Origin: a virus
Virus record (IMG/VR): IMGVR_UViG_3300045999_013278
Coordinates: 1 to 64,000 of that record
Strand: one strand, 5' to 3'
Length of the DNA: 64,000 nucleotides
This document shows, piece by piece, positions 1-64,000 of this stretch (the stretch's first letter is position 1; each line of letters starts with the position of its first letter). The notes under the pieces are model-generated. The model saw nothing but the letters and a program-made list of their open reading frames with translations. It made no database searches and was not told the DNA's origin. Position numbers and translations under genes: made by a program.

Positions 1-540
1 ATGTTGGCGTTTTGGGACGGAAACAAAGAGGGCGGAACGGCAAATTGTATTGAGTATTGCAAGAAAAAAAATATCCCCTGGATTAATCTTTATCCCACTA
101 AAAAAATAATTAAGGAAGAGGAAGAAAAAATAATAATAGGTAATTTAAAAAACCTTTCCCCAAAGTTGGGGTATATGGATATAATTTGTGACAGGAGTAG
201 CGCATTAGGTAATCCCTACGTCCTAGAGAGGGAAGAAGATAGGGAATTATTGGTAAAGGCTTTTAGTTTGTGGCTAGACACTAATTTTCAAGTATACAAA
301 GAAGTCGGCGTAAGAAATGCAAGACTACTTCCGTCGCTGGTTAATCCTGGTTTAAAAATTGCCCCAACTTACAAGCATCCTACCGTAGATGAAATAGTCT
401 CAAGTTTTATCAACCTCTTAAGAATGGTAAATAACGGGCAAAAAATAAGGCTTTTGTGTCATTGTTCACCTAAGCTATGCCACACCTCTGTAATTAAAAA
501 TAAATTACTGGAAATAATAAACAGTTACCCCAAGAATTAA
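1..540 (+). CDS. 5'-truncated protein: YspA/SLOG-like C-terminal end fused to a DUF4326-like domain
   Basis: AFWDG..GGTANCIEY resembles the end of SLOG/YspA domains; DRSSALGNPY and LLCHCSPKLCH resemble DUF4326 motifs. Confidence 0.6.
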   Translation: MLAFWDGNKEGGTANCIEYCKKKNIPWINLYPTKKIIKEEEEKIIIGNLKNLSPKLGYMDIICDRSSALGNPYVLEREEDRELLVKAFSLWLDTNFQVYKEVGVRNARLLPSLVNPGLKIAPTYKHPTVDEIVSSFINLLRMVNNGQKIRLLCHCSPKLCHTSVIKNKLLEIINSYPKN

Positions 541-640
541 AATCAGACCTTAACTTATTTATTTTAAAGTTAAGTCCTGATTTTTTAAGGATAGATATCA
601 AAAAACCTTAATTAAATTAATAATTAAGGTTTTTTGATTT
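539..640. terminator. Two AT-rich inverted repeats between convergent genes
   Basis: aaaatcag..cttaactt/aagttaag..ctgatttt and atcaaaaaaccttaatt/aattaaggttttttgat. Confidence 0.55.
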
Positions 641-656
641 AAGGATTTTTAAAGTT

Positions 657-1715
657 TTACCAGTTTACCTTACCGCTGCCATTTTGTACGGGCGCAGGTG
701 GTGGGGTAGGTGCGACACTTCCCCATTGTGGAGGTTGTGCAATACTTTGTTGAGCCTGTTCTAAAGGAGTAGATTGGGGTAAGTTTTGGGCTTGCTGCTG
801 TTGGAATGCCAGGAATTGCGCCATCATTTCAGGACTTAAGCCACCAACTACGGGAGGGGTTTGTACTTGGGGCTGTTGAGATGGCTGGGGGGTAGTCTGA
901 GGTTGAGGTAAGTTTTGAGGCTGTTGATATTGTTGATAATTTTGGGGAATAGGTTGCTGGGGTTGAACTACAGGGGTTGGTTGTTGATATTGTTGGGGTA
1001 AAGATTGAAATTGTTGTCCCCACTGTTGTTGTACTGGAGGTTGGGGCTGGGGAGTGGGTGTAGTTTTTGGCTTAGGTTGTCTTGGTGTAAGTACAGCCTG
1101 TCCAGTTAGATGTTGATTAATTCTTACGATCACGCCAGCCGCAGCATTAGCATCCATGTGACCCTGTTCAGAAAAAACTCTCTCGCCGGAGTTTTTCCAA
1201 ACGTCAACTAGTAATACTTTTGTTGCGCCGATACTAGCCTTAGTAGGATCGTAAGAAGGCTTGTCAACTAATCGGGAAAGTGTGAAAGTGAATGGTTCTA
1301 ACAATTCATCTGGCGTTAATGAAGCCAGAGCCTTAAGGAATGACTCAGTAGCTTTATTTAACTTGCCGTTATCATCATCAGACCAACCCAGATAAATAAC
1401 GTAAGTTCTGTTGCCGCAGTCAATCCAAAATTCTAACTTCTGTTTGTCAACTCCACCTGTAGTAGTGTCAATTAAATTAAGAAACTTAAGCTTACATTTA
1501 ATCGCAGGTTGAGGAATAGGAACGCGGACGTTGTTATCTAAAGCAACTAAATAAGGCGGACGACCCGCGCTACATTCTTCGTAGCCAGGGAAAAGGTATT
1601 TTACGGCGTTTTGGTTTTCTGGGATTGGGCAAAAGCCCAATCCATTACTATTGCTGCCGCCACCTAAGACTTGGGTTAGTGCTTGGGCTAATTGTTGGAG
1701 TAGTTCGTTGGACAT
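657..1715 (-). CDS. Hypothetical protein with a globular N-terminal domain and long Gln/Pro-rich tail (start probably MSNELL)
   Basis: ORF track; the upstream ATG at 1751 overlaps the -10 box of the predicted promoter. Confidence 0.7.
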   Translation of the reverse strand: MSNELLQQLAQALTQVLGGGSNSNGLGFCPIPENQNAVKYLFPGYEECSAGRPPYLVALDNNVRVPIPQPAIKCKLKFLNLIDTTTGGVDKQKLEFWIDCGNRTYVIYLGWSDDDNGKLNKATESFLKALASLTPDELLEPFTFTLSRLVDKPSYDPTKASIGATKVLLVDVWKNSGERVFSEQGHMDANAAAGVIVRINQHLTGQAVLTPRQPKPKTTPTPQPQPPVQQQWGQQFQSLPQQYQQPTPVVQPQQPIPQNYQQYQQPQNLPQPQTTPQPSQQPQVQTPPVVGGLSPEMMAQFLAFQQQQAQNLPQSTPLEQAQQSIAQPPQWGSVAPTPPPAPVQNGSGKVNW

Positions 1716-1746
1716 AATCTTTAATTTTCTTGAGCTTATATAAAAT

Positions 1747-1775
1747 ATCATACTCTATCCCTATACCGTCGTCAA
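1747..1775 (-). promoter_or_regulatory. Sigma70-type promoter with phage motif TTGACGACGGTA
   Basis: TTGACG-17 nt-TATGAT on the minus strand. Confidence 0.8.
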
Positions 1776-1891
1776 GTAGTTTTAGTAAAATTATTTTAAA
1801 AGCATATACTTAATGTAATTGTAAAAAAAGAGGTATGGTAGTATGCAAGGACATTTTTTTAACCTTGTTAGGTGTCCTGGGCAAATAAACA

Positions 1892-1920
1892 ATAAAAAAC
1901 CCGCCATTTCTGACGGGTTG
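1892..1920 (-). terminator. Rho-independent terminator
   Basis: AACCCGTCA-GAAA-TGGCGGGTT followed by TTTTATT on the minus strand. Confidence 0.75.
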
Positions 1921-2041
1921 GGGTGATACTTTTTAAAATCCTTGTCATTCCAACTTCATAAGCTTCGCTAATTTCCGGTTTAATAGTTGAATATCAGTTT
2001 CATCCTTTAATCGGTAGATATCCTGATTCTGACAAAAATTT

Positions 2042-2229
2042 TCTCGCTATGCGAGAGGGATAAGACAAGAAAAGAGCAAAAGTGCATAGTGCTATTAAGT
2101 CCACGCCGCACCACTACATACAACCCGAAAACCGATATTGTAGCTGCCGTAGTCGAGATTGAAGTAGTCACGATAAGCAGAACGGCAATTTTCAGGATTG
2201 CTGCCCCACGAACCACCGCGCAGCAGCCT
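2042..2229 (-). other. Orphan DGR variable-region-like cassette (FGE/CLec C-terminus) with downstream hairpin
   Basis: Minus frame reads RLLRGGSWGSNPENCRSAYRDYFNLDYGSYNIGFRVVCSGAAWT* (stop 2095-2097); variable codons are NNC/NNT; hairpin TCTCGC-N3-GCGAGA at 2042-2056. Confidence 0.75.
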
Positions 2230-2243
2230 TCTGTGTAGACGCT

Positions 2244-2609
2244 TTATTCTATCCACTCTAAAAACTCTATTTTCATCTTTACAGATTGCTTGAACAGTCT
2301 GTAGTCAAACTTAGATGACAGCATCAGGTTCGATTCATAGGGCTTTATGCCTTTACACCAACTAACAGATATGTGAGGATATTTGTTAGCGCAGGGAATA
2401 TGATCAGGAAGTTTGACAGCTACAGCTTGTATTTTGCCGTTCCAAGCTTCATATAAAGTTGTGGCTTGGAACTCTAAACCCTCCCACTCTTTCCAGTCTT
2501 GGCGGCCAACCCCAAACTGGAGTGTTGTATGGTGGGGACTCCCCACGGGGTAGAGTGGGGAAATTATTAGGGGCGACTGGATAACACCCCACAGGATACC
2601 GTTAGTCAT
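2244..2609 (-). CDS. 2H phosphoesterase (cyclic phosphodiesterase-like)
   Basis: Two Hx(T/S) motifs, PHHTTL and PHISV, about 50 aa apart. Confidence 0.65.
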   Translation of the reverse strand: MTNGILWGVIQSPLIISPLYPVGSPHHTTLQFGVGRQDWKEWEGLEFQATTLYEAWNGKIQAVAVKLPDHIPCANKYPHISVSWCKGIKPYESNLMLSSKFDYRLFKQSVKMKIEFLEWIE

Positions 2610-2967
2610 CTAAAGACACTAACGAATATACAATCCTTGTTTTTATGTCGGTACTTTGTTCTGTTAGTGGTAAGTCCACTAACTCGGAATCAAACAAACT
2701 GACTTTGATTCCTAAGTTTGTTAACTTAATTAAAGTCAGTCCCGTGACTGAAGAGGTTATTATTTGATCGCCTATGTTTAAGGCGATTTTAATCGTGCGG
2801 ATTATATCTTTATCATCGTAACAATATTCTATCTCTTCGACAATTAAATAATTTCCTTCTTCCAAATAAAGGTCGAAAGTATTACCTTGACTTTCTCGCT
2901 CGTAGGAAAAGTCGGGATTAATCCCGAAAAGTTCGTTAAACTCTTGTGAAATAAAAGAATAAATCAT
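2602..2967 (-). CDS. Hypothetical protein (start MIYSF)
   Basis: AGGAG RBS at 2973-2977; the longer ORF start overlaps the ribozyme. Confidence 0.65.
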   Translation of the reverse strand: MIYSFISQEFNELFGINPDFSYERESQGNTFDLYLEEGNYLIVEEIEYCYDDKDIIRTIKIALNIGDQIITSSVTGLTLIKLTNLGIKVSLFDSELVDLPLTEQSTDIKTRIVYSLVSLDD

Positions 2968-2997
2968 TGTTACTCCTAAGTGGGTGTATGTAAAGTG

Positions 2998-3065
2998 ACT
3001 TCCCACGACTACCGGGGTGGTAGTTTCGGACGGTAGTCAGCCGTCCATCATCAGGTGGGTTGAAG
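2998..3065 (-). ncRNA. Type I hammerhead ribozyme
   Basis: CCCAC-CUGAUGA-U-GGACGG(cugacua)CCGUCC-GAA-ACUACC(acccc)GGUAGU-C-GUGGG; three stems pair; predicted cleavage after GUC between 3007 and 3006. Confidence 0.9.
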
Positions 3066-3386
3066 CTAAAAAGTAAAAGGTTGCCAGCCCGGCTTTATCC
3101 TACGCCTTTTGAGACTTTCTTCTTCTTCTTTTAATTGTTCCTCTAAGAAATGTCTGGAATAAGTATCCATCCCGTCTTCCATTACAAAGGTGTCGCCCAA
3201 GGGGGCGCGTTCTATTGGAGTCAGTGGTGTCAGCCACTCATGATCATGATCCACTTTTCTCAACTCCCCAGCAAATTTTAAGCTGGGTGACTTGTGCTGT
3301 CCTATGTAATCTTTATTACTTACTGTTACGTAAGCATACGAAATCAAATGATAAGTATATCCATCTACTACCAGTATTGTTTCCAT
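3066..3386 (-). CDS. Hypothetical protein
   Basis: 106-aa ORF in the minus-strand cluster. Confidence 0.65.
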   Translation of the reverse strand: METILVVDGYTYHLISYAYVTVSNKDYIGQHKSPSLKFAGELRKVDHDHEWLTPLTPIERAPLGDTFVMEDGMDTYSRHFLEEQLKEEEESLKRRRIKPGWQPFTF

Positions 3387-3407
3387 TTTATTTTGCTCTT
3401 TATTTAC

Positions 3408-3473
3408 AAAAGCAGTTTACCGACGTGCTTAGGTCGTTTGCAATCAGTTTGCGGATCTTTCATGATCCGCAAA
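3408..3473 (-). ncRNA. Predicted hairpin plus H-type pseudoknot in intergenic RNA
   Basis: UUUGCGGAUC/GAUCCGCAAA hairpin, then CGAC-cu-AAGCA-c-GUCG-guaaac-UGCUU. Confidence 0.5.
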
Positions 3474-3478
3474 TAACA

Positions 3479-3706
3479 CTAAAAGACATCTACAACAGGA
3501 CTGCTGTAGCCATAACGGGCTGACCAGCTTAAACCTGACCATGTAGTGACACGGGTGATTTTCCCGTTTTTCACTTCAAGTCTTGCTTGTTCTGTGGGAA
3601 CTTCACCAAAGTGAAACTCGTCATTTTTGGGAAAATCAGCACCCAGTAAAGTCTTGAGTGCTTCAGCACTTTTCCAATTAGCGATTATAAATTCTTTAAC
3701 GTCCAT
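3479..3706 (-). CDS. Hypothetical protein
   Basis: 75-aa ORF, CAGGA RBS, directly downstream of a promoter. Confidence 0.7.
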   Translation of the reverse strand: MDVKEFIIANWKSAEALKTLLGADFPKNDEFHFGEVPTEQARLEVKNGKITRVTTWSGLSWSARYGYSSPVVDVF

Positions 3707-3736
3707 GTCCTGTAATTTGTTTCACTCTATATTTAG

Positions 3737-3765
3737 AGTCTAGTAGACTTATTCCAATTTGTCAA
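3737..3765 (-). promoter_or_regulatory. Canonical sigma70-type promoter
   Basis: TTGACA-17 nt-TAGACT. Confidence 0.7.
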
Positions 3766-3974
3766 GTGGTTTTAGAAAATATTTTCAGGATAACCAATAA
3801 CGCCCTAGGATCACCATCTAGCAGTGCTTCTAGAAATTCCCCATACATAGGATAAATGTTTTCTTTTTGCCGAAAGAAAAAGCCGCCATTTATCAGCAAC
3901 TCGTCCCAGTGTGCTTTCTTGTCTCTGGGCAGACGACACTGGATCTTAACTCTATCTTCACTCGGTCGGGGCAT
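3762..3974 (-). CDS. Small putative ribbon-helix-helix DNA-binding protein
   Basis: N-terminal RVKIQCRLPRDKKAHWDEL strand-helix pattern; GGAG RBS. Confidence 0.45.
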   Translation of the reverse strand: MPRPSEDRVKIQCRLPRDKKAHWDELLINGGFFFRQKENIYPMYGEFLEALLDGDPRALLVILKIFSKTT

Positions 3975-4185
3975 TTGGGATTAACTCCACTAGATATATC
4001 TAAACTATAGACTATAGCAGAAAATCTGTAGATGATCCGACATTTGAATTGCGGCTTTAGTTTTGCTTAAATGCTATTCTCCATGTTGCGGATCAGCTTA
4101 CCAGATGGACAATCTCCATAATTATCTGTTTCAATGGGTAATGGGTATCGGCATTTTAGAGGCTTTTGCCCGTTTTTATATTTGA

Positions 4186-4362
4186 GCGCGATCGCAAAAT
4201 GGTAAAAATCTTAAAACGCAGAGCGTCATGCAATGGGGTCAGACAGTTTTCTTTACTATAAGGATTTTGACTGACGCTTCATATAACTTTACATATTTTA
4301 AAATCCTCCAAAACCTTACTGTATAAAGATTTGGAGGATTTAGTGTAATTTGCCTGACGCTT
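4186..4362. repeat. Dispersed repeat copy 1 (CGTCAGG-box family), just downstream of dnaE
   Basis: Homologous to 10755-10838, 28532-28603 and 57299-57460; contains AAATCCTCCAAA/TTTGGAGGATTT inverted repeat. Confidence 0.8.
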
Positions 4363-4367
4363 TTAGT

Positions 4368-7300
4368 TTACCAAAAACCTGCCGGCGCAGTTTGGGGATG
4401 TTCCCACATATTTACCTGACGTGGCGCGAACTCATATCCTAAAATTGTCATTTCTATGATTTTTGGCCTATCACCGTCACTTAAATTTACGGTTATTCCC
4501 GCCGTCAAACATGATGTTAAAAATTCTTTCCCCTGAGTGCCGTCACGCAAAAATACCTCCAAAACACACCCTGTTTTTTGCATAATTCTAAGGAAATGGT
4601 CAGTCCCTCCCGTCTGTTTGTTTGTGAGAACTTTATTTTGGATGATTTTGCCTGACGCTATGCGATCGCCATATTCCCCCTCAAAGGCTACTATTAAATT
4701 TAATTCATCTAAGCACTTTTTAACTTCATTTAAGCTTAGGACTGCTTTGCAAGTATTACTGACCTTACCGTTATATTCACCCTTAGTTACGTTAAAAGCT
4801 AAAGGTTTATATTCCAATACTGAAGTTTGGATTAGGGTATTAAACTTGGTTAATTCTTCGTTAAACACAGTAATGTCATGACTTTCCCCATTTTCATCAT
4901 TCACCATGAGAAATACCATTAAGTCGCCATTTCTTGTCGTAAAGGGCTTGTAATTCGTGACAATTCCCGTTACCCATTCACTTTGGGGTAAGTTTAAATT
5001 TAAGTTTTGGAACGGGTTGACGCTTACGACCGTCCCGATCAGATCCTTCTCCACTTCTACTATTTTTTCCGTAGTCCTTAAAGTAGGTTGGGGAAAATTA
5101 AAATCCTTACTCACAAGGTAAGTTTTAAATTCTTCTACGTTTAAAGTTACTTCCCCCTCTCCCCCGTTTTTTAATGCCCGACGTTTTAGTGTTCCCTTAA
5201 AATAACTTAAGGCTTTAAATAAAACCACTAAACTTTCTTCTGGAAAAATTTCATCCCCAAAAAACCCTAAATTATTTAAGCTAATTACTACACCTTTATC
5301 ACCACCACTTCTTAGGCAAAAATCCACAACGCCACTATAAGGGTAATTCTTAACTATTTCCTCCGCAACGCTTACGCCCAGTCCCTTAATATTAGCTAAA
5401 CCTAAATTAATTCCCTCTGGAGTTAGGAAACATTTAACCCTTAATTCTGCCCACATTTTAGGGAGGATTATATTAAAGTGGCGTTTTGTATTTTTAATCC
5501 ACTCTGCTGACTTCTCAAATGATTTTGAGGACACGGTAATTCCGGCTGCCCAAAATTCCCTCGGTGCATAAACCTTATAAAATGCACTAATTAAGGCTTG
5601 ATACCCATAAGCATAAGTGTGGGATTTATTAAAACTGTACTCAGCCGAAGCTTTAACTTCTGACCATAAAGCTAATGCTAATTCTTCACTTACCCCGCTA
5701 TGAGTAATTGCGCCCCCCACAAATTTTTCCTCTTGCGCGGGCATATCCTTAATTTTTTTCTTCCCAATTATTTTCCGTAAATCATCAGCTTCAGCTAAAG
5801 AATACCCTGAAAGTTTTTGAGCCATAAGCATAATTTCCTCTTGGTAAAGCATAATCCCAAAAGTATCTTTAAGCACTTCATCTACGATGGGGTGAACCTT
5901 TGGAGTACCCAAAACCCTGTTTCTGACATAAACCCTATCGCTGCCACTGTCTAAACATCCTGGACGATTTAGAGCGTTTACCGCCGATAAGTCTTCAAAG
6001 TTATTTGCCCCTATTTCTCGCAATAAATTTGAAGGAACTTTACCCTCCATCTGGAATACGCCAAAAGTATCCCCCTGTTTTAACATGGCGTAAACTTCGG
6101 GATAATTCCCTAACTCATTAATTACAGGAATTGTACAATTACTTTCTTTAAGTAATGCCTCTATTTCTAATTCTTGGGATAAACCTGTAAGTCCTAGAAC
6201 GTCAAATTTAATAACGCCCATTTCCTCAAGTTCGTCTTTATCGTAAACGGTGGTAATTTTTTCCTCGCCGCCGTCCCAGACTAGGGGAACGTAATCCTGT
6301 AATTCTTCCGAAATACAAATTCCGCCCGCATGAACTCCGCTTTGTCTTTCCCGTCCCTCTATAAATTGTGCTGCATGAGTTATGGCTATTCTTTCCTCTT
6401 CTGATAATTCATCGGAGTGGAAAAATTTATAAAATTCCCCACCCTCATCCACTAATAATTTACTAATTTTTGGAGGAACGCCCCTAATAGTTTTGAAATA
6501 CCTCTTGGATATTTCCGTAGCCTTACGCCAACTTAAGTTGTGTGTCCTGAAGGAATCTGCTAAGGCACTGCCAGCCGCACTTTTAGTGACTGTACCGACG
6601 GCTGCAACATTGTACCGACCCCATCTTTCCCTTAAATGTTCCACTACGGCATCCTTCCCTTCGCCGTTCATATCCGTGTCAATGTCGGGCATTGCTTTAC
6701 GCCCAGGATTGAGGAATCGCTCGAACATTAGCCCGTGTTTGATTGGGTCAATATCAGTAATTTTTAAACAGTAAGCCACAATTGACCCAGCCGCAGAACC
6801 CCGTCCTTTCCCAACTTTATGGCCAATTCCCCTCACAAAACTACAAAAATCTTCCACGATTAAAAAATAATCTGCGAAACCCATTTCTGAGATTACTCTC
6901 ATTTCATAGTCCAGTCGTTCCCATAACCCAGGACTTAAAGCTTCGGGAGGGTAACGGTTAAACATCCCGTCAGCGCACTTTTGCTTAAATATTGCCTCGG
7001 CATTGGGAGAAAATTTAATTGGCTTAACAACGTTAAATAAGCTGTAATCCTCAAACTTATCCGCGATTTTTAGGGTATTATCTAGGGCTACGTTAATCTC
7101 CTCTGACGATAACCCAGAATTGTCATAGAAGTGTTGGAAAATTTCTTCCCTCGTTTTTACATACTCCTCACCGGTGTACTCGAAGTTATTAAGCCTTTCC
7201 GATCCTAAAGTGGCATTACCCTTCATGCCTATACTTAACGCGAGTGTTTGACTAAACCAATCTTCCTTACCCAAGAAGTGAGCGTCGTTGGTAATTATTC

Positions 7301-7910
7301 TCGCAACATTTAATTTTTTACCTAACTCGACAATTTTTTGAGTATGACTTGGCCAACTTTTCCTTATGCCGTAGTGGCAGTGCAATTCTAGATAAAGCCT
7401 GTCCTTAAAGACGGCGCGGTATTTAATGATCCACTTCTTAGCCCTAAGCTCATCTCCCGCGCTAAGGCTTTGGTTTAGCTCGGAGCTAATGCAGCCACTT
7501 AAAATTATCAACCCAGCATTATGGGAGAAAATTTGAGCATTAGTAACACAAGGCTTTTTAGCCTTCCCGCGTACTTGCTCTAAACTGGCTATCGTGCTTA
7601 AACGGCATAAGTTTTTGTAACCCTCTAGGTTAATTGCAATAGCGGTTAAGTGGTAATAGTCTTTTCCGTTGGCGGTTTTTTCCCCACCCTCTTCCATTAC
7701 GTATAACTCGCAGCCTATCAGGTGCTTAATCCCCTCTTTTCGGCACTCCTTAAATAGCTCAAAAGCCGCAGACATACTCCCATGATCGGTAATGCAAGCT
7801 GCGGGTAAGCCCTGTACCTTACTAAACTCAACTAATCTCTTAACGTCTATGTCACCATCAAAGTTTGAGCCTCTGCGGGTGTGGTTATGAAGAGATATGT
7901 ACTGCTGCAT
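4368..7910 (-). CDS. dnaE: DNA polymerase III alpha subunit (family C)
   Basis: PHP motifs (HNHT, ITDHG, TNDAH), GRGSAAGS, FERFLNPGR, MPDIDTD, KFDVLGL, YSFNKSH, C-terminal OB fold. Confidence 0.97.
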   Translation of the reverse strand: MQQYISLHNHTRRGSNFDGDIDVKRLVEFSKVQGLPAACITDHGSMSAAFELFKECRKEGIKHLIGCELYVMEEGGEKTANGKDYYHLTAIAINLEGYKNLCRLSTIASLEQVRGKAKKPCVTNAQIFSHNAGLIILSGCISSELNQSLSAGDELRAKKWIIKYRAVFKDRLYLELHCHYGIRKSWPSHTQKIVELGKKLNVARIITNDAHFLGKEDWFSQTLALSIGMKGNATLGSERLNNFEYTGEEYVKTREEIFQHFYDNSGLSSEEINVALDNTLKIADKFEDYSLFNVVKPIKFSPNAEAIFKQKCADGMFNRYPPEALSPGLWERLDYEMRVISEMGFADYFLIVEDFCSFVRGIGHKVGKGRGSAAGSIVAYCLKITDIDPIKHGLMFERFLNPGRKAMPDIDTDMNGEGKDAVVEHLRERWGRYNVAAVGTVTKSAAGSALADSFRTHNLSWRKATEISKRYFKTIRGVPPKISKLLVDEGGEFYKFFHSDELSEEERIAITHAAQFIEGRERQSGVHAGGICISEELQDYVPLVWDGGEEKITTVYDKDELEEMGVIKFDVLGLTGLSQELEIEALLKESNCTIPVINELGNYPEVYAMLKQGDTFGVFQMEGKVPSNLLREIGANNFEDLSAVNALNRPGCLDSGSDRVYVRNRVLGTPKVHPIVDEVLKDTFGIMLYQEEIMLMAQKLSGYSLAEADDLRKIIGKKKIKDMPAQEEKFVGGAITHSGVSEELALALWSEVKASAEYSFNKSHTYAYGYQALISAFYKVYAPREFWAAGITVSSKSFEKSAEWIKNTKRHFNIILPKMWAELRVKCFLTPEGINLGLANIKGLGVSVAEEIVKNYPYSGVVDFCLRSGGDKGVVISLNNLGFFGDEIFPEESLVVLFKALSYFKGTLKRRALKNGGEGEVTLNVEEFKTYLVSKDFNFPQPTLRTTEKIVEVEKDLIGTVVSVNPFQNLNLNLPQSEWVTGIVTNYKPFTTRNGDLMVFLMVNDENGESHDITVFNEELTKFNTLIQTSVLEYKPLAFNVTKGEYNGKVSNTCKAVLSLNEVKKCLDELNLIVAFEGEYGDRIASGKIIQNKVLTNKQTGGTDHFLRIMQKTGCVLEVFLRDGTQGKEFLTSCLTAGITVNLSDGDRPKIIEMTILGYEFAPRQVNMWEHPQTAPAGFW

Positions 7911-7983
7911 ATTTTTAAAAATGTTTTGTGTAAATTTACCCTAGCACACTCTACCGTCGTTAGGCAACTATTTTTATTTACAA

Positions 7984-8019
7984 AAACTACTTGACATCCC
8001 TACCGTTGTCAAGTAGGAT
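7984..8019. promoter_or_regulatory. Overlapping opposite-strand promoters forming an inverted repeat
   Basis: Plus TTGACA-17-TAGGAT; minus TTGACA-17-TAGTTT; arms CTACTTGACA/TGTCAAGTAG; extra motif variant at 7952-7964. Confidence 0.7.
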
Positions 8020-8044
8020 GAGGAAAGAAATTAACTTAGCGATT

Positions 8045-8617
8045 ATGACCACAAAACCAATCAAGTCCAACGGGATCAACCTGTCGCGTCCAATAGTAAT
8101 GGCCGACGAATTGGGGCTAAACATTTCCCAAACTAACGAGAATGCTTTAAATACTTACGTATTTAAAACCTTTAAAAAGTGGGGATTTGTCCCACTTTCT
8201 AAAGGTTTATTTCCCATTCAAAAGGAAGATGCCAGATATCCATCTGAAGAAAAATTAACTCAATCCATAGTCCAGAGTTATTTCAACTTTACATTATTTA
8301 ATGGAACGTTTGGCAGACCTAGCAAAGAAAAATTAGACGCTTCTAGTTTAGCTATAAGTATGGGGTATCCAGGACAAATAAGCAGAAGTAGTTTAAATGC
8401 TTATGTAGTGGGGGAATTAAAAACACTGGGCTTATCTCCCAACCAAGGAAGGCTTGGCGCAATAGGCTTAGGATTAGGGTTAAACGCTTTTGATGGGGGA
8501 GTCTATCCCGTAAATAATCCCATCATAAAACGTATTATCCGCGAGTTTTTTGAAGATATCCAGGGACAAGGCTTCAACGATGAAGTTGAACGGTACGCCA
8601 TAAGAATTTCCGCATAA
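8045..8617 (+). CDS. Hypothetical protein with two internal repeats, possible DNA-binding regulator
   Basis: MADELGLNISQTNENALNTYV..KKWGFVP vs LAISMGYPGQISRSSLNAYV..KTLGLSP. Confidence 0.6.
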   Translation: MTTKPIKSNGINLSRPIVMADELGLNISQTNENALNTYVFKTFKKWGFVPLSKGLFPIQKEDARYPSEEKLTQSIVQSYFNFTLFNGTFGRPSKEKLDASSLAISMGYPGQISRSSLNAYVVGELKTLGLSPNQGRLGAIGLGLGLNAFDGGVYPVNNPIIKRIIREFFEDIQGQGFNDEVERYAIRISA

Positions 8618-8682
8618 TTCGCACCCTAACTTAAAAAATAAAATTAAGTTAGGGGGTTTCTTAAATAAGGATAGGGTAAAAA

Positions 8683-9018
8683 ATGACAGTGTTTTTAAAT
8701 CTTCCGTACAAATTAATAAGATTGGGAGAAAAGGATAGAGAAGTCTGCCAGATGGTAGCTTACACGCTGGAAGAATTGCATGATTTTGCAAAAAAACTAG
8801 GACTTAGCAAAAAGGATGACTTTGAAGATTGTGTCGTACCCCATTACTTAGTTCCTTTGGAATTAAGAGACAAGGCATTTAACTTGGGCGCACAATCTTC
8901 ACTAATACAAGACCTTAGCCAAATTACGACAATAAGAAAACGCCAAACGGTACAAAGCGCAATACAAAAAGAAGTAAGGAAACGCGGGAGAAAGAAAAAA
9001 TGTACAAGTATTTCCTAG
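8683..9018 (+). CDS. DUF4031-like protein
   Basis: CQMVAYTLEELHDFAKKLGL...PHY...LGA pattern. Confidence 0.65.
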   Translation: MTVFLNLPYKLIRLGEKDREVCQMVAYTLEELHDFAKKLGLSKKDDFEDCVVPHYLVPLELRDKAFNLGAQSSLIQDLSQITTIRKRQTVQSAIQKEVRKRGRKKKCTSIS

Positions 9019-9527
9019 GAATTGACCCAGGACAAAGCGGCGCAATTTCTATAATTAATTCCGAGGGAGTATTAATTAAGGTTATTTCTTTCAAGAATCA
9101 TATTAGGGTTTTGTGGGGATTTAAAATAATTAACGCTAGAACTATTGCTGAAGAACTTCGGGGATTAATTAAAGATTTCTCGGAAGTGACCGCCCTTATT
9201 GAGAGGGTTAACTCTTATAACCAGGGCAGAAATAGCGCATTTAACTTTGGCGCTAATGCCATAGGATTAGTCTTAATATTAGAAGTGTTGGGAGTTGGAG
9301 AAATTAACTCAACTCCGCCAACTGAGTGGAAAGATTTAATGGGCGTATCTGTAAAAAATTTAGGGACTTTTAACGGTAAGGATAAAGATAAGGCTCTTAA
9401 AAAGTTAAGTGAAGCGAGAGCTAATAAGCTTTTTCCTTACTTTAAATTTAATCCTTCTGCTACAGCAGATGAGGAAGAGTCGGCACTTTTGGCTTATTTA
9501 TGTTGGAATAGTAATAAAGGAAAATAA
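9000..9527 (+). CDS. RuvC-like Holliday junction resolvase
   Basis: LGIDPGQSGA, ALIERV, SAFNFG, PTEWK, DEEESALLA. Confidence 0.85.
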   Translation: MYKYFLGIDPGQSGAISIINSEGVLIKVISFKNHIRVLWGFKIINARTIAEELRGLIKDFSEVTALIERVNSYNQGRNSAFNFGANAIGLVLILEVLGVGEINSTPPTEWKDLMGVSVKNLGTFNGKDKDKALKKLSEARANKLFPYFKFNPSATADEEESALLAYLCWNSNKGK

Positions 9528-9531
9528 AAAA

Positions 9532-10017
9532 ATGCAACCATCTCAGTCGGAATTAGAGTTTTATCAAGATCGCTGTCCGGCGTTGATAGATAGCGGATGG
9601 GAGTGGAGTGATCACCAATCATTCCTTTCGTCAATGGCTATTCGCAAACTGGAAGATATTTCATACAGGGGAAAGCTCGTTTGCGTCAGCGTCCATTACC
9701 ACAATAACGGAACACAGTCTCGTTTTTGGGTACAAATTAGAAACATGGAGTACCCATCTTTTGTCTACAATGATTGGGTTAGTGTAGATGCCTACAAAGC
9801 CACAAGTCAAGAGTTGTTTGACGCAGCTACCAATGCCGCTTCTTCCTTATTAAAAAGTAAATTAGAAGAGATATTGGACGCGGAAAAAGAGATTGAGCAA
9901 ATAAAACTAGAACAAAGGAAAATAAAATGGAAATTAAAATTAAACCAAATGGCGAAAAAGTTTTTATTTTTAGCAAGGATCAGGACTGTGCTAAAAGAGT
10001 TTTTGAGAGTTCTTTAA
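9532..10017 (+). CDS. Hypothetical protein
   Basis: ORF; start moved to MQPSQ just after the resolvase stop. Confidence 0.55.
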   Translation: MQPSQSELEFYQDRCPALIDSGWEWSDHQSFLSSMAIRKLEDISYRGKLVCVSVHYHNNGTQSRFWVQIRNMEYPSFVYNDWVSVDAYKATSQELFDAATNAASSLLKSKLEEILDAEKEIEQIKLEQRKIKWKLKLNQMAKKFLFLARIRTVLKEFLRVL

Positions 10018-10211
10018 TGCTAGGCAATATAGGGTTAGAAGGTTTAATTAAAGCCGCAGTTTCCGCCCACGTTGAACTATTAAAAGAAAAAGATAAAGCT
10101 TGGGACACAATAACGGAATTAATTAAGGAAATACATCCGTTAGAAAACGATGAAGAACTTGAATACAATCACATCAGCGGCGAGTTTCGTGTAATTAAAA
10201 ACAAGGGATAG
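9927..10211 (+). CDS. Hypothetical protein
   Basis: ORF with AAGGA RBS. Confidence 0.6.
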   Translation: MEIKIKPNGEKVFIFSKDQDCAKRVFESSLMLGNIGLEGLIKAAVSAHVELLKEKDKAWDTITELIKEIHPLENDEELEYNHISGEFRVIKNKG

Positions 10212-10217
10212 TAAAAA

Positions 10218-10547
10218 ATGTTTGATTTTTCTGGGATAAAACCAAGTTACGATGTTTTAGTCTGGGCTTCAGAAGATACCAATATGTTTTGGATGGAGTT
10301 CTCTACTAGTGCAGAATTAAAAATATCTGTACAGAAAGATCTTAGAGAAAAAGCTTTCGGGGTGATCGGAATGCCCTGCGATGAGATTCTGTGGATACAG
10401 TCGCCTGTTGGGATGGACAGGCGACAAGTAATGGAAAGAATTTGCACGACTCTTGAATTAGAAGGTTTCAAGATCGAGCGGAAATTGATTCCAGAACACA
10501 AAACCTCTTCAGAGGTTGCGCCAATACAAAGTTTTATAATAGGGTAA
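10218..10547 (+). CDS. Hypothetical protein
   Basis: ORF in operon context. Confidence 0.6.
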   Translation: MFDFSGIKPSYDVLVWASEDTNMFWMEFSTSAELKISVQKDLREKAFGVIGMPCDEILWIQSPVGMDRRQVMERICTTLELEGFKIERKLIPEHKTSSEVAPIQSFIIG

Positions 10548-10754
10548 AATTACCGCTCCCATATTTTTTTAATTTATGGGAGTAAATTTATATTGTCCCA
10601 CAGATTTAAAATTTGATAATGGTGGCAGAAGTAGGATGAAGAGAAAAATAACTAAACCTAGACCCGCGCCAAAAAATATTATTATTCCAAATAAATTAAG
10701 GAAATATGCTATTAACTAAGACTTCTTCTCTGCGCCATCCCATCATAACAGATA

Positions 10755-10838
10755 CGCGATCGCAAAAAAATCTTAAAACGCAGAGTCAGGTGAATGGTGT
10801 CAAAGGATTTTTCTTTTAATAAGGATTTCTCTTGACGT
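10755..10838. repeat. Dispersed repeat copy 2
   Basis: cgcgatcgcaaaa..aaaaatcttaaaacgcagag..aatggtgtca..taaggattt..tgacg matches 4187-4276. Confidence 0.75.
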
Positions 10839-10937
10839 TTTTTAATCTACCATTGCGGCGCGCTGTATTACGTAAATTAAGTAAGTAAAAATACTTTGCT
10901 ATAATGTAAAGAATTATACTCATTTACATTTACTCTA

Positions 10938-11750
10938 ATGGATGACTTTAAGTTTTTGGAGATCATAGAATTGATGCCTGGATATGTCTCTGCAATAAGC
11001 TTGGATTTAAGATATATTGCCGTTAGCCCAGGATTAAAAAAATTTGCCTCGGAAAAAACTCTTAACGGACAATCAATTGATTGCGAAGTTGGATGCGAGG
11101 GTCTACCGCAAAGGATGAAGGTTTTGATTAACACACCCGTCGGAACTGAGGATAAATGGATTTATAGGCAAGAAAGGTATCCGAAAACCCAAGTTTTAAT
11201 GGTGGTAAGTAAAAAATTTGAGTGGGGAATCTTAAACGTAGCGACAGACATAACGGAAGTTATTGCTAACGAAGAAAGGCTTTTCAATATATTAAATTAC
11301 CTCCCTTCTGCATTAGCTTTAAGTAACGAGAGGAATGATCTTAAGGCTTTAATCCTCGCACTAAATCCTAGCGTAAGTGGGGAAAAACCCCAAAACACTA
11401 GCGTGGTAGAAGTAGAAATTTTATCAAAGCAAGCCTTGGCTAAATATTCCCAATTAGAAAGGGATATTTTTATAGACCAGGATAGCCTCATGGCTAGACT
11501 AAATAAATTAGAAGTGCGCCAAAGTAATGACGATGAGGAGTGGGAGAAATTCACAGAAAATAGAGACGAAATCCAAAAACTAGCATCATTAGCTCGGTTT
11601 TTTAACAACATCCCAGGAGGTAAAAAAACAATAATCATAATAATTATTATGATTAACATTACAGCTACTATAGTAGTAAATGCAGTTGTTAAATATTGGG
11701 GAATCTCACAATTTATTATTCCTAGTGAAATTAAGGAATTAATTAAGTAA
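10938..11750 (+). CDS. PAS-like domain protein with coiled coil and C-terminal transmembrane helix
   Basis: IIELMPGYVSAISLDLRYIAVS..G resembles a PAS N-terminus; ATDITE resembles a PAC end; hydrophobic IIIIIIMINITATIVV. Confidence 0.5.
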   Translation: MDDFKFLEIIELMPGYVSAISLDLRYIAVSPGLKKFASEKTLNGQSIDCEVGCEGLPQRMKVLINTPVGTEDKWIYRQERYPKTQVLMVVSKKFEWGILNVATDITEVIANEERLFNILNYLPSALALSNERNDLKALILALNPSVSGEKPQNTSVVEVEILSKQALAKYSQLERDIFIDQDSLMARLNKLEVRQSNDDEEWEKFTENRDEIQKLASLARFFNNIPGGKKTIIIIIIMINITATIVVNAVVKYWGISQFIIPSEIKELIK

Positions 11751-11756
11751 ATAAAT

Positions 11757-12395
11757 TTAATTATTCCTAAAAATACCTGGAAAACCACCATACCTTAATA
11801 AGTTTTGGTATCTTCCGCAACTATCTAAATCTTTACCGCAAACGCTATTAACTAAAGTTGTAGCATTGCCAAAGATATCAAAGTTTAGCGCAGTTGTGGC
11901 TGCACAGTTAGAGTCCCTAAACTCCCAGCCACAACGCCTTAAGTAAGTTCTTCCAGGAATTTTTCTTCTCTCTAGTGAAGCTAGTGGGATTAAATTAAAT
12001 TCAAACCCTATGCCATATTGCCCAGTCCAACTGTTTATTCTTAAGCTAAACTCTACAAACTGTGTAGGATCTTCTGAACTTTCCCCATCCAAAAACATTT
12101 TTAAAGTTCTTTTAACGTTAACGGATGCACCAATTACATCTTCTTCGTAATTGTCAATTAATATTCCAACTACTCCATCAATATCCGACACATTTAATTT
12201 ACTACTTAATTCTGTACCCTCTCCTGATTGCCCCAGCCAAGATATTTCGCAAGGTCTAGCTAAATAAGTCAAGCCTTGGAAGTTAACCGTAGATAAATTA
12301 CAAAATCTTAAAATCTGGGAGTTTGCTGTAACTGTAATTAAGTCTATAGGACTTTCTACATCCAAAGATTGTAATTCTTTTGCTAAATTAGTCAT
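11757..12395 (-). CDS. Minor tail protein L-like
   Basis: VKRTLKMFLD and C-terminal Cys cluster CGWEFRDSNC..CGKDLDSC..RYGGFPG. Confidence 0.85.
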   Translation of the reverse strand: MTNLAKELQSLDVESPIDLITVTANSQILRFCNLSTVNFQGLTYLARPCEISWLGQSGEGTELSSKLNVSDIDGVVGILIDNYEEDVIGASVNVKRTLKMFLDGESSEDPTQFVEFSLRINSWTGQYGIGFEFNLIPLASLERRKIPGRTYLRRCGWEFRDSNCAATTALNFDIFGNATTLVNSVCGKDLDSCGRYQNLLRYGGFPGIFRNN

Positions 12396-12409
12396 AAATT
12401 ATTTAAACC

Positions 12410-13180
12410 CTAAAATATTAATTTTTTTCTGAAATAAACGAGGTCGTCTGATTCACTTGAAGACCATATCCACTTAGCTGTTGTCCCATCCATGTTAGCT
12501 ATAGTAGGCCACCTTCCCCCTTGGTAATTCGATACTTCCGTGGCATTAGTCCACGAACTTTCATTAAAACCTAATTCTTTCCATCCAGTTTGCTCTGTAA
12601 GAGAATATTTCCAACTAGAGTCGGTATTAATTCTACTTCCGTTAACCGATATGTCGCCCAACAGTCCAGAAATAACCCCAAAATCACGGCAAGCAACAGC
12701 TATCTGATTCTCATACAAAAAATCCACAGAAAAAACATTGGCAACATACCAATTACTCCCACTTCCTACTTCCACACCATTTAGGAAAAGAGTGAATGCG
12801 TTATCGCAAGTCATACGAATAACTCCGATAAACTCCGACGGACTCGGACTCGTTTCCTTTAAAATTAGCCTTAATTCCCAACAATCCAAACCTTGAGGAA
12901 TAACTTGCGGCTCACCATCAAAAACATAAGTTTTGTAATCTTGCCAAGAAAATTCTCGCCATCCAAAGGTTTTGTAGCCCGCAAAATCCTTAATTATCGC
13001 CCAAATCTCATTAAATTTTACAGTGGTTAATCCCGGTATCGTAATGTTAAAAGTATCTCTGCCTGAGAAGGGGACACTTCCGGTTAAGGTATATCCATCA
13101 CCTAACCCGTCTCCGTTACTTTCTATTTTTTTAACCTTAGTTAACTCCCATTTAACGGGAGGTAATTCTAAAATTGCCAT
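12410..13180 (-). CDS. Minor tail protein M-like domain fused to a carbohydrate-binding/jelly-roll domain
   Basis: N-terminal LGDGY..F.W; C-terminal TCDNAFTLFLNG..TDSSWK..AKWIW..VYFRK. Confidence 0.6.
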   Translation of the reverse strand: MAILELPPVKWELTKVKKIESNGDGLGDGYTLTGSVPFSGRDTFNITIPGLTTVKFNEIWAIIKDFAGYKTFGWREFSWQDYKTYVFDGEPQVIPQGLDCWELRLILKETSPSPSEFIGVIRMTCDNAFTLFLNGVEVGSGSNWYVANVFSVDFLYENQIAVACRDFGVISGLLGDISVNGSRINTDSSWKYSLTEQTGWKELGFNESSWTNATEVSNYQGGRWPTIANMDGTTAKWIWSSSESDDLVYFRKKLIF

Positions 13181-13250
13181 ATTTGTATACCTGCGCGAAC
13201 CGAGCTATGGTTTTTTGAATAAATCAGATAGTAGTTGTTGAATTTCATAA

Positions 13251-13964
13251 CTAAACATTCAAGTAAGTGTCAGTTTCGGGGTTAAAATTACCTGTGTATC
13301 TGACCGCTTTTGTTAACCGCAGGTGAGATAAATAGAATTGAGCAAATGCTAAATAACCATTTACACCATTTGTACCTATCACAATTCTTTCACCTGTGAA
13401 GCTTTCAGTTGAGCTAAAACTGACGGTTAATGTACCGTTTAAAAACCATTTAAAGTTATTGCCACTTCTAACTAAGGCGTGATGTTGCCATGTATTAATA
13501 GTTAATTGCTGCAATTCTGCTACAGTTGCGTTTTGTCTCCAGAAAGAAAAAGTACCACCAAAGTTAGAATACACAGGATTAAGTGTTGCTAGGCTAGGCA
13601 TTGTCGCGTTGGCATTCCAAGCCATGATCCCGTTAGGGGAAGTGGAGTAAGGATACACCCACATCTCTAAAGTGAAATTATCTGACCCTAGAGTATAAAT
13701 GCTATCTACTGGTGTACCTATAAAACAATTGTTTGTGCCATCAAAATAAAGACTACTGCCACCATATTTACTTTGCGCTGTACTAATTTGAGCAGTGCCA
13801 AAAACAGAAATTGTTTTAGGAGTTGGTGAACTGTCAATAATACTTGATCCATTTCCTTTCAGGAACAGAACTACGTTTGCGGCAAAAGGATCTGCACCAC
13901 CGCCACCACCCCCGCCACCTAAGCTTTTACCCGACTGAATAATTCCATTATTACTTAATATCAT
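13251..13964 (-). CDS. LamG/concanavalin A-like tail fibre or receptor-binding protein
   Basis: STAQSKYGGSSLYFDG, FTLEMWVYP, WQHHALVRSG, LRLTKAVRY. Confidence 0.75.
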   Translation of the reverse strand: MILSNNGIIQSGKSLGGGGGGGGADPFAANVVLFLKGNGSSIIDSSPTPKTISVFGTAQISTAQSKYGGSSLYFDGTNNCFIGTPVDSIYTLGSDNFTLEMWVYPYSTSPNGIMAWNANATMPSLATLNPVYSNFGGTFSFWRQNATVAELQQLTINTWQHHALVRSGNNFKWFLNGTLTVSFSSTESFTGERIVIGTNGVNGYLAFAQFYLSHLRLTKAVRYTGNFNPETDTYLNV

Positions 13965-14593
13965 GCCGCCAAACTCCCGAACACATACCACTCATTAACA
14001 CCTCTTTTAACTAAAGTTACACCTGAGTATTGTGTGGAGATTTTCAACTTATTACCATCGCTTCTTAAATTCACGCCAACTCCTCCTACCAAAGTTGTTT
14101 GTCCCGATCCATATTGGGCAATTAAAATTTGTGTCCCAATAGGGAAAGCCGCATCTACATTGGGCGGAATTGTTAAGTTATTGCTTGCGGAGACATTCAT
14201 TTCTACTAACTTGTCTGCGTCACTTAAAACTAGGGTATAAGATGCGGTTTGGGAATTAATTACCAATAACTTATCCGTCTTAGAATTAAGCAAGGACTGG
14301 ATCTTTCCAAAGGCTTGCAAAATAGTGTCGGTTGCGGCTATTGCTATCGCGCTTCCTACAGAAAATCCCGTTAATAAAGTGGTTAAAACTCCTGTTGCGT
14401 TTTGATCAGGAAACCACCGCCCCGTACTGGGGTTGTCGTCAGGAGCGAATCCTCCAGTCGATGCTGAAGATTCAAACTGAAACCAACTCCTAAGACTTAG
14501 GACTTTTATATTTAATCCGTTTGCTCTTTTATCGGCGGGAATCGCTAATAAATCCGCTAAAGTATCCCTTTTATATCCCGTTAAAGTGGGCAT
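13961..14593 (-). CDS. Tail fibre-associated structural protein
   Basis: ATDTILQAFGKIQ and SYTLVLSD..FPIGTQI..W.VFGSL motifs; tail-tip context. Confidence 0.6.
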   Translation of the reverse strand: MPTLTGYKRDTLADLLAIPADKRANGLNIKVLSLRSWFQFESSASTGGFAPDDNPSTGRWFPDQNATGVLTTLLTGFSVGSAIAIAATDTILQAFGKIQSLLNSKTDKLLVINSQTASYTLVLSDADKLVEMNVSASNNLTIPPNVDAAFPIGTQILIAQYGSGQTTLVGGVGVNLRSDGNKLKISTQYSGVTLVKRGVNEWYVFGSLAA

Positions 14594-14628
14594 ATTTAAT
14601 TACCTCCTTAGTATTGTTTAGTATTGTA

Positions 14629-16863
14629 TTATACACCCATTCCGAACCATTCATCTTCTCCCACAGTAAGCCAGGAATCCTCACTTAATCCAGTCCAACT
14701 TATCTGTGCATAAGCTTTGGATTGTACGACCCATTGGGAAGTTTTACCTTCCGTTGAAATAGCAGCGACCCTAACGTAATAAGTGGTAGTTAAAATTGTG
14801 GGAAAATTCCAAGAAGCATATAAATTTACGGTACTAATTCTGTTTCCCCAACTTCCGTTTAGCCCAATCTTATATTCTGCAATATAAGATTTTGTATAAC
14901 TTTCTAACCCTCCGCCTATTCTTGTAGGTTGTTCCCAATAAGACTCTATCCCTACTTCATCACTTAAAATATTTACGACAAGGTTATTGGGAGGAGTCAT
15001 AACGGCAGGAGGTCTGTTAATGGCAGGCCATTCCGTAATACTTATTCCAGACTCTATTTTACTTTCTAAATCCGGATCATAAAGTTTAGCAGTAATGCTA
15101 AAAAATAATGGATTGTCGGATGGACTAATATCTAAAATTTGGTAACGATGCAAAGTTACCGATCCGTCTACTATTTGCCACGTTGAGTGTGGCAATGGCA
15201 ATACCGAAAGGGACTGCGAAACATTAATTATCGTATGCGTTCCTGCTGCATTTGAGATATCTCTTTCTAAGGTATAGATATTATTAGATTCGTCGGTTAA
15301 AGTTAAAACAATTACCGCATCACTTCCACTAACAGACGTTGGAGCATCTAAAGTAATAGCCGTAGAAGTGGCAGATGAAATAAGCCCAGCTTTTCTTTGC
15401 CTACCTCTAGCACTATCGGCGATTTGTACCACCTCTCCAGGTTTAAAAAATATTGCATGAGGTCTACACTCAAAAGTAATTTGCTTATTATATTTAGGTA
15501 GCGAATTGTAAATAATTCTGCGCCCCGCTCTAATAGCCGCGCCGCGAGTAATAACTCCTAAAGCTGTAAATTCTTCCTGATGATATCCATATTTAGTTAT
15601 TGCCTCAGCTACTTCCACTGGTTCAGGACTTTGTTCATAATCATTAGTTGGATCGGTGTACCAAACTTTGCAAGCTGTGGTTATCGCTTGGTACTCACCT
15701 TGTGATGGAGAAAATTTCCCGTCTCTTACGTCAGCGTTACACAAAATTCTTGGCAACACAGTCGTAGGTCGCTGTTGCCAAAAACGCCACTGAGTTCCGT
15801 CCCAATAAGGTTTTGTTGCAAAAGTCGCACAAATTCCCCTAATTGTTTCAATTGTTACTTGCTGCTGAGTTATTAAGCCGTTAAAACTGTAACGCCTTTC
15901 TGTACCACCAAAACCATTGCTTATTAATACATTATTATAAACGGAGCATTGGTATAAATCCCACTTATTAACTTGAGTAGTGGAATAACCTAAACCGCCG
16001 TCCTGCCTACTCCTAGTAAATAAAGCATAAACCGCCCAAGCTGGGTCAGTCGTCGCCAAAGTTGGAGTAAAAAAGTTTCCATCCCAACCACCGCTAAAAG
16101 TTAATCCTCTATCTGTCCTTAAAGTATTAATAGTGGAATTAGTGGGAATAGAAAAAATACTGCCAGCTAAAAATAACGAAACTTCTGGATCGGATGTGAA
16201 CAACTCACTATTAAAATTGTAGGCAATTAAGGCTGTGCCGATATAAGCAATTTGTTTCTGAACAACTTCAGTAAAAGTTAACCATTGTAAGGATCTTACT
16301 AAATCTGTTGTTACAGAATCATCAGAGATTTTTTCTACTCTTACGGAATACTCGTCTAAAGTTTCATCTACTTGGTAGAAGTATTGGAAAGTAGTAAATG
16401 TAGGAAATCTCCCACTAATAGTAGGGACGGCTTTCTCAATAAAAGAACCGCCGCTACCTTCCTTAACTAAAATCCTAAAAGTTATGCTATCTTCCTGCCC
16501 TTTATTATCTAATTGAATAGCCAGCCTAATCCTTAAAGCTGTAACATCTGCATTAAATACGGTGCGGGTTGCGCTTAAAGAATTGGTTACTTCAACATTT
16601 ATAGTGTTGTCTATTGAAGTTTCGTTTAAGCCATTCGGAAAAGCTGTTTGATCTTTAGTCCCAACTCTTAAATCCCAAGAAAAATTCAGGAAATTAAAGC
16701 TGTCGTCACTGTTTTGTAAGGGAGTCCCGTTTAGGGAAATATCCTTACTTCCATTGGGTAAACCCTCAATCACTCCCTCGCAAAGTCCGGCAATGCCTCT
16801 AATATAATCTTTAGTTGTGCCACTAACGGGCGCATTTTCCCTCTCTTTCCTACCAAATCCCAT
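14629..16863 (-). CDS. Tail tip / host-specificity protein J-like with FnIII domain
   Basis: LCEGVIEG, LNGTPLQN, TDPAW, PGEVVQIAD, YYVRVAA. Confidence 0.9.
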   Translation of the reverse strand: MGFGRKERENAPVSGTTKDYIRGIAGLCEGVIEGLPNGSKDISLNGTPLQNSDDSFNFLNFSWDLRVGTKDQTAFPNGLNETSIDNTINVEVTNSLSATRTVFNADVTALRIRLAIQLDNKGQEDSITFRILVKEGSGGSFIEKAVPTISGRFPTFTTFQYFYQVDETLDEYSVRVEKISDDSVTTDLVRSLQWLTFTEVVQKQIAYIGTALIAYNFNSELFTSDPEVSLFLAGSIFSIPTNSTINTLRTDRGLTFSGGWDGNFFTPTLATTDPAWAVYALFTRSRQDGGLGYSTTQVNKWDLYQCSVYNNVLISNGFGGTERRYSFNGLITQQQVTIETIRGICATFATKPYWDGTQWRFWQQRPTTVLPRILCNADVRDGKFSPSQGEYQAITTACKVWYTDPTNDYEQSPEPVEVAEAITKYGYHQEEFTALGVITRGAAIRAGRRIIYNSLPKYNKQITFECRPHAIFFKPGEVVQIADSARGRQRKAGLISSATSTAITLDAPTSVSGSDAVIVLTLTDESNNIYTLERDISNAAGTHTIINVSQSLSVLPLPHSTWQIVDGSVTLHRYQILDISPSDNPLFFSITAKLYDPDLESKIESGISITEWPAINRPPAVMTPPNNLVVNILSDEVGIESYWEQPTRIGGGLESYTKSYIAEYKIGLNGSWGNRISTVNLYASWNFPTILTTTYYVRVAAISTEGKTSQWVVQSKAYAQISWTGLSEDSWLTVGEDEWFGMGV

Positions 16864-16865
16864 AA

Positions 16866-17453
16866 TTATTTACCCTTTCCGCCACTACCGCCGCCACCGA
16901 CATTAGTATATTCCGACACTATATCGTAAGTCAATATCATCACATCCTTAATTTTTACCTGACTGCCAATAGCTATCGGGATAGGCGTTCCCTCTTGAGT
17001 TCTAGTGCTGCCTCCCTGGAAATTTACACTACGCTTGTCTTCCGTTGGTTTAGGTGGGTATCCAAATAAAATACTTTGGAGTCCTTGGACAATTCCGCCA
17101 ACAATTAGAGCCGTATTACTAGTTATAATCCCCACACTAATTAATAATATGGGTGAAAGAAATCGCATAAACCCATCCCCGCTACCCTCGAAAACCTCTT
17201 CTATGATTATTGTTTTGCCAGAAATAGGGAAGAGTTGGAGATTGGGGTCATGCGGCGTTAATTCTTTTTCCCAATTTTCGCCAACGCAAGTTATCTTATA
17301 TTGAGATTCCCTTTGGGAAAGTACAAAGTTTTTAAAGTCGGGGAATTGCGAGGATAAAAAATCAATTACCTCTTTAGGATTTTCTACGCTTGCATTAAAC
17401 TCTTCCCCAAACTTTTCCCCTAAATTTCCCTTAAGGATTATTTTAGTTAACAT
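16866..17453 (-). CDS. Tail assembly protein I-like
   Basis: IILKGNLGEKFG, EGSG, QEGTPIPIAIG. Confidence 0.85.
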   Translation of the reverse strand: MLTKIILKGNLGEKFGEEFNASVENPKEVIDFLSSQFPDFKNFVLSQRESQYKITCVGENWEKELTPHDPNLQLFPISGKTIIIEEVFEGSGDGFMRFLSPILLISVGIITSNTALIVGGIVQGLQSILFGYPPKPTEDKRSVNFQGGSTRTQEGTPIPIAIGSQVKIKDVMILTYDIVSEYTNVGGGGSGGKGK

Positions 17454-18271
17454 TATTTTAGCCTCCCGTGATTAACCACTAATTTTCGCCAATTATCGTC
17501 AAAAACATCCAACCTGCTTTTTTGGCGCACACCAGGACTGTGAAGGATTAAGTTTAATTCTGGGTTAATTAATACAGCTAAGTGATTAGCTTTTCCGCCA
17601 CCTCTTAAGGCAATGCCAAAAATATCATTTAGCTTAAATTGGGAAGAATGTAATGGTAATTTATTAAAACTTTGGGAGAAATCCCAATAATCCTCAAATG
17701 ACCAATTAAGATTACCGTTACTGGGCGGTTCTTCTGGGCGTTTCCATTCCCCAATTTCTATATTTAAAGCACCTAAGAAATATCTACGGACTAATGCAAA
17801 GCAATCTGTCCGCCCCCAATCAAAACGCCATCCTAAGTAAAATTCTATTTCATCGGGACTATAATTAATTTTATTTAATGGATAAGGATTGGGGTTTGAA
17901 GGTTCGTAATAATCCCAGTTATTAAAATCTTCATGGGCGTGGTAAAGCAAAGATGGTATGTTTAAATAATTAGCTAAGGCTAAATCTTGGGACGTAAAAC
18001 TTCCTTGATGAGAGTCCTTAAAGTGCGAGTGCCAAAATAATAAAATATCTTCTTTTTTAAAGTCAGTTAAGGTAATTCTAAAGCTATCCTCTGGGACAGG
18101 GTGAGCGTTCCTTAAATTTAAAACTTCCTTATTATTTTTAAGGATAATTCCACAAGCTTCTTCGTTATTTTCCCTACCTTCTAAGGCATAAGATTTTACC
18201 CTATTTAATTCCTCTATCCCAATATTAGGAACATTGGGGACGTAATTGGGATTTTGATTAATTAATGGCAT
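17453..18271 (-). CDS. Tail assembly protein K-like (JAB/MPN + NlpC/P60)
   Basis: EACG, WHSH..SQD, DCFALVRRY, NHLAV, LILH. Confidence 0.88.
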   Translation of the reverse strand: MPLINQNPNYVPNVPNIGIEELNRVKSYALEGRENNEEACGIILKNNKEVLNLRNAHPVPEDSFRITLTDFKKEDILLFWHSHFKDSHQGSFTSQDLALANYLNIPSLLYHAHEDFNNWDYYEPSNPNPYPLNKINYSPDEIEFYLGWRFDWGRTDCFALVRRYFLGALNIEIGEWKRPEEPPSNGNLNWSFEDYWDFSQSFNKLPLHSSQFKLNDIFGIALRGGGKANHLAVLINPELNLILHSPGVRQKSRLDVFDDNWRKLVVNHGRLK

Positions 18272-18346
18272 TTTAACTTTTTATTTGGGTATATCTATAG
18301 TATAGTATAATATAAAATATCCCACAAGTTAAAGAAGATTAGGAAA

Positions 18347-18514
18347 ATGCAAAACAAACTACAAATATTCACAATGACCGTCCCAAGGATAAGATCGCGC
18401 AAGGGCAAAAATAACCCATTAATATACCCATTAATATTAAGTAACGACAGGGAAGAAATTACAGAAAGGCGGTTGCCTGGAGACGACTTGTACCTTCCTC
18501 CTGAAGTTAATTAA
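18347..18514 (+). CDS. Small ORF (55 aa) upstream of the tRNA-like element
   Basis: AGGA RBS; MQNKLQIFTMTVPRIRSRKG...PPEVN*. Confidence 0.4.
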   Translation: MQNKLQIFTMTVPRIRSRKGKNNPLIYPLILSNDREEITERRLPGDDLYLPPEVN

Positions 18515-18530
18515 TGTAACAATATAAACC

Positions 18531-18611
18531 TGCGAGTTGGCGGAATGAAGATTTTCCGCACAGAGAGGATAACAAATGCGGTGCAAGCGGGTTCGACTCC
18601 CGTACTCGTAG
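18531..18611 (+). ncRNA. tRNA-like RNA / pseudo-tRNA with 16-nt anticodon-position loop
   Basis: Acceptor TGCGAGT/ACTCGTA; T arm GCGGG-TTCGACT-CCCGT; CCGCA/TGCGG stem. Confidence 0.65.
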
Positions 18612-18621
18612 GCAAAAACTT

Positions 18622-18662
18622 TAAAACCCCTTCTAAAAATAAAACTTTAGAAGGGGTTTTTA
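18622..18662. terminator. Bidirectional terminator-like hairpin
   Basis: AAAACCCCTTCTAAA/TTTAGAAGGGGTTTT. Confidence 0.65.
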
Positions 18663-18663
18663 A

Positions 18664-18960
18664 TTATTCCTCTACAGCTACTACGCTACTAATTTTTAAT
18701 CCGCCAAAGATAAACGATAACAAATCCTTATCATCACTAAATTCTATATCATCCAAATCACCGTCCCAATTCTGTACCCCTAATTTTCTTAGCTCAACAT
18801 TAGGGGTGCTAATGCTTAATTTCTTTTCTTTACTATACCAGCGCGACTGATAAAACCCGACTTTCTCATCATTAATATAAATTAATTTAGTCGGAATATC
18901 CTCTAAGGAGAAGGTGTTAATGACTTTTACGATATGTCCCTTAATTATGTATTTTGACAT
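18664..18960 (-). CDS. Hypothetical protein
   Basis: ORF in minus-strand operon. Confidence 0.6.
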   Translation of the reverse strand: MSKYIIKGHIVKVINTFSLEDIPTKLIYINDEKVGFYQSRWYSKEKKLSISTPNVELRKLGVQNWDGDLDDIEFSDDKDLLSFIFGGLKISSVVAVEE

Positions 18961-19235
18961 TTTTTTAACCTTGTATGTTTTTTTAAAAGTAAAGTCCCGA
19001 AATCACTACGCCAACCTAAGACATTCACTCTTTCTGTTAACTCATCCAACTTTAAGTGAAAGTTTTTTTTAGTAAACTTAGTGGTGACGACGTAAAATAA
19101 TCCATTCATGAATGTGCAATAAATAGGCAATTCACTACCGGAAGTCATTACTAAACACATTTCACCCTCTCTTGGCAATTCTTTTTTAGGGATTTTCCAA
19201 TCACTACTAACTTTAACTTTTTCTTGCACTTGCAT
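18945..19235 (-). CDS. Hypothetical protein
   Basis: ORF; WKIPKKELPREGEMCLV resembles DUF551-type N-termini. Confidence 0.55.
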   Translation of the reverse strand: MQVQEKVKVSSDWKIPKKELPREGEMCLVMTSGSELPIYCTFMNGLFYVVTTKFTKKNFHLKLDELTERVNVLGWRSDFGTLLLKKHTRLKKCQNT

Positions 19236-19242
19236 ATTTCCC

Positions 19243-20949
19243 TTACCCTGCTAAAACTACTTTCAGATTATTCGTGAGATGCGATCGCCAAATTGGAGTT
19301 AAAGCTTCTCCAAATTCCCCTTCCATTTTTTGCCAAACCCATTTCTCTGATTTATTAGAAAAGCTTTGGATTTTTCTTAAATATGCAAAATAGTGAGTAA
19401 CGTCATTAAAACTAGGATCTGTACCAAAAACAGCGTGAGTAACCCAACTAGGATGAGGGTCAAACTTTTTAACCGTGCGAAATTCGTAGTAACCTTTGTC
19501 TGGATTTTTGCTTGACGCATAAAGTCTTTTTAGAATTAATTGGTAAAATTCTTGCGGTGGCGCATTCCTGTCCAAGAAAGGAATCTCTTCCATCTCCCTA
19601 TCGTCTTCTTCTACATCATCTTCTAAGGTTAATCCCACTAATTCCAAACTATTTTCTTCTTTAGGTTTAGGTTTAGCTTTGGGAAATTCGTAGCCGCAGT
19701 CGGGGCATTTATGTTGGGACTTTCCGCAAATGTATGAACAAGTGGGACATTCTTTACCCTCATTTATTTTAACATCGTTCCAATCTTCAATTTCATCTGG
19801 CCTTCCTAAAAGAACCATAGAGCCAGTAAAATCCAGGATTAAAGAGGAAGTTTTGGGAGGTAAAAATTCATTACCCTTAAATAACCTCAAGACACGCCCA
19901 ACACATTGAGTTAGTTGCCCAGGTGATTTCGTAGCACTTAAAAAGAGCATTGCTTGAGCGCAAGGCTCGTCAAAACCAATCGTCAAAACCCTTACCGACC
20001 AAAGCATAATTCTACCTTGGCGGAACAAAGCGCAAGCCCCGCGCCGAGTTTTTGGTAAAGTTCCACTTAAATAAAATTCTTTAATTTCCTCCTCTTCTTT
20101 ACTAGCGTTACCCTCTGGTGTTTCATCAGCAACAACTATAGAAGGGACTCCTTGGGAAATAAAGTAATCGGAGTATTTTTTGCACTGCGCTTTTGATGGT
20201 GCAACTCCAATGGTGGGCATTTCCCTACAACCGTTCTTAAGCCACTCCTCATATACTTTTTCTGGACTACACTTCTCGAAAACTTGTTCAATTTCTGCTG
20301 TAGTGTAGTCGCTCCCATCGTTTTTATTTACCTTAGCGGAGACTTTAAAATCACCAATTCTTTTAGCTCGGAAGGGAACTAAATAGCTTTGCGAAATTAA
20401 TTCTCTTAACGAAATAACTTGGTTAATCTCTACATTTCTGCCAAACTCTTGACCGTCTAATCTATGGGGAGTGGCTGTTAAAAGTATGTGGTTGGCGTTT
20501 GGGGCTAAATTAAAAATTACCTCTTTACAGATTTGGCGAAACCAACTTAAATGAGCCTCATCCCAAATTACAACTGAAACATTAGAGGGTATCCATTTTC
20601 TTGACTCAATGGTTTGAGCCATCGCAATGATGATTTTTTTACTCTCTAAATAACTTTCTGACCTATTTTTCTTACCCCAAAGAAAATCAGTAAAGGCACT
20701 AGCTTCCGCACCTAAAAATCCATAAACTGATTCATCCCACTGTGACATTAACGGAGATAAATTTGAGATTATTAGGACTTTTGAGTTGGGATTAAATGTA
20801 ATTGCTTTTTCTGCAATATCAACCCCAACTAAAGTTTTACCTCCGCCAGTGGGGATAGTTAGGCAGGGAATTTTGCCTCTGTTTAAAATGTCCCTAGCTA
20901 CCTCCAGTGCTTTAATTTGATGTGGTCTTCTTTGGATGTGTGGGAGCAT
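19243..20949 (-). CDS. SF2 DEAH helicase with zinc ribbon
   Basis: PTGGGKT, WDEAH, LTATPHRLDG, QCVGRVLR, CPTC..CPDC. Confidence 0.92.
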   Translation of the reverse strand: MLPHIQRRPHQIKALEVARDILNRGKIPCLTIPTGGGKTLVGVDIAEKAITFNPNSKVLIISNLSPLMSQWDESVYGFLGAEASAFTDFLWGKKNRSESYLESKKIIIAMAQTIESRKWIPSNVSVVIWDEAHLSWFRQICKEVIFNLAPNANHILLTATPHRLDGQEFGRNVEINQVISLRELISQSYLVPFRAKRIGDFKVSAKVNKNDGSDYTTAEIEQVFEKCSPEKVYEEWLKNGCREMPTIGVAPSKAQCKKYSDYFISQGVPSIVVADETPEGNASKEEEEIKEFYLSGTLPKTRRGACALFRQGRIMLWSVRVLTIGFDEPCAQAMLFLSATKSPGQLTQCVGRVLRLFKGNEFLPPKTSSLILDFTGSMVLLGRPDEIEDWNDVKINEGKECPTCSYICGKSQHKCPDCGYEFPKAKPKPKEENSLELVGLTLEDDVEEDDREMEEIPFLDRNAPPQEFYQLILKRLYASSKNPDKGYYEFRTVKKFDPHPSWVTHAVFGTDPSFNDVTHYFAYLRKIQSFSNKSEKWVWQKMEGEFGEALTPIWRSHLTNNLKVVLAG

Positions 20950-20954
20950 ATTAC

Positions 20955-21206
20955 CTAATAAGTATCGTGTCCTAATGTTTTACCTTTCGGCTCAGGTCTG
21001 TTAACCCGCCATTTTTTAACATCTTGCGGGAGAAATTTTTTAGGAGCGTTTCCATTCCAAGAAGCCATCACATATCTTTCTTCTAGATTTACTCCCATTA
21101 TCGTTACCTCAAATAAAAAGTTTCTTTTAATGGTTGTCTTGCCCATTCTTTGACGCTCAATACTAAATACAATTTGCCCCGGTTTTAGTCTGTTTATGCT
21201 TGCCAT
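20955..21206 (-). CDS. Hypothetical protein
   Basis: ORF in operon. Confidence 0.6.
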   Translation of the reverse strand: MASINRLKPGQIVFSIERQRMGKTTIKRNFLFEVTIMGVNLEERYVMASWNGNAPKKFLPQDVKKWRVNRPEPKGKTLGHDTY

Positions 21207-21538
21207 AATCCTAAAATCTTACCTGCTTCTTTTAATTTCTCTAAAGGGATATCGTTAAAGTTTTTGTTTTTAACTTTCCAATTAAACTCGCGCCTAAAGT
21301 TTTTCTCCTGCCAATCTTCTTTAGTAAGAAAAATTGTTATGTAATAGCTAAGTCCGTAATGAGGGAAAGTTATGGTTAGGGGAAGCCGTTCTTCTCTACC
21401 CTCCACCATAATGTAAAAAAATTTAGTCCCCACTTTTATGATTGGGGTGTAATATTCTGCTTTTACTTTATCATTTCTGCCATCCTTTGTGACAATATAT
21501 AGCTTGTCACCAACTTTTAACTTTAACTTTTCTGCCAC
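21194..21538 (-). CDS. Hypothetical small beta-barrel-like protein (similar to 60071-60475)
   Basis: LKVGDKLY...KVGTKF. Confidence 0.6.
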   Translation of the reverse strand: MAEKLKLKVGDKLYIVTKDGRNDKVKAEYYTPIIKVGTKFFYIMVEGREERLPLTITFPHYGLSYYITIFLTKEDWQEKNFRREFNWKVKNKNFNDIPLEKLKEAGKILGLWQA

Positions 21539-21540
21539 TT

Positions 21541-22200
21541 TTATTTGTCTCCTAAACTAAAGTTATTTAATCCTTCTCCTTCCCCATCCTTAATAATTTC
21601 TAGGATTTTATTAAGCTTTTCTTGGGACAGATGTACTAATTCTTCACTAATCACAAATGCACGAATTTCATTAACGGCTTCAGTTTTTTCTTTTCCGTAT
21701 TCTTTAATCGTCCAATCGTCGTCTATCCCACCTGCGGGGTTATTTAAGTTGTTTATTAGCCAACTCTTGTTTTTCGGAGTAAGTCTGTCCGCGAAGTTTT
21801 TTAAGTTTGCATAAATTTCAGCTTTCAGTCCAGAACTATCTAAGATAAAAGATTTTTCATCCTCAGATAGATTACGGATACCACTTTCTTGACCGTCACC
21901 AAACAATGCCAAAATAATACCCAATCTTTTGTCATCTTTCGTTAGAGTCTCACTAGACTTGTTGTGATATTTCCAGTATTTAAACAAACTAAGAAAACTA
22001 ATCTCAAAATCCTCATCGGCTTCATGAGTAAAGTAGCCAAAACTCCTATCCCACAAGTCGTAAACGCCAACAAAAGTTAATTTCTCAAAAACTATTCTGT
22101 CTTCATCAGGAAAAAAGTGATGAGGATAACTTTTAACTAATTCCGAACGTAAGAACACTTTAATTTCTTGACCTAAGAAATGTCTTTCTGTTTTAGCCAT
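21541..22200 (-). CDS. Hypothetical protein; N-terminus paralogous to 22202-22531
   Basis: LGQEIKVFL..VYDLWD..FG..F..WK. Confidence 0.65.
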   Translation of the reverse strand: MAKTERHFLGQEIKVFLRSELVKSYPHHFFPDEDRIVFEKLTFVGVYDLWDRSFGYFTHEADEDFEISFLSLFKYWKYHNKSSETLTKDDKRLGIILALFGDGQESGIRNLSEDEKSFILDSSGLKAEIYANLKNFADRLTPKNKSWLINNLNNPAGGIDDDWTIKEYGKEKTEAVNEIRAFVISEELVHLSQEKLNKILEIIKDGEGEGLNNFSLGDK

Positions 22201-22201
22201 T

Positions 22202-22531
22202 TTACCCCTTAATCTTGTATCCTAATTCGATAATTTTCGTTTTCGCTTCATCTAGCTTATTTTTGGGAACTTCAACAAGCAAATAGCTTACAGCCGTTTT
22301 TCTTTTCCAAGCAGAAAAAGCTTGGGAAAAAGTTTTTTTAACCAAATCATCATCCTCCAAGACCAACCAGCCAAACATACTATCTGACAAATCGTAAACT
22401 TCCTCGTCTATTAAAACTTCCTCAAGTTCTAAGTCCGAGTCACCAGATTCATCAAAATCATGGATAAACCCTTCTGGGAATCCATCTTTCAAGAACTCTT
22501 TAATTTCAATTCCTAATGCTTTTTTAGCCAT
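22202..22531 (-). CDS. Hypothetical acidic protein, first gene after a motif promoter
   Basis: LGIEIKEFL..VYDLSD..FG..F..WK. Confidence 0.7.
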   Translation of the reverse strand: MAKKALGIEIKEFLKDGFPEGFIHDFDESGDSDLELEEVLIDEEVYDLSDSMFGWLVLEDDDLVKKTFSQAFSAWKRKTAVSYLLVEVPKNKLDEAKTKIIELGYKIKG

Positions 22532-22558
22532 TTTCTTATGTTTAACTTACTTTCTCTA

Positions 22559-22587
22559 ACTATACACAACTTCTATACCGTCGTCAA
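22559..22587 (-). promoter_or_regulatory. Motif promoter
   Basis: TTGACG(ACGGTATAG)-17-TATAGT. Confidence 0.8.
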
Positions 22588-22651
22588 GTACCTTATGGAA
22601 AATAATTTTGACACTCTCAGGGCTAAAGCCGCTGAGATTCTGCGGACAGAA

Positions 22652-23911
22652 TTAATTTAATTTAATTCTCGCTACGATTGCCAAAGATCGTCTACTGAGT
22701 TGATCAAGTGATAGACTCAACCTTCCCGATACTTTTCTTAAAATATTAGCTGCTCCGTTCAAATCTGCATTTACGAATGAACCATCGCCCGATTCATACA
22801 ATCCACGCTTAACACGCTTTCCTGATGCTTTCCACCCGTCTGGTTTTTGACCATAAACAGGTAGGGAGTCTCCATCGAGAAAACTAGCTTTTGATGTATA
22901 AGCCTCTTCGGTTTCTTGAAATCTAATACCGTGTAAATCGCATAGTTGCATCAGCCGGGTTTTGAGTTTACCTAACGGCATTTGGACAAACTTTTGATTA
23001 TTAATTCGCCCCATGTTAGCGTTAGATTTAAAACCCTCGTTCCAACCAATAACTAATGTACCAATGCCGTATTTTAAGCAATGATCAATAATTAATTTTG
23101 CAGCTTTATTAACACCATCCCGCATTTGATGGTTACGTTTACGGGTTACACAGTCTAACCAATTGTCCCAATAATCCCCCGGTTTCCCTTCTTTTCGTGT
23201 TGATACTTTTTTATTCCAAAGCTGGTTCATTGACTTCATCGAACGGGCATCAATCAAGAGGGAATTACCCAATGTATCAACACAAGCTGCTAAATTATCA
23301 GCCGTTCCCAAGTCAATAGATAGAGCTTGATTAATGTCTAAATCATGCTGTTGTTTCTCAACTTCGTAAGACATCTCTAGATAAAAAGCACCGTTTTTAG
23401 GTAGGATAGTAAACTCCTTAACATGAGCTATATCTAAATTTGACGGCATCGGTAGAAAAAATTCAGAAATTCCAAACCATCTTTTAACCGTTAGTCCCAA
23501 CGAAAATCTAAGTTGTCCATTAACTAGAGTTGGTTTCTGTCCTCCACTATGAGGATAAGCAACCTTGAAAAGTTTAGAACCTGTTAGATAGCCGGGTACT
23601 TTAGGCTTAAAGTGTAATTGTCCTTTGATAAACAAAGAACGTAATTCTTTAAAAGATTTGAAGGCTTCTGTTACAGATAATAAAGTTTGTTGTGCGGGGA
23701 TAGATGGCATCGATTGAGCAACCATAGTTTTAGACACTGAAGGCTCGTAAATCAAGTCGAACTTACCCGTTAACAACTTTCCAGTTTTTAAAAATGTTTG
23801 TCTAGCGAAATAAACACCACTGTTATACAGCTTCCCTGACTGCTGACAGAGATATTCTAATACTGCCTTTGTTTCATTATCGGGAGACAACAAAACCTGT
23901 TGTACTCCCAT
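22652..23911 (-). CDS. tnpB: TnpB RNA-guided endonuclease (no Zn-finger cysteines seen)
   Basis: LYNSGVY HTH, SIDLG, EEAYTSKAS, NADLNGAANI; start may extend to 23965. Confidence 0.92.
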   Translation of the reverse strand: MGVQQVLLSPDNETKAVLEYLCQQSGKLYNSGVYFARQTFLKTGKLLTGKFDLIYEPSVSKTMVAQSMPSIPAQQTLLSVTEAFKSFKELRSLFIKGQLHFKPKVPGYLTGSKLFKVAYPHSGGQKPTLVNGQLRFSLGLTVKRWFGISEFFLPMPSNLDIAHVKEFTILPKNGAFYLEMSYEVEKQQHDLDINQALSIDLGTADNLAACVDTLGNSLLIDARSMKSMNQLWNKKVSTRKEGKPGDYWDNWLDCVTRKRNHQMRDGVNKAAKLIIDHCLKYGIGTLVIGWNEGFKSNANMGRINNQKFVQMPLGKLKTRLMQLCDLHGIRFQETEEAYTSKASFLDGDSLPVYGQKPDGWKASGKRVKRGLYESGDGSFVNADLNGAANILRKVSGRLSLSLDQLSRRSLAIVARIKLN

Positions 23912-24020
23912 TGCTTTTTTATTTTTTGCCACCAAGTTACGATTTATGAGAAGTTGACTTCTCAAGAATAATTGATTAAGCTAGTATTGTCAATAGCTAT
24001 CAAGAAAACAACAAGAGAAT

Positions 24021-24422
24021 ATGTTAACGCAAGAAGACTATAAAACCCACAACCACGTTAAATTCCTGGTTAATTACCATTTTGTTTGGATACCTAAACG
24101 ACGGAAAAAAGTTTTAGTAGGAGAAATAGCAACAAGAGCGAGACAGATTTTTGCTGAACTGGCTATAGAAAAAGGTTGGGATATTTTAGCTTTAGAAGTA
24201 GCTCCAGACCATATCCACTTATTTATTAGCGTTAAGCCCACAGATACCCCACATTTAGTTATCAAGGCATTTAAAGGTCGTTCTAGCTTCTACTTGAGAA
24301 AAGAATTTCCCCAATTAAAAAAACTACCGTCTCTTTGGACAAGTAGTTATTTTATAAGCACCGCAGGGAATGTTAGTAGCGAATCCGTGAGGAGATATAT
24401 TGAAGACCCGCATCACGGTTAA
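24021..24422 (+). CDS. tnpA: IS200-type Y1 transposase
   Basis: YHFVWIPKRR, PDHIHLF (HUH), KGRSS, LWTSSYF, YIE. Confidence 0.95.
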   Translation: MLTQEDYKTHNHVKFLVNYHFVWIPKRRKKVLVGEIATRARQIFAELAIEKGWDILALEVAPDHIHLFISVKPTDTPHLVIKAFKGRSSFYLRKEFPQLKKLPSLWTSSYFISTAGNVSSESVRRYIEDPHHG

Positions 24423-24529
24423 TATAGAAAATACCAAAGCGGTTAAAACCGCTCGTGTCGCTTATATCTCAGGGCTAAAGCCGCTGAGTTTTACGCTTAC
24501 CGCGAGGTCTTATAAAATTACCACACCCC

Positions 24530-24558
24530 TTGACGACGGTACAGAGTGATGGTAATAT
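24530..24558 (+). promoter_or_regulatory. Motif promoter for rep
   Basis: TTGACG(ACGGTA)-17-TAATAT. Confidence 0.75.
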
Positions 24559-24626
24559 ATGTTATGTAAAGAAAGAATAATTTTTTTAAAACTATGGATA
24601 GAGCATCAGGTAGGTAAAACTGGACA

Positions 24627-24665
24627 CCAAAAAGCCCGCAGCGACTCAGGCGACGGGCTTTTTGG
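24627..24665. terminator. Bidirectional terminator hairpin in the rep leader
   Basis: CCAAAAAGCCCG-15 nt-CGGGCTTTTTGG. Confidence 0.75.
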
Positions 24666-24713
24666 CAGTTAAGTAAAAAGTAAAGTCCGATTAGGGAAAA
24701 TGCTTATTCTCAA

Positions 24714-24742
24714 ATCATAGCACAAAAAAATTTACAGCGCAA
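24714..24742 (-). promoter_or_regulatory. Antisense promoter in the rep leader
   Basis: TTGCGC-17-TATGAT with extended -10 TGn. Confidence 0.6.
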
Positions 24743-24833
24743 GTCTACCCTTTTATAAAAAAATGGAGTAGAATCAGCATAAGTCTAAACCGCTACTCGG
24801 TACACACACATCTAAAATCAGAGGACTGGAATC

Positions 24834-27800
24834 ATGAGAGGTAAATTTAGCAAAAAAAATTCTACCGCGCCAACGGTAGAATTTTCTAAAAATATTAATT
24901 GTTTAGATAACGACGCGGAATTAACAGCCGTTAAGGATAATGATAATACCTCTCTACCGTCGTTGTCAAGTGATTTTAATACTGAAATTACGGATAAAGT
25001 AATTAAATCGTTAAAAAAACTAGAATTACCGCACCTTAAGGAATTAGTGGAAGGATCAGGGATTCATCCAGAAGTCCTTAAAGCTAATAAAATTTTCTCC
25101 CTCGTAACTTTACCTGGTGAACTTAACGACGCTCACAGTTATTTAAACACTTACGGCGACGGCAACAAAAACGTTAACGCCAACGGAACTTTAAGGAAGA
25201 ACGTTGCCGATAAATATTGGAACTTAGACTTAGGCGGATGGTGGGTGAGCGGCGCAGAAGTTACTTTTAACGGTTCTACATTTAATTGTGCGGAAATTGA
25301 GTGGGGGCAATTTAAGCCAGATACTCCCAGACAATATACAGAAAAAGATAAAAAAGACCATGAGCATATCTGGTTTGATTTAGAACTGATCAATCCAAAA
25401 TTAGGCGAAGCCTTAAGCCCTAAGAAAAAAATAATTAAATATGAGTCCCCAATTGGTGAAGCAGCAAGGCTAATGCTCTTGTCACCATCAGAGCAGAGTT
25501 TTAGAGCTTACGTTAAAAAGTTCTCGGACAAAGACAAATTAAATATAGCTAAGAATTTAGATTATAAAGTGGTTAGAGAGTTCTGGAAATTTGTGGCCAA
25601 AACAAATATGCCAATAATTATTTGTGAGGGTGCAAAAAAAGCTCTTAAGCTCTTATCGCATGGTTATGCGGCCATTTCGGTAGCTGGGATTTACGGCGGA
25701 TACCGTAACCACGAAACTCGGATTTGGGAACTAAGAAAACTACATAAAGATTTTCACGCATTCATGGTCAACTACCGTGAATGGTACTTCTGTTTTGATG
25801 GGGAGTCTAAACCCCACGTTAAGCACAATATAGAAGTGGCCATTACCCGGACTGGCGATTTAATCAAAAAAGCCAACGGGAAAAATACCATCCGCGTAAT
25901 AGAATTACCTGCGCCTAAGCTGTGGGGTGAAAAAACTGGAGTAGATGACTTTATCATTAAAGAAGGGGTTGGGGAATTTGATAAGTTATTTTATAACGCC
26001 CCAACCTTAATGGAATGGAAGAGTATTAGTACAGAATTACTAACCAAATCCTTAGATCCAGAAAAATCCCTTCATTTAACAAAAGAAGATTTAACTTACT
26101 CAGAGTTAATGGGTAGACACTATTTACCTGAAGACTTATTTAGAAGAATCCCCAAGGATGAGCAGTTCATTGGGCTAAAAGCCCCAATGGGTTCAGGTAA
26201 AACACACTCCTTTAAAAATTTAGTTGGAGATACTCTAAAACTGGGCGGCGCACCACTGCTTATTACTCACCGCGTCCAGTTAGGTCAAGCCTTAGCTGAA
26301 AAATTAGGCGTGCATTACCTCTCTGAAATTAAGAACGAAGACGACCGCACCCAAGCCCTGAATGGTGGGTTAGGCTTGTGTATTGACTCTCTCCATGCCG
26401 CTTCTAAACTACGCTTCCATCCCTATGAGTGGCAACGTCCTTGCGTAATTATTGATGAAGTTGAGCAGGTCGTCCAACACTTAATATTTAGTAAAACTTC
26501 TGTTAAAAATAACCGCGACTTAGTCATAAGAAATTTAGGCGAGTTATTAAAAAATTGCCTTAACTCAGGGCAAAGAATAGTCGTTGCAGATGCTCACCTT
26601 ACAGATATCTCCCTAAGATTTTTACGTGGCATTATCCAAGAAGCCAGTGGTCAAGACATTGAACCATTCATTGTTACAGCGGATGAATTTTATCTCTTAG
26701 GCGACGGTGAAAGACTGTGCTACTACTATAAGCACACACAGCCCGTAGCTTGGTTTGAAAACTTACTTTTACACATTCAAAAAGAGGGTGGGGCGTATGT
26801 TTGTACTGATGGGCAAAACGTTTGCGCCACTTATGGAACACAAGCTTTAGGGAAAATTTTAAAAGGACGCTTCCCTCATTTAAGAGTTTTAGTAATTGAT
26901 AGTGATACATCTCAAGATCCTAACCACCCCGCTTTTGGGATTATGGATAGGCTAAATGAGGAAATAGTAAATTGGGACATTGTTATAACGTCACCTTCTG
27001 TTGGGACGGGAATCAGTATTGATGTTCGCGGACATTTTAAAGCCGTTTTTGGTCGGTTTTCGGGAATGATTACGCCAAAACAAGCTGTTCAGCAACTTGG
27101 AAGGGTCAGAGAAGATGTTCCACGCCACGTTTTTGCTGCAACTAGGGGATTGCAGGAAATTAGCGGCGGATCAACTTCCATAAAATTAATTAAGGCTCAT
27201 GAAGAGTTTAAGTATGGTGAAGTTATCCAGCAGTTAAAATCTTCTGGTAACTTTATCTATGATGAAGAGTCAGAAAAGCACATGGGTGGAAGTTGCACAG
27301 CCCTTGATACCTATTGTGAACTAGCATTAAGGAGTAATGCTGGTAACAAGGGATACAGGGATTTCGTTATGACTGCGCTAAAAAATGAAGGATATGAAAT
27401 AGTTGAGCCGGACGATTTAGACGGCGATCGCAAAAAAGAACTTAAGGATGAAGTTAAGCAAAATAAGGAAGAGCTTAATTCCCAAGACACGGGATTAAAA
27501 TTCAATGCGGACATTAGTGTTGCTGAAGATAAAATCGAAAAATTAAATTTTAATGGTGAAGAAATTGCAATAGTAAATCGGGAAGGGGTCAAGAAACTTA
27601 AGGATGAGCGGAAAATAGATAAATACCAAACTGAAAAATTAAACATTATTGCAAGGTACAATACTACGAGGTTAAGCGAAGAATTAATTCAATTAGATAA
27701 AGATGGGATGTATAACGATTTACGCTTACGCTATTGGTTTAACCAGGGTAATGAGTTTTTAGCGGATAGAGATTTTAGGGTTTTAGATAAAGCTTTAACC

Positions 27801-28343
27801 TTTGGGCGCAGCTTTAAGCCCGACTTAAACCACGACGTGATTAGTCCCAAGATTAAGAAATTAAAAAGCATGGGGATAGAGTTTTTGTTTGAGAAGAAAA
27901 TTATCCACAATAACGATGAAGGATTACGGGCATGGATTAGTGACTTAAAAGAGACTAACCTAGTTGAGTTAAAAGCCTTGACTGGGTTAAATATAGGAGC
28001 GATGGAAAGTCCTGTAGAGATAGTCAGGAAGATTTACAAGTTATTTGGCTACAAGCTAAATGCAGTAAAAAGAAGTGGTCGCAAGGATGCCTTTGGTAAA
28101 CGCCACATCTTCTATGAAATCCTGGATAAATACCAAAATTATGGTGGGGAAATTTTAAATAGATGGCTAACTTTGGATAAGAAAAATTCATTGGAAAAGA
28201 AAGTAACTAAGATTTGTCTGGAGAATGGTAAGAGAGTTGACCCACCCACAGATGAAGAATTAGCACTATTAAAATTGTCCACAGCATCAGAGGTGGCAGA
28301 TTACTTAGCTTGGTGCGAGAAGTACGAATACGACGCAGCTTAA
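24834..28343 (+). CDS. Cyanobacterial plasmid-type replication protein (DUF3854 primase-like + helicase-like)
   Basis: WGQFKPDTPR, KYESP, CEGAKKA, FCFD, GVDDFI; APMGSGKT, HRVQL, IIDEVEQ, SPSVGTGISID, QQLGRVR. Confidence 0.88.
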   Translation: MRGKFSKKNSTAPTVEFSKNINCLDNDAELTAVKDNDNTSLPSLSSDFNTEITDKVIKSLKKLELPHLKELVEGSGIHPEVLKANKIFSLVTLPGELNDAHSYLNTYGDGNKNVNANGTLRKNVADKYWNLDLGGWWVSGAEVTFNGSTFNCAEIEWGQFKPDTPRQYTEKDKKDHEHIWFDLELINPKLGEALSPKKKIIKYESPIGEAARLMLLSPSEQSFRAYVKKFSDKDKLNIAKNLDYKVVREFWKFVAKTNMPIIICEGAKKALKLLSHGYAAISVAGIYGGYRNHETRIWELRKLHKDFHAFMVNYREWYFCFDGESKPHVKHNIEVAITRTGDLIKKANGKNTIRVIELPAPKLWGEKTGVDDFIIKEGVGEFDKLFYNAPTLMEWKSISTELLTKSLDPEKSLHLTKEDLTYSELMGRHYLPEDLFRRIPKDEQFIGLKAPMGSGKTHSFKNLVGDTLKLGGAPLLITHRVQLGQALAEKLGVHYLSEIKNEDDRTQALNGGLGLCIDSLHAASKLRFHPYEWQRPCVIIDEVEQVVQHLIFSKTSVKNNRDLVIRNLGELLKNCLNSGQRIVVADAHLTDISLRFLRGIIQEASGQDIEPFIVTADEFYLLGDGERLCYYYKHTQPVAWFENLLLHIQKEGGAYVCTDGQNVCATYGTQALGKILKGRFPHLRVLVIDSDTSQDPNHPAFGIMDRLNEEIVNWDIVITSPSVGTGISIDVRGHFKAVFGRFSGMITPKQAVQQLGRVREDVPRHVFAATRGLQEISGGSTSIKLIKAHEEFKYGEVIQQLKSSGNFIYDEESEKHMGGSCTALDTYCELALRSNAGNKGYRDFVMTALKNEGYEIVEPDDLDGDRKKELKDEVKQNKEELNSQDTGLKFNADISVAEDKIEKLNFNGEEIAIVNREGVKKLKDERKIDKYQTEKLNIIARYNTTRLSEELIQLDKDGMYNDLRLRYWFNQGNEFLADRDFRVLDKALTFGRSFKPDLNHDVISPKIKKLKSMGIEFLFEKKIIHNNDEGLRAWISDLKETNLVELKALTGLNIGAMESPVEIVRKIYKLFGYKLNAVKRSGRKDAFGKRHIFYEILDKYQNYGGEILNRWLTLDKKNSLEKKVTKICLENGKRVDPPTDEELALLKLSTASEVADYLAWCEKYEYDAA

Positions 28344-28531
28344 TCCTCCTTAACTTAAAAATAAATATTATTTAAACTCAACTCCGGCTTAACTTTAATT
28401 CAGCCGGGGCAAAAGTCATGATTATATAAATTTAGGGAGAATAAGCCCAAACGCCCGCGCAATAAGGGTTTTGAGTTTTCCTGTTTTAAAAACGCCGGCG
28501 GGCAAATTGTCTTAGGAGTTAGGTTTTGGTT

Positions 28532-28603
28532 TGTAAAGTTTTATGAAGCGTCAGGCAAAATCCCTATTATAAGAAAAAAACCTTGACACCATTAATGACG
28601 CTC
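28532..28603. repeat. Dispersed repeat copy 3 (inverted relative to copy 1), downstream of rep
   Basis: tgtaaagttttatgaagcgtcaggcaaaatcc..tgacaccatt..atgacgctc is the reverse-complement homolog of ~4221-4293. Confidence 0.8.
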
Positions 28604-28630
28604 ACCCGACGGCGTAAAATTTTTAATTAC

Positions 28631-28659
28631 TTGACGACGGTAGATAACTAATGTATAAT
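28631..28659 (+). promoter_or_regulatory. Motif promoter upstream of the recJ operon
   Basis: TTGACG(ACGGTAG)-17-TATAAT. Confidence 0.85.
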
Positions 28660-28843
28660 AGTTAATAAATCCTACCCTATGATTTATGCTAATGCTAAAG
28701 ATTTTTTACTTTTGGCTTATTGCCATTACTTACGGCGTTTCCTATAAGGAAGCTCGGGAAGTGGTTTGGGAAGAATACTCGCGCCCCCAAAATAAAACCC
28801 CAATTTTAACTTTGTGCAAAAACTTACTTAAAAAATAAAATCC

Positions 28844-30565
28844 ATGCCCCAACCTAAACATAAGTGGTCAATTAAAAACACGCCACCCCGACCTAATACA
28901 CAATCTCGTTTTTACCATCCTTGCCTTGATGTTTTAGACCAATTAATCCAAAAGCGTAATTTAAGGGATGATTTTATAGATCCTGAGTTAATGCAACTCT
29001 GTGACCCTCAAGAAGTTTTTACGGACTTGGAAAAAGCGGCCACATTATGCCAATTTGGTATTATGTCCGGTTACAAAATTGGCATAAGCGGTGACTACGA
29101 CGTAGACGGCATGACCTCTACTGCCCTATTACTTAGGACTTTTAAGGAACTTAATGCCACCGCGACTTATGCTATCCCTTCCAGAACAGGCGAGGGTTAT
29201 GGATTAAATAACAGAATAGTCGAGGAATTTTATAATGAGGGCTATAAAATCCTTATTACGGTAGACAATGGTACAAGTGCAATAGAGCCTATTAAACGGG
29301 CTAAGGAATTAGGATTAATAGTAATCATTACCGACCACCACGAACCCAGTTTAACTGGCGAACTGCCTATAGCTGATGCCATCCTTAACCCTAAATTTGT
29401 GCCACAGGACAATGAGTGGTCGCAGGTTTCGGGAGTGGGGATGGCATTTATCCTGGCCATGTCTGTTTTGGAGAGGTTTAATCTTCATGAAAAGTTAATG
29501 GGAGAGTGCCTAGAGCTTTTAACGCTGGGAACGATCGCTGATATGGTTGCCTTAACTGGAGTAAACCGCCGATGGGTTAAGCGTGGGTTAAAACTTATCC
29601 CTAATTCCCAAAATTTAGGCATCCAAGCTTTGATGGCGGTCGCAGGGATGGAGTTGGGCGGTAAGGATGGACTAAAGCCAGATGATATAGGATTTAAATT
29701 AGCCCCAAGAATTAATAGCGTAGGTCGGATTGGCGAACCGCAACAAGTTATTAACCTTCTTTCCTCAACTAATGTTGTTGAGGCTATGGAATTAGCTCAC
29801 GAAATAGAAGCTTTAAATGAAGAAAGACAAGGATTGGTTAAAACTTGGGAGCAGATTGTTTTTGATCATATAAATTTACAGCTAGAAGCTGATCCGGAAA
29901 AGTTTGAAAGGGAAAAAGTTATTTACTACTTTGAAAAGGGAATCCATAAAGGGATCGTCGGATTGATTGCCAACAAAGTTGTAGAAAAATATGGTTATCC
30001 TGCTTTTGTCGGAAGCGTTTCTGAAGAATATAAAATCTCAGGATCGTGTAGAGGCGGAATGTTTTTTGATGTTTTCGCAGCATTAAATTATTGTTCTGAA
30101 TATTTAGCTACTTTTGGCGGTCACAAAGCTGCGGGTGGTTTTAGTCTTTGGTGGGATGTTAATAATAACTTCCATGAAAGATTAATTAAATACGCCAACT
30201 TAGTAAGTAAATCTGAAGAGTTAGGTACAAAATTAGTCTTCGTAGATCACCATTTAGACTTTACTCAAATTTCCCTAAGCACTTTCCAAGAAGTCCAAGT
30301 TTTGCAGCCGTTTGGGATGAAAAATCCTGAGCCAATTTTTTACACCACTAAGGTTAAAGTCTTAAAACAAGATAAGCTTAATTTTCCCGGTGCTGTAAAA
30401 TTTACTTTTGAACAGGCGGGGATTAGTGTTAAGGCTATTGGTTGGGATTTTCAGAAATATTTACCACTTCCTTCCGAGGTTGACATAGCCTATAAGTTGA
30501 AAGAAAATTTATGGAATGGTAAAATTACAATAGAATTAAATTTGGAGAGTTTTAAGTCATGTTAA
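28844..30565 (+). CDS. recJ: ssDNA exonuclease RecJ
   Basis: GDYDVDG, ITVDNG, TDHH, GTIADM, APRINSVGR, GGHKAAGG, PFGMKNPEP. Confidence 0.95.
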   Translation: MPQPKHKWSIKNTPPRPNTQSRFYHPCLDVLDQLIQKRNLRDDFIDPELMQLCDPQEVFTDLEKAATLCQFGIMSGYKIGISGDYDVDGMTSTALLLRTFKELNATATYAIPSRTGEGYGLNNRIVEEFYNEGYKILITVDNGTSAIEPIKRAKELGLIVIITDHHEPSLTGELPIADAILNPKFVPQDNEWSQVSGVGMAFILAMSVLERFNLHEKLMGECLELLTLGTIADMVALTGVNRRWVKRGLKLIPNSQNLGIQALMAVAGMELGGKDGLKPDDIGFKLAPRINSVGRIGEPQQVINLLSSTNVVEAMELAHEIEALNEERQGLVKTWEQIVFDHINLQLEADPEKFEREKVIYYFEKGIHKGIVGLIANKVVEKYGYPAFVGSVSEEYKISGSCRGGMFFDVFAALNYCSEYLATFGGHKAAGGFSLWWDVNNNFHERLIKYANLVSKSEELGTKLVFVDHHLDFTQISLSTFQEVQVLQPFGMKNPEPIFYTTKVKVLKQDKLNFPGAVKFTFEQAGISVKAIGWDFQKYLPLPSEVDIAYKLKENLWNGKITIELNLESFKSC

Positions 30566-30816
30566 ATCTAGATATTTGGGTTTTTAATAGAGCTAAACTA
30601 ACCAAGGAACACACAAGTTATTTAGTGGAACATTACAAAAATTTCGTTCCTGTTACTGCAAAACTTTATAACATGACAGAAGTTGAGTTTTTAGAAAAAG
30701 TAGAAGGTGGCGAGATTTATATTAGGGATGTTTTCTTTAAGCTTGCGGCAGATTTAGTGGTGGCTATATTTTTTAATGTTTTTGCTGCATTTTTTAAGGG
30801 AGTGGAAAATAAATAG
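30559..30816 (+). CDS. Hypothetical protein
   Basis: ORF overlapping the recJ stop. Confidence 0.55.
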   Translation: MLNLDIWVFNRAKLTKEHTSYLVEHYKNFVPVTAKLYNMTEVEFLEKVEGGEIYIRDVFFKLAADLVVAIFFNVFAAFFKGVENK

Positions 30817-30862
30817 CAAACTATGTCCACGAATTAGCTCAAGAAATAATTAGGTTAAATAA

Positions 30863-32335
30863 ATGCTAAAAACGTACACGGCACAGCACAAACCCAATCA
30901 GTTAATTTACGGAAGTGGACAAACTGCGGTAATTACGGGATGGGCAGTAAAAGAAACCCTACGCAAGCACTTAAAAGATAATGAATACGCTGTAATTGGA
31001 CAGCTATACTCACCTACTAGAGGTATCAACTTACTAATTCGTAATTTGTTACTAAATCCTCATGTGCGGTATTTAGTTATTCTCAACGCTACTAAAGAAG
31101 ATAAAAACGCGGGTGCTTGTCAATGTTTAGGTGATTTTTTCCGTTATGGTGTAGAAGCAAGTATTAGTGATACCGGGCGAAAATCTTGGGTAATTCGTTC
31201 TTTAATTCCGGGTTATATTGATATTGATATTGATATCAATGCTTTAGAAAAATTACGGCGTTCTGTAGAAATTCAAGACGCAATATCAATTTCTGATGCT
31301 GTTGAAAAAATCCAATATTATGGAAATAAAGAAATAGTTGCACCCTGGGGAACACCTGTAGAATTTCCCATGACGACAATTGAACCAACAGTTTTTCCAG
31401 GAACACGATATGGACATAGAATAGAAGGTAAAACCATTGCTGAAACCTGGGTAAAAATCATCCACAGAATTAAAACAACAGGGACAATTAGACCAACTGG
31501 TTATGATGGAAAATGGCAAGAATTGATAGATTTAATGGCAGTTGTCACCGACGAACCTGATGATTTTTATTTTCCCGAACCTAATTATTTACCAATAGAT
31601 AGGAGTTTTTTAGAAGAATATATTTCGCAAATATTAGATGATGCAATTAATCAAGAAGGGGTAAAATACACCTATGGACAAAGGTTGCGTTCTTGGTTTG
31701 GAAGAGATCAAATTGAACAGGTAATTGAAAAATTAATTGGAGAAATTGATGCTGCTAGTGCGGTCATGACTTTATGGGATGTTAAAGATCATGAAAAAGG
31801 TGGTAGTCCGTGTTTAAATCATATTTGGTTAAGAGTAGTTGATAATGAATTATCATTAACTGCTGTTTTGAGAAGTAACGATATGTTTGCAGCTTGGCCA
31901 GCTAATGCTATGGGATTGAGGGCTTTACAAAAACATATTAGAAATGAGATTTGTCAACGTTCTCAATATGATTTGAAACTTGCTCCCTTAATAACCTTGA
32001 GTCAGTCTGCTCATATTTATGATGATACTTGGAGTAATGCGGAACAGCTAATTAAAGAACAATATTCTGCAATTTGTAAAAAATTAGATTATTATGATCC
32101 TGCGGGTAATTTTTTAATAGAAATAGCAGATGATAAGATAGTTGTTACCCATACAACCCCTGGAAGTGGTGAAATTGTCGGTTGCTATTCTGGGAAAAAT
32201 CCTTTGAAAATGATTAAAGAAATTTGTGCTGCATCCCCTTCGGTGTGTCCAGATCATGCAGGATATTTAGGTATGGAATTACAAAAAGCCAGTGAGTGTT
32301 TAACAAACGGTATTGAATACATCCAGGATAGGTGA
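30863..32335 (+). CDS. thyA: Thymidylate synthase with extra N- and C-terminal domains
   Basis: YTYGQRLR, SPCLNHIW, RSNDMF..WPAN, SAHIY; C-terminal HAGYLGMELQKA (DUF4346-like). Confidence 0.85.
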   Translation: MLKTYTAQHKPNQLIYGSGQTAVITGWAVKETLRKHLKDNEYAVIGQLYSPTRGINLLIRNLLLNPHVRYLVILNATKEDKNAGACQCLGDFFRYGVEASISDTGRKSWVIRSLIPGYIDIDIDINALEKLRRSVEIQDAISISDAVEKIQYYGNKEIVAPWGTPVEFPMTTIEPTVFPGTRYGHRIEGKTIAETWVKIIHRIKTTGTIRPTGYDGKWQELIDLMAVVTDEPDDFYFPEPNYLPIDRSFLEEYISQILDDAINQEGVKYTYGQRLRSWFGRDQIEQVIEKLIGEIDAASAVMTLWDVKDHEKGGSPCLNHIWLRVVDNELSLTAVLRSNDMFAAWPANAMGLRALQKHIRNEICQRSQYDLKLAPLITLSQSAHIYDDTWSNAEQLIKEQYSAICKKLDYYDPAGNFLIEIADDKIVVTHTTPGSGEIVGCYSGKNPLKMIKEICAASPSVCPDHAGYLGMELQKASECLTNGIEYIQDR

Positions 32336-32338
32336 ATA

Positions 32339-32866
32339 ATGATTACTTACCAAAGACCAACATGGGATGAATATTTCCTCATGTTGGCTAAATTAGCCGC
32401 AACTCGCTCAACTTGTCTTGCTTTTCCAGTTGGTGCTGTAATTGTTAAAAATAAGCAAGTTGTAGCCACAGGTTATAATGGTTCACCGTCAGGCTCGGCT
32501 CATTGTATAACCCAAGGATACTGTTATCCAGGCTTAAATAGCTGTGATGCTAGTAAAATACTACCATCAAGGGCTGTACACGCAGAAGCAAATGCGATCG
32601 CTCAAGCCTCAAAGTATGGTATATCTACAGATGGATCAAGTATATACGTAACATTAGAACCCTGTTTATCTTGTTTGAAGTTAATTATCTCCGCTGGAAT
32701 TAAAGAAGTATTTTATGAAACTTCTTTTAATAGTGGAGAAAAAGCTTTAGTTAGAGATTCTTTTGTTAACGAAGGTTTAGTTACAATTAAGCAAGTTCAA
32801 CTTTCTGAAAATATAGCCAAAAAAGCTGCTTCTATCTTTATGGAAGGTGGGTTAAATTATGGCTAG
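32339..32866 (+). CDS. dCMP deaminase
   Basis: RPTWDEYF, RSTC, TGYNG, HAEANA, PCLSC. Confidence 0.93.
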   Translation: MITYQRPTWDEYFLMLAKLAATRSTCLAFPVGAVIVKNKQVVATGYNGSPSGSAHCITQGYCYPGLNSCDASKILPSRAVHAEANAIAQASKYGISTDGSSIYVTLEPCLSCLKLIISAGIKEVFYETSFNSGEKALVRDSFVNEGLVTIKQVQLSENIAKKAASIFMEGGLNYG

Positions 32867-33254
32867 TTGGGTGAGATGGAGTAAAAAGGAAGATGAAATA
32901 TTAGAGGAATATGTAGGATTCCACAGCCCTGAAGACATATCTCTAATATTAAAAAAACAGGGATTTAATAGAACTCCAGAAGCCGTTAGATCAAGGTTTA
33001 AGGTTTTAAAAATATCTTACGCAAGAGAGTTTGATGATCTATCTCTTTCCAGGATAGGAAAATTATTAGGAGTAAGCCGTAGCACAACATCTTCTTGGCA
33101 TAGGACAGGAAAAATAAAAGGTAAACCTTTAGGGAAGGGTAGGGAAATTGTTGTAAAATATGAAGAAGTGAGGAATTTTTTAAAGAAATATTCCCAGAAA
33201 CTTAAAACTGTTTTAGACAAAGACGGATTAAACTTTTTCTTAGGAGGAGAATAG
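32859..33254 (+). CDS. Myb-like plus HTH DNA-binding protein
   Basis: WSKKEDEIL..RTPEAVRSR; IGKLLGVSRSTTSSW. Confidence 0.65.
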   Translation: MASWVRWSKKEDEILEEYVGFHSPEDISLILKKQGFNRTPEAVRSRFKVLKISYAREFDDLSLSRIGKLLGVSRSTTSSWHRTGKIKGKPLGKGREIVVKYEEVRNFLKKYSQKLKTVLDKDGLNFFLGGE

Positions 33255-33260
33255 AACCTT

Positions 33261-33440
33261 ATGCTTTACTTTTACGCTTACCTTATTTTTGGATTAGGTT
33301 TTACTTTCCATGCAGCCTTGAATGATTTTTCTAATTTAATCTCAACCCCGATAAAATCATTCTTCTACCTACTTGCACTCATCGCCTTTTACCCAATCTT
33401 TGCTATTTACGGGATTTATCTCAGAGTATTCACGCCCTAA
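33261..33440 (+). CDS. Small two-TM membrane protein (59 aa)
   Basis: GGAG upstream; MLYFYAYLIFGLGFTF...FFYLLALIAFYPIFAIYGIYL. Confidence 0.45.
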   Translation: MLYFYAYLIFGLGFTFHAALNDFSNLISTPIKSFFYLLALIAFYPIFAIYGIYLRVFTP

Positions 33441-33469
33441 ACCCTTGTTTTTTAACTTTTAACTTACTA

Positions 33470-33520
33470 CTTGACGACGATATAGGAAGTGTGTAAAAAT
33501 TCTTTTATATCGTCGTCAAG
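33470..33520. promoter_or_regulatory. Inverted pair of motif variants
   Basis: CTTGACGACGATATA at 33470-33484 and TATATCGTCGTCAAG at 33506-33520; -10 weak (TAAAAA). Confidence 0.7.
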
Positions 33521-33531
33521 TTTTTTTTAAA

Positions 33532-33741
33532 ATGAAAGCCAAAAAAGAGCCTTGGATTATTGTCACAGAAAAGAACGGTAATGTTCATAGATTTAATTAT
33601 TACACCATTTGTAGTTTACACAACATAAAAGAGGATGTGGTTCTTACGCAAACTAATGGGAAGTCACATACATTCGTTGGCGATGCTGCTAAGAGTTGTT
33701 TAGAACAATGGGAAAGAATTGTAAATAAAGAGGAAAATTAA
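33532..33741 (+). CDS. Hypothetical protein
   Basis: 69-aa ORF after the motif pair. Confidence 0.55.
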   Translation: MKAKKEPWIIVTEKNGNVHRFNYYTICSLHNIKEDVVLTQTNGKSHTFVGDAAKSCLEQWERIVNKEEN

Positions 33742-34079
33742 GGACGAAACTCCTGTTTTAAGCTTAAATTAAGCTCAAAAACGTCATTACCCTTAAATAT
33801 CCAATTCCACTCTAAACAACTCCATAATTGGGAGTTAAAGTTAAATGGCGCACCATTTCTGGAAGTTAAAAACTCTTCAATTTCTTCATAATCATCCCTT
33901 GTTACTGCCATTACTTTAGCTTCTTGCATTTCCCTAACTAAGTTTAGTTGAAAATTAGTCCCCCTTAATTCAGTCCCGCCCTTACGCCTATCTGCGTTTG
34001 TGGCGGGACTTTGCTTTAGGGATAGGGGATTCTCCCAAGTTAAAACAAAACTTTGTGGTGCTGTGGGGTATACTGGCAT
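33738..34079 (-). CDS. Minor tail protein M-like (distal tail)
   Basis: Follows the tape measure; IEEFLTSRNGAPFNF..C.EW..LKQEF. Confidence 0.7.
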   Translation of the reverse strand: MPVYPTAPQSFVLTWENPLSLKQSPATNADRRKGGTELRGTNFQLNLVREMQEAKVMAVTRDDYEEIEEFLTSRNGAPFNFNSQLWSCLEWNWIFKGNDVFELNLSLKQEFRP

Positions 34080-34102
34080 AAAAGTTAAAATTTAATAAGG
34101 TT

Positions 34103-34255
34103 ATGGACATTAAGAAGAGGAATGAGGAAATTAAGGGGTGCGTAGGATTAATAATTCTAATGGGCTTGGTATTTTTCATTAAAGGTGTTGTAGATGGGGA
34201 TATTAACCTCAATCCTCCTACGAGAGTAATCAAGATTGAGGTTAATAAAAGATAA
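34103..34255 (+). CDS. Small single-TM ORF antisense to the tail operon
   Basis: TAAGGT RBS; MDIKKRNEEIKGCVGLIILMGLVFFIKGVV..NKR*. Confidence 0.45.
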   Translation: MDIKKRNEEIKGCVGLIILMGLVFFIKGVVDGDINLNPPTRVIKIEVNKR

Positions 34256-34256
34256 A

Positions 34257-37200
34257 TTACCTATCATATAAACCACCTCTATTTAAGCTACCTCCAGGAC
34301 GACGCTCTTGCTTGATTGTCTCCTGGATTTTTGCTTCTAAAGCTTTTTCAAACAAGGCTTTGTTAATGTTGCCGTTGCCACCCTCGCTATTATTAATGTT
34401 CACGTTAGGCGTAATGTTAATCGTATCTCCACTTCTTCCTACGTTATTAATATTCCCTAAACCTTCACCTATCATACCGCCGCTACTGAAACTCTCCAAT
34501 TTATTACTACTGTTTAGTTGATTCCATAACTTAGTTTCTTTTGGAGTTAAAACCCGTTCACCTTCGTTAGCGATAATTAAGCGTGGGTTAAACCCACTTA
34601 TCGCCCTTTCCTTGTTTAATAAATCCCCAACCATTCCGCCTTTAGCAAAACTAGGGAGCGTAGCTGAACCAAAGTCTAATCCGCCGTCTAAACCACCTAA
34701 GCTAAAACCATCGCTAAAGTCAAATGCTCCGCTAGAACTAAATGGGATTGCGCTACTGCCTTCGAGTATTCCAAAACTACTCTCTCCAAACGCTCCAAAA
34801 ATACTATCTAGCACTCCGCCATCTTTGCTACCTGCGCCCATAATATTTTGCAAGACTAAAGCCGCTTGTTGTAGCATTGTAGCGGACACACTTAGATTAG
34901 CTCCCGCGTTATTTAAAGCGATCGCGCCCACGTCTTTAGCTTTATTGCCAAAAATAATTTCAGTTAATTTACCAAATAGTTGGTTAGACAGTTCCTTACT
35001 TGCAACAGCAGCTAAATTGCTTAAAATACTTTTTGCAATCTCGCTAAAAGCATCGACTATACTTCTTTTACTCAACTCCGTCTTTTTCTTTTCTAAGTCT
35101 CTCTGCGCTCTATCTAATTCTTTTAGTTGTTTGTTATTGCCAGAATTTTGGTATGCGTTTCTTACTTCCTGAATATTACCGGACGTATTCATTATAATGT
35201 CGCGGCGTTTCTTAGCAATCTCATCTAGGGATTTATTAATATCCTGTAAATCGCCAGCGTTTTTATTAACAGAGTCGTTCATGAAAAATCCCTTTAGGAT
35301 ATTGTCAAAATCTCCTTTAATTCCGCTAATAGCCTCGGTGAACATATTAAATTCTTTCGCAACATTGTCTAGTTTTAACTCGTTTAGCTTAAGTAAATTT
35401 TCACTAAGTACAGATATTTCTTCTGCTGAATAATTACTTGATAATCCTAGTTTAGCTATTTCGTTTTTTTCCTTCTCAAAATCCATCTTAATTTGTGATA
35501 AAAGCTGTGCTTTTTGCAATTCCTTGTCTCTAACTCCGAACAAACCCCGACCTCTTATTATCTCGGAAGAAATTGCACTACCGGATGAATTTAATTTTTC
35601 CATCCTGCCGAGTTCAATGCCTCTATTTGTAATCGGCGCGAGCTTAGTTTGGTAAGAATTTTCTGCGTCAAGGTTAGATTTTTCTTTTCCGTAATTACGG
35701 AAAGCTTTTAGTCGTTCTATTAATTTTTCTTGTGGACTAAGTAAGGCGTTACCTTGAATTTCCAATAATTGTTTCTTGTAAGCATTAGTTAGCTCGTTAG
35801 TTTTTATTGTTAATTCATTGGTTAAGCTGACTAAACTAACCATCCCATCCTTATTGTCAATCGCAAACCGTTCATTGTCTAGTTGCAATGATTTCATTTG
35901 CGAGGCTTGGATAGTTTGCGATTTAGTTAATTCAATGCCTCTATTTGTAATCGGGGCGAGCTTAGTTTGGTAAGAATTTTCTGCGTCAAGGTTAGATTTT
36001 TCTTTTCCGTAATTACGGAAAGCTTTTTGTCGTTCTATTAATTTTTCTTGTGGACTAAGTAAGGCGTTACCTTGAATTTCCAATAATTGTTTCTTGTAAG
36101 CATTAGTTAGCTCGTTAGTTTTTATTGTTAATTCATTGGTTAAGCTGACTAAACTAACCATCCCATCCTTATTGTCAATCGCAAACCGTTCATTGTCTAG
36201 TTGCAATGATTTCATTTGCGAGGCTTGGATAGTTTGCGATTTAGTTAATTCGTCGTTAGCTTGCTTAATTCGCTTAACTGTATCGGCATAATTAAAGTTA
36301 AGATCAACGCCCTCTCTTTTAACAGAATTAACATTGAGAATGGCTTTAAATTCCTTCTGAAAAGCTGCTTCACTCATGTTACCGCCCTTACCTCCGCCAT
36401 CATAATAACGTCTTTGGAGGTCTAGTAATTGTTGGTATTGGTCACGGGTTAATTCTAGTAAGCTAATATTTCTTTGAAGTGATGGAATTTTTAAAACCAA
36501 CGGATTTAGCGGGTCAATTTCCTCAAGTTTTTGAACTAACTGTAACTGTTGTTGTAGTTGTTCAATAACTTTTGATTGTTGCGATATATCCTGCTCGCTT
36601 AATCTGAAAAACTCTTTTTTGTCAAAATCTTTCATTGACGCTTTGAGGATGCTATCAATATTGGATTTTAAAAATTTCAAGCTATTTTTAGCTTCTGCAT
36701 TTTTAAAAGCTGTAGCTTTAAAACTTAGATCGTTTGTCTGGATTGCGGCTGCGGCTAATCTCGGATCATTAGGAAATCTCTTCATTGCCAGATTAAATGC
36801 GGCTTGTAAGTCCGGTTTTTGCGCGATCGCTCCATCCGTTTCTCTAACAATTTGCTCTAACAACTCAACATCTTTCTCTAATTTGCGGCGTAATTCATTA
36901 AATTGGAGACTAAACATATCCGCATTACTCATGGTAGGAGATAAACCTTTTAACACCGTTATTCTAGTCCCTAGAGTAGAATCTTTCGTACTGCTGATGT
37001 CTCCTATCGCGGTTTTTTGAGAGGACATAATAAGCCTGTAAGCCTCTAGCCTTTGTTTTAGCTCATTTTCTCTGATTTGTTCAGGATTTAGGTTGCTGTT
37101 AGTTTGATTAGTTTGATATTGTTGGGCAGCGGTGTTTAATTTAAGTCTACTAGCTTGTGTTACCACTTCCTGCATTTGGTTGGGTTGAATACTTCCGCCT

Positions 37201-40200
37201 TGCATAACAATCTGCACCAATTGTCGCGCTGTATTGCCGTACCGATTTTCTGCTTTGGGGAGGTAATTACCTAGCGTAATATCACCATCCCCTACTCCTA
37301 ATGATGCGTTAGGATTCCCCGCAAAAACGGTAGATAAAACTTTTCGGAAGGAGTCTAGCTTTTGCCCTCTACTGTTCTGTTTTAAGTATTTCTGAACAAA
37401 GACTAATTGCTCTTGTGGACTCATTTGAGACAGAGCATCTATGTTTGTACCCAGTCCTCTAGCCGTAGCGGGCATGAACTGAATTAAACCTGTTGCGTTT
37501 GTGCGTTTGTTCCTAGCAGATGGCGAAAGTGTACCACCTGTTTCATACAGCATCGTTTTAAGTAGGTCTTCAGGGTTTGCTCCTACGCTTTGAGCTATTT
37601 TAGCCACGCTTTGCAGGAACTTGGTATCTATACGTGGATCTAGCCCTGGAACAAGCGGAACTGATTGGCGTTGTTTTGTTGGCCGTTGTTGAGGCATCGG
37701 CCAATCTGCTACCCTGTTCAGCCTCTTGTTGTCTTGTGTGGTATCAACAACCTTTTTGGTTGTATCCAATTTAATCCCAGGTACTTTAAAAGTTTTACCT
37801 AACTGGGTAGTTGGGTTTATCCTTTGACCGTTGATCGTTACCTCCCAATGTAAATGCGATCCTGTGCCACGCCCAGTGCTTCCAACTTTACCTATTACAT
37901 CACCTTGTTGTACAACGTCCCCAACCTTTTTAAGTAATTCAGATAAGTGAAAAAAGCGGTTTACAACTTTTTTACCTTCTGCGGTGATGGTTTCAACTTC
38001 GACCATATTGCCCGCACCACCATTCCAACCACCTTTAGATGTGATAACCGTGCCTGTCAGTGGTGCTTTAATTGGTGTTCCTGTAGCGTCTTCAAAATCA
38101 ACACCGTTGTGCATTTTTCTAGTGCCGTCCAATGGGTCTGTACGCATTCCGTACTTAGATGTTACGCGCCCCGGCGTAGGTCTAAGCAAAGTTTGATTAA
38201 CAGTCTGTAAATTATCCAATCCGTAGAACTTTTTGACAGCCCCTAACGGATTACTAACGAACTCTTTAGCACCCTGCTCTAACTGTTGCCCAGCTTTTTC
38301 CCCAAACACCGTGCTAACCGCCGATTGAACACCGCCCGCTAAATTTTGTAACAAGCCTTGTCCGGTAGCCAGGGAAGCTAACCAGTTGGAGGTTTTTATT
38401 CCCATATCAGCGATCGCAGTCCCCACGCGATCAAAGCCGTTCTCAAAAGACTTAACTAAATCTGCAAACTTAGTACCAAGACCTTCTATCCATGAGTTGC
38501 TAGTTTTACTTAAGTCTTTAATACTATCTTCAGCTTTTTTAGTTGCGTCTACAACACTGTTAGATAAGTTATTTATATTCTTATTAATTTCATCAACCGT
38601 CCTGTTTACGTTTTTAAGACTGAGATTAAAGTTATCGGCAATACTAGAATCTATCGGGATAATTTTTCCTGGTAAACTCCGTTGTAGTTCTATAGCTTGT
38701 AGCTGAATATCTTGGACGTTATTCTGGTAGTCAATCCTCTGTTTTCTTGCTTCTAGTTGTTGTTTCTCTATTTCGGTTGTTTGGGAAATTACATTAATAA
38801 TTCCCTCAATAAACTGAGTGTAGATATTGTCCCCAGCACCAATTAAAGCCTCTCTAAGTTTATTCTGTACTTTAGAGTTTTCAAAGGTCTTTTGTGCTTT
38901 CTCAAATTCAATACCCACAGCTTGAGATTCTCGAACGGCTGCGCGATAATAGTCGGTGACTTGCTTTGTTTGTTGGTAGAGGCTTTGGATTAAGTTATAT
39001 TTCTGCTCTGCAATTTGTTGTTGCATATCAACAGTTTGGATTTGCATTTCCTTAACTTTTATAAAGCCACTTAAAATCTCTTTTTCTTTACTTCCATCAA
39101 TACTTCTTTCTTGTGCAGCCTTTAAGGTGTCTATACCGCTTCTTTTATTTAAATTAAGTGTGCCTAAGACTCTATCTAAATCATTAACTTCCAATTGAGC
39201 GGACATCTCTTGGATTTGTTTTAAATTATCGGCAATTTTACCAGTCAGAGTGGCTTGAGTTTTTAAGTTGTTCGTATATTCCAGTTGCCCTGGTAAAACG
39301 TCCCCACTGCTGCCAAGGTTAAATAAATTAGTTTTCTCTAAACTTAATGCTGTATCTCTATATTGTCTTAGATCGTTAAACTTAGCTTCTAAGTTCCTTA
39401 TTTCAATTGCAAATTTTTGCATTTCTGTTAAGGAATTTTTAATAGCCTTAGTCATCTTGTCTTGTTCTTGAATAACTGTAGCTAAATCTTGTTCAGTTAC
39501 CTTAATTATTTTATTAATGTCGTCAATTTCACTTTGGTAAAGTTTGGGATTTTTCTTTAGTTCTTCCCAATACTCCAAATAAGTTTTTAAAGTTTCTACT
39601 TGTTTGTCTAAATTAGCTTTAGTTCCGCCAAACAATTCTAAGGGCTTTTCTCTCACCCCGCTTATTCTCTTTTCCCATTCTTGCAGAGATCTCAACGCTT
39701 CACTATTGCCGGGATCGTTGGCAATAATCGCCCGACGTTCCATTTTAATATTATCCAAAGATTTGTCTAGGAATTGAATGTCTTGGATAGCGTTTTTAAT
39801 AGCGGGAGAGTTACTATCTTTCAAAATATCGAAAGTGTTTTGTTGCCCAATAGTTGTTTGTTTGGCACTATCCTCCATTTGTTTTATTAGTTTTTTTGTA
39901 TCGTTATCAAATGGGTTAAGCGTAAATCCTTCTCTAAATGCTGAAAAGTTATCACGGCTAACTTTAGAGGATGGATTTAATAATTTTCTTTGTTCATTAA
40001 TAGACTGAGTAACGTTTCTAGTCTGTTCGCCAATTGCGCCGCTGCTATCCTTGAAATTCATCATTGTTTCATCAATAGCTTTCATCGCCATTGATAAAAC
40101 AAACATCTGAGCGGCTAAAGTTGCAATACTTTGACTCATTCCCAGCAATGCACCCTTAGCCCCTCCCGCAGAGAATAAAATTCCTTTTAAATACGTCGCA

Positions 40201-43200
40201 AACATTAACCAAACAGGACTTCCTAATTTAATTAAGGTAATCAGTAAGACACTTTTTAAGAGTTGGAGATTCTTAGTTACTAAATCTATACCAGACGCAA
40301 AAACACTTAAAGAAAAGTTTCTGAAAGGCAGTAAAGTTTTACCAATACTTTCCTGTAACTCAATTAAGGAATTATTGAATTTATTAGTTATCGCCACTGA
40401 AGAATTAACGGCATCTCCTACACCTGATGAAGTTTGCGCTTTTAATTGTTGAGCAAATTTTGGCAAAAAGTCCTCAGCTAAAACCCTGCCTGTACTTAAT
40501 AATTGGTTCATGGACTGGGTGGTTGTTCCGTAAGCATTTGCGGCGATTTGCGAAGCGTTGGGGATTGCTTCAGCGAGTTGTTGTCTTAATTCTTCTTGAG
40601 ATACAACCGTTTTTCCAGACATTTGCTCAAGCGCGGTAAAAGTCCTTTGCTGCTTGTCTAAATCTAAACCATAGACAGCCGAAGCTTGAGTGACTGCGCT
40701 AACGATCTGGCGAGATTGATAGCCTTCTATGGGAGTATCCTTAGTTGCCTGGAAGAATTTACTGCCACTTTCTAAAGTTTGGCTTAAGTCAACGTTGAGT
40801 CTTTTTGCTTCCGATCTTAAAAATGCAATATTTTTAGCACCCTCTGAAATGCTTCCAGAAGTGAACTTAATCCGTCTCTCTAAATTCTCAAAGTTAGCAG
40901 CGACTTCTATGCTTGCGGGAGCTAAATCTAAGATAATTTTCCCTACGGCCAACAAAGCTAGGACTTTAACAACATTACCTATAGAAGATTTAACAAAGTC
41001 CATCATCTCGCCAAATTTCTGGACTTTACTCATTCCCTCTACAAAACTATCAAAAGCCACCTTAGCCTGGATGAACCCTTCCTTAATTTTTTCTGGCATC
41101 TTAAGGAAATCTACAAATAATTCCTTAGCTGCAACAATACCGTTAGCTAACCCCTCGCCTAATGCTGCCGATACGTTAGGATTGGCGATTTCCTTAAGGA
41201 AATCTAAATAACCCTTAAATCTTTCCTTAGCTTCCTTAAATCCTGGGATACTTCCTAATCCTTTACTAAAGCCTCGGCTTAATCTTTCTTTATCTTTTTC
41301 TACGTCAGATGTAATTGTGCCATTTTCTACAGATTCTTTAATTCTGTTTATTTGTCTAATGAGCGATGGAATTATGCCATTGTTACCACCTTCTAAGAAT
41401 TGCAGACCCTTAGTGAAACCTTCACCTACGTATTTGCCCAACATTATGCCAAGTCTTACAAATGACTGGGAATTTTTCTTTACGCCATTTTCTATCGTAG
41501 ATTGTGGAACTTGGGGAATACCATTTGGTAGGAATGGGGGTAGTTGAGGGTTCACACCTCCGACGGTCGTGTTTGGAATCTTAAAAGATATAGAAGGTTG
41601 TGGAACTTGGGGAATTGGCGGTACGTAAGAATTTGGTAGGATTAGGTGACGTGAAGGATTTTGATTACTATTGGGAAGAATCAATGATTGATAAGAAGGC
41701 TGTGGAATATTTTTAGGAAGAATTGAATTGTATCCTCCTTGCGCCCATCCCATTCTGCCAGATGCAGCTAAAGTAGTTAGTGGGTTTGGCGAACTCCAGC
41801 CCCTTCCTCTTGGAAGAATTAGAGAAAAGTTAGTTACCGCATTTCCTGCACTTAAAAGCACATTTTTAAATGACTCTTGCGCTTCTGTTAACCGTACTAC
41901 ATGAGGCTGTTTTTCAGGAGGCAGTATTAGAGGCAGACCGCTTCCGGATCTTTGTCCTGGGAGTATTAAGTTATTGCCATTGTTAGAGTTGTTGTTATTA
42001 GGGAGAATTAATCCTTGGTAGGGTTTAAGAGGATTTGCCAACGGAATAGAACCGCTATATGGATTTAGCTGACTAGATGATGTAATTATTGGCGAAACGT
42101 TATTTTGTTTTTTATATTTAGCGTAGCTATCTGGAAGGATTACGGGAGACAGCCCCAAAGACCTATTTATCTCATCCGTAGAAACTACAGAAGATAAATT
42201 TTTAGAGATTTGTTTAGCAAAAGTTTTCCTTAACTCTTCTGTAGAAATGTTAGGGTTGTATAGTTTAGAGAACTCACCCGTTGGTGCTGAAAATACGCTA
42301 GTCGTTCGGGGAGAATTTAATCTTGTTGAGTCAACGCCAGAAGAAGGTTGGAGTAGTCCATTAATAGGAAGATTTGCTAAACTGCCTTTATTTATGTGCG
42401 GAAGTTTATTATATCCTGACGGTAAAACTAATCCGTTTTCTGCGCCTTTCCTTATCTCATCTACCCTTGAGGTAATTATTTTCTTAGCGTTATTTAAGGA
42501 TTCGTCCGCACCCACCCCCATAGCATTGCCTATATTTTGACCAGTTCTAATAGCCCATCTTGAGGGTGATTTAATTTCTAATTTTTCTTCTACTGTATCT
42601 ATTACTGTCTCTGCTAATTTTTCAGAAGATGTACGTAAATCACCTATGCTATTTTCTACACCTTTACTTACGCCCGCTCCTATATTTTCGCCAATTCTAA
42701 CTCCTCCATGCAACGCACTTATTCTCGCTGCTTTATTTTGAACAGAAGTTATTTGTGATAAAGAATTGCTTAGTTGTGAACTCTCTCTGCTTTTTGCAAA
42801 ATTAGGATCTATTCCTGCACTATTTCTTAATTTTGTTATATCAGCTTTGGCTTTATCTCCATACTGCTTAATCGCCGCAGATAACTCAATAACTGGAGCG
42901 AAGTTACCAGTTGTTTCTGCATCTTTTAACAGGGATCTTAGTTTAGCGAAATTAGCATTAAATTTAGCGGCTAATTCTTGCGCTGATTTTACCGCAAGCT
43001 TGGCTTTTTCTGACACCTCAATATCTTTACCGGATGTAGATTGAGTAACTGGGTTAACTCTAGTTACTTGATATCCGTTGGGGGTTGCGCTTACGGATGT
43101 AGATTGAGTAACTGGGTTAACTTTAATTACTTGATATCCCTTGGGGATTGTGCTTACTGGAGTTGGAGTATAAGATTTTTCAACAGTATAAGTTGGTAAA

Positions 43201-46200
43201 ATGGCCGTTGGTTTAAATTGTGGTAAATCCCCAACAGTTTCTTGCAGTAACGATTTGCCCGAATAACCTATCGGTATTTCTTTAGCAGGATTTAGCGGTA
43301 TAAGTAACGAAGGATCTATTTGCCTAGCTTCGGGTATGGGCAGGGCTTTTTTGTACCCTTTCTTTATACTGTTCCTTATTTTGTTAGCATCTAATATTCC
43401 CCACAATGAAATGTCTATTAAAGCTCTTTGAATAGTTGTCGCCTCATCCTCAGCTTTCTGCTTGGCAGAGGGCATAGTTGTGGACATACCTAAATCAATT
43501 GCTGATATTTTCCCAGGATCTACTTTGTTTGTTACTGGATCGATTTTATAGTCTTTAAAAAATACATTGGCGGAAGCTAGATCGTTATGAACAACACCCA
43601 TGTCTTGCATAGCCCTACCCAAACTTCCGACATAACGATAGAACTGTGAAAATATTTCATTAAATTGCTTTATATCCTTTCGGATTTGTCTGTCTAATAA
43701 TTTGTTGGCGTTTTCTAAATCCTCTATAGCTTTTTTTATTTCTTTCCTTCTCTCAGGGTTTTTTTCGTTTTCTAATTCATTTTCTAATTTCGCTATCCTT
43801 GGTTTTGTCTCTTTCTTTAACTTTGCTTGTTCTTCTTTCGAGGCTCTTATGGGTGCTGCATAGTCCTCCATAATTTTCTTCAAGTCCCTCCCTTCTATTT
43901 TTTCTACAATCATAGATTCTTTTTCGTTCGCCGCATAAAGTAACGGGGCGTATCTGCCCTGTAGTCTTTCATAAGCTTTAACTTCCTGTTTTGATGCTAT
44001 TTTTTTTGCACCTTCAGGATCTAAATCAGTTTTGTAAACCAATTTATCGGTTATCAAAGCCATAGCTCCAGACCATCCATGACCTACAGCTTTAATTTCT
44101 TTAGCGTCCGGCATCATCGGAGCTATAGTTTTAAGCATTTTATTAAACCCTAAAATTGACGCTGGGTGTTCTCTCATAGCATCCGAAATCGGTAGTTTTT
44201 TTAAGTTTAAATTTTCTTCAAAGTATTCCGATAAATTGCGAAACTCAGGACTTTGCTCAGAAGCATACTTTGGTATTTTTTCTGACCCTGGAATTGTCGG
44301 TAAATACTCAATTTTATCTAAAAAGTCAGGCGATATATTTCCTTTGGTTTTAATAAATTCTTCTTGTAACGACAGAATTACTTTAAATCCTTGAACGATT
44401 TTTTTTCCGTACTCTTCAAACTGTTTTTGTGATTCAAACCAAGGAATTGTTGCTATAGACAAATCTCGCTTGCGTTCCGCAACTTTGCCAACGTTCAGTC
44501 CGCCAGCCCACCAACCCTTATCAGGGATTGCTTTATTTTCTTTAAAAGTTTGAATAGACTCATTAATGCCACTAACTTCATCCACATACCTCATAAATCC
44601 GGGATCGGTAACATTATCCGGGAACTTAATCTTTTCCATAACGTCGGTTTTGAGATTTTCGGTAGGCAAATAATCAATCTTGTCTAAAAATTTTGGCGAT
44701 ATATTGCCGTGAGTTCTAACAAACTCTTCTTGCAGTTTTGCAACAATTTCAAGCCCTTTAATTATTTCTCTTCCGTATTCCTCGAACTGTTTTTGTGATT
44801 TAAACCAAGGGATAGTTTTTTGTGAAAGTTCTTGGTTTCTTGCAGCAACATCTTCTCTTTTCAAACCACCTGCGAAGTAAGCTCCTGGTACAACCGTTCT
44901 AGTTTTAAAAGATTCAATAGATTGATTGATAATCGATGCCTCTTGTTTATATCTTTGATATCCAGGATGAGATTCATCATTGGGCAAATCTTTCAATTGC
45001 CCTGTAGGACGTTCTGTTTTTTCTGCATTTGATAGCATTAATGTGCCAGCGTCCACAGCCTGACCTCGAAGTATGGTTGCCATTGATCTCACCTGTTCCG
45101 GCATCCGTTCGTTGGATAATTGTCCAAAAAGGTATTTAGAATCAAATAAGTTTTTTATTACACCTTGACTGTATTGCCCCTTAGAGGCTAAATCCTTAGC
45201 GTGCATCGTAGAAATGACTACTTGGTGAACCTGCAACATGAGTCTTTGCAAGTCAGACATAGTATCTCTTGATGTCTTGTCTGTAGGTAAACTACTACCT
45301 ACAGTGTCATTAAATTTTTCGACAAAACCAGGAGATCGAAATAAGTGATGTGTCGCATGAACGTTTGCCCCTGACGATCTTAGACCTGAATCATCAAGGA
45401 TGTTCATTGCACTGCTCGGATTATAAACACCTATTTTAAACGGGAAAGTTAAGGGATCTTTTTCTAAAATTGCAGATGCAAAACCTTTAGGTGTTGCATT
45501 TGATAAATTTGAAAAAGGATAAGCCATAGCTAGTGCTTTTGTCTTAGTCCCTTCATACTCCGCCGCTTTTGCATACCTGTAAGCACTTGCGCCACCAAGA
45601 GAGAAGCTGATAGCCGAAGCGTCGTTTCCTTGTTCTCTAGCCAGCCTTGTGTGAGCTAAAGCTTGAGCGGCGGCTACGTCCGATCCTAGAGGATTTAGCG
45701 AATAGGCGATCTGTCTTACCGCATTCTTTATAGTTGGAGATAACGATCCCATCCCAGGGAGAAGTTTTTTTATTAATACGTCATCAGTCCACTTATCTAT
45801 TTCAGCAGTCCTTTTGCTAACATCTGTGTCCAAATTTTCCACTGGTAACAATTTTATATTCTTCCCAACAATAGGTTCTAAGGAAGTAGCGAGTGCGCGG
45901 CCACCCTGTCCGAACTTATCCTCAGCACCCCCGATTACAGAAACCACCTTTTGTCCAGGCTCTAGTATAGGGAAGGTTGCTTTTCTTGCTTGGTAGTGAG
46001 ATTCGGACAGCTTGCTTGTATGATAGGACTGCATCCCCTGTATAAAATTAAGAATTGGTTGAACTTCTTTCATCAAAGGGAGAATAACTTTGTTCGACAA
46101 GTCAGTGGGTTGAGCTTCTTTTATGATTGTCGGAATAAATCTCCTCTTGTGTTCATCCAACGACAAGCTTGATTTTTTGGAAGAAATTGTTTCAAACTTT

Positions 46201-47024
46201 TTCTTTAATTCAGGCTCTTCGGACAAAATTCGGTCAACAGCTTCAATAGAGGATGGAGTGTTTTTATTAGATTTATACTCTTCCTCAAGATTTGCGATTA
46301 CTTGTAAATCTCCTAGCCTATTAAGCTGTTTTTGCATTTTAGTTCTTTTTCCGGCAGCAAATTTAGCTTTATCGAAACTACCGCTACTGATTAATTCTGC
46401 AAAAAAAGTTTCATAGACCTGGGACTTTCCTATAATTTCTTCATCAACTAGCCTAAATCCATCTTGAATTTTTTTAGCAAACTGTTTTGTACTTTTCCCT
46501 GTTAATTTAATAGACATCGATCTACCGATTTCTTCAGTAAATCCAACTGCAATATTATCAATACCTTTACCTATGGCATCAGCTACTTTTCCTACAGCCC
46601 TAAACGGCGACATGGCTATATTCGCAGCCATATTCACAGGTGACATAATTACACCCTTTACGACATCTCCTACAGTATTGTTTTTATTTCCACTGCCGTT
46701 ATTGTTAACGCTAACATTAGCTGTAACCTTTCTTTGCCCTAATTTATCTAATTCCTTATTTAAGTTAGTTAATTCCCCGTCATCAACAAAAACTTTTAAA
46801 GGATTGTTTTTAAAATAAGTTTGTGTTTGCTTAAAGTGAGTTACCTTTAAGTCAAAATGTTTATTAAGGTTTTTTAGCGAGTCATCATTAACGCCTATGG
46901 TTAAATTAAGATCTTTCTCTAGAAATTGAGCTTGTTTAATAGCCTCGACCCTAGCCTTTTTTATATCTTCCATTAGCTTGGAGTAATCACCAACTAACTC
47001 AACAACTAATTGTGGTAATTCCAT
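34257..47024 (-). CDS. Giant multidomain tape measure protein
   Basis: Downstream of tail chaperone; tape-measure motif VSQEELRQQLAEAIP; LEIKSPSR; C-terminal FAKGG..NEGERVL; embedded hydrolase, kinase, M23 and SLT motifs. Confidence 0.9.
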   Translation of the reverse strand: MELPQLVVELVGDYSKLMEDIKKARVEAIKQAQFLEKDLNLTIGVNDDSLKNLNKHFDLKVTHFKQTQTYFKNNPLKVFVDDGELTNLNKELDKLGQRKVTANVSVNNNGSGNKNNTVGDVVKGVIMSPVNMAANIAMSPFRAVGKVADAIGKGIDNIAVGFTEEIGRSMSIKLTGKSTKQFAKKIQDGFRLVDEEIIGKSQVYETFFAELISSGSFDKAKFAAGKRTKMQKQLNRLGDLQVIANLEEEYKSNKNTPSSIEAVDRILSEEPELKKKFETISSKKSSLSLDEHKRRFIPTIIKEAQPTDLSNKVILPLMKEVQPILNFIQGMQSYHTSKLSESHYQARKATFPILEPGQKVVSVIGGAEDKFGQGGRALATSLEPIVGKNIKLLPVENLDTDVSKRTAEIDKWTDDVLIKKLLPGMGSLSPTIKNAVRQIAYSLNPLGSDVAAAQALAHTRLAREQGNDASAISFSLGGASAYRYAKAAEYEGTKTKALAMAYPFSNLSNATPKGFASAILEKDPLTFPFKIGVYNPSSAMNILDDSGLRSSGANVHATHHLFRSPGFVEKFNDTVGSSLPTDKTSRDTMSDLQRLMLQVHQVVISTMHAKDLASKGQYSQGVIKNLFDSKYLFGQLSNERMPEQVRSMATILRGQAVDAGTLMLSNAEKTERPTGQLKDLPNDESHPGYQRYKQEASIINQSIESFKTRTVVPGAYFAGGLKREDVAARNQELSQKTIPWFKSQKQFEEYGREIIKGLEIVAKLQEEFVRTHGNISPKFLDKIDYLPTENLKTDVMEKIKFPDNVTDPGFMRYVDEVSGINESIQTFKENKAIPDKGWWAGGLNVGKVAERKRDLSIATIPWFESQKQFEEYGKKIVQGFKVILSLQEEFIKTKGNISPDFLDKIEYLPTIPGSEKIPKYASEQSPEFRNLSEYFEENLNLKKLPISDAMREHPASILGFNKMLKTIAPMMPDAKEIKAVGHGWSGAMALITDKLVYKTDLDPEGAKKIASKQEVKAYERLQGRYAPLLYAANEKESMIVEKIEGRDLKKIMEDYAAPIRASKEEQAKLKKETKPRIAKLENELENEKNPERRKEIKKAIEDLENANKLLDRQIRKDIKQFNEIFSQFYRYVGSLGRAMQDMGVVHNDLASANVFFKDYKIDPVTNKVDPGKISAIDLGMSTTMPSAKQKAEDEATTIQRALIDISLWGILDANKIRNSIKKGYKKALPIPEARQIDPSLLIPLNPAKEIPIGYSGKSLLQETVGDLPQFKPTAILPTYTVEKSYTPTPVSTIPKGYQVIKVNPVTQSTSVSATPNGYQVTRVNPVTQSTSGKDIEVSEKAKLAVKSAQELAAKFNANFAKLRSLLKDAETTGNFAPVIELSAAIKQYGDKAKADITKLRNSAGIDPNFAKSRESSQLSNSLSQITSVQNKAARISALHGGVRIGENIGAGVSKGVENSIGDLRTSSEKLAETVIDTVEEKLEIKSPSRWAIRTGQNIGNAMGVGADESLNNAKKIITSRVDEIRKGAENGLVLPSGYNKLPHINKGSLANLPINGLLQPSSGVDSTRLNSPRTTSVFSAPTGEFSKLYNPNISTEELRKTFAKQISKNLSSVVSTDEINRSLGLSPVILPDSYAKYKKQNNVSPIITSSSQLNPYSGSIPLANPLKPYQGLILPNNNNSNNGNNLILPGQRSGSGLPLILPPEKQPHVVRLTEAQESFKNVLLSAGNAVTNFSLILPRGRGWSSPNPLTTLAASGRMGWAQGGYNSILPKNIPQPSYQSLILPNSNQNPSRHLILPNSYVPPIPQVPQPSISFKIPNTTVGGVNPQLPPFLPNGIPQVPQSTIENGVKKNSQSFVRLGIMLGKYVGEGFTKGLQFLEGGNNGIIPSLIRQINRIKESVENGTITSDVEKDKERLSRGFSKGLGSIPGFKEAKERFKGYLDFLKEIANPNVSAALGEGLANGIVAAKELFVDFLKMPEKIKEGFIQAKVAFDSFVEGMSKVQKFGEMMDFVKSSIGNVVKVLALLAVGKIILDLAPASIEVAANFENLERRIKFTSGSISEGAKNIAFLRSEAKRLNVDLSQTLESGSKFFQATKDTPIEGYQSRQIVSAVTQASAVYGLDLDKQQRTFTALEQMSGKTVVSQEELRQQLAEAIPNASQIAANAYGTTTQSMNQLLSTGRVLAEDFLPKFAQQLKAQTSSGVGDAVNSSVAITNKFNNSLIELQESIGKTLLPFRNFSLSVFASGIDLVTKNLQLLKSVLLITLIKLGSPVWLMFATYLKGILFSAGGAKGALLGMSQSIATLAAQMFVLSMAMKAIDETMMNFKDSSGAIGEQTRNVTQSINEQRKLLNPSSKVSRDNFSAFREGFTLNPFDNDTKKLIKQMEDSAKQTTIGQQNTFDILKDSNSPAIKNAIQDIQFLDKSLDNIKMERRAIIANDPGNSEALRSLQEWEKRISGVREKPLELFGGTKANLDKQVETLKTYLEYWEELKKNPKLYQSEIDDINKIIKVTEQDLATVIQEQDKMTKAIKNSLTEMQKFAIEIRNLEAKFNDLRQYRDTALSLEKTNLFNLGSSGDVLPGQLEYTNNLKTQATLTGKIADNLKQIQEMSAQLEVNDLDRVLGTLNLNKRSGIDTLKAAQERSIDGSKEKEILSGFIKVKEMQIQTVDMQQQIAEQKYNLIQSLYQQTKQVTDYYRAAVRESQAVGIEFEKAQKTFENSKVQNKLREALIGAGDNIYTQFIEGIINVISQTTEIEKQQLEARKQRIDYQNNVQDIQLQAIELQRSLPGKIIPIDSSIADNFNLSLKNVNRTVDEINKNINNLSNSVVDATKKAEDSIKDLSKTSNSWIEGLGTKFADLVKSFENGFDRVGTAIADMGIKTSNWLASLATGQGLLQNLAGGVQSAVSTVFGEKAGQQLEQGAKEFVSNPLGAVKKFYGLDNLQTVNQTLLRPTPGRVTSKYGMRTDPLDGTRKMHNGVDFEDATGTPIKAPLTGTVITSKGGWNGGAGNMVEVETITAEGKKVVNRFFHLSELLKKVGDVVQQGDVIGKVGSTGRGTGSHLHWEVTINGQRINPTTQLGKTFKVPGIKLDTTKKVVDTTQDNKRLNRVADWPMPQQRPTKQRQSVPLVPGLDPRIDTKFLQSVAKIAQSVGANPEDLLKTMLYETGGTLSPSARNKRTNATGLIQFMPATARGLGTNIDALSQMSPQEQLVFVQKYLKQNSRGQKLDSFRKVLSTVFAGNPNASLGVGDGDITLGNYLPKAENRYGNTARQLVQIVMQGGSIQPNQMQEVVTQASRLKLNTAAQQYQTNQTNSNLNPEQIRENELKQRLEAYRLIMSSQKTAIGDISSTKDSTLGTRITVLKGLSPTMSNADMFSLQFNELRRKLEKDVELLEQIVRETDGAIAQKPDLQAAFNLAMKRFPNDPRLAAAAIQTNDLSFKATAFKNAEAKNSLKFLKSNIDSILKASMKDFDKKEFFRLSEQDISQQSKVIEQLQQQLQLVQKLEEIDPLNPLVLKIPSLQRNISLLELTRDQYQQLLDLQRRYYDGGGKGGNMSEAAFQKEFKAILNVNSVKREGVDLNFNYADTVKRIKQANDELTKSQTIQASQMKSLQLDNERFAIDNKDGMVSLVSLTNELTIKTNELTNAYKKQLLEIQGNALLSPQEKLIERQKAFRNYGKEKSNLDAENSYQTKLAPITNRGIELTKSQTIQASQMKSLQLDNERFAIDNKDGMVSLVSLTNELTIKTNELTNAYKKQLLEIQGNALLSPQEKLIERLKAFRNYGKEKSNLDAENSYQTKLAPITNRGIELGRMEKLNSSGSAISSEIIRGRGLFGVRDKELQKAQLLSQIKMDFEKEKNEIAKLGLSSNYSAEEISVLSENLLKLNELKLDNVAKEFNMFTEAISGIKGDFDNILKGFFMNDSVNKNAGDLQDINKSLDEIAKKRRDIIMNTSGNIQEVRNAYQNSGNNKQLKELDRAQRDLEKKKTELSKRSIVDAFSEIAKSILSNLAAVASKELSNQLFGKLTEIIFGNKAKDVGAIALNNAGANLSVSATMLQQAALVLQNIMGAGSKDGGVLDSIFGAFGESSFGILEGSSAIPFSSSGAFDFSDGFSLGGLDGGLDFGSATLPSFAKGGMVGDLLNKERAISGFNPRLIIANEGERVLTPKETKLWNQLNSSNKLESFSSGGMIGEGLGNINNVGRSGDTINITPNVNINNSEGGNGNINKALFEKALEAKIQETIKQERRPGGSLNRGGLYDR
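35613..36251. repeat. Near-perfect 318-bp in-frame tandem duplication
   Basis: ttcaatgcctctatttgtaatcgg starts at 35613 and 35931; about 2 mismatches seen. Confidence 0.92.
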
Positions 47025-47029
47025 ATAAT

Positions 47030-48252
47030 TTACTCTTCTAATAATAAACTGATTGAGGCTAGAACTTGAGGACTAACTAAACTATTCTCAAAGGCAAACT
47101 TAATACAAGATTTTGTTTCTTCACTAATGCCCGCCTTGTCGGTTTTAACTTCATTCTTGAACGGTAAAAAATCAGTCCACGAAATATTTTTACCGCCCAA
47201 GAACCCATAAACCACTTCCGCCAACCTTGCTGTTGCAAAGCTTTTTTCGTTAGACTTGACCCTATCAATTTTTTCCAGTCTTGATAGGGTGTCTAAAATT
47301 ACAAAAGGCGGAAGTTGGAGGAAATTTACCCAGCTACTAAATCTACTGTCTTGGATTCCGTGCTTTTGGATCTGGAGGTAGATGGTGTACCAGTCAATGT
47401 CTTGTCCGCTTCCACTTCCATATCCATCTTCTTCACTTCCTCCAGTGGAGTTAGTGCTTTTTTTTCACCTTCAGGATCTTCTATAATGTTGAGGCTTTCG
47501 GATTGGTAAAACTCAAAGACGGCTTGGATTAATTCTTGGGGAAGTCCTGCAATGTCAGCAAAGCTTAAATTCTCGCAACCTAGGACATACTGGCGGTCAA
47601 AATTATCGTACAAGAATCCAAGTTCTCCGTCTTTAATTTTTCCGGGAGATTTCTCAATCACTACGTCCTGGACTTCAGAATCGTGATTTCCTTTAACTAC
47701 CAGAATTACATCACCGAATTTAATATTTGTCCCATCAGGAAGAGGGTATCCTAACTCTTCGATCTTAATTTTTTCACTATTTATTAAGACACTTTCTAGT
47801 AGTTCTACATGATAAGCGAGTCGTCCCGGAACAAATACGGGTTCGGGATTACCTTCGACGTAAAAACCTCCCATGATGGTTTTGGCGACAAAATTCCAAA
47901 TTTCTAAAGTTGGAACTTCATTCTTGTTTAATTCGCTTAATTCTTCTTCGTACTCACTTAATACTGTATCTTGATCACTGGGAAAAACTCTAGTCCCGTC
48001 AACTTCCTTACCAAAAATGTATTCCGAAGCTTCTTCCCTGCTTATATCTTTATCCTTAGCAATACCTTTAATTACGGCATTAATTACGCCAGTAACTTGT
48101 TTTTTAGTAGCCGAATATTTTTTAACTTGTAACGACTCACCGGCTTTTACATAGCCCAATCTTTGCAAATACAAATAGCCGTGATTTTCTGTACCGACAG
48201 CGACGATTTCTGCCTTTTTTTTCTTGGAATTGGAAGGTTTTACTTTTAGCAC
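47030..48252 (-). CDS. Tail assembly chaperone (gpG-like, 47326-48252) with -1 frameshift extension to 47030 (gpGT-like)
   Basis: Slippery GAA AAA AAA G at 47457-47466; the -1 frame is open from there to the stop at 47030. Confidence 0.85.
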
Positions 48253-48476
48253 AATTCTATCTCCAGGTTTGTGTTAATTATGGTTGTGTTGTTGTCTTTA
48301 ACTTCTGGGGGAATTTTTATCTTAAATTCTTCCCCCGTTTCTGAGAATAATGAAAGTTCTCCAGATAATCCGCCCCTAAAAAACGCCGCGCCACATAAAA
48401 TTTTTGTCTCGCTAGAATTAAGTCGGCAGTTAAATAACGCAACAATGTTTTTAGATATATCTGCAAGGACTTTCAT
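48246..48476 (-). CDS. Hypothetical protein in tail operon
   Basis: ORF between tail tube and chaperone. Confidence 0.55.
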   Translation of the reverse strand: MKVLADISKNIVALFNCRLNSSETKILCGAAFFRGGLSGELSLFSETGEEFKIKIPPEVKDNNTTIINTNLEIELC

Positions 48477-48494
48477 TTAAAATTAGTATCCTGA

Positions 48495-49208
48495 TTATGA
48501 GTAAGGGTCGACCCAAGTAAAGGAAGTCCCTTGCAAGTGAGCGGTAAAGGAATACTTTTTAACTTCGTTGTAACTACCGGGCTGGCTGTAGTCCGTAATT
48601 AAAATAGCCGCTTCAATAATTTCGCCGTCTGGATAGACAGCGTAGAAATACAATTCGCGTCCAAAATAGCCGCCATCTCTTTGGGTTTGCTTAATAAGCT
48701 GTAGCGCAGGATCTCCGCCAACTGGGGAATCGTAATGGTTTTCTACGCCAGAGAATTGGATGGTTCTATCGCTACGGATGGCCTTTTTCTCAGTTCCAGT
48801 GCCACTTAAAGTATTGGTTGTGTCCACTGTGGTTGTTTGAGCGGCCAAGGGGAACTCTTGAATCCCGTACATGGGGAGCAAATCATCAACAATCCTTGCT
48901 GTACTTGCGGTAGCGATCGCGTATTTTGAACTAAAGATGGGAATGTTAGTCGCTGTAGTCGCTACGGTCACATCTTCCGAAATGAGGACATAAGTTCGCG
49001 CTTTATCCCCATCCTTGAAGAAGGATAGTGCCATACCTGCTTTTAAGTCTGTCGCTACAGAAGCAGTACAAGTAATTACGGTCGCGCCAACAGCGACGGC
49101 TACTGTAGACGTAAGAGTTCTTGCGACTACAGTTCTTGTGCCTTTGGGCAATAGTAAGATTCCTGCACTAAAACCCTCTAAAGATGTAGTGTTGTAAGCT
49201 AAAGGCAT
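48495..49208 (-). CDS. Major tail tube protein
   Basis: Position; Thr-rich; VDTTN..TEKK, KYSFTAHLQG. Confidence 0.7.
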   Translation of the reverse strand: MPLAYNTTSLEGFSAGILLLPKGTRTVVARTLTSTVAVAVGATVITCTASVATDLKAGMALSFFKDGDKARTYVLISEDVTVATTATNIPIFSSKYAIATASTARIVDDLLPMYGIQEFPLAAQTTTVDTTNTLSGTGTEKKAIRSDRTIQFSGVENHYDSPVGGDPALQLIKQTQRDGGYFGRELYFYAVYPDGEIIEAAILITDYSQPGSYNEVKKYSFTAHLQGTSFTWVDPYS

Positions 49209-49231
49209 AGTTATTTTTTCCTTTAAAAAAA

Positions 49232-49606
49232 TTAAATCATCACCCTGTCGGCAATATAAATTCTTGCCTGTTCAATCACCTTTTCATCTGCCGGGGTATT
49301 CGTAAATCTTGAAGTTACATAAGCCCTTCTAATCCTCTCTACCGCTAAACTTAAATTAGGCGTTGCTGCCCAATTTTTAAGGGTGATTTCCCAAAGTCTA
49401 GGGTGATATTTCATCCCAGCAGAAGATGAGCGAGGATCGCCAGATGGGATGTGGTTAATCAAAATCTCTAATCCGTTACTACTAGATGGCGGATTTACTC
49501 CGCTACCGGATACCCAAATACTAGGAATAGGAACTCCGCCTTTATATGTCCCCACAAGTCCTGTGAGCAAATTTAAAAGTTCCGTCCTTAGTTCTTTTGA
49601 GGTCAT
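49232..49606 (-). CDS. Putative tail terminator
   Basis: Size and position upstream of tail tube. Confidence 0.45.
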   Translation of the reverse strand: MTSKELRTELLNLLTGLVGTYKGGVPIPSIWVSGSGVNPPSSSNGLEILINHIPSGDPRSSSAGMKYHPRLWEITLKNWAATPNLSLAVERIRRAYVTSRFTNTPADEKVIEQARIYIADRVMI

Positions 49607-49608
49607 TT

Positions 49609-50025
49609 TTATCTAACGGTAAGGGAGTAAGAGTTAATTAAGCCGCCTAAATCTACGATATCTCGTGGACTTCCCACCAAGTCACCACTTTTACGAAGGG
49701 TGTATCGTGGCCAGTTCCAAATGGGACTTTTTATGGAATCTTGCATCTCGTTGCCGAAATTACTACTAAGTTCAAAAAAAGAGTTTTTAATCGCATCCCC
49801 TAATCTCTTACTTTTACTAGAGTTAAGAATTGTTCTTGAAAATTCTTCCTTAAAATTAAAGCTATCGGCAGTTACCCAAACCCAAGGCCTTGCTGGTGCG
49901 GATTCACCACTCTTAAGAGTCCATCCCTCATGCAGTTTAGCTGCATAATCAACGTCCCACTTAAAAGTCGCTACCTGAGATTTGGGTAAATTTACAAGTT
50001 TTTCCCAATCGTTTGTTTTTACCAT
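49609..50025 (-). CDS. Putative tail-completion/neck protein
   Basis: YAAKLHEG, PARPW, PRDIVDLGGL. Confidence 0.55.
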   Translation of the reverse strand: MVKTNDWEKLVNLPKSQVATFKWDVDYAAKLHEGWTLKSGESAPARPWVWVTADSFNFKEEFSRTILNSSKSKRLGDAIKNSFFELSSNFGNEMQDSIKSPIWNWPRYTLRKSGDLVGSPRDIVDLGGLINSYSLTVR

Positions 50026-50052
50026 TATATCACAAGGTATAAAAAATTACAT

Positions 50053-50457
50053 TTAATTTCTCAGGGAAAGGTTTAAATATCCAAAAATAACCTCTCCAAA
50101 CCTCATAGTTAAAGACGAAAAAATAGGCTGTACTATGGGTAAGAATTTAAACTTACCTACATATTCTCTATCGCCTAAATCCAAGACAGCGTTAGCCTCA
50201 ATCTCTAAGTCAAAAACTAGAGGAAGAGTTGAAGGCATCCAAATATTATTATTGTTTAAAGTTAAAATATTACCCTTAAGAAAAATATCAGTAATTTGGA
50301 TACCTGGCATTTGATAATGAATAGGGTTTTTGGATTGCGCCACCCTAGCAAAAACTTCTACATTAGTTTTCTCCTCAATGGGGTTGCCGTAATCATCTTC
50401 TGTAAAGCTCCCATTACCTGCGAGTAAGTTAATTTTTAAATTAGGGTTATTTAACAT
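50053..50457 (-). CDS. Putative head-closure protein
   Basis: EDDYGNPIE; position; start probably MLNNP. Confidence 0.45.
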   Translation of the reverse strand: MLNNPNLKINLLAGNGSFTEDDYGNPIEEKTNVEVFARVAQSKNPIHYQMPGIQITDIFLKGNILTLNNNNIWMPSTLPLVFDLEIEANAVLDLGDREYVGKFKFLPIVQPIFSSLTMRFGEVIFGYLNLSLRN

Positions 50458-50458
50458 C

Positions 50459-51121
50459 TTAAGTCCGAGGTCTATATTTATAAAATAACGGCAAAAGATT
50501 AGCAAATGGTTTTAAATCATTAAAATCTTGGTAGACTATTTTCGCTCCCTGCGAACTCTCTTCTTTAATTATCTTCTGCTCTCTATATAGAACTTCTGCG
50601 ATAGCTGCAATTACAGATTTAATTTTTAATATCTCTTGGGATTGGGAAGTTGCGGAAAAATTTAAACCTGCGCTGTAAGTAATTCTTATTTCTTGAGTTA
50701 CGTTATTGCTACGACTCCTTCGTATACCTCTAATAATATTGGCATTTATATAGTTAAAATTATTAAGTTCTAAACAATCTCCAATTAAAAAGTAATTTTC
50801 TGATGGTAAAACTTCCCAATTTTGGCTAACTGGGATATCACCAAAACTAACAAATAAATTATTATACCTAACTTCTACTAAATTAATTGCCGTTACGGGT
50901 GCATAAACTAAGGCTATTTTATTTAAACCTAAAACCCTTTCTAATACATAATCCTTAATTACCAATTCCCGATTTGCGCCCAAGGATGATTCGCACAGAG
51001 ATTGAGATCGCAAAATAAGTCCTTCTAATTCTAGATTACCAAGGACGGACAGCGATGGCGAAAAATTTCTCAATTCCTGTACGGTTAAAATCATCTTAAT
51101 TAATTTCCTAGCCTTGGGCAA
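50459..51121 (-). CDS. Putative head-tail adaptor
   Basis: LTVQELR.., RITYSAG; position after capsid. Confidence 0.55.
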   Translation of the reverse strand: MPKARKLIKMILTVQELRNFSPSLSVLGNLELEGLILRSQSLCESSLGANRELVIKDYVLERVLGLNKIALVYAPVTAINLVEVRYNNLFVSFGDIPVSQNWEVLPSENYFLIGDCLELNNFNYINANIIRGIRRSRSNNVTQEIRITYSAGLNFSATSQSQEILKIKSVIAAIAEVLYREQKIIKEESSQGAKIVYQDFNDLKPFANLLPLFYKYRPRT

Positions 51122-51345
51122 TTATCTTTGGAAAAATTTTCTGCACAAACAGGTTCGCCTGTCTGGTTAGTTTGGTATTGCGCCCCACAATTTTGGCAGT
51201 AGGGAATTTTGTTTCTTTTGAAGTATTCTGTAGAATAAACGCCCATTGCTTTTTTTATTACTTTTGCTTCTACCGCTGGCGTTTTAGTTTTGGTTGGAGG
51301 TTTTTTAGTTTCCTCAACCGGAATATTTTCGTTTTCTTCTGGCAC
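51100..51345 (-). CDS. Small Cys-containing protein
   Basis: CQNC..C..C. Confidence 0.5.
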   Translation of the reverse strand: MPEENENIPVEETKKPPTKTKTPAVEAKVIKKAMGVYSTEYFKRNKIPYCQNCGAQYQTNQTGEPVCAENFSKDNCPRLGN

Positions 51346-51374
51346 TTTCTTATCCTTAAATTTAATCTTAAAAG

Positions 51375-51400
51375 TTACCCTTAACTTAAGTTAAGGGTAA
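51375..51400. terminator. Perfect 26-bp palindrome just after the capsid gene
   Basis: TTACCCTTAACTTAAGTTAAGGGTAA. Confidence 0.6.
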
Positions 51401-51405
51401 AAAAC

Positions 51406-53817
51406 TTAAACAGCCCTACGCGCAACTCTTAATTTAGCGCAACGGGTTTGTTGTCCTGCTGGGGAAGCTAAAGCTGCATCCAAGTCAATAACGCCAGTTT
51501 GTTCACGGCTAATCCAGATAAAAGATTCTCCCATGTTAAATGGAGTTGTACCAGAAGCGCGAACTTCCATTGGTAATGCAATACCGCGACCGACCGCACC
51601 GTAGCTAAATACGAAACAGTCTTCAGTAACGGTTGCACCCGCGCCAAAAGTAGTTGTGTTTACGGTTGGATCAGATCCACCTGGCGCACCAACACCCCAT
51701 GTATTGCCTGAGAAAATTTCAAAGCCGCAATATTGACCGACGTAACCTGAGCTTTGTCCGATTTCAATTCCAGAAGCCGCACGGAGAACGTTAGAAATAT
51801 TCTGGCGTTGTTCTTCAGTTACAGGAGAGTAAAGCTTGCCTAAAGATTTCTTTAGATTGTCTAAGGATTTAGGGGGAACTGTCAAAATGTAACTGTTGTT
51901 AGGCAAAGTTGGCCATTGGTCGGCGTAAAGCTGGGAATAAACAGAAGACAGGAAGTCTTCAGTTAAAGTACCGTCATCTGTTGCGGCAACGTTAGCCGGA
52001 ACGGACGTTACTTCACCCTTATCGTTGTAATAAACTTTAGTTGTCTTAAAGTATTCCTTACGCACCATCAAATCTTCAAATTTGAAGTAGTGCTGCATTA
52101 ATACTTTATCCAGAACTGCCATTAAGTCAATTAATGACGTAGCTTCAGTAAATTCTGGAATAAATACAGGGCGGTTGCCTACTCCTGTGCTCAAACCTAG
52201 ACCCCATTGAGCAATAGTTAATGGGACTGTGGTAATTTCCAAGCCTTGAGAATCCGTAGAAGTACCACGAGAATAATTAATGCTGGTATAGGTGTCGGTT
52301 GTGCTGATCAGGAAGTCGTTAACATCTGTAGGATCGGCTAAATTATTAGCGCGAGGAATCAGGATGGATTTATTGGGCGCAGATGTTGAGTCATATATAG
52401 TGGAAGCAAACTGCCACCAAATATTATTGGAGTTGTGAGTTTCTCTCATTAAAGCTGAGAGAACATCCAAGAAAATTGCGCCAATGCTGCCGCTCGATCC
52501 GATAGTTGGCCCGGCCGCACGACCAGAAAGAAATCCGCCACCCTCAGAAGATTTAAAGTAATTTTCTAATTCTTTAACCAAAGGAGAGTGTTTCCAATTA
52601 CGCAAACCCTTAGTGGCTTGCTCTTCACGGAAGTGATCGTGCATGAATCTAGCTAAAACATTATGATTCCGTTGGACTGCAACCATTCCATCGTGGCGAA
52701 CTTCTGTAGGTTCGGCTTTGGAACTGTTAAATAAGTCAATAAATTCTTTAGCTAAACCTTGCATGGCAAACTTTGGGGTATTTTTAACGGCGGGGACGAC
52801 TTCAGATCCGGGGCGGCCAATTAACTGCGAAATATCTTTAAGGGTATCAGCTAATTGCTGGGCTTTTAATCTCTCGGCGCGTTCTTGGTCTAATTCTTGT
52901 TTTAAGCTTGAATTTTCTGCTAAGGCTTGAGATTTTTCTTGTTCTAGAACTAAATTCATTTCCCGAACTGGAGTTACTGTTTCAAGAATTAATTTTCTAA
53001 CGGCTTCTAAATCTAAGCCTTGAGGCTTCAACTCTGCTACGGCTACAATCTCCCTTTCCTCTAGCGCAGGAACGGGGTCGGGAGTTGAAGATTTAACTTC
53101 TTCTAAAGGTGTTAGTGGAGGCATATCTTTACCTTTAATTTGAATAATTTTAGGCTCATCTTTTCCATTGCGCTGTAGGCTTTTACCTACTCCTACCGTC
53201 GGGTCGGCGGGTACGCTTGCATGGGATATCTCAAATATTTCCCAATTTTTACTTATCCTGACTGGGTAATAACCCCTGTCTGCGAGTCCGTATTTTTCAA
53301 TAAGAGCGGCGGCTTCTTTCTTGGGAAGTTCGGTGTATTCATCCTGTACTTGGTACATGAACGAAACACCTTTACGAGTACCCTTTTGGACTAAGTTATA
53401 TAAGTCTCTACCCTCTGCGTTGTCGTCGTACTGGACATCGCAAATAGCCTTACCTTGGGAGAAATTTACCCCCATTACTAGGCCGCGTTGCAAATCCCAA
53501 TTATGATTCCAAAGAATTGGGCAGACACCTTCTGTAACCCTTTGAGTATTGCAACAGCCTGGCTCATGGGAAAGAACTTCGTAATATCTCTCATCTTCCC
53601 AGTAATCGTATCTAAGGATTGGATATTCGGAAGAAAAAACAAAACTTGCGGTTAAGTTTCCTACTACTTCTTCCCCACTCTCCTCTTCCTCCATATCCTT
53701 ATTTAAATTTAAAGATTTTGAGAAGTTGGGAAGAATTTCCAAATTAAAATATCGCGTAGCTTGACCTACGGCAATTTCACCATCCTTAAGTTCTAACCTT
53801 GCATTTTTCTCTGACAC
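51406..53817 (-). CDS. HK97-type prohead protease fused to scaffold and major capsid protein
   Basis: FSSEYP, LWNHN, VSFMY, EISHASVPADPTVGVG; coiled-coil linker; C-terminal region placed as capsid by size and context. Confidence 0.82.
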   Translation of the reverse strand: MSEKNARLELKDGEIAVGQATRYFNLEILPNFSKSLNLNKDMEEEESGEEVVGNLTASFVFSSEYPILRYDYWEDERYYEVLSHEPGCCNTQRVTEGVCPILWNHNWDLQRGLVMGVNFSQGKAICDVQYDDNAEGRDLYNLVQKGTRKGVSFMYQVQDEYTELPKKEAAALIEKYGLADRGYYPVRISKNWEIFEISHASVPADPTVGVGKSLQRNGKDEPKIIQIKGKDMPPLTPLEEVKSSTPDPVPALEEREIVAVAELKPQGLDLEAVRKLILETVTPVREMNLVLEQEKSQALAENSSLKQELDQERAERLKAQQLADTLKDISQLIGRPGSEVVPAVKNTPKFAMQGLAKEFIDLFNSSKAEPTEVRHDGMVAVQRNHNVLARFMHDHFREEQATKGLRNWKHSPLVKELENYFKSSEGGGFLSGRAAGPTIGSSGSIGAIFLDVLSALMRETHNSNNIWWQFASTIYDSTSAPNKSILIPRANNLADPTDVNDFLISTTDTYTSINYSRGTSTDSQGLEITTVPLTIAQWGLGLSTGVGNRPVFIPEFTEATSLIDLMAVLDKVLMQHYFKFEDLMVRKEYFKTTKVYYNDKGEVTSVPANVAATDDGTLTEDFLSSVYSQLYADQWPTLPNNSYILTVPPKSLDNLKKSLGKLYSPVTEEQRQNISNVLRAASGIEIGQSSGYVGQYCGFEIFSGNTWGVGAPGGSDPTVNTTTFGAGATVTEDCFVFSYGAVGRGIALPMEVRASGTTPFNMGESFIWISREQTGVIDLDAALASPAGQQTRCAKLRVARRAV

Positions 53818-53912
53818 TTTTTTTAAGGTTAAAAAAACTGATTAGTGCTTATTATAACATTCTTTATGGGAATGTGCTATAAACAAGTATAAATCTTTAC
53901 TCCTCTAAGAAA

Positions 53913-56900
53913 ATGTTTAACGAAGTTTATGCTCCGTCCGCAAAACCTGTGTTTTACCGCACTTATTCAAGAAGTAAAAAAGAGACATGGCAAGATGTTT
54001 GTGACCGGACAATTACGGCATTAATTTCTCTGGGAAAATTAACTAAGACTGAGGGTGACTTAATTAGGCGATCGCAGGAAGAATTTAAAGTATTAAGTAG
54101 TGGAAGATGGCTGTGGTGTGGTGGTACAGATTGGTTAAAAAAGCCAGAAAACGTTTACGGTGCTTATAATTGCTCATCCACAAACATTACAGACTGGGAA
54201 GCATTAAGCTTAATGATGAATTTGGCTATGCAGGGATGCGGGACTGGCGCAGTGTTGGAAGATAAATATATTAAAAATCTTCCTATTATAAGGAATAATT
54301 TAAGCGTAGAGATTGTTAATTTACCTGGCACTGTAAAAAAAGAAAACAGGCACGATGACACTATCGTTAGCGGCGCGCGCGGACAAGTTAACATTTTTGT
54401 TGGAGATAGCCGTAAGGGTTGGGTAGACTCTTACCTTACACTTCTAGAGTTGTCTTCAAGGGAAGATTTAGCGAAAAACGTTAAAGTTTTCGTTTGCTTA
54501 GGTGCGGTAAGAAGTAGTGGGGAAAAACTTAAAGGCTTTGGCGGAAAAGCTAATCCCATAGCTTTAGCTGGGATGTATGGAAAATTAGCTAAGATTTTAA
54601 ACGGGGCTATAGGTCGCCAACTTACCGCTTTAGAGTTATGCAAGTTAATTGATGAGGCTAGTGTTACAATTGTAGCCGGAAATATAAGAAGGTCGGCGGG
54701 CATGAGACAGGGTTCGCCAGAAGATATAGAGTTTGCGACCGCTAAAGATAACTTGTGGCAACAAGACAATGAGGGTAACTGGAAAATAGATCCTGACAAA
54801 GATTGCTTAAGAATGGCTAATCATACGTTAGTTTATCACCGTCGCCCAACTTTAGAAGAGGTCAAAAAAAGTGTGCAAAAACAATTCCACAGCGGTGAAG
54901 GTGCAATTCAATGGGCTGGCGAAGCGGTAGCTAGAGCTAACGTGGATTTACTCTCTAATAAGGATTTAAAAAATAAGTTTTTAGACTTATACAATAAGTC
55001 CTTAAATGAAGCATTAAATTTTTTAGCTAAGTTAGGGCTGTTGAGTATTGCTGAAGCGGAAGAAAGGATGTCTAGGTACGCTACCAACCCTTGTTTTCGT
55101 GGGGATATGAAAATATTAACTAAAGATGGTTACAGAGCATTCGAGTCGTTGGACGGTCAAGATGTAGAGATAATTAACGCAGAGGGCAATGTTTCTCTAT
55201 CTCATATATGGTGTTCAGGTGAAAAGGAAACCGTAAGGGTAGGAATGGGGGCTTATGGAAGTATTCACTGCACTCCAGATCACTCTTTTTTAAATATTGA
55301 TGGCAAAAGAGTTGACGCATCTGAATTAAGACCGGGTGACAGATTAATGCCATTCTTAAAAGTGCCAGAGCATAAGAATAAAATATTCGTTTGTTTAGGA
55401 TTTGTCCAAGGTGATGGTCAATTATCTGATTTATCTGATTTGAAAGGCGACAAAAAAGGGCAACTAGGTGTTGCTGTCAACATAGGTAAAAAGGATCAAG
55501 AAATCCTAGAATTTTTCCAAGAAACGGAAGGTTTGAAATGCAAGAAACATGGCGAAAGGCGTATTTATGTTAACGGACTGAATGAGTTAATTGACAAATA
55601 CGACTTTTCTCTTTACACCCTTCCATTTCGCGCACTCCCATCCACTTATAAAGGCTGGGACTTAGACATAAAAGCATCGTTCTTGTCTGGACTTTATTCA
55701 GCTAACGGCAGTGTTCTAAAAAACGGCAGAGTGACCTTAAAGACGACCTGTAGAGAAATGGGCGAACAGGTTGTTGATTCTTTAAAAGCAGACTTTGGCA
55801 TAGAAGCTTATATTACCATCAACCGACCGTCAACCGTATCGTTTCCTAACGGTATTTACCAATGTAGAGAAAGTTACGACGTAAATATTCAGCAATACAA
55901 AGGGAGACTTTCATTCTTCAACCAAATCAACTTTATTCATTCGTACAAGATTGATAAATTTGCCAAAACTCTCTTGGCAACCTCTCCCTCAATATCGGTA
56001 GTAGAAAAACAAGGGATTGTAAAAGTTTATGATTTTTCTGAACCAATAACGCACTGGGGTGTAGTAGAGGGCTTTGTCGCGCATAATTGCGGAGAAATTG
56101 TGGGTAACAATTTTTTCTGCGATCTCGCTGAAGTACACCTAAACACGCTAGATGGAAAAGACTTAAATAGTTTAAGAGACTCATTTAGGGCTGCGGGTTT
56201 AATTGCAGCCGTACTATTAAATGACAAATTCCCTGACGAGAGATATCAAAAATCTAGGGAGTTAGACCCTATTGTTGGCGTTAGCTTTACTGGCTTATTT
56301 GACTTTTTCGTTAATTTATTTGGGGAAAGTTGGTTGCGCTGGTGGGAAGGCGGCAGGGAGGAATACTCAGACAGAGACTTTATCACATCAAAGGATTTAG
56401 AAAATTGGATAGAAACATTCCCAGATGAGGTAGTTGAAATTATTAACGATTGGAATAAAAGCCAAGGGAAATTTGCTATAAAACACCCCGGCGTTTGCAA
56501 CGGACTACTTTTTAAAGCCTTGGAAGAATTTTACCTGACGCTTTTTAAAGATGAAGCCCATAAAGCAGTTTGGGAATACTGTCATGCACATTCGCTTAAA
56601 CGCCCCAATAGATGTACTACGGTGCAACCAAGCGGGACTAAGAGCCTCTTAACTGGCGCGTCTCCTGGCTGGCATCCTCCAAAAGCTGCTAGATTTATCC
56701 GTCGGATTACTTTTGGCAGAGACGACGCAGTAGCTTTAGCTTGTATGGACTATGGCTACGGTATTATTCCTTCCCAATCTTGTAAAGATGCTGAGGGTAA
56801 TTTATTAAACGATCCATTTGACCCAAGAGTTACGGAATGGTTGGTAGAAATTCCCACAAAAACTAGCTGGGCGGATAACATCGGGGAAGATGTAGATATA

Positions 56901-57296
56901 AGCAAATTTAGCGCAAAAGCCCAATTTGACTTTTACCTACAAGTACAAAATTACTACGCAACTCACAATACTTCAGCAACTTTGGAAATACGTCAAGAGG
57001 AAATTGGGGAATATGCACAACTCCTTTACCAGAACATCCAAAATTGTGGCGGATATAGTTCTGCGGCACTTTTGGCAAGATTTGACAGTGGCGAAACTTT
57101 CCCTCGTCTGCCATTTGAGCCAATTTCTAAGGAAAAATATGAAGATTTATGGGGAGAGGTTTTAGCTCGCCGTAAAAATAGTAGTTTTGATAAACTTTTG
57201 CAAATAAGGTTAAGCGCAGCGGAAGTGGAAGATTCTCAAGTTGGCCCGGCCGGATGCGACTCGGATAAGTGCTTATTTAAGGAAGTGGGCAAATAA
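53913..57296 (+). CDS. nrdJ: Class II (B12-dependent) ribonucleotide reductase with intein
   Basis: VFYRTYSR, SGRWLW, YNC, MQGCGTG, GNIRRSA, TNP[intein]CGEI, TVQPSGTKS, C-terminal GCDSDKC. Confidence 0.95.
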   Translation: MFNEVYAPSAKPVFYRTYSRSKKETWQDVCDRTITALISLGKLTKTEGDLIRRSQEEFKVLSSGRWLWCGGTDWLKKPENVYGAYNCSSTNITDWEALSLMMNLAMQGCGTGAVLEDKYIKNLPIIRNNLSVEIVNLPGTVKKENRHDDTIVSGARGQVNIFVGDSRKGWVDSYLTLLELSSREDLAKNVKVFVCLGAVRSSGEKLKGFGGKANPIALAGMYGKLAKILNGAIGRQLTALELCKLIDEASVTIVAGNIRRSAGMRQGSPEDIEFATAKDNLWQQDNEGNWKIDPDKDCLRMANHTLVYHRRPTLEEVKKSVQKQFHSGEGAIQWAGEAVARANVDLLSNKDLKNKFLDLYNKSLNEALNFLAKLGLLSIAEAEERMSRYATNPCFRGDMKILTKDGYRAFESLDGQDVEIINAEGNVSLSHIWCSGEKETVRVGMGAYGSIHCTPDHSFLNIDGKRVDASELRPGDRLMPFLKVPEHKNKIFVCLGFVQGDGQLSDLSDLKGDKKGQLGVAVNIGKKDQEILEFFQETEGLKCKKHGERRIYVNGLNELIDKYDFSLYTLPFRALPSTYKGWDLDIKASFLSGLYSANGSVLKNGRVTLKTTCREMGEQVVDSLKADFGIEAYITINRPSTVSFPNGIYQCRESYDVNIQQYKGRLSFFNQINFIHSYKIDKFAKTLLATSPSISVVEKQGIVKVYDFSEPITHWGVVEGFVAHNCGEIVGNNFFCDLAEVHLNTLDGKDLNSLRDSFRAAGLIAAVLLNDKFPDERYQKSRELDPIVGVSFTGLFDFFVNLFGESWLRWWEGGREEYSDRDFITSKDLENWIETFPDEVVEIINDWNKSQGKFAIKHPGVCNGLLFKALEEFYLTLFKDEAHKAVWEYCHAHSLKRPNRCTTVQPSGTKSLLTGASPGWHPPKAARFIRRITFGRDDAVALACMDYGYGIIPSQSCKDAEGNLLNDPFDPRVTEWLVEIPTKTSWADNIGEDVDISKFSAKAQFDFYLQVQNYYATHNTSATLEIRQEEIGEYAQLLYQNIQNCGGYSSAALLARFDSGETFPRLPFEPISKEKYEDLWGEVLARRKNSSFDKLLQIRLSAAEVEDSQVGPAGCDSDKCLFKEVGK
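55092..56087 (+). mobile_element. Intein (332 aa) with LAGLIDADG homing endonuclease
   Basis: Starts CFRGD, block B CTPDH, LGFVQGDG and FLSGLYSANG, ends VYDF..AHN followed by Cys. Confidence 0.93.
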
Positions 57297-57298
57297 AC

Positions 57299-57490
57299 CC
57301 GTCAGGTAAATTACAATAAATCCTCCAAAGGCTTATACAAAAGCACTTTGGAGGATTTTTAACTTTAAGCCCACGTCAGGTAAAAAGGGGTATTTTTGTA
57401 AAAGCGTCAGGTAAAATCCTTATTAGAGAAGAAAACGCTTGACGCGATTTGTGTGACGTTTCCCTAAAAACTCCATTTTTACTTGACGTT
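57299..57490. repeat. Dispersed repeat copy 4, immediately after nrdJ stop
   Basis: cgtcaggtaaattacaataaatcctccaaa..tttggaggattttt matches the reverse complement of 4299-4360; three CGTCAGGTAAA boxes. Confidence 0.85.
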
Positions 57491-57492
57491 TT

Positions 57493-58017
57493 TTAGACTA
57501 TTTCTACCCAACCCTCGCCGCCGTAAACAAAAAATTTAGTCAAGGTTGAGTTAAAATAAATCTGATATTGAGCCAAACTTGTAGTTGGCGCAGCACTTAA
57601 TACTCCTAAAAATCTATAAGTATGTTGGGCAACTGATGATGCGGTAATAACTTGAATTTTATCCGCCGGCGTAATATTGGCGGAAAAGTTAAATGAATCA
57701 ATTTGGCTCAATGGCGTAATAAGCTGAATCTCTCCCGAATAGGCAATTGGGATTTGTCCACTCATGGCTATAGTTTGCCCCGCGCTAATTACTAAATCTA
57801 ATTTGCTGCCAACCGCGGGGATTTTAAATAAGTAATAGCCACTGGGGAATAAACCCAGTCTTTGCTGTGTGTCGCCTATAAAAATAATTCCCAACGATCC
57901 GTAAAACTGTTGGATATTTTGGAGTGTGAATGTAAAAGTGTCACCGGGGCTTATGGTGAGGTTTATAAATTCCGCAGATTGGGAAGTTAAATCTATTTGT
58001 TTTTGACGCTTAGGCAT
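57493..58017 (-). CDS. Hypothetical, possibly virion protein
   Basis: ORF; C-terminal QIYFNST..F.VY..GW. Confidence 0.55.
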   Translation of the reverse strand: MPKRQKQIDLTSQSAEFINLTISPGDTFTFTLQNIQQFYGSLGIIFIGDTQQRLGLFPSGYYLFKIPAVGSKLDLVISAGQTIAMSGQIPIAYSGEIQLITPLSQIDSFNFSANITPADKIQVITASSVAQHTYRFLGVLSAAPTTSLAQYQIYFNSTLTKFFVYGGEGWVEIV

Positions 58018-58080
58018 ATCTATAAAGTAAGTAATTATTTATATCAGTATATCCTAAATTTATATTTTTTAATTTACCTA

Positions 58081-58110
58081 TTGACCGACGATAGAAAGGT
58101 GTGGTATAAC
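58081..58110 (+). promoter_or_regulatory. Degenerate motif promoter
   Basis: TTGACC(GACGATAG)-18-TATAAC with TGn. Confidence 0.5.
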
Positions 58111-58147
58111 CAGAATGAAGTTAAAGAGTAAGAGAGGAATATAAAGA

Positions 58148-58255
58148 TGACTAAAACAGAAGTAATTGAATTGATGAAGTCCGCGTCTAGCGAAGAAGAT
58201 TGGAATAACAAATGCGATCAAGTAAAATCTGCTTGCGGCGGATATCCCGATTAGG
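58148..58255 (+). CDS. Small ORF (35 aa), possibly truncated
   Basis: GAGG RBS; MTKTEVIELMKSASSEEDWNNKCDQVKSACGGYPD*. Confidence 0.4.
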
Positions 58256-58345
58256 GAATGTTCCGAACAAAGAATGTTGCAAACTTGGACAAGTAATAAA
58301 AATTGTCGCGGTAGAAATTTTAAAATAGTCAGGTAATTAAAAAGT

Positions 58346-58582
58346 ATGCCAGAAATAAAATACATAAAATGCCCTAGTTGCGGATGGGTTGGGGATTCCA
58401 ATCCTACGCCAGCAGAAATTTATGGAAGTTTAAAAACTGAAGTTCCGACAGTAATAAAAACTTTACAATTAAACAGATCTCTTGGCAATTACGGTTTTAG
58501 CGGGAGTTATGCTGAATGTCCAAATTGCGGAAAAGATTTATCGGACGGAAAATTTAACGTAAACCCCGATTATTTATGCTAA
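58346..58582 (+). CDS. Zinc-ribbon protein
   Basis: CPSC and CPNC. Confidence 0.6.
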   Translation: MPEIKYIKCPSCGWVGDSNPTPAEIYGSLKTEVPTVIKTLQLNRSLGNYGFSGSYAECPNCGKDLSDGKFNVNPDYLC

Positions 58583-58677
58583 AATATTATCGTGGTTCTT
58601 AGCTTGAGTCACTCCTCACTATTTACTATGGTAATCCCTTAACTCAGCACCAGAAGTTAAGGGATTTTTTTTATTAA

Positions 58678-59979
58678 TTATTCCTTCCCTGCGCCCGCAC
58701 TTAACTGTTGATTTTGGGTTGATTGGTTTTGAGCTTTCATTAAAAACTCTTGTCCGTTAACTGCCCAAATTCCCCAATCTAATTCAAAGCCACCCCTTTT
58801 AATGACATTTTCATAGTACGATTCATACCCGAATTTCATGCAATACTCTAGGCTAATGCACCACTTAACCTGAGTTCCGACCAACCCACGCAAAGCTTGG
58901 ATATTTCTTGAGTACATCAATGCGGGTTGGTTAGCTATATCCTTACCTGAGTTTGATTCCATTCCCAACCCTGGGAAAAACCATAGCGGTACGCCAGGCG
59001 GCACTAACTCTTCCCTAAGCTTCATCCAATAATCAAAAACGCCCTTAAGACTTTCATTACCATTACTATAAGCTTTTCTTACGTCAGCTTTATTTAACAA
59101 GTAAAGGTTGGAAATTAAGCCTTGTGCTAATTGCGATTTATGCTCAAGCATATAAGCTTCTTTGTATTCTTCATCCGCGCCTTCGGGCATGAGATGAAGC
59201 CAAGGAGAAATTGCGGCGGCTCGGACAGCTTGGGCGACATCTGGACGGTGTTCTTTTAAGTATTCGTAAGCTTCAACTGACTGTAAAAATAAGGGGTCGC
59301 CATACCTTCCTGAAGCTCCTAATTCTTCATATTTAAAATGCAATATTTTCCAATCAGGAAATACCCTATCGTCAGGGCTTTCGCTAATCATTTTCCTTTG
59401 TGAATAAGTTCCTTTTAGTTCCCCTTCACTATTTACATCCACAAACATAGAGAAAGTTGGGAGGTATTGGATTTTTTCTATAAAGTAATCTTTCTTATTT
59501 TTACTGTCGAAGTTTAATCCTAATTCTGCAAAACTATCGCCAGACCTCAGCATCCTCCTTACGCCTGGCTCTAAGGCATTACCTCCTAGAACTAAATCTT
59601 TTCCAAATTGCCTTGATGCCATTTCTTTACTAATCGCAATTAAATTTTTATCTACTTCTACGTCATCCATCTTAGAATTAACTTTCCAACTACGAACTTC
59701 GCCATTTTCTCTAATAAAAACATCCCTAGCTAAAATACTACTAGAGTGCCTTACTTCTTGATTCCAAATTGACATCTCGATCAATTGGTGAGTTAAATAG
59801 CCATCCCCCATAATTGTTCTAACGGGAATTTCCGGTAATCCTAAGCTTAAATTTCTCTTAGAAGCTAACCCCAAACGTAAAGACTCAGAAGATCCTGTAA
59901 ACCCTCGCGGTTTTCTTATCCTTGCAAGGATTTGCGTGAAAATGTTTTTTACTCTTTGGAAAAAATTAATACTAGGCAT
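58678..59979 (-). CDS. Probable portal protein
   Basis: ~430 aa; GDSFAEL, ILHFK, YGDPLF, GVP; start moved to MPSINF. Confidence 0.65.
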   Translation of the reverse strand: MPSINFFQRVKNIFTQILARIRKPRGFTGSSESLRLGLASKRNLSLGLPEIPVRTIMGDGYLTHQLIEMSIWNQEVRHSSSILARDVFIRENGEVRSWKVNSKMDDVEVDKNLIAISKEMASRQFGKDLVLGGNALEPGVRRMLRSGDSFAELGLNFDSKNKKDYFIEKIQYLPTFSMFVDVNSEGELKGTYSQRKMISESPDDRVFPDWKILHFKYEELGASGRYGDPLFLQSVEAYEYLKEHRPDVAQAVRAAAISPWLHLMPEGADEEYKEAYMLEHKSQLAQGLISNLYLLNKADVRKAYSNGNESLKGVFDYWMKLREELVPPGVPLWFFPGLGMESNSGKDIANQPALMYSRNIQALRGLVGTQVKWCISLEYCMKFGYESYYENVIKRGGFELDWGIWAVNGQEFLMKAQNQSTQNQQLSAGAGKE

Positions 59980-60005
59980 AATTTTTATTTTTTTACTTTT
60001 GGGAC

Positions 60006-60034
60006 TTGACGACGGTATATAAACCATGTATTAT
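60006..60034 (+). promoter_or_regulatory. Motif promoter for the methyltransferase operon
   Basis: TTGACG(ACGGTATA)-17-TATTAT. Confidence 0.8.
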
Positions 60035-60070
60035 ATAATTATACTTTTAAATGTATAAAGAGAGGTAACT

Positions 60071-60475
60071 ATGGAAGGATTAAAAAAAATAAACATTGGC
60101 GACATTTACTGGATGCCTGGCGACATTTACTGGATGCCTTCAAATAAACCTATTGATAAAAAATCAATAGATATTAAATTAATAGTTACTAAAGTAGGCA
60201 CTAAGTTTATCTATGCTAATAATGAAGATACAAATTGGGAGTATAAGTTTACTTTTAAATCTGATGGTGTACTGGATTTAGTAAATAATATGTGTTCCGG
60301 TAAAGCTTATTCTGAGGAGCAATGGGAGAAGCAAAAGCTAATTATCAAGTTGGATAAATTAACTCAAAAATTCAAACAAGAGTTTTCGCAAATTAATAAT
60401 TCTACAGACTTTAAAAAATATCAAGAGTTGGTTAGCGAAATGAATGAATTGTCTCAAAAGATTTTAAATCTATGA
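60071..60475 (+). CDS. Hypothetical protein with a 21-bp tandem duplication (GDIYWMP x2)
   Basis: tggcgacatttactggatgcc at 60097 and 60118; KVGTKF motif. Confidence 0.7.
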   Translation: MEGLKKINIGDIYWMPGDIYWMPSNKPIDKKSIDIKLIVTKVGTKFIYANNEDTNWEYKFTFKSDGVLDLVNNMCSGKAYSEEQWEKQKLIIKLDKLTQKFKQEFSQINNSTDFKKYQELVSEMNELSQKILNL

Positions 60476-61392
60476 AGATCGCATACAACAACCCTCAAGC
60501 TATAACCGTCCTTCCCAATAATGCAAAATTAAAATACGAACATGACTTTAATTGTTTAACAGAAATAGTTAAAGATAAAAATTTTAAACCATTCCTTAAG
60601 TGGGTAGGAGGCAAAACTAGATTAATTCCTCAATACGAAGAATTAGGATTAATCCCCGCCGAATTTAATACTTATTTTGAGCCATTTTTAGGTGGCGGCG
60701 CAATGTTTTTCCATTTACAAAATATAGGATTAATTAACCGCGCACTTTTAAGTGACTTAAATAAAGACTTAGTTAATACTTACAAAGAAGTTAAGGATAA
60801 TTTAAGTAAATTAAAACAAGTTCTTTTAAAGGATTTCGCAGAAGCTCACAATAAAGAGTTTTTTGAAGAAGTTAGAAATAAGCAATTTAAGAGTGATGTT
60901 TATAATGCTGCAAAATTTATCTACTTAAACAAAGCTTGTAGATCGGGAATGTACCGCGTTAATAAAAGCGGCAGTTTTAATGTTCCTTTCGGACTGCCGG
61001 GACAAACTATTTACCAACCTGAACTTTTAACTAACAGTAATTTAGCCTTAAATACTAATAATGTAGCGGTAGTTAATACATCTTTCTTTAATATTAGTCA
61101 TTTGCCTCAACCTGGCGATTTTGTATTTTTAGATCCGCCTTATCATGGGACTTTTAATGGTTATAACAAAAGCCCGTTTGGGGAAGATGAGCAAGTTAAA
61201 TTAAGAGACGTATGTAGGGAATACAGTGAAAATAAAATAAAGTTTTTACTTTGCAATTCTCACAATAGTTTTATTTTAGATTTATATGCAAGTAAGAAGT
61301 TTAAGATAAGTGAAGTTTGGAGAAATGGTACGATAAATAGCAACAGTAAAGAAAGAGAAAAAGTTAAGGAATTGGTAATATGCAATTTTTAA
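60472..61392 (+). CDS. dam: Dam-family N6-adenine DNA methyltransferase
   Basis: KWVGGK, EPFLGGG, YRVNKSGSFNVPFG, FLDPPY. Confidence 0.9.
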   Translation: MKIAYNNPQAITVLPNNAKLKYEHDFNCLTEIVKDKNFKPFLKWVGGKTRLIPQYEELGLIPAEFNTYFEPFLGGGAMFFHLQNIGLINRALLSDLNKDLVNTYKEVKDNLSKLKQVLLKDFAEAHNKEFFEEVRNKQFKSDVYNAAKFIYLNKACRSGMYRVNKSGSFNVPFGLPGQTIYQPELLTNSNLALNTNNVAVVNTSFFNISHLPQPGDFVFLDPPYHGTFNGYNKSPFGEDEQVKLRDVCREYSENKIKFLLCNSHNSFILDLYASKKFKISEVWRNGTINSNSKEREKVKELVICNF

Positions 61393-61598
61393 ACACAATA
61401 AAAATACTTCATATAGAGGTATTGTGGCAGATGCTTTATAACATAAAAGAAAGCGTAGAAATATTGGAAAAACAATCTGTGGCGCAGGAGAAAAGTAAGG
61501 ATTATAAAAATTATTATAAATCCTTTAAATACCTAAATCAGTGCCGCTGGAAAGTTTTGGAGATTAGCAAAGAAATAGAAAGTAGGGTTTTGAAATAA
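61380..61598 (+). CDS. Hypothetical protein
   Basis: ORF overlapping both neighbours. Confidence 0.55.
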   Translation: MQFLNTIKILHIEVLWQMLYNIKESVEILEKQSVAQEKSKDYKNYYKSFKYLNQCRWKVLEISKEIESRVLK

Positions 61599-62614
61599 TG
61601 AAAAAGTTTTTATGGTTTTCGCATTTTAGCGGCGGTGGCGGCTCAACTTTGGGAGCAATCCAAGCTGGGTTTATGCCTTTGCTGGGGATTGAGTGGGATA
61701 AGAAAGTGGCGGAATTATATGAGAAGAATTTAGGTAAAGTAATTTGCCAAGATATAGGAGAGGTAAGTATCCTAAGTGTTATAAAACATATTCCATTAAA
61801 AGAGGCAAGGGAAAAGAATAATGAGATTTTAGTAATCCAAACTTCGCCACCATGTCAGGAGTATTCCCAATTAAAACTAAATAAAAATCCTAATTCCGAA
61901 AGTGCAAAAGTCATTTGGAAGACAAGGAAGTTTTATGCTTTATTTAGACCTGAATATGTAATTTTAGAAAACGTTAGGGCTTATGCTAAAAGCGAGGTTT
62001 ATATTAAATTTAAAAATTACCTTAAGGAATTAGGCTATGAAATAAGTTTTGAGGAGATAGTTAACTGTGCTGACTATGGCGTGCCACAAACTCGCCAAAG
62101 ATTAATTACTATTTTTAACTATAGAAATTTCCCTGCCGTAAGGATTAGTTCTACGCATAGTAAAAATAATGGTGAATGGGTAGGATGGTACTCAGCAATT
62201 GAAGATTTAATCCCTAATTTAAAAGAAGTTAGTTTAACCAGAAAACAACTTAACTCTCTAAGTTTAAGGAATAAAGGCTTTAGTAATGCCAAGGTAGTCG
62301 TAGAAAGAGTTGGCGCAAGAAGTAAGGTGAATAAAATCCGTGAGGAAGATTCACCAATTTGGACAATAAAAGCATCTTTAGGAAGCGATGGAAAGGGTGC
62401 GAATAGGGAAAAGTTAATAGACGTAAGCATAAATGGCGTTGTAAAAACCTTAAACGTGGCGTGTTTGGCCAGATTGCAGACTTTTCCGCCAAGTTATGAA
62501 TTTTCTGGCAAAAACGCCTTGGATGTTCATGTAATTGGCAATTCTGTACCACCATTACTTATTAAAGTAATTTGCGAGGAGATAAAAAATACTTTTAATA
62601 CTTTTGGGGATTGA
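61598..62614 (+). CDS. C5-cytosine DNA methyltransferase
   Basis: FSGGGG, SPPCQ, ENV, PQTRQR, ARLQTFP, IGNSVPP. Confidence 0.92.
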   Translation: MKKFLWFSHFSGGGGSTLGAIQAGFMPLLGIEWDKKVAELYEKNLGKVICQDIGEVSILSVIKHIPLKEAREKNNEILVIQTSPPCQEYSQLKLNKNPNSESAKVIWKTRKFYALFRPEYVILENVRAYAKSEVYIKFKNYLKELGYEISFEEIVNCADYGVPQTRQRLITIFNYRNFPAVRISSTHSKNNGEWVGWYSAIEDLIPNLKEVSLTRKQLNSLSLRNKGFSNAKVVVERVGARSKVNKIREEDSPIWTIKASLGSDGKGANREKLIDVSINGVVKTLNVACLARLQTFPPSYEFSGKNALDVHVIGNSVPPLLIKVICEEIKNTFNTFGD

Positions 62615-62639
62615 CGGCGGTATATAAAAAGTATATAGT
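62611..62639 (+). promoter_or_regulatory. Motif promoter
   Basis: TTGACG(GCGGTATA)-17-TATAGT. Confidence 0.75.
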
Positions 62640-62663
62640 AGGATTAAGTTAAAGTTAAAAAAA

Positions 62664-62930
62664 ATGCAACTTAAAATCTTTGAGATAACTGGTGAGTATG
62701 CTATATGTCACGGCGACGGGCATATCCTTTATGATCACCCTGGGGAAATTGTAGAATTAAGTTTCGAGGGAGTTAGAGTTTTTCATTTTAGTTTCTTTAG
62801 GATATTTTTTAGCCAATTAATTAAGGAATTTTCTTTAGTTGATGTTAAAGATAAATTGGAGACTACTAATATAACGGGAGACGGTTGGGAAGTTTTACAA
62901 GGAGTTTTTAAAAGCTATGCTAATAACTAA
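62664..62930 (+). CDS. STAS-like (DUF4325-like) protein
   Basis: DGHILY..VELSFEGV...SFF..F.QL. Confidence 0.55.
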   Translation: MQLKIFEITGEYAICHGDGHILYDHPGEIVELSFEGVRVFHFSFFRIFFSQLIKEFSLVDVKDKLETTNITGDGWEVLQGVFKSYANN

Positions 62931-63042
62931 AAATACTAGGGAAAGATGAGGAAGATGAGAATTTAGTAATTAGCTTAGATGATAGGCTAGAAGTCGTAAG
63001 TCAATATCCTAATTTAAAAATAGTCGTAAGTGAGAAAGTAAA

Positions 63043-63465
63043 ATGCTAATACTAAAATTTGTGGGGAAAATAACTCCTGAAGTAAATCCTGGGATTTATA
63101 TAGAACATCGTTACGAAATAACTAAGGACAGCCCGCAAATATTTATTTTGCCAAAACCTTCAATATTTGATTCCGTTTGTGTAAGTGATGGCGTTAAATT
63201 TAAGCCACTGGCTATGGATTTTTCTTATTATCGTGTGCCGGGTTTTTGGAATGATGATTTGTACGTAAGGACAGATGTTTATCCATTACTTTGGTTATTT
63301 TACGCATTTATTGTTTTTTTAGATAGGTGTAACTTAAAGCTCAAAAAAGTAGTCTATAAATTTTTACTGTGGACAAAACAAGGTAAAGATTTTCTTCCCG
63401 TTGGCGAGAGAGTTAGTTCTTGGAGAGAGTTTTTTAAGTTTTATTTAATTAGTTTAGGAGGATAA
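63043..63465 (+). CDS. Hypothetical protein
   Basis: ORF track. Confidence 0.55.
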   Translation: MLILKFVGKITPEVNPGIYIEHRYEITKDSPQIFILPKPSIFDSVCVSDGVKFKPLAMDFSYYRVPGFWNDDLYVRTDVYPLLWLFYAFIVFLDRCNLKLKKVVYKFLLWTKQGKDFLPVGERVSSWREFFKFYLISLGG

Positions 63466-63468
63466 AAA

Positions 63469-63762
63469 ATGTTAATTAATTTACCGAAATGCAGAACCCA
63501 TATTAAGTTTGAGGAAATGTATGAGTATTTCTTTACAGAGGCTAACTTCCCAGAATTAGTGGAGCGAAACCTCAATTACGGATGGGAAGGTTTGAACACA
63601 TATAAGTTTATTAAATTCCTCCAAAATAACAAAATCCAGGGCGTGAATGCAGGGGTAGACAAGCTTTATAGCGTCGCACAGCTTGAAGAGTTGTATAAAC
63701 AAATTAAGTCTATCGATCCTGAAGACTGGAAGTCAGGCAATTTAAGTTTTCTAGAAAGTTAA
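63469..63762 (+). CDS. Hypothetical protein
   Basis: AGGAGG RBS. Confidence 0.6.
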   Translation: MLINLPKCRTHIKFEEMYEYFFTEANFPELVERNLNYGWEGLNTYKFIKFLQNNKIQGVNAGVDKLYSVAQLEELYKQIKSIDPEDWKSGNLSFLES

Positions 63763-63786
63763 AGGTTAAAGTAAAGGTAATTTAAA

Positions 63787-64000
63787 ATGTCTCATGAATT
63801 TAGACTCGCTTGCAAAACCTGTAATTTAGAAACAGAAGAAGTTAATCACGCTCAAGAAAGTATTAAAAATTTCTTGAGTAAGTGGGAGGAAAATAAAAAC
63901 GCCCTAACTAAAGTATTAGATTTAGGGTTGTTTGATATTGGTGATGTGCGCGAAAGTTTTAGGTCTAAATCACTTCCTGTAGATATTTATGAATTTATGC
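63787..64000 (+). CDS. Hypothetical protein, 3'-truncated by window
   Basis: AAGGT RBS; MSHEFRLACKTC.. open to the end of the window. Confidence 0.5.
   Translation, partial: MSHEFRLACKTCNLETEEVNHAQESIKNFLSKWEENKNALTKVLDLGLFDIGDVRESFRSKSLPVDIYEFM

Follow-up and report, generated by a model that had tools for sequence, protein, structure and literature searches.

Enzymatic domains embedded in the tape measure proteins of tailed phages have been described, and those known are hydrolases of the cell wall, with the periplasm as their site of action. The Rpf-like motifs of mycobacteriophage tape measure proteins are a further example. In phage T5, the tape measure protein pb2 holds an enzyme domain inside the ruler of tail length; the protein is a trimer that waits in the lumen in a metastable state and is expelled at infection, with a possible refolding of its enzymatic part (PMC10038345). 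The same source describes proteolytic processing of both T5 pb2 and the lambda tape measure protein during tail assembly, and leaves the arrival of the T5 protein at the inner membrane to be determined (PMC10038345).

Stand-alone phage kinases, such as the putative RIO-like kinase of Synechococcus phage S-CBWM1 and the Ser/Thr kinases of Bacillus phages, are separate proteins of 210-460 aa. T7 gp0.7 is a phage kinase able to act on host proteins, which is made after infection and is absent from the virion, and for the present locus it may serve as a functional analogy only. A further likeness in concept is the N4 virion RNA polymerase, a large enzyme that passes through the channel of the tail and is active in the cell at time zero (PMC13434306); this polymerase is packaged in a podovirus capsid, outside the tape measure, and the likeness is one of concept and not of sequence or fold comparison. 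Among cellular kinase-fold proteins, Bud32 and the RIO kinases are described as ATPases rather than protein kinases (PMC3814370; PMC5815136), and Bud32 is described in archaea and eukaryotes (PMC3814370; PMC8565320).

The tape measure protein considered here is encoded in a window of 64,000 nt of the IMG/VR virus record IMGVR_UViG_3300045999_013278, and all coordinates refer to positions in that window. A single ORF on the minus strand (P0001; 34257..47024), to which all parts of the protein described below belong, encodes a predicted giant protein of 4255 aa that is a tape measure protein of the lambda gpH type. The original prediction had taken a tape measure as the carrier protein, and this is borne out by a TMP_3 domain (PF20155; aa 2039-2227; 40344..40910) scoring 70.4 bits against a Pfam cutoff of 41, by hydrophobic segments on both sides of it (aa 2018-2041 and 2255-2277), by a Peptidase_M23 domain (aa 2970-3071; 37812..38117; 88.9 bits, E 2.6e-25 in Pfam) and by the surrounding tail module. 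Together with a weak Pfam match to SLT at aa 3166-3216, the M23 domain gives this tape measure embedded cell-wall domains, as T5 pb2 has, here in the C-terminal half. TMP_3 was found in 10 of the 10 relatives scanned, and aa 1-2000 gave no Pfam match above cutoff when the whole protein and eight chunks of it were searched. The tail module is of the lambda-like siphovirus type, with a head protease-capsid fusion (51406-53817) and, upstream of the tape measure gene too, small ORFs of head-tail and tail functions, and with lambda-like L, K (JAB) and J tip genes that lie in the window and are separated from the tape measure gene by a replication block; no sheath gene was found among the genes of the window. 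The virus that carries this tape measure is probably a bacterial virus.

Residues ~977-1229 of this protein are a genuine, apparently minimal domain of the protein-kinase fold in which no catalytic motif is missing; by profile alignment it is Bud32/RIO-like and covers 43338..44096. The motifs were followed through 34 family members of 34-100% identity, of which 33 are complete for the C-terminal motifs, and their coordinates in the tape measure ORF were checked by script. The domain has a glycine-rich loop, VGHGWSG (aa 980-986; 44067..44087), whose G983 and G986 are present in 34/34 members, followed by the beta3 lysine K998 in LVYK (44031..44033), which is kept in 33/34 and aligns with the invariant lysine of Bud32-like proteins, and by the alphaC glutamate E1014 in QEVKAY (43983..43985), kept in 34/34 and lying within helix 73-82 of the structural model. 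After the hinge MIVEKIEG (aa 1038-1045; 43890..43913), whose position was likewise verified by script, a charged helical-hairpin insert (aa 1053-1120; 43665..43868; model and alignment) separates the hinge from alphaE. The catalytic loop HNDLASAN (aa 1146-1153; 43566..43589) and the motif IDLG (aa 1176-1179; 43488..43499) complete the set; H1146, D1148, N1153 and D1177, the last being the DFG-equivalent metal-binding aspartate that aligns with the IDFG of Bud32-like proteins, are each present in 33/33 complete members. Over its whole length the kinase core can be aligned with Bud32-like proteins, which have nothing opposite the hairpin insert, and the insert measures 36-137 aa depending on the family member. 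Following IDLG, the C-lobe is about 50 aa long, and to judge by alignment and model the domain apparently has no activation segment and no substrate-binding C-lobe helices. Bud32 is a minimal kinase of about 200-230 aa with a short C-lobe and no activation segment, to which the phage domain might correspond in its core but not in the inserted hairpin.

These motifs had been listed in the original prediction, and each was located in the minus-strand ORF where it had been placed; the extent proposed then, 43380-44100, is nearly exact, and the coiled-coil insert of roughly 70 aa is a 68-aa charged stretch that forms a long helical hairpin in the model. Structure prediction had been suggested as a check, and AF2 does give a kinase fold, with a pLDDT of 93.8 and a pTM of 0.88 from an input alignment of 12 rows only. 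In this model the fold is bilobal: a beta sheet and helix C make up the N-lobe, and the C-lobe is helical and contains the catalytic and metal-binding loops. The insert is a pair of long helices (109-147 and 151-202, numbered within the modelled region). When the model was searched with Foldseek, 62 PDB matches were obtained at E of 1e-3 or lower, with PRPK, Rio2 and Rio1 on top, and among predicted viral structures the nearest folds are stand-alone phage kinases (E 5e-5 to 1e-3), with none of the 50 matches listed being named a tape measure.

Sequence comparison leads to the same fold. A profile of 12 family sequences searched against the PDB returned kinase-fold proteins in 60 of the 60 matches listed (MSK1, the best, at 2.8e-5, Bud32 at 1e-4 and Rio2 at 8e-4), and when a profile was searched against 1.84 billion proteins, the matches outside the family were Bud32/RIO-like proteins of ~200 aa, down to E 2.1e-9, with kinase-clan Pfam domains in nine of ten sampled. 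With hhalign, the family aligned to 25 Bud32/RIO-like proteins from the Gly loop through the C-terminal GY at a probability of 99.5%, the target alignment (A2) having been chosen among the search matches of A1 itself, by which the E-value is inflated. The NCBIfam model for Bud32, TIGR03724, matched a 311-aa stretch of the window's protein at E 1.5e-7 (31.1 bits against an equivalog cutoff of 125) and 11 of 12 family members, the best at 9.2e-11. Language-model features also indicate kinship to kinase-fold proteins of the Bud32/RIO type. In PHROGs, phrog_4098 (unknown function) was matched by 12/12 members and the 'kinase' phrog_3297 by 3/12. The PADLOC matches to PD-T4-6 and Stk2, each in 6/12 members, were set aside as generic kinase similarity and the rest as coiled-coil noise. 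A single-sequence search of the PDB placed a tail fibre first, via the coiled-coil insert, and kinases at E 0.1 or worse, and the profile search was used instead.

Within the kinase fold, Bud32/PRPK is the nearest kin, followed by WaaP, RIO and APH. The sub-threshold Pfam matches of 12 members all lie within the kinase clan (APH in 10/12, RIO1 in 8/12 with a best value of 1.6e-5, Kdo in 8/12 and Pkinase in 7/12), and the window's sequence stays below the cutoffs for Kdo (PF06293; 16.4 of 21.3 bits), APH (PF01636; 16.3 of 23.2), Pkinase (PF00069; 14.3 of 31.7) and RIO1 (PF01163); on these scores, the domain should be filed under none of Pkinase, Kdo, APH and RIO1. Identity to Bud32/PRPK (TP53RK), the kinase/ATPase subunit of KEOPS, is 18%, and the phage domain differs in its hairpin insert, in being embedded in a structural protein and in belonging to a probably bacterial virus. 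It also stands apart from the KEOPS partners, with no Kae1/TsaD-like or Cgi121-like family found by Pfam in 46 ORFs of the window and in the tape measure itself. As compared with the RIO kinases Rio1 and Rio2, the phage domain lacks the N-terminal winged helix, the flexible loop and the ribosome context.

The kinase domain shares a conserved N-terminal module of ~1300 aa with an alpha/beta-hydrolase-like domain at aa 320-625 (45150..46067), in which S475 (SFSLGG), D523 and H556/H560 are invariant and which had gone unnoticed before. This domain has an alpha/beta sheet, a nucleophile elbow and a Ser-Asp-His triad (S475/D523/H556) in order. Its profile gave two chance-level matches only against PDB sequences, Atlas offered a weak lead (DUF676 at 0.88), and a search for stand-alone homologues yielded four fragments on short contigs. 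It was considered whether H556xxxH560 might be a Kae1-like metal site beside a Bud32-like domain, and this was rejected because the fold is that of an alpha/beta-hydrolase and the motif order does not fit that of Kae1. Just upstream of the kinase domain, the translation holds two tandem repeats of ~115 aa (aa ~690-925; 44250..44957), a conserved domain with no Pfam match, which is present as a single copy in the relatives P0013 and P0014. P0013, which is 55% identical, also carries a second kinase domain, at 50.3 bits against a Pfam cutoff of 31.7 and with its motifs intact; this domain is different from the first and sits in a variable region.

The kinase and alpha/beta-hydrolase-like domains are the two best-conserved parts of the protein, above TMP_3: conservation is 0.38-0.52 in the kinase domain, 0.26-0.36 in TMP_3 and 0.22 in the hairpin insert. 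To judge by this pattern, the kinase domain is evidently kept under selection, and it is apparently active as an enzyme. Known embedded tape measure enzymes act on periplasmic peptidoglycan and are cofactor-free, whereas a kinase or ATPase requires ATP, which is absent from the periplasm, so that activity would be possible only in a cytoplasm. In addition, since Bud32 and RIO proteins, its nearest relatives, work as ATPases, the domain is as likely to hydrolyse ATP or to act as an ATP-dependent switch as it is to phosphorylate host proteins.

The reading developed here, whose prospects are judged evenly balanced, is that a Bud32/RIO-type domain within the N-terminal module is carried by the virion and uses cytoplasmic ATP before phage genes are expressed. 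Inside the lumen of the tail, the module would be kept extended and metastable, a state for which the helical hairpin may be the best suited part. At infection, it would follow the C-terminal muralytic and channel-forming portions out of the tail, in front of the DNA, would refold where ATP exists, in the host cytoplasm, and would hydrolyse ATP or move phosphate onto itself or onto a host or phage protein ahead of expression. As a precedent, tails above 800 nm exist (PMC9022992). Several points speak against this course of events. Three folded kinase domains exceed the lumen of ~4 nm (PMC9022992), and unfolding and refolding must therefore be assumed. In T5, the tail tip holds the C-terminus of the tape measure protein, so that the N-terminal part would exit last, and tape measure proteins are processed during tail assembly (PMC10038345). 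The nearest relatives are ATPases, an activation segment is apparently lacking, and the sequence stays below the curated family cutoffs. The original prediction of a virion-delivered kinase stands as to the fold, the motifs, the embedding in a tape measure and the selection, and it is delivery into the host, action before expression and protein-kinase as opposed to ATPase chemistry that we infer. Its remark that no characterised tape measure carries a kinase agrees with the literature, as no report of a kinase within a tape measure was found in open-access papers or bioRxiv, where two co-occurrences concern separate genes.

A broader version of this reading, put forward tentatively and regarded as somewhat doubtful, is that the whole N-terminal module is a time-zero cytoplasmic effector. 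It would comprise a serine hydrolase and a kinase/ATPase of the Bud32-like type, to which some lineages add a second kinase; these would be threaded through the protein's own channel ahead of the DNA, would refold, and would use host ATP on host or phage targets before transcription; possible outcomes may be the disarming of defence or the priming of the incoming genome end. If so, entry into the cell would extend to the whole tape measure and not to its C-terminal part alone, making siphophage tails injection devices for ATP-dependent enzymes. The storage of globular enzymes in a 4-nm tube is a further matter on which the hairpin insert and the accompanying hydrolase domain have a bearing. 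Overall, the architecture suggests that the phage may bring ATP-using enzymes into the cell along with its DNA, and a kinase or ATPase that was delivered and active would be the first one found to enter cells by injection with a tail component, widening the list of time-zero phage enzymes. The family also provides a handle on the fate of the tape measure protein beyond its cell-wall hydrolases, because an ATP-dependent domain, the most conserved part of the tape measure, makes sense only in a cytoplasm.

The domain may instead work in the producer cell, as an ATP-driven switch or timer or as a late-infection kinase, being functionless after ejection and perhaps trimmed off; this is considered unlikely, although several observations fit it. 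ATP is certain in the producer cell, Bud32 and RIO proteins are presented as ATPase switches that govern release from large assemblies (PMC3814370; PMC5815136), and tape measure proteins are described as processed during assembly (PMC10038345). The domain was found only in very long tape measures (2974-5797 aa when full-length), and its conservation, at least equal to that of the TMP_3 core, fits a task bound to the tape measure and not a swappable cargo. The task of such a switch might be to maintain the solubility of the giant tape measure, or to license chaperone loading and tail-tube polymerisation; no ATP-driven step would have been found before in the assembly of long non-contractile tails. 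On the other hand, the tape measure enzymes that are known, such as the muralytic domain of T5 pb2 (PMC10038345), target the recipient cell, the different second kinase in the variable region of P0013 looks more like cargo, and the co-conserved alpha/beta-hydrolase-like domain has no obvious assembly task.

A phosphotransferase for lipids, sugars or small molecules, of the WaaP/Kdo or aminoglycoside type, that acts with its esterase-like neighbour on an envelope precursor or metabolite from the cytoplasmic side of the inner membrane is an improbable identity for the domain. Against these families, every comparison of sequence or structure ranks Bud32/PRPK at the top, and the C-terminal part aligns with the short C-lobe of Bud32, with the extra C-terminal substrate-binding helices of APH and WaaP apparently missing, to judge from the length of the C-lobe.

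Small, too, is the probability assigned to a pseudo-enzyme or structural role, in which the kinase fold would be a nucleotide- or protein-binding scaffold that has no catalysis. Many kinase-fold proteins are indeed pseudokinases, and no curated family cutoff was reached; pseudokinases, however, typically lack one or more catalytic residues, and here the lysine, the glutamate, the catalytic aspartate, the asparagine and the metal-binding aspartate are kept across the family, K998 being the only one replaced in any member, down to ~35% identity while their surroundings drift.

That the motifs are a chance likeness in a low-complexity coiled-coil protein, or a product of chimeric assembly, retains next to no probability: a huge protein rich in charged helices does yield spurious weak matches (coiled-coil families, a tail fibre), but profile, fold and conservation converge on the kinase fold and refute chance, and the same fusion is found on 27 IMG/VR viral contigs and in about 23 clusters at 50% identity. 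The lambda-gpH-type tape measure carries it in about 30 diverged phage lineages. A tblastn search of the kinase and hydrolase-like domains against 50,697 cultured phage records found no cultured carrier. Among genome contigs the search turned up a single relative, in a Methylomonas MAG on a contig of 10.6 kb, which is too weak for a host assignment, and the closest cultured relatives of the capsid are Cylindrospermopsis phages at 31.7% identity, only a hint of a cyanophage-like lineage. Near-identical copies of the tape measure, of 4020-4538 aa, are held by other contigs.

The kinase-like domain lies in a giant tape measure protein (P0001, 4255 aa, to which unassigned residue numbers refer), encoded by a single ORF at 34257-47024 (minus strand) on an IMG/VR record of 72,697 bp whose completeness is rated 65%. 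P0001 is a tape measure by its domains, gene context and hydrophobic segments: a TMP_3 domain (aa 2039-2227; Pfam 70.4 bits, cutoff 41) has hydrophobic segments on either side (aa 2018-2041 and 2255-2277), and a Peptidase_M23 domain (aa 2970-3071; Pfam E 2.6e-25) and a weak Pfam SLT match (aa 3166-3216) follow. A head protease-capsid fusion gene (51406-53817, minus strand) and small head-tail and tail ORFs are located upstream on the same strand, and lambda-like tip genes L/K/J, encoding Phage_tail_L, a JAB-domain gpK-like protein and a gpJ-like protein (14629-16863), are found at ~11757-18271. There is no sheath-sized gene in the capsid-to-tape-measure interval, so that P0001 corresponds to gpH in a large siphovirus. 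At the usual ~1.5 Å per tape measure residue, 4255 aa would predict a tail length of some 640 nm. PMC9022992 describes tails exceeding 800 nm.

By profile alignment, the kinase domain extends over aa 977-1229 (43338-44096, minus strand). A script check of coordinates located every motif of the original prediction, in the predicted order: VGHGWSG (aa 980-986), LVYK with K998, QEVKAY with E1014, MIVEKIEG (aa 1038-1045), a charged insert of 68 aa (aa 1053-1120), HNDLASAN (aa 1146-1153) and IDLG (aa 1176-1179). When aa 940-1250 were compared alone with Pfam, no family cutoff was passed and all sub-threshold matches belonged to the kinase clan (E 0.0065 for Kdo, 0.0086 for APH, 0.027 for Pkinase and 0.13 for Choline_kinase); in NCBIfam, the model TIGR03724 for Bud32, the KEOPS kinase/ATPase, was matched at E 1.5e-7. 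A word-based search recovered 29 giant proteins (2999-5797 aa) with the kinase region at 34-100% identity, and a 12-sequence alignment of this region, A1, was used for profile searches and AlphaFold2. Among the matches listed for the A1 profile in PDB sequences, 60 of 60 are kinase-fold proteins, including the MSK1 C-terminal kinase (E 2.8e-5), plant Bud32 (1e-4), Rio2 (8e-4) and archaeal Kae1-Bud32 (~0.01). Taken singly, members of A1 match APH (10/12), RIO1 (8/12, best 1.6e-5), Kdo (8/12) and Pkinase (7/12) in Pfam, and Bud32 models (11/12, best 9.2e-11) and Kdo kinase (7/12) in NCBIfam.

Searched against 1.84 billion representative proteins, the A1 profile gave 88 matches at E<=1e-3. The tape measure family itself accounts for 23 of these (E<=1e-15), nearly all giant and with the domain at ~aa 800-1100; four short members (377-1925 aa) are probably fragments. 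The other 65 are mostly proteins of ~200 aa, of which nine of ten sampled have a RIO1, Pkinase, Kdo or APH domain in Pfam, and a second alignment, made from 25 of the 65, carries the Bud32 signature GAEA...K...HGDLTTSN...IDFGLS. With hhalign, A1 matches this second alignment at a probability of 99.5% and an E-value of 2.9e-22, over 170 columns that start at the glycine loop, end at the C-terminal GY and leave out the insert. The E-value is inflated by the choice of sequences for the second alignment from among A1's own matches; the NCBIfam and PDB results do not depend on that choice. Language-model features indicate the same families.

The AlphaFold2 model built on A1 (mean pLDDT 93.8, pTM 0.88) bears out the predicted kinase fold. 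In region numbering, it has three N-lobe strands (40-43, 48-52 and 56-61), helix C at 73-82 and two further strands (90-94 and 98-102). The insert, fused with helices D and E, makes up two antiparallel helices of great length (109-147 and 151-202); the catalytic and metal-binding loops and two C-terminal helices complete the model. Foldseek returned 62 PDB matches at E<=1e-3, headed by human PRPK (2.5e-5), Rio2 and Rio1, with APH(2''), Kae1-Bud32 and WaaP next, and 50 of 50 among the matches listed have a kinase fold. The nearest predicted viral structures are stand-alone kinases, among them kinases of Bacillus phages and a RIO-like protein from Synechococcus phage S-CBWM1, with no named tape measure among the 50 matches listed. 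Motifs, profiles, AlphaFold2/Foldseek and TMP_3 together confirm a kinase-like domain embedded in a tape measure, and by fold and motifs this domain belongs to the kinase-fold superfamily. It most closely resembles Bud32/PRPK, both in looks and in predicted working; however, it is not a member of the Bud32 family (31 bits against a curated cutoff of 125), has a large insert that Bud32 lacks, and has no Kae1 or Cgi121 context in the window.

Conservation was counted after aligning 34 family members, one of which is incomplete, to the profile. G983, G986 and E1014 are present in 34/34, K998 in 33/34 (the exception concerns the member that diverges most, where misalignment may be the cause), and H1146, D1148, N1153 and D1177 in 33/33, with an insert length varying between 36 and 137 aa. 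Mean pairwise identity per 50-aa block, calculated for nine diverged full-length proteins, peaks at aa 351-500 (0.49-0.53) and in the kinase domain (aa 951-1050 and 1101-1250, 0.38-0.52); TMP_3 is below both (0.26-0.36), as are the kinase insert (0.22) and the bulk of the C-terminal half (~0.1). By BLAST, aa ~40-1300 and TMP_3 are common to the family and the remainder differs; this family-wide sharing makes the kinase-fold domain a core part of these tape measures rather than a sporadic addition. The domain is encoded on 27 distinct IMG/VR contigs, and tblastn found it in none of 50,697 cultured phage records. P0001 carries a catalytically complete, strongly constrained Bud32/RIO-like kinase fold, fused into a lambda-type tape measure.

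The T5 tape measure is described in PMC10038345 as a trimer that sits metastably in the lumen, its C-terminal end located at the tip, and that is cleaved during assembly and expelled upon receptor binding; its muralytic part may need refolding, and the protein may or may not reach the inner membrane. By analogy, the C-terminal half of P0001 (M23, SLT-like, hydrophobic segments) would exit first and open the envelope, and since DNA must pass through the tube, the N-terminal module would have to leave too, last and immediately before the DNA. As a kinase or ATPase depends on ATP, its action would be confined to a cytoplasm: that of the producer cell ahead of assembly, or that of the new host once ejection has taken place. 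As for the virion-delivered active kinase originally proposed, fold and catalytic integrity are supported, and delivery and target are what we infer. An enzyme delivered to the new host, whether it phosphorylates protein or hydrolyses ATP, is given an even chance. The nearest families argue for ATP hydrolysis: Rio proteins are presented in PMC5815136 as ATPases whose hydrolysis controls Rio release, and the kinase domain is without an activation segment, which was counted towards this activity.

Action in the producer cell's cytoplasm, as an ATP-driven part in assembling a very long tail or in some other role, would also have access to ATP, and is a possible, rather unlikely alternative to delivery. 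A WaaP/APH-like phosphotransferase with a small-molecule or lipid substrate is improbable. Equally improbable is a non-catalytic scaffold, set beside a fold that is catalytically complete in sequence. Chance resemblance or a chimeric ORF was rejected as next to inconceivable for a domain shared across the family.

Tape measures with peptidoglycan hydrolase domains are already known, and P0001 differs from these by an embedded enzyme of a predicted ATP-dependent type. No tape measure with a kinase was found in the open-access papers and bioRxiv preprints searched. Two literature co-occurrences of kinase and tape measure involve separate genes. The family offers a direct experimental handle on the tape measure's destination during infection, and a phage specialist would be surprised to see a tape measure best conserved in two enzyme-like folds, that of a kinase and that of an esterase.

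The latter corresponds to the identity peak at aa 351-500, whose domain has invariant S475 (SFSLGG), D523 and H556/H560. No significant match to Pfam or PDB sequence profiles was obtained for this region. In its AlphaFold model (pLDDT 82.5, pTM 0.83), S475 is placed precisely where a strand passes into a helix, which in alpha/beta hydrolases is the nucleophile elbow, and Foldseek gives weak cutinase and esterase matches (best E 4.9e-3), so that this second conserved domain is a probable serine hydrolase. Directly upstream of the kinase domain is a tandem pair of a ~115-aa domain of unknown family (GYxxY...AGGL...IPWF...EF; 44250-44957, minus strand, aa ~690-925), which is single-copy in the relatives P0013 and P0014. 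P0013 (55% identity in the kinase region) has a second kinase domain at its aa 1450-1607 (Pfam Pkinase 50.3 bits, above the cutoff of 31.7; intact motifs GSGSFSSV, HGDFNNGN and IDF), of a different type and in the variable region before TMP_3. The matching place in P0001 is a low-complexity Pro/Asn/Ser-rich stretch (~41630-42140, minus strand, aa 1629-1797) with eight 'ILP' tripeptides in ~170 residues; the whole protein has ten against ~1.2 expected from composition, and relatives have 1-3. A near-exact tandem duplication of ~130 aa (LTKSQTIQASQMKSLQLDNERF...) is seen in translation at ~35300-36100 (minus strand, aa ~3640-3900), and near-identical relatives measure 4020-4538 aa, which suggests that tail length varies via repeat copy number. 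Instead of M23, the relatives P0017, P0018 and P0020 have SLT and a domain resembling class A beta-lactamases (PF13354), which one member that was scanned matches at E 3.9e-24; one member matches DUF6782, a putative metallopeptidase family.

The tape measure gene is parted from the L/K/J tip genes by a replication and nucleotide-metabolism block on the opposite strand (24021-33254, plus strand), including RecJ, a thymidylate-synthase-like fusion and a DUF3854 protein of 1169 aa; Cylindrospermopsis phage Cr-LKS4, a distant relative, has its tail genes dispersed in a similar way. Among the replication genes in the window are DNA pol III alpha, RecJ and a helicase, together with a B12-dependent (class II) ribonucleotide reductase (53913-57296, plus strand) that is split by an intein carrying a LAGLIDADG homing endonuclease domain. 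The 803-aa protease-capsid fusion has a prohead protease/scaffold-like N-terminal part and a major capsid part (PHROG name 'major head and protease protein', E 7.7e-27), its nearest cultured relatives being Cylindrospermopsis phages at 31.7% identity. A TnpB-like gene (22652-23965, minus strand; OrfB_IS605 and a Cas12f1-like TNB domain) and a neighbouring ORF, with an IS200-type Y1 transposase among the window ORFs, represent an IS200/IS605 element within the phage genome.
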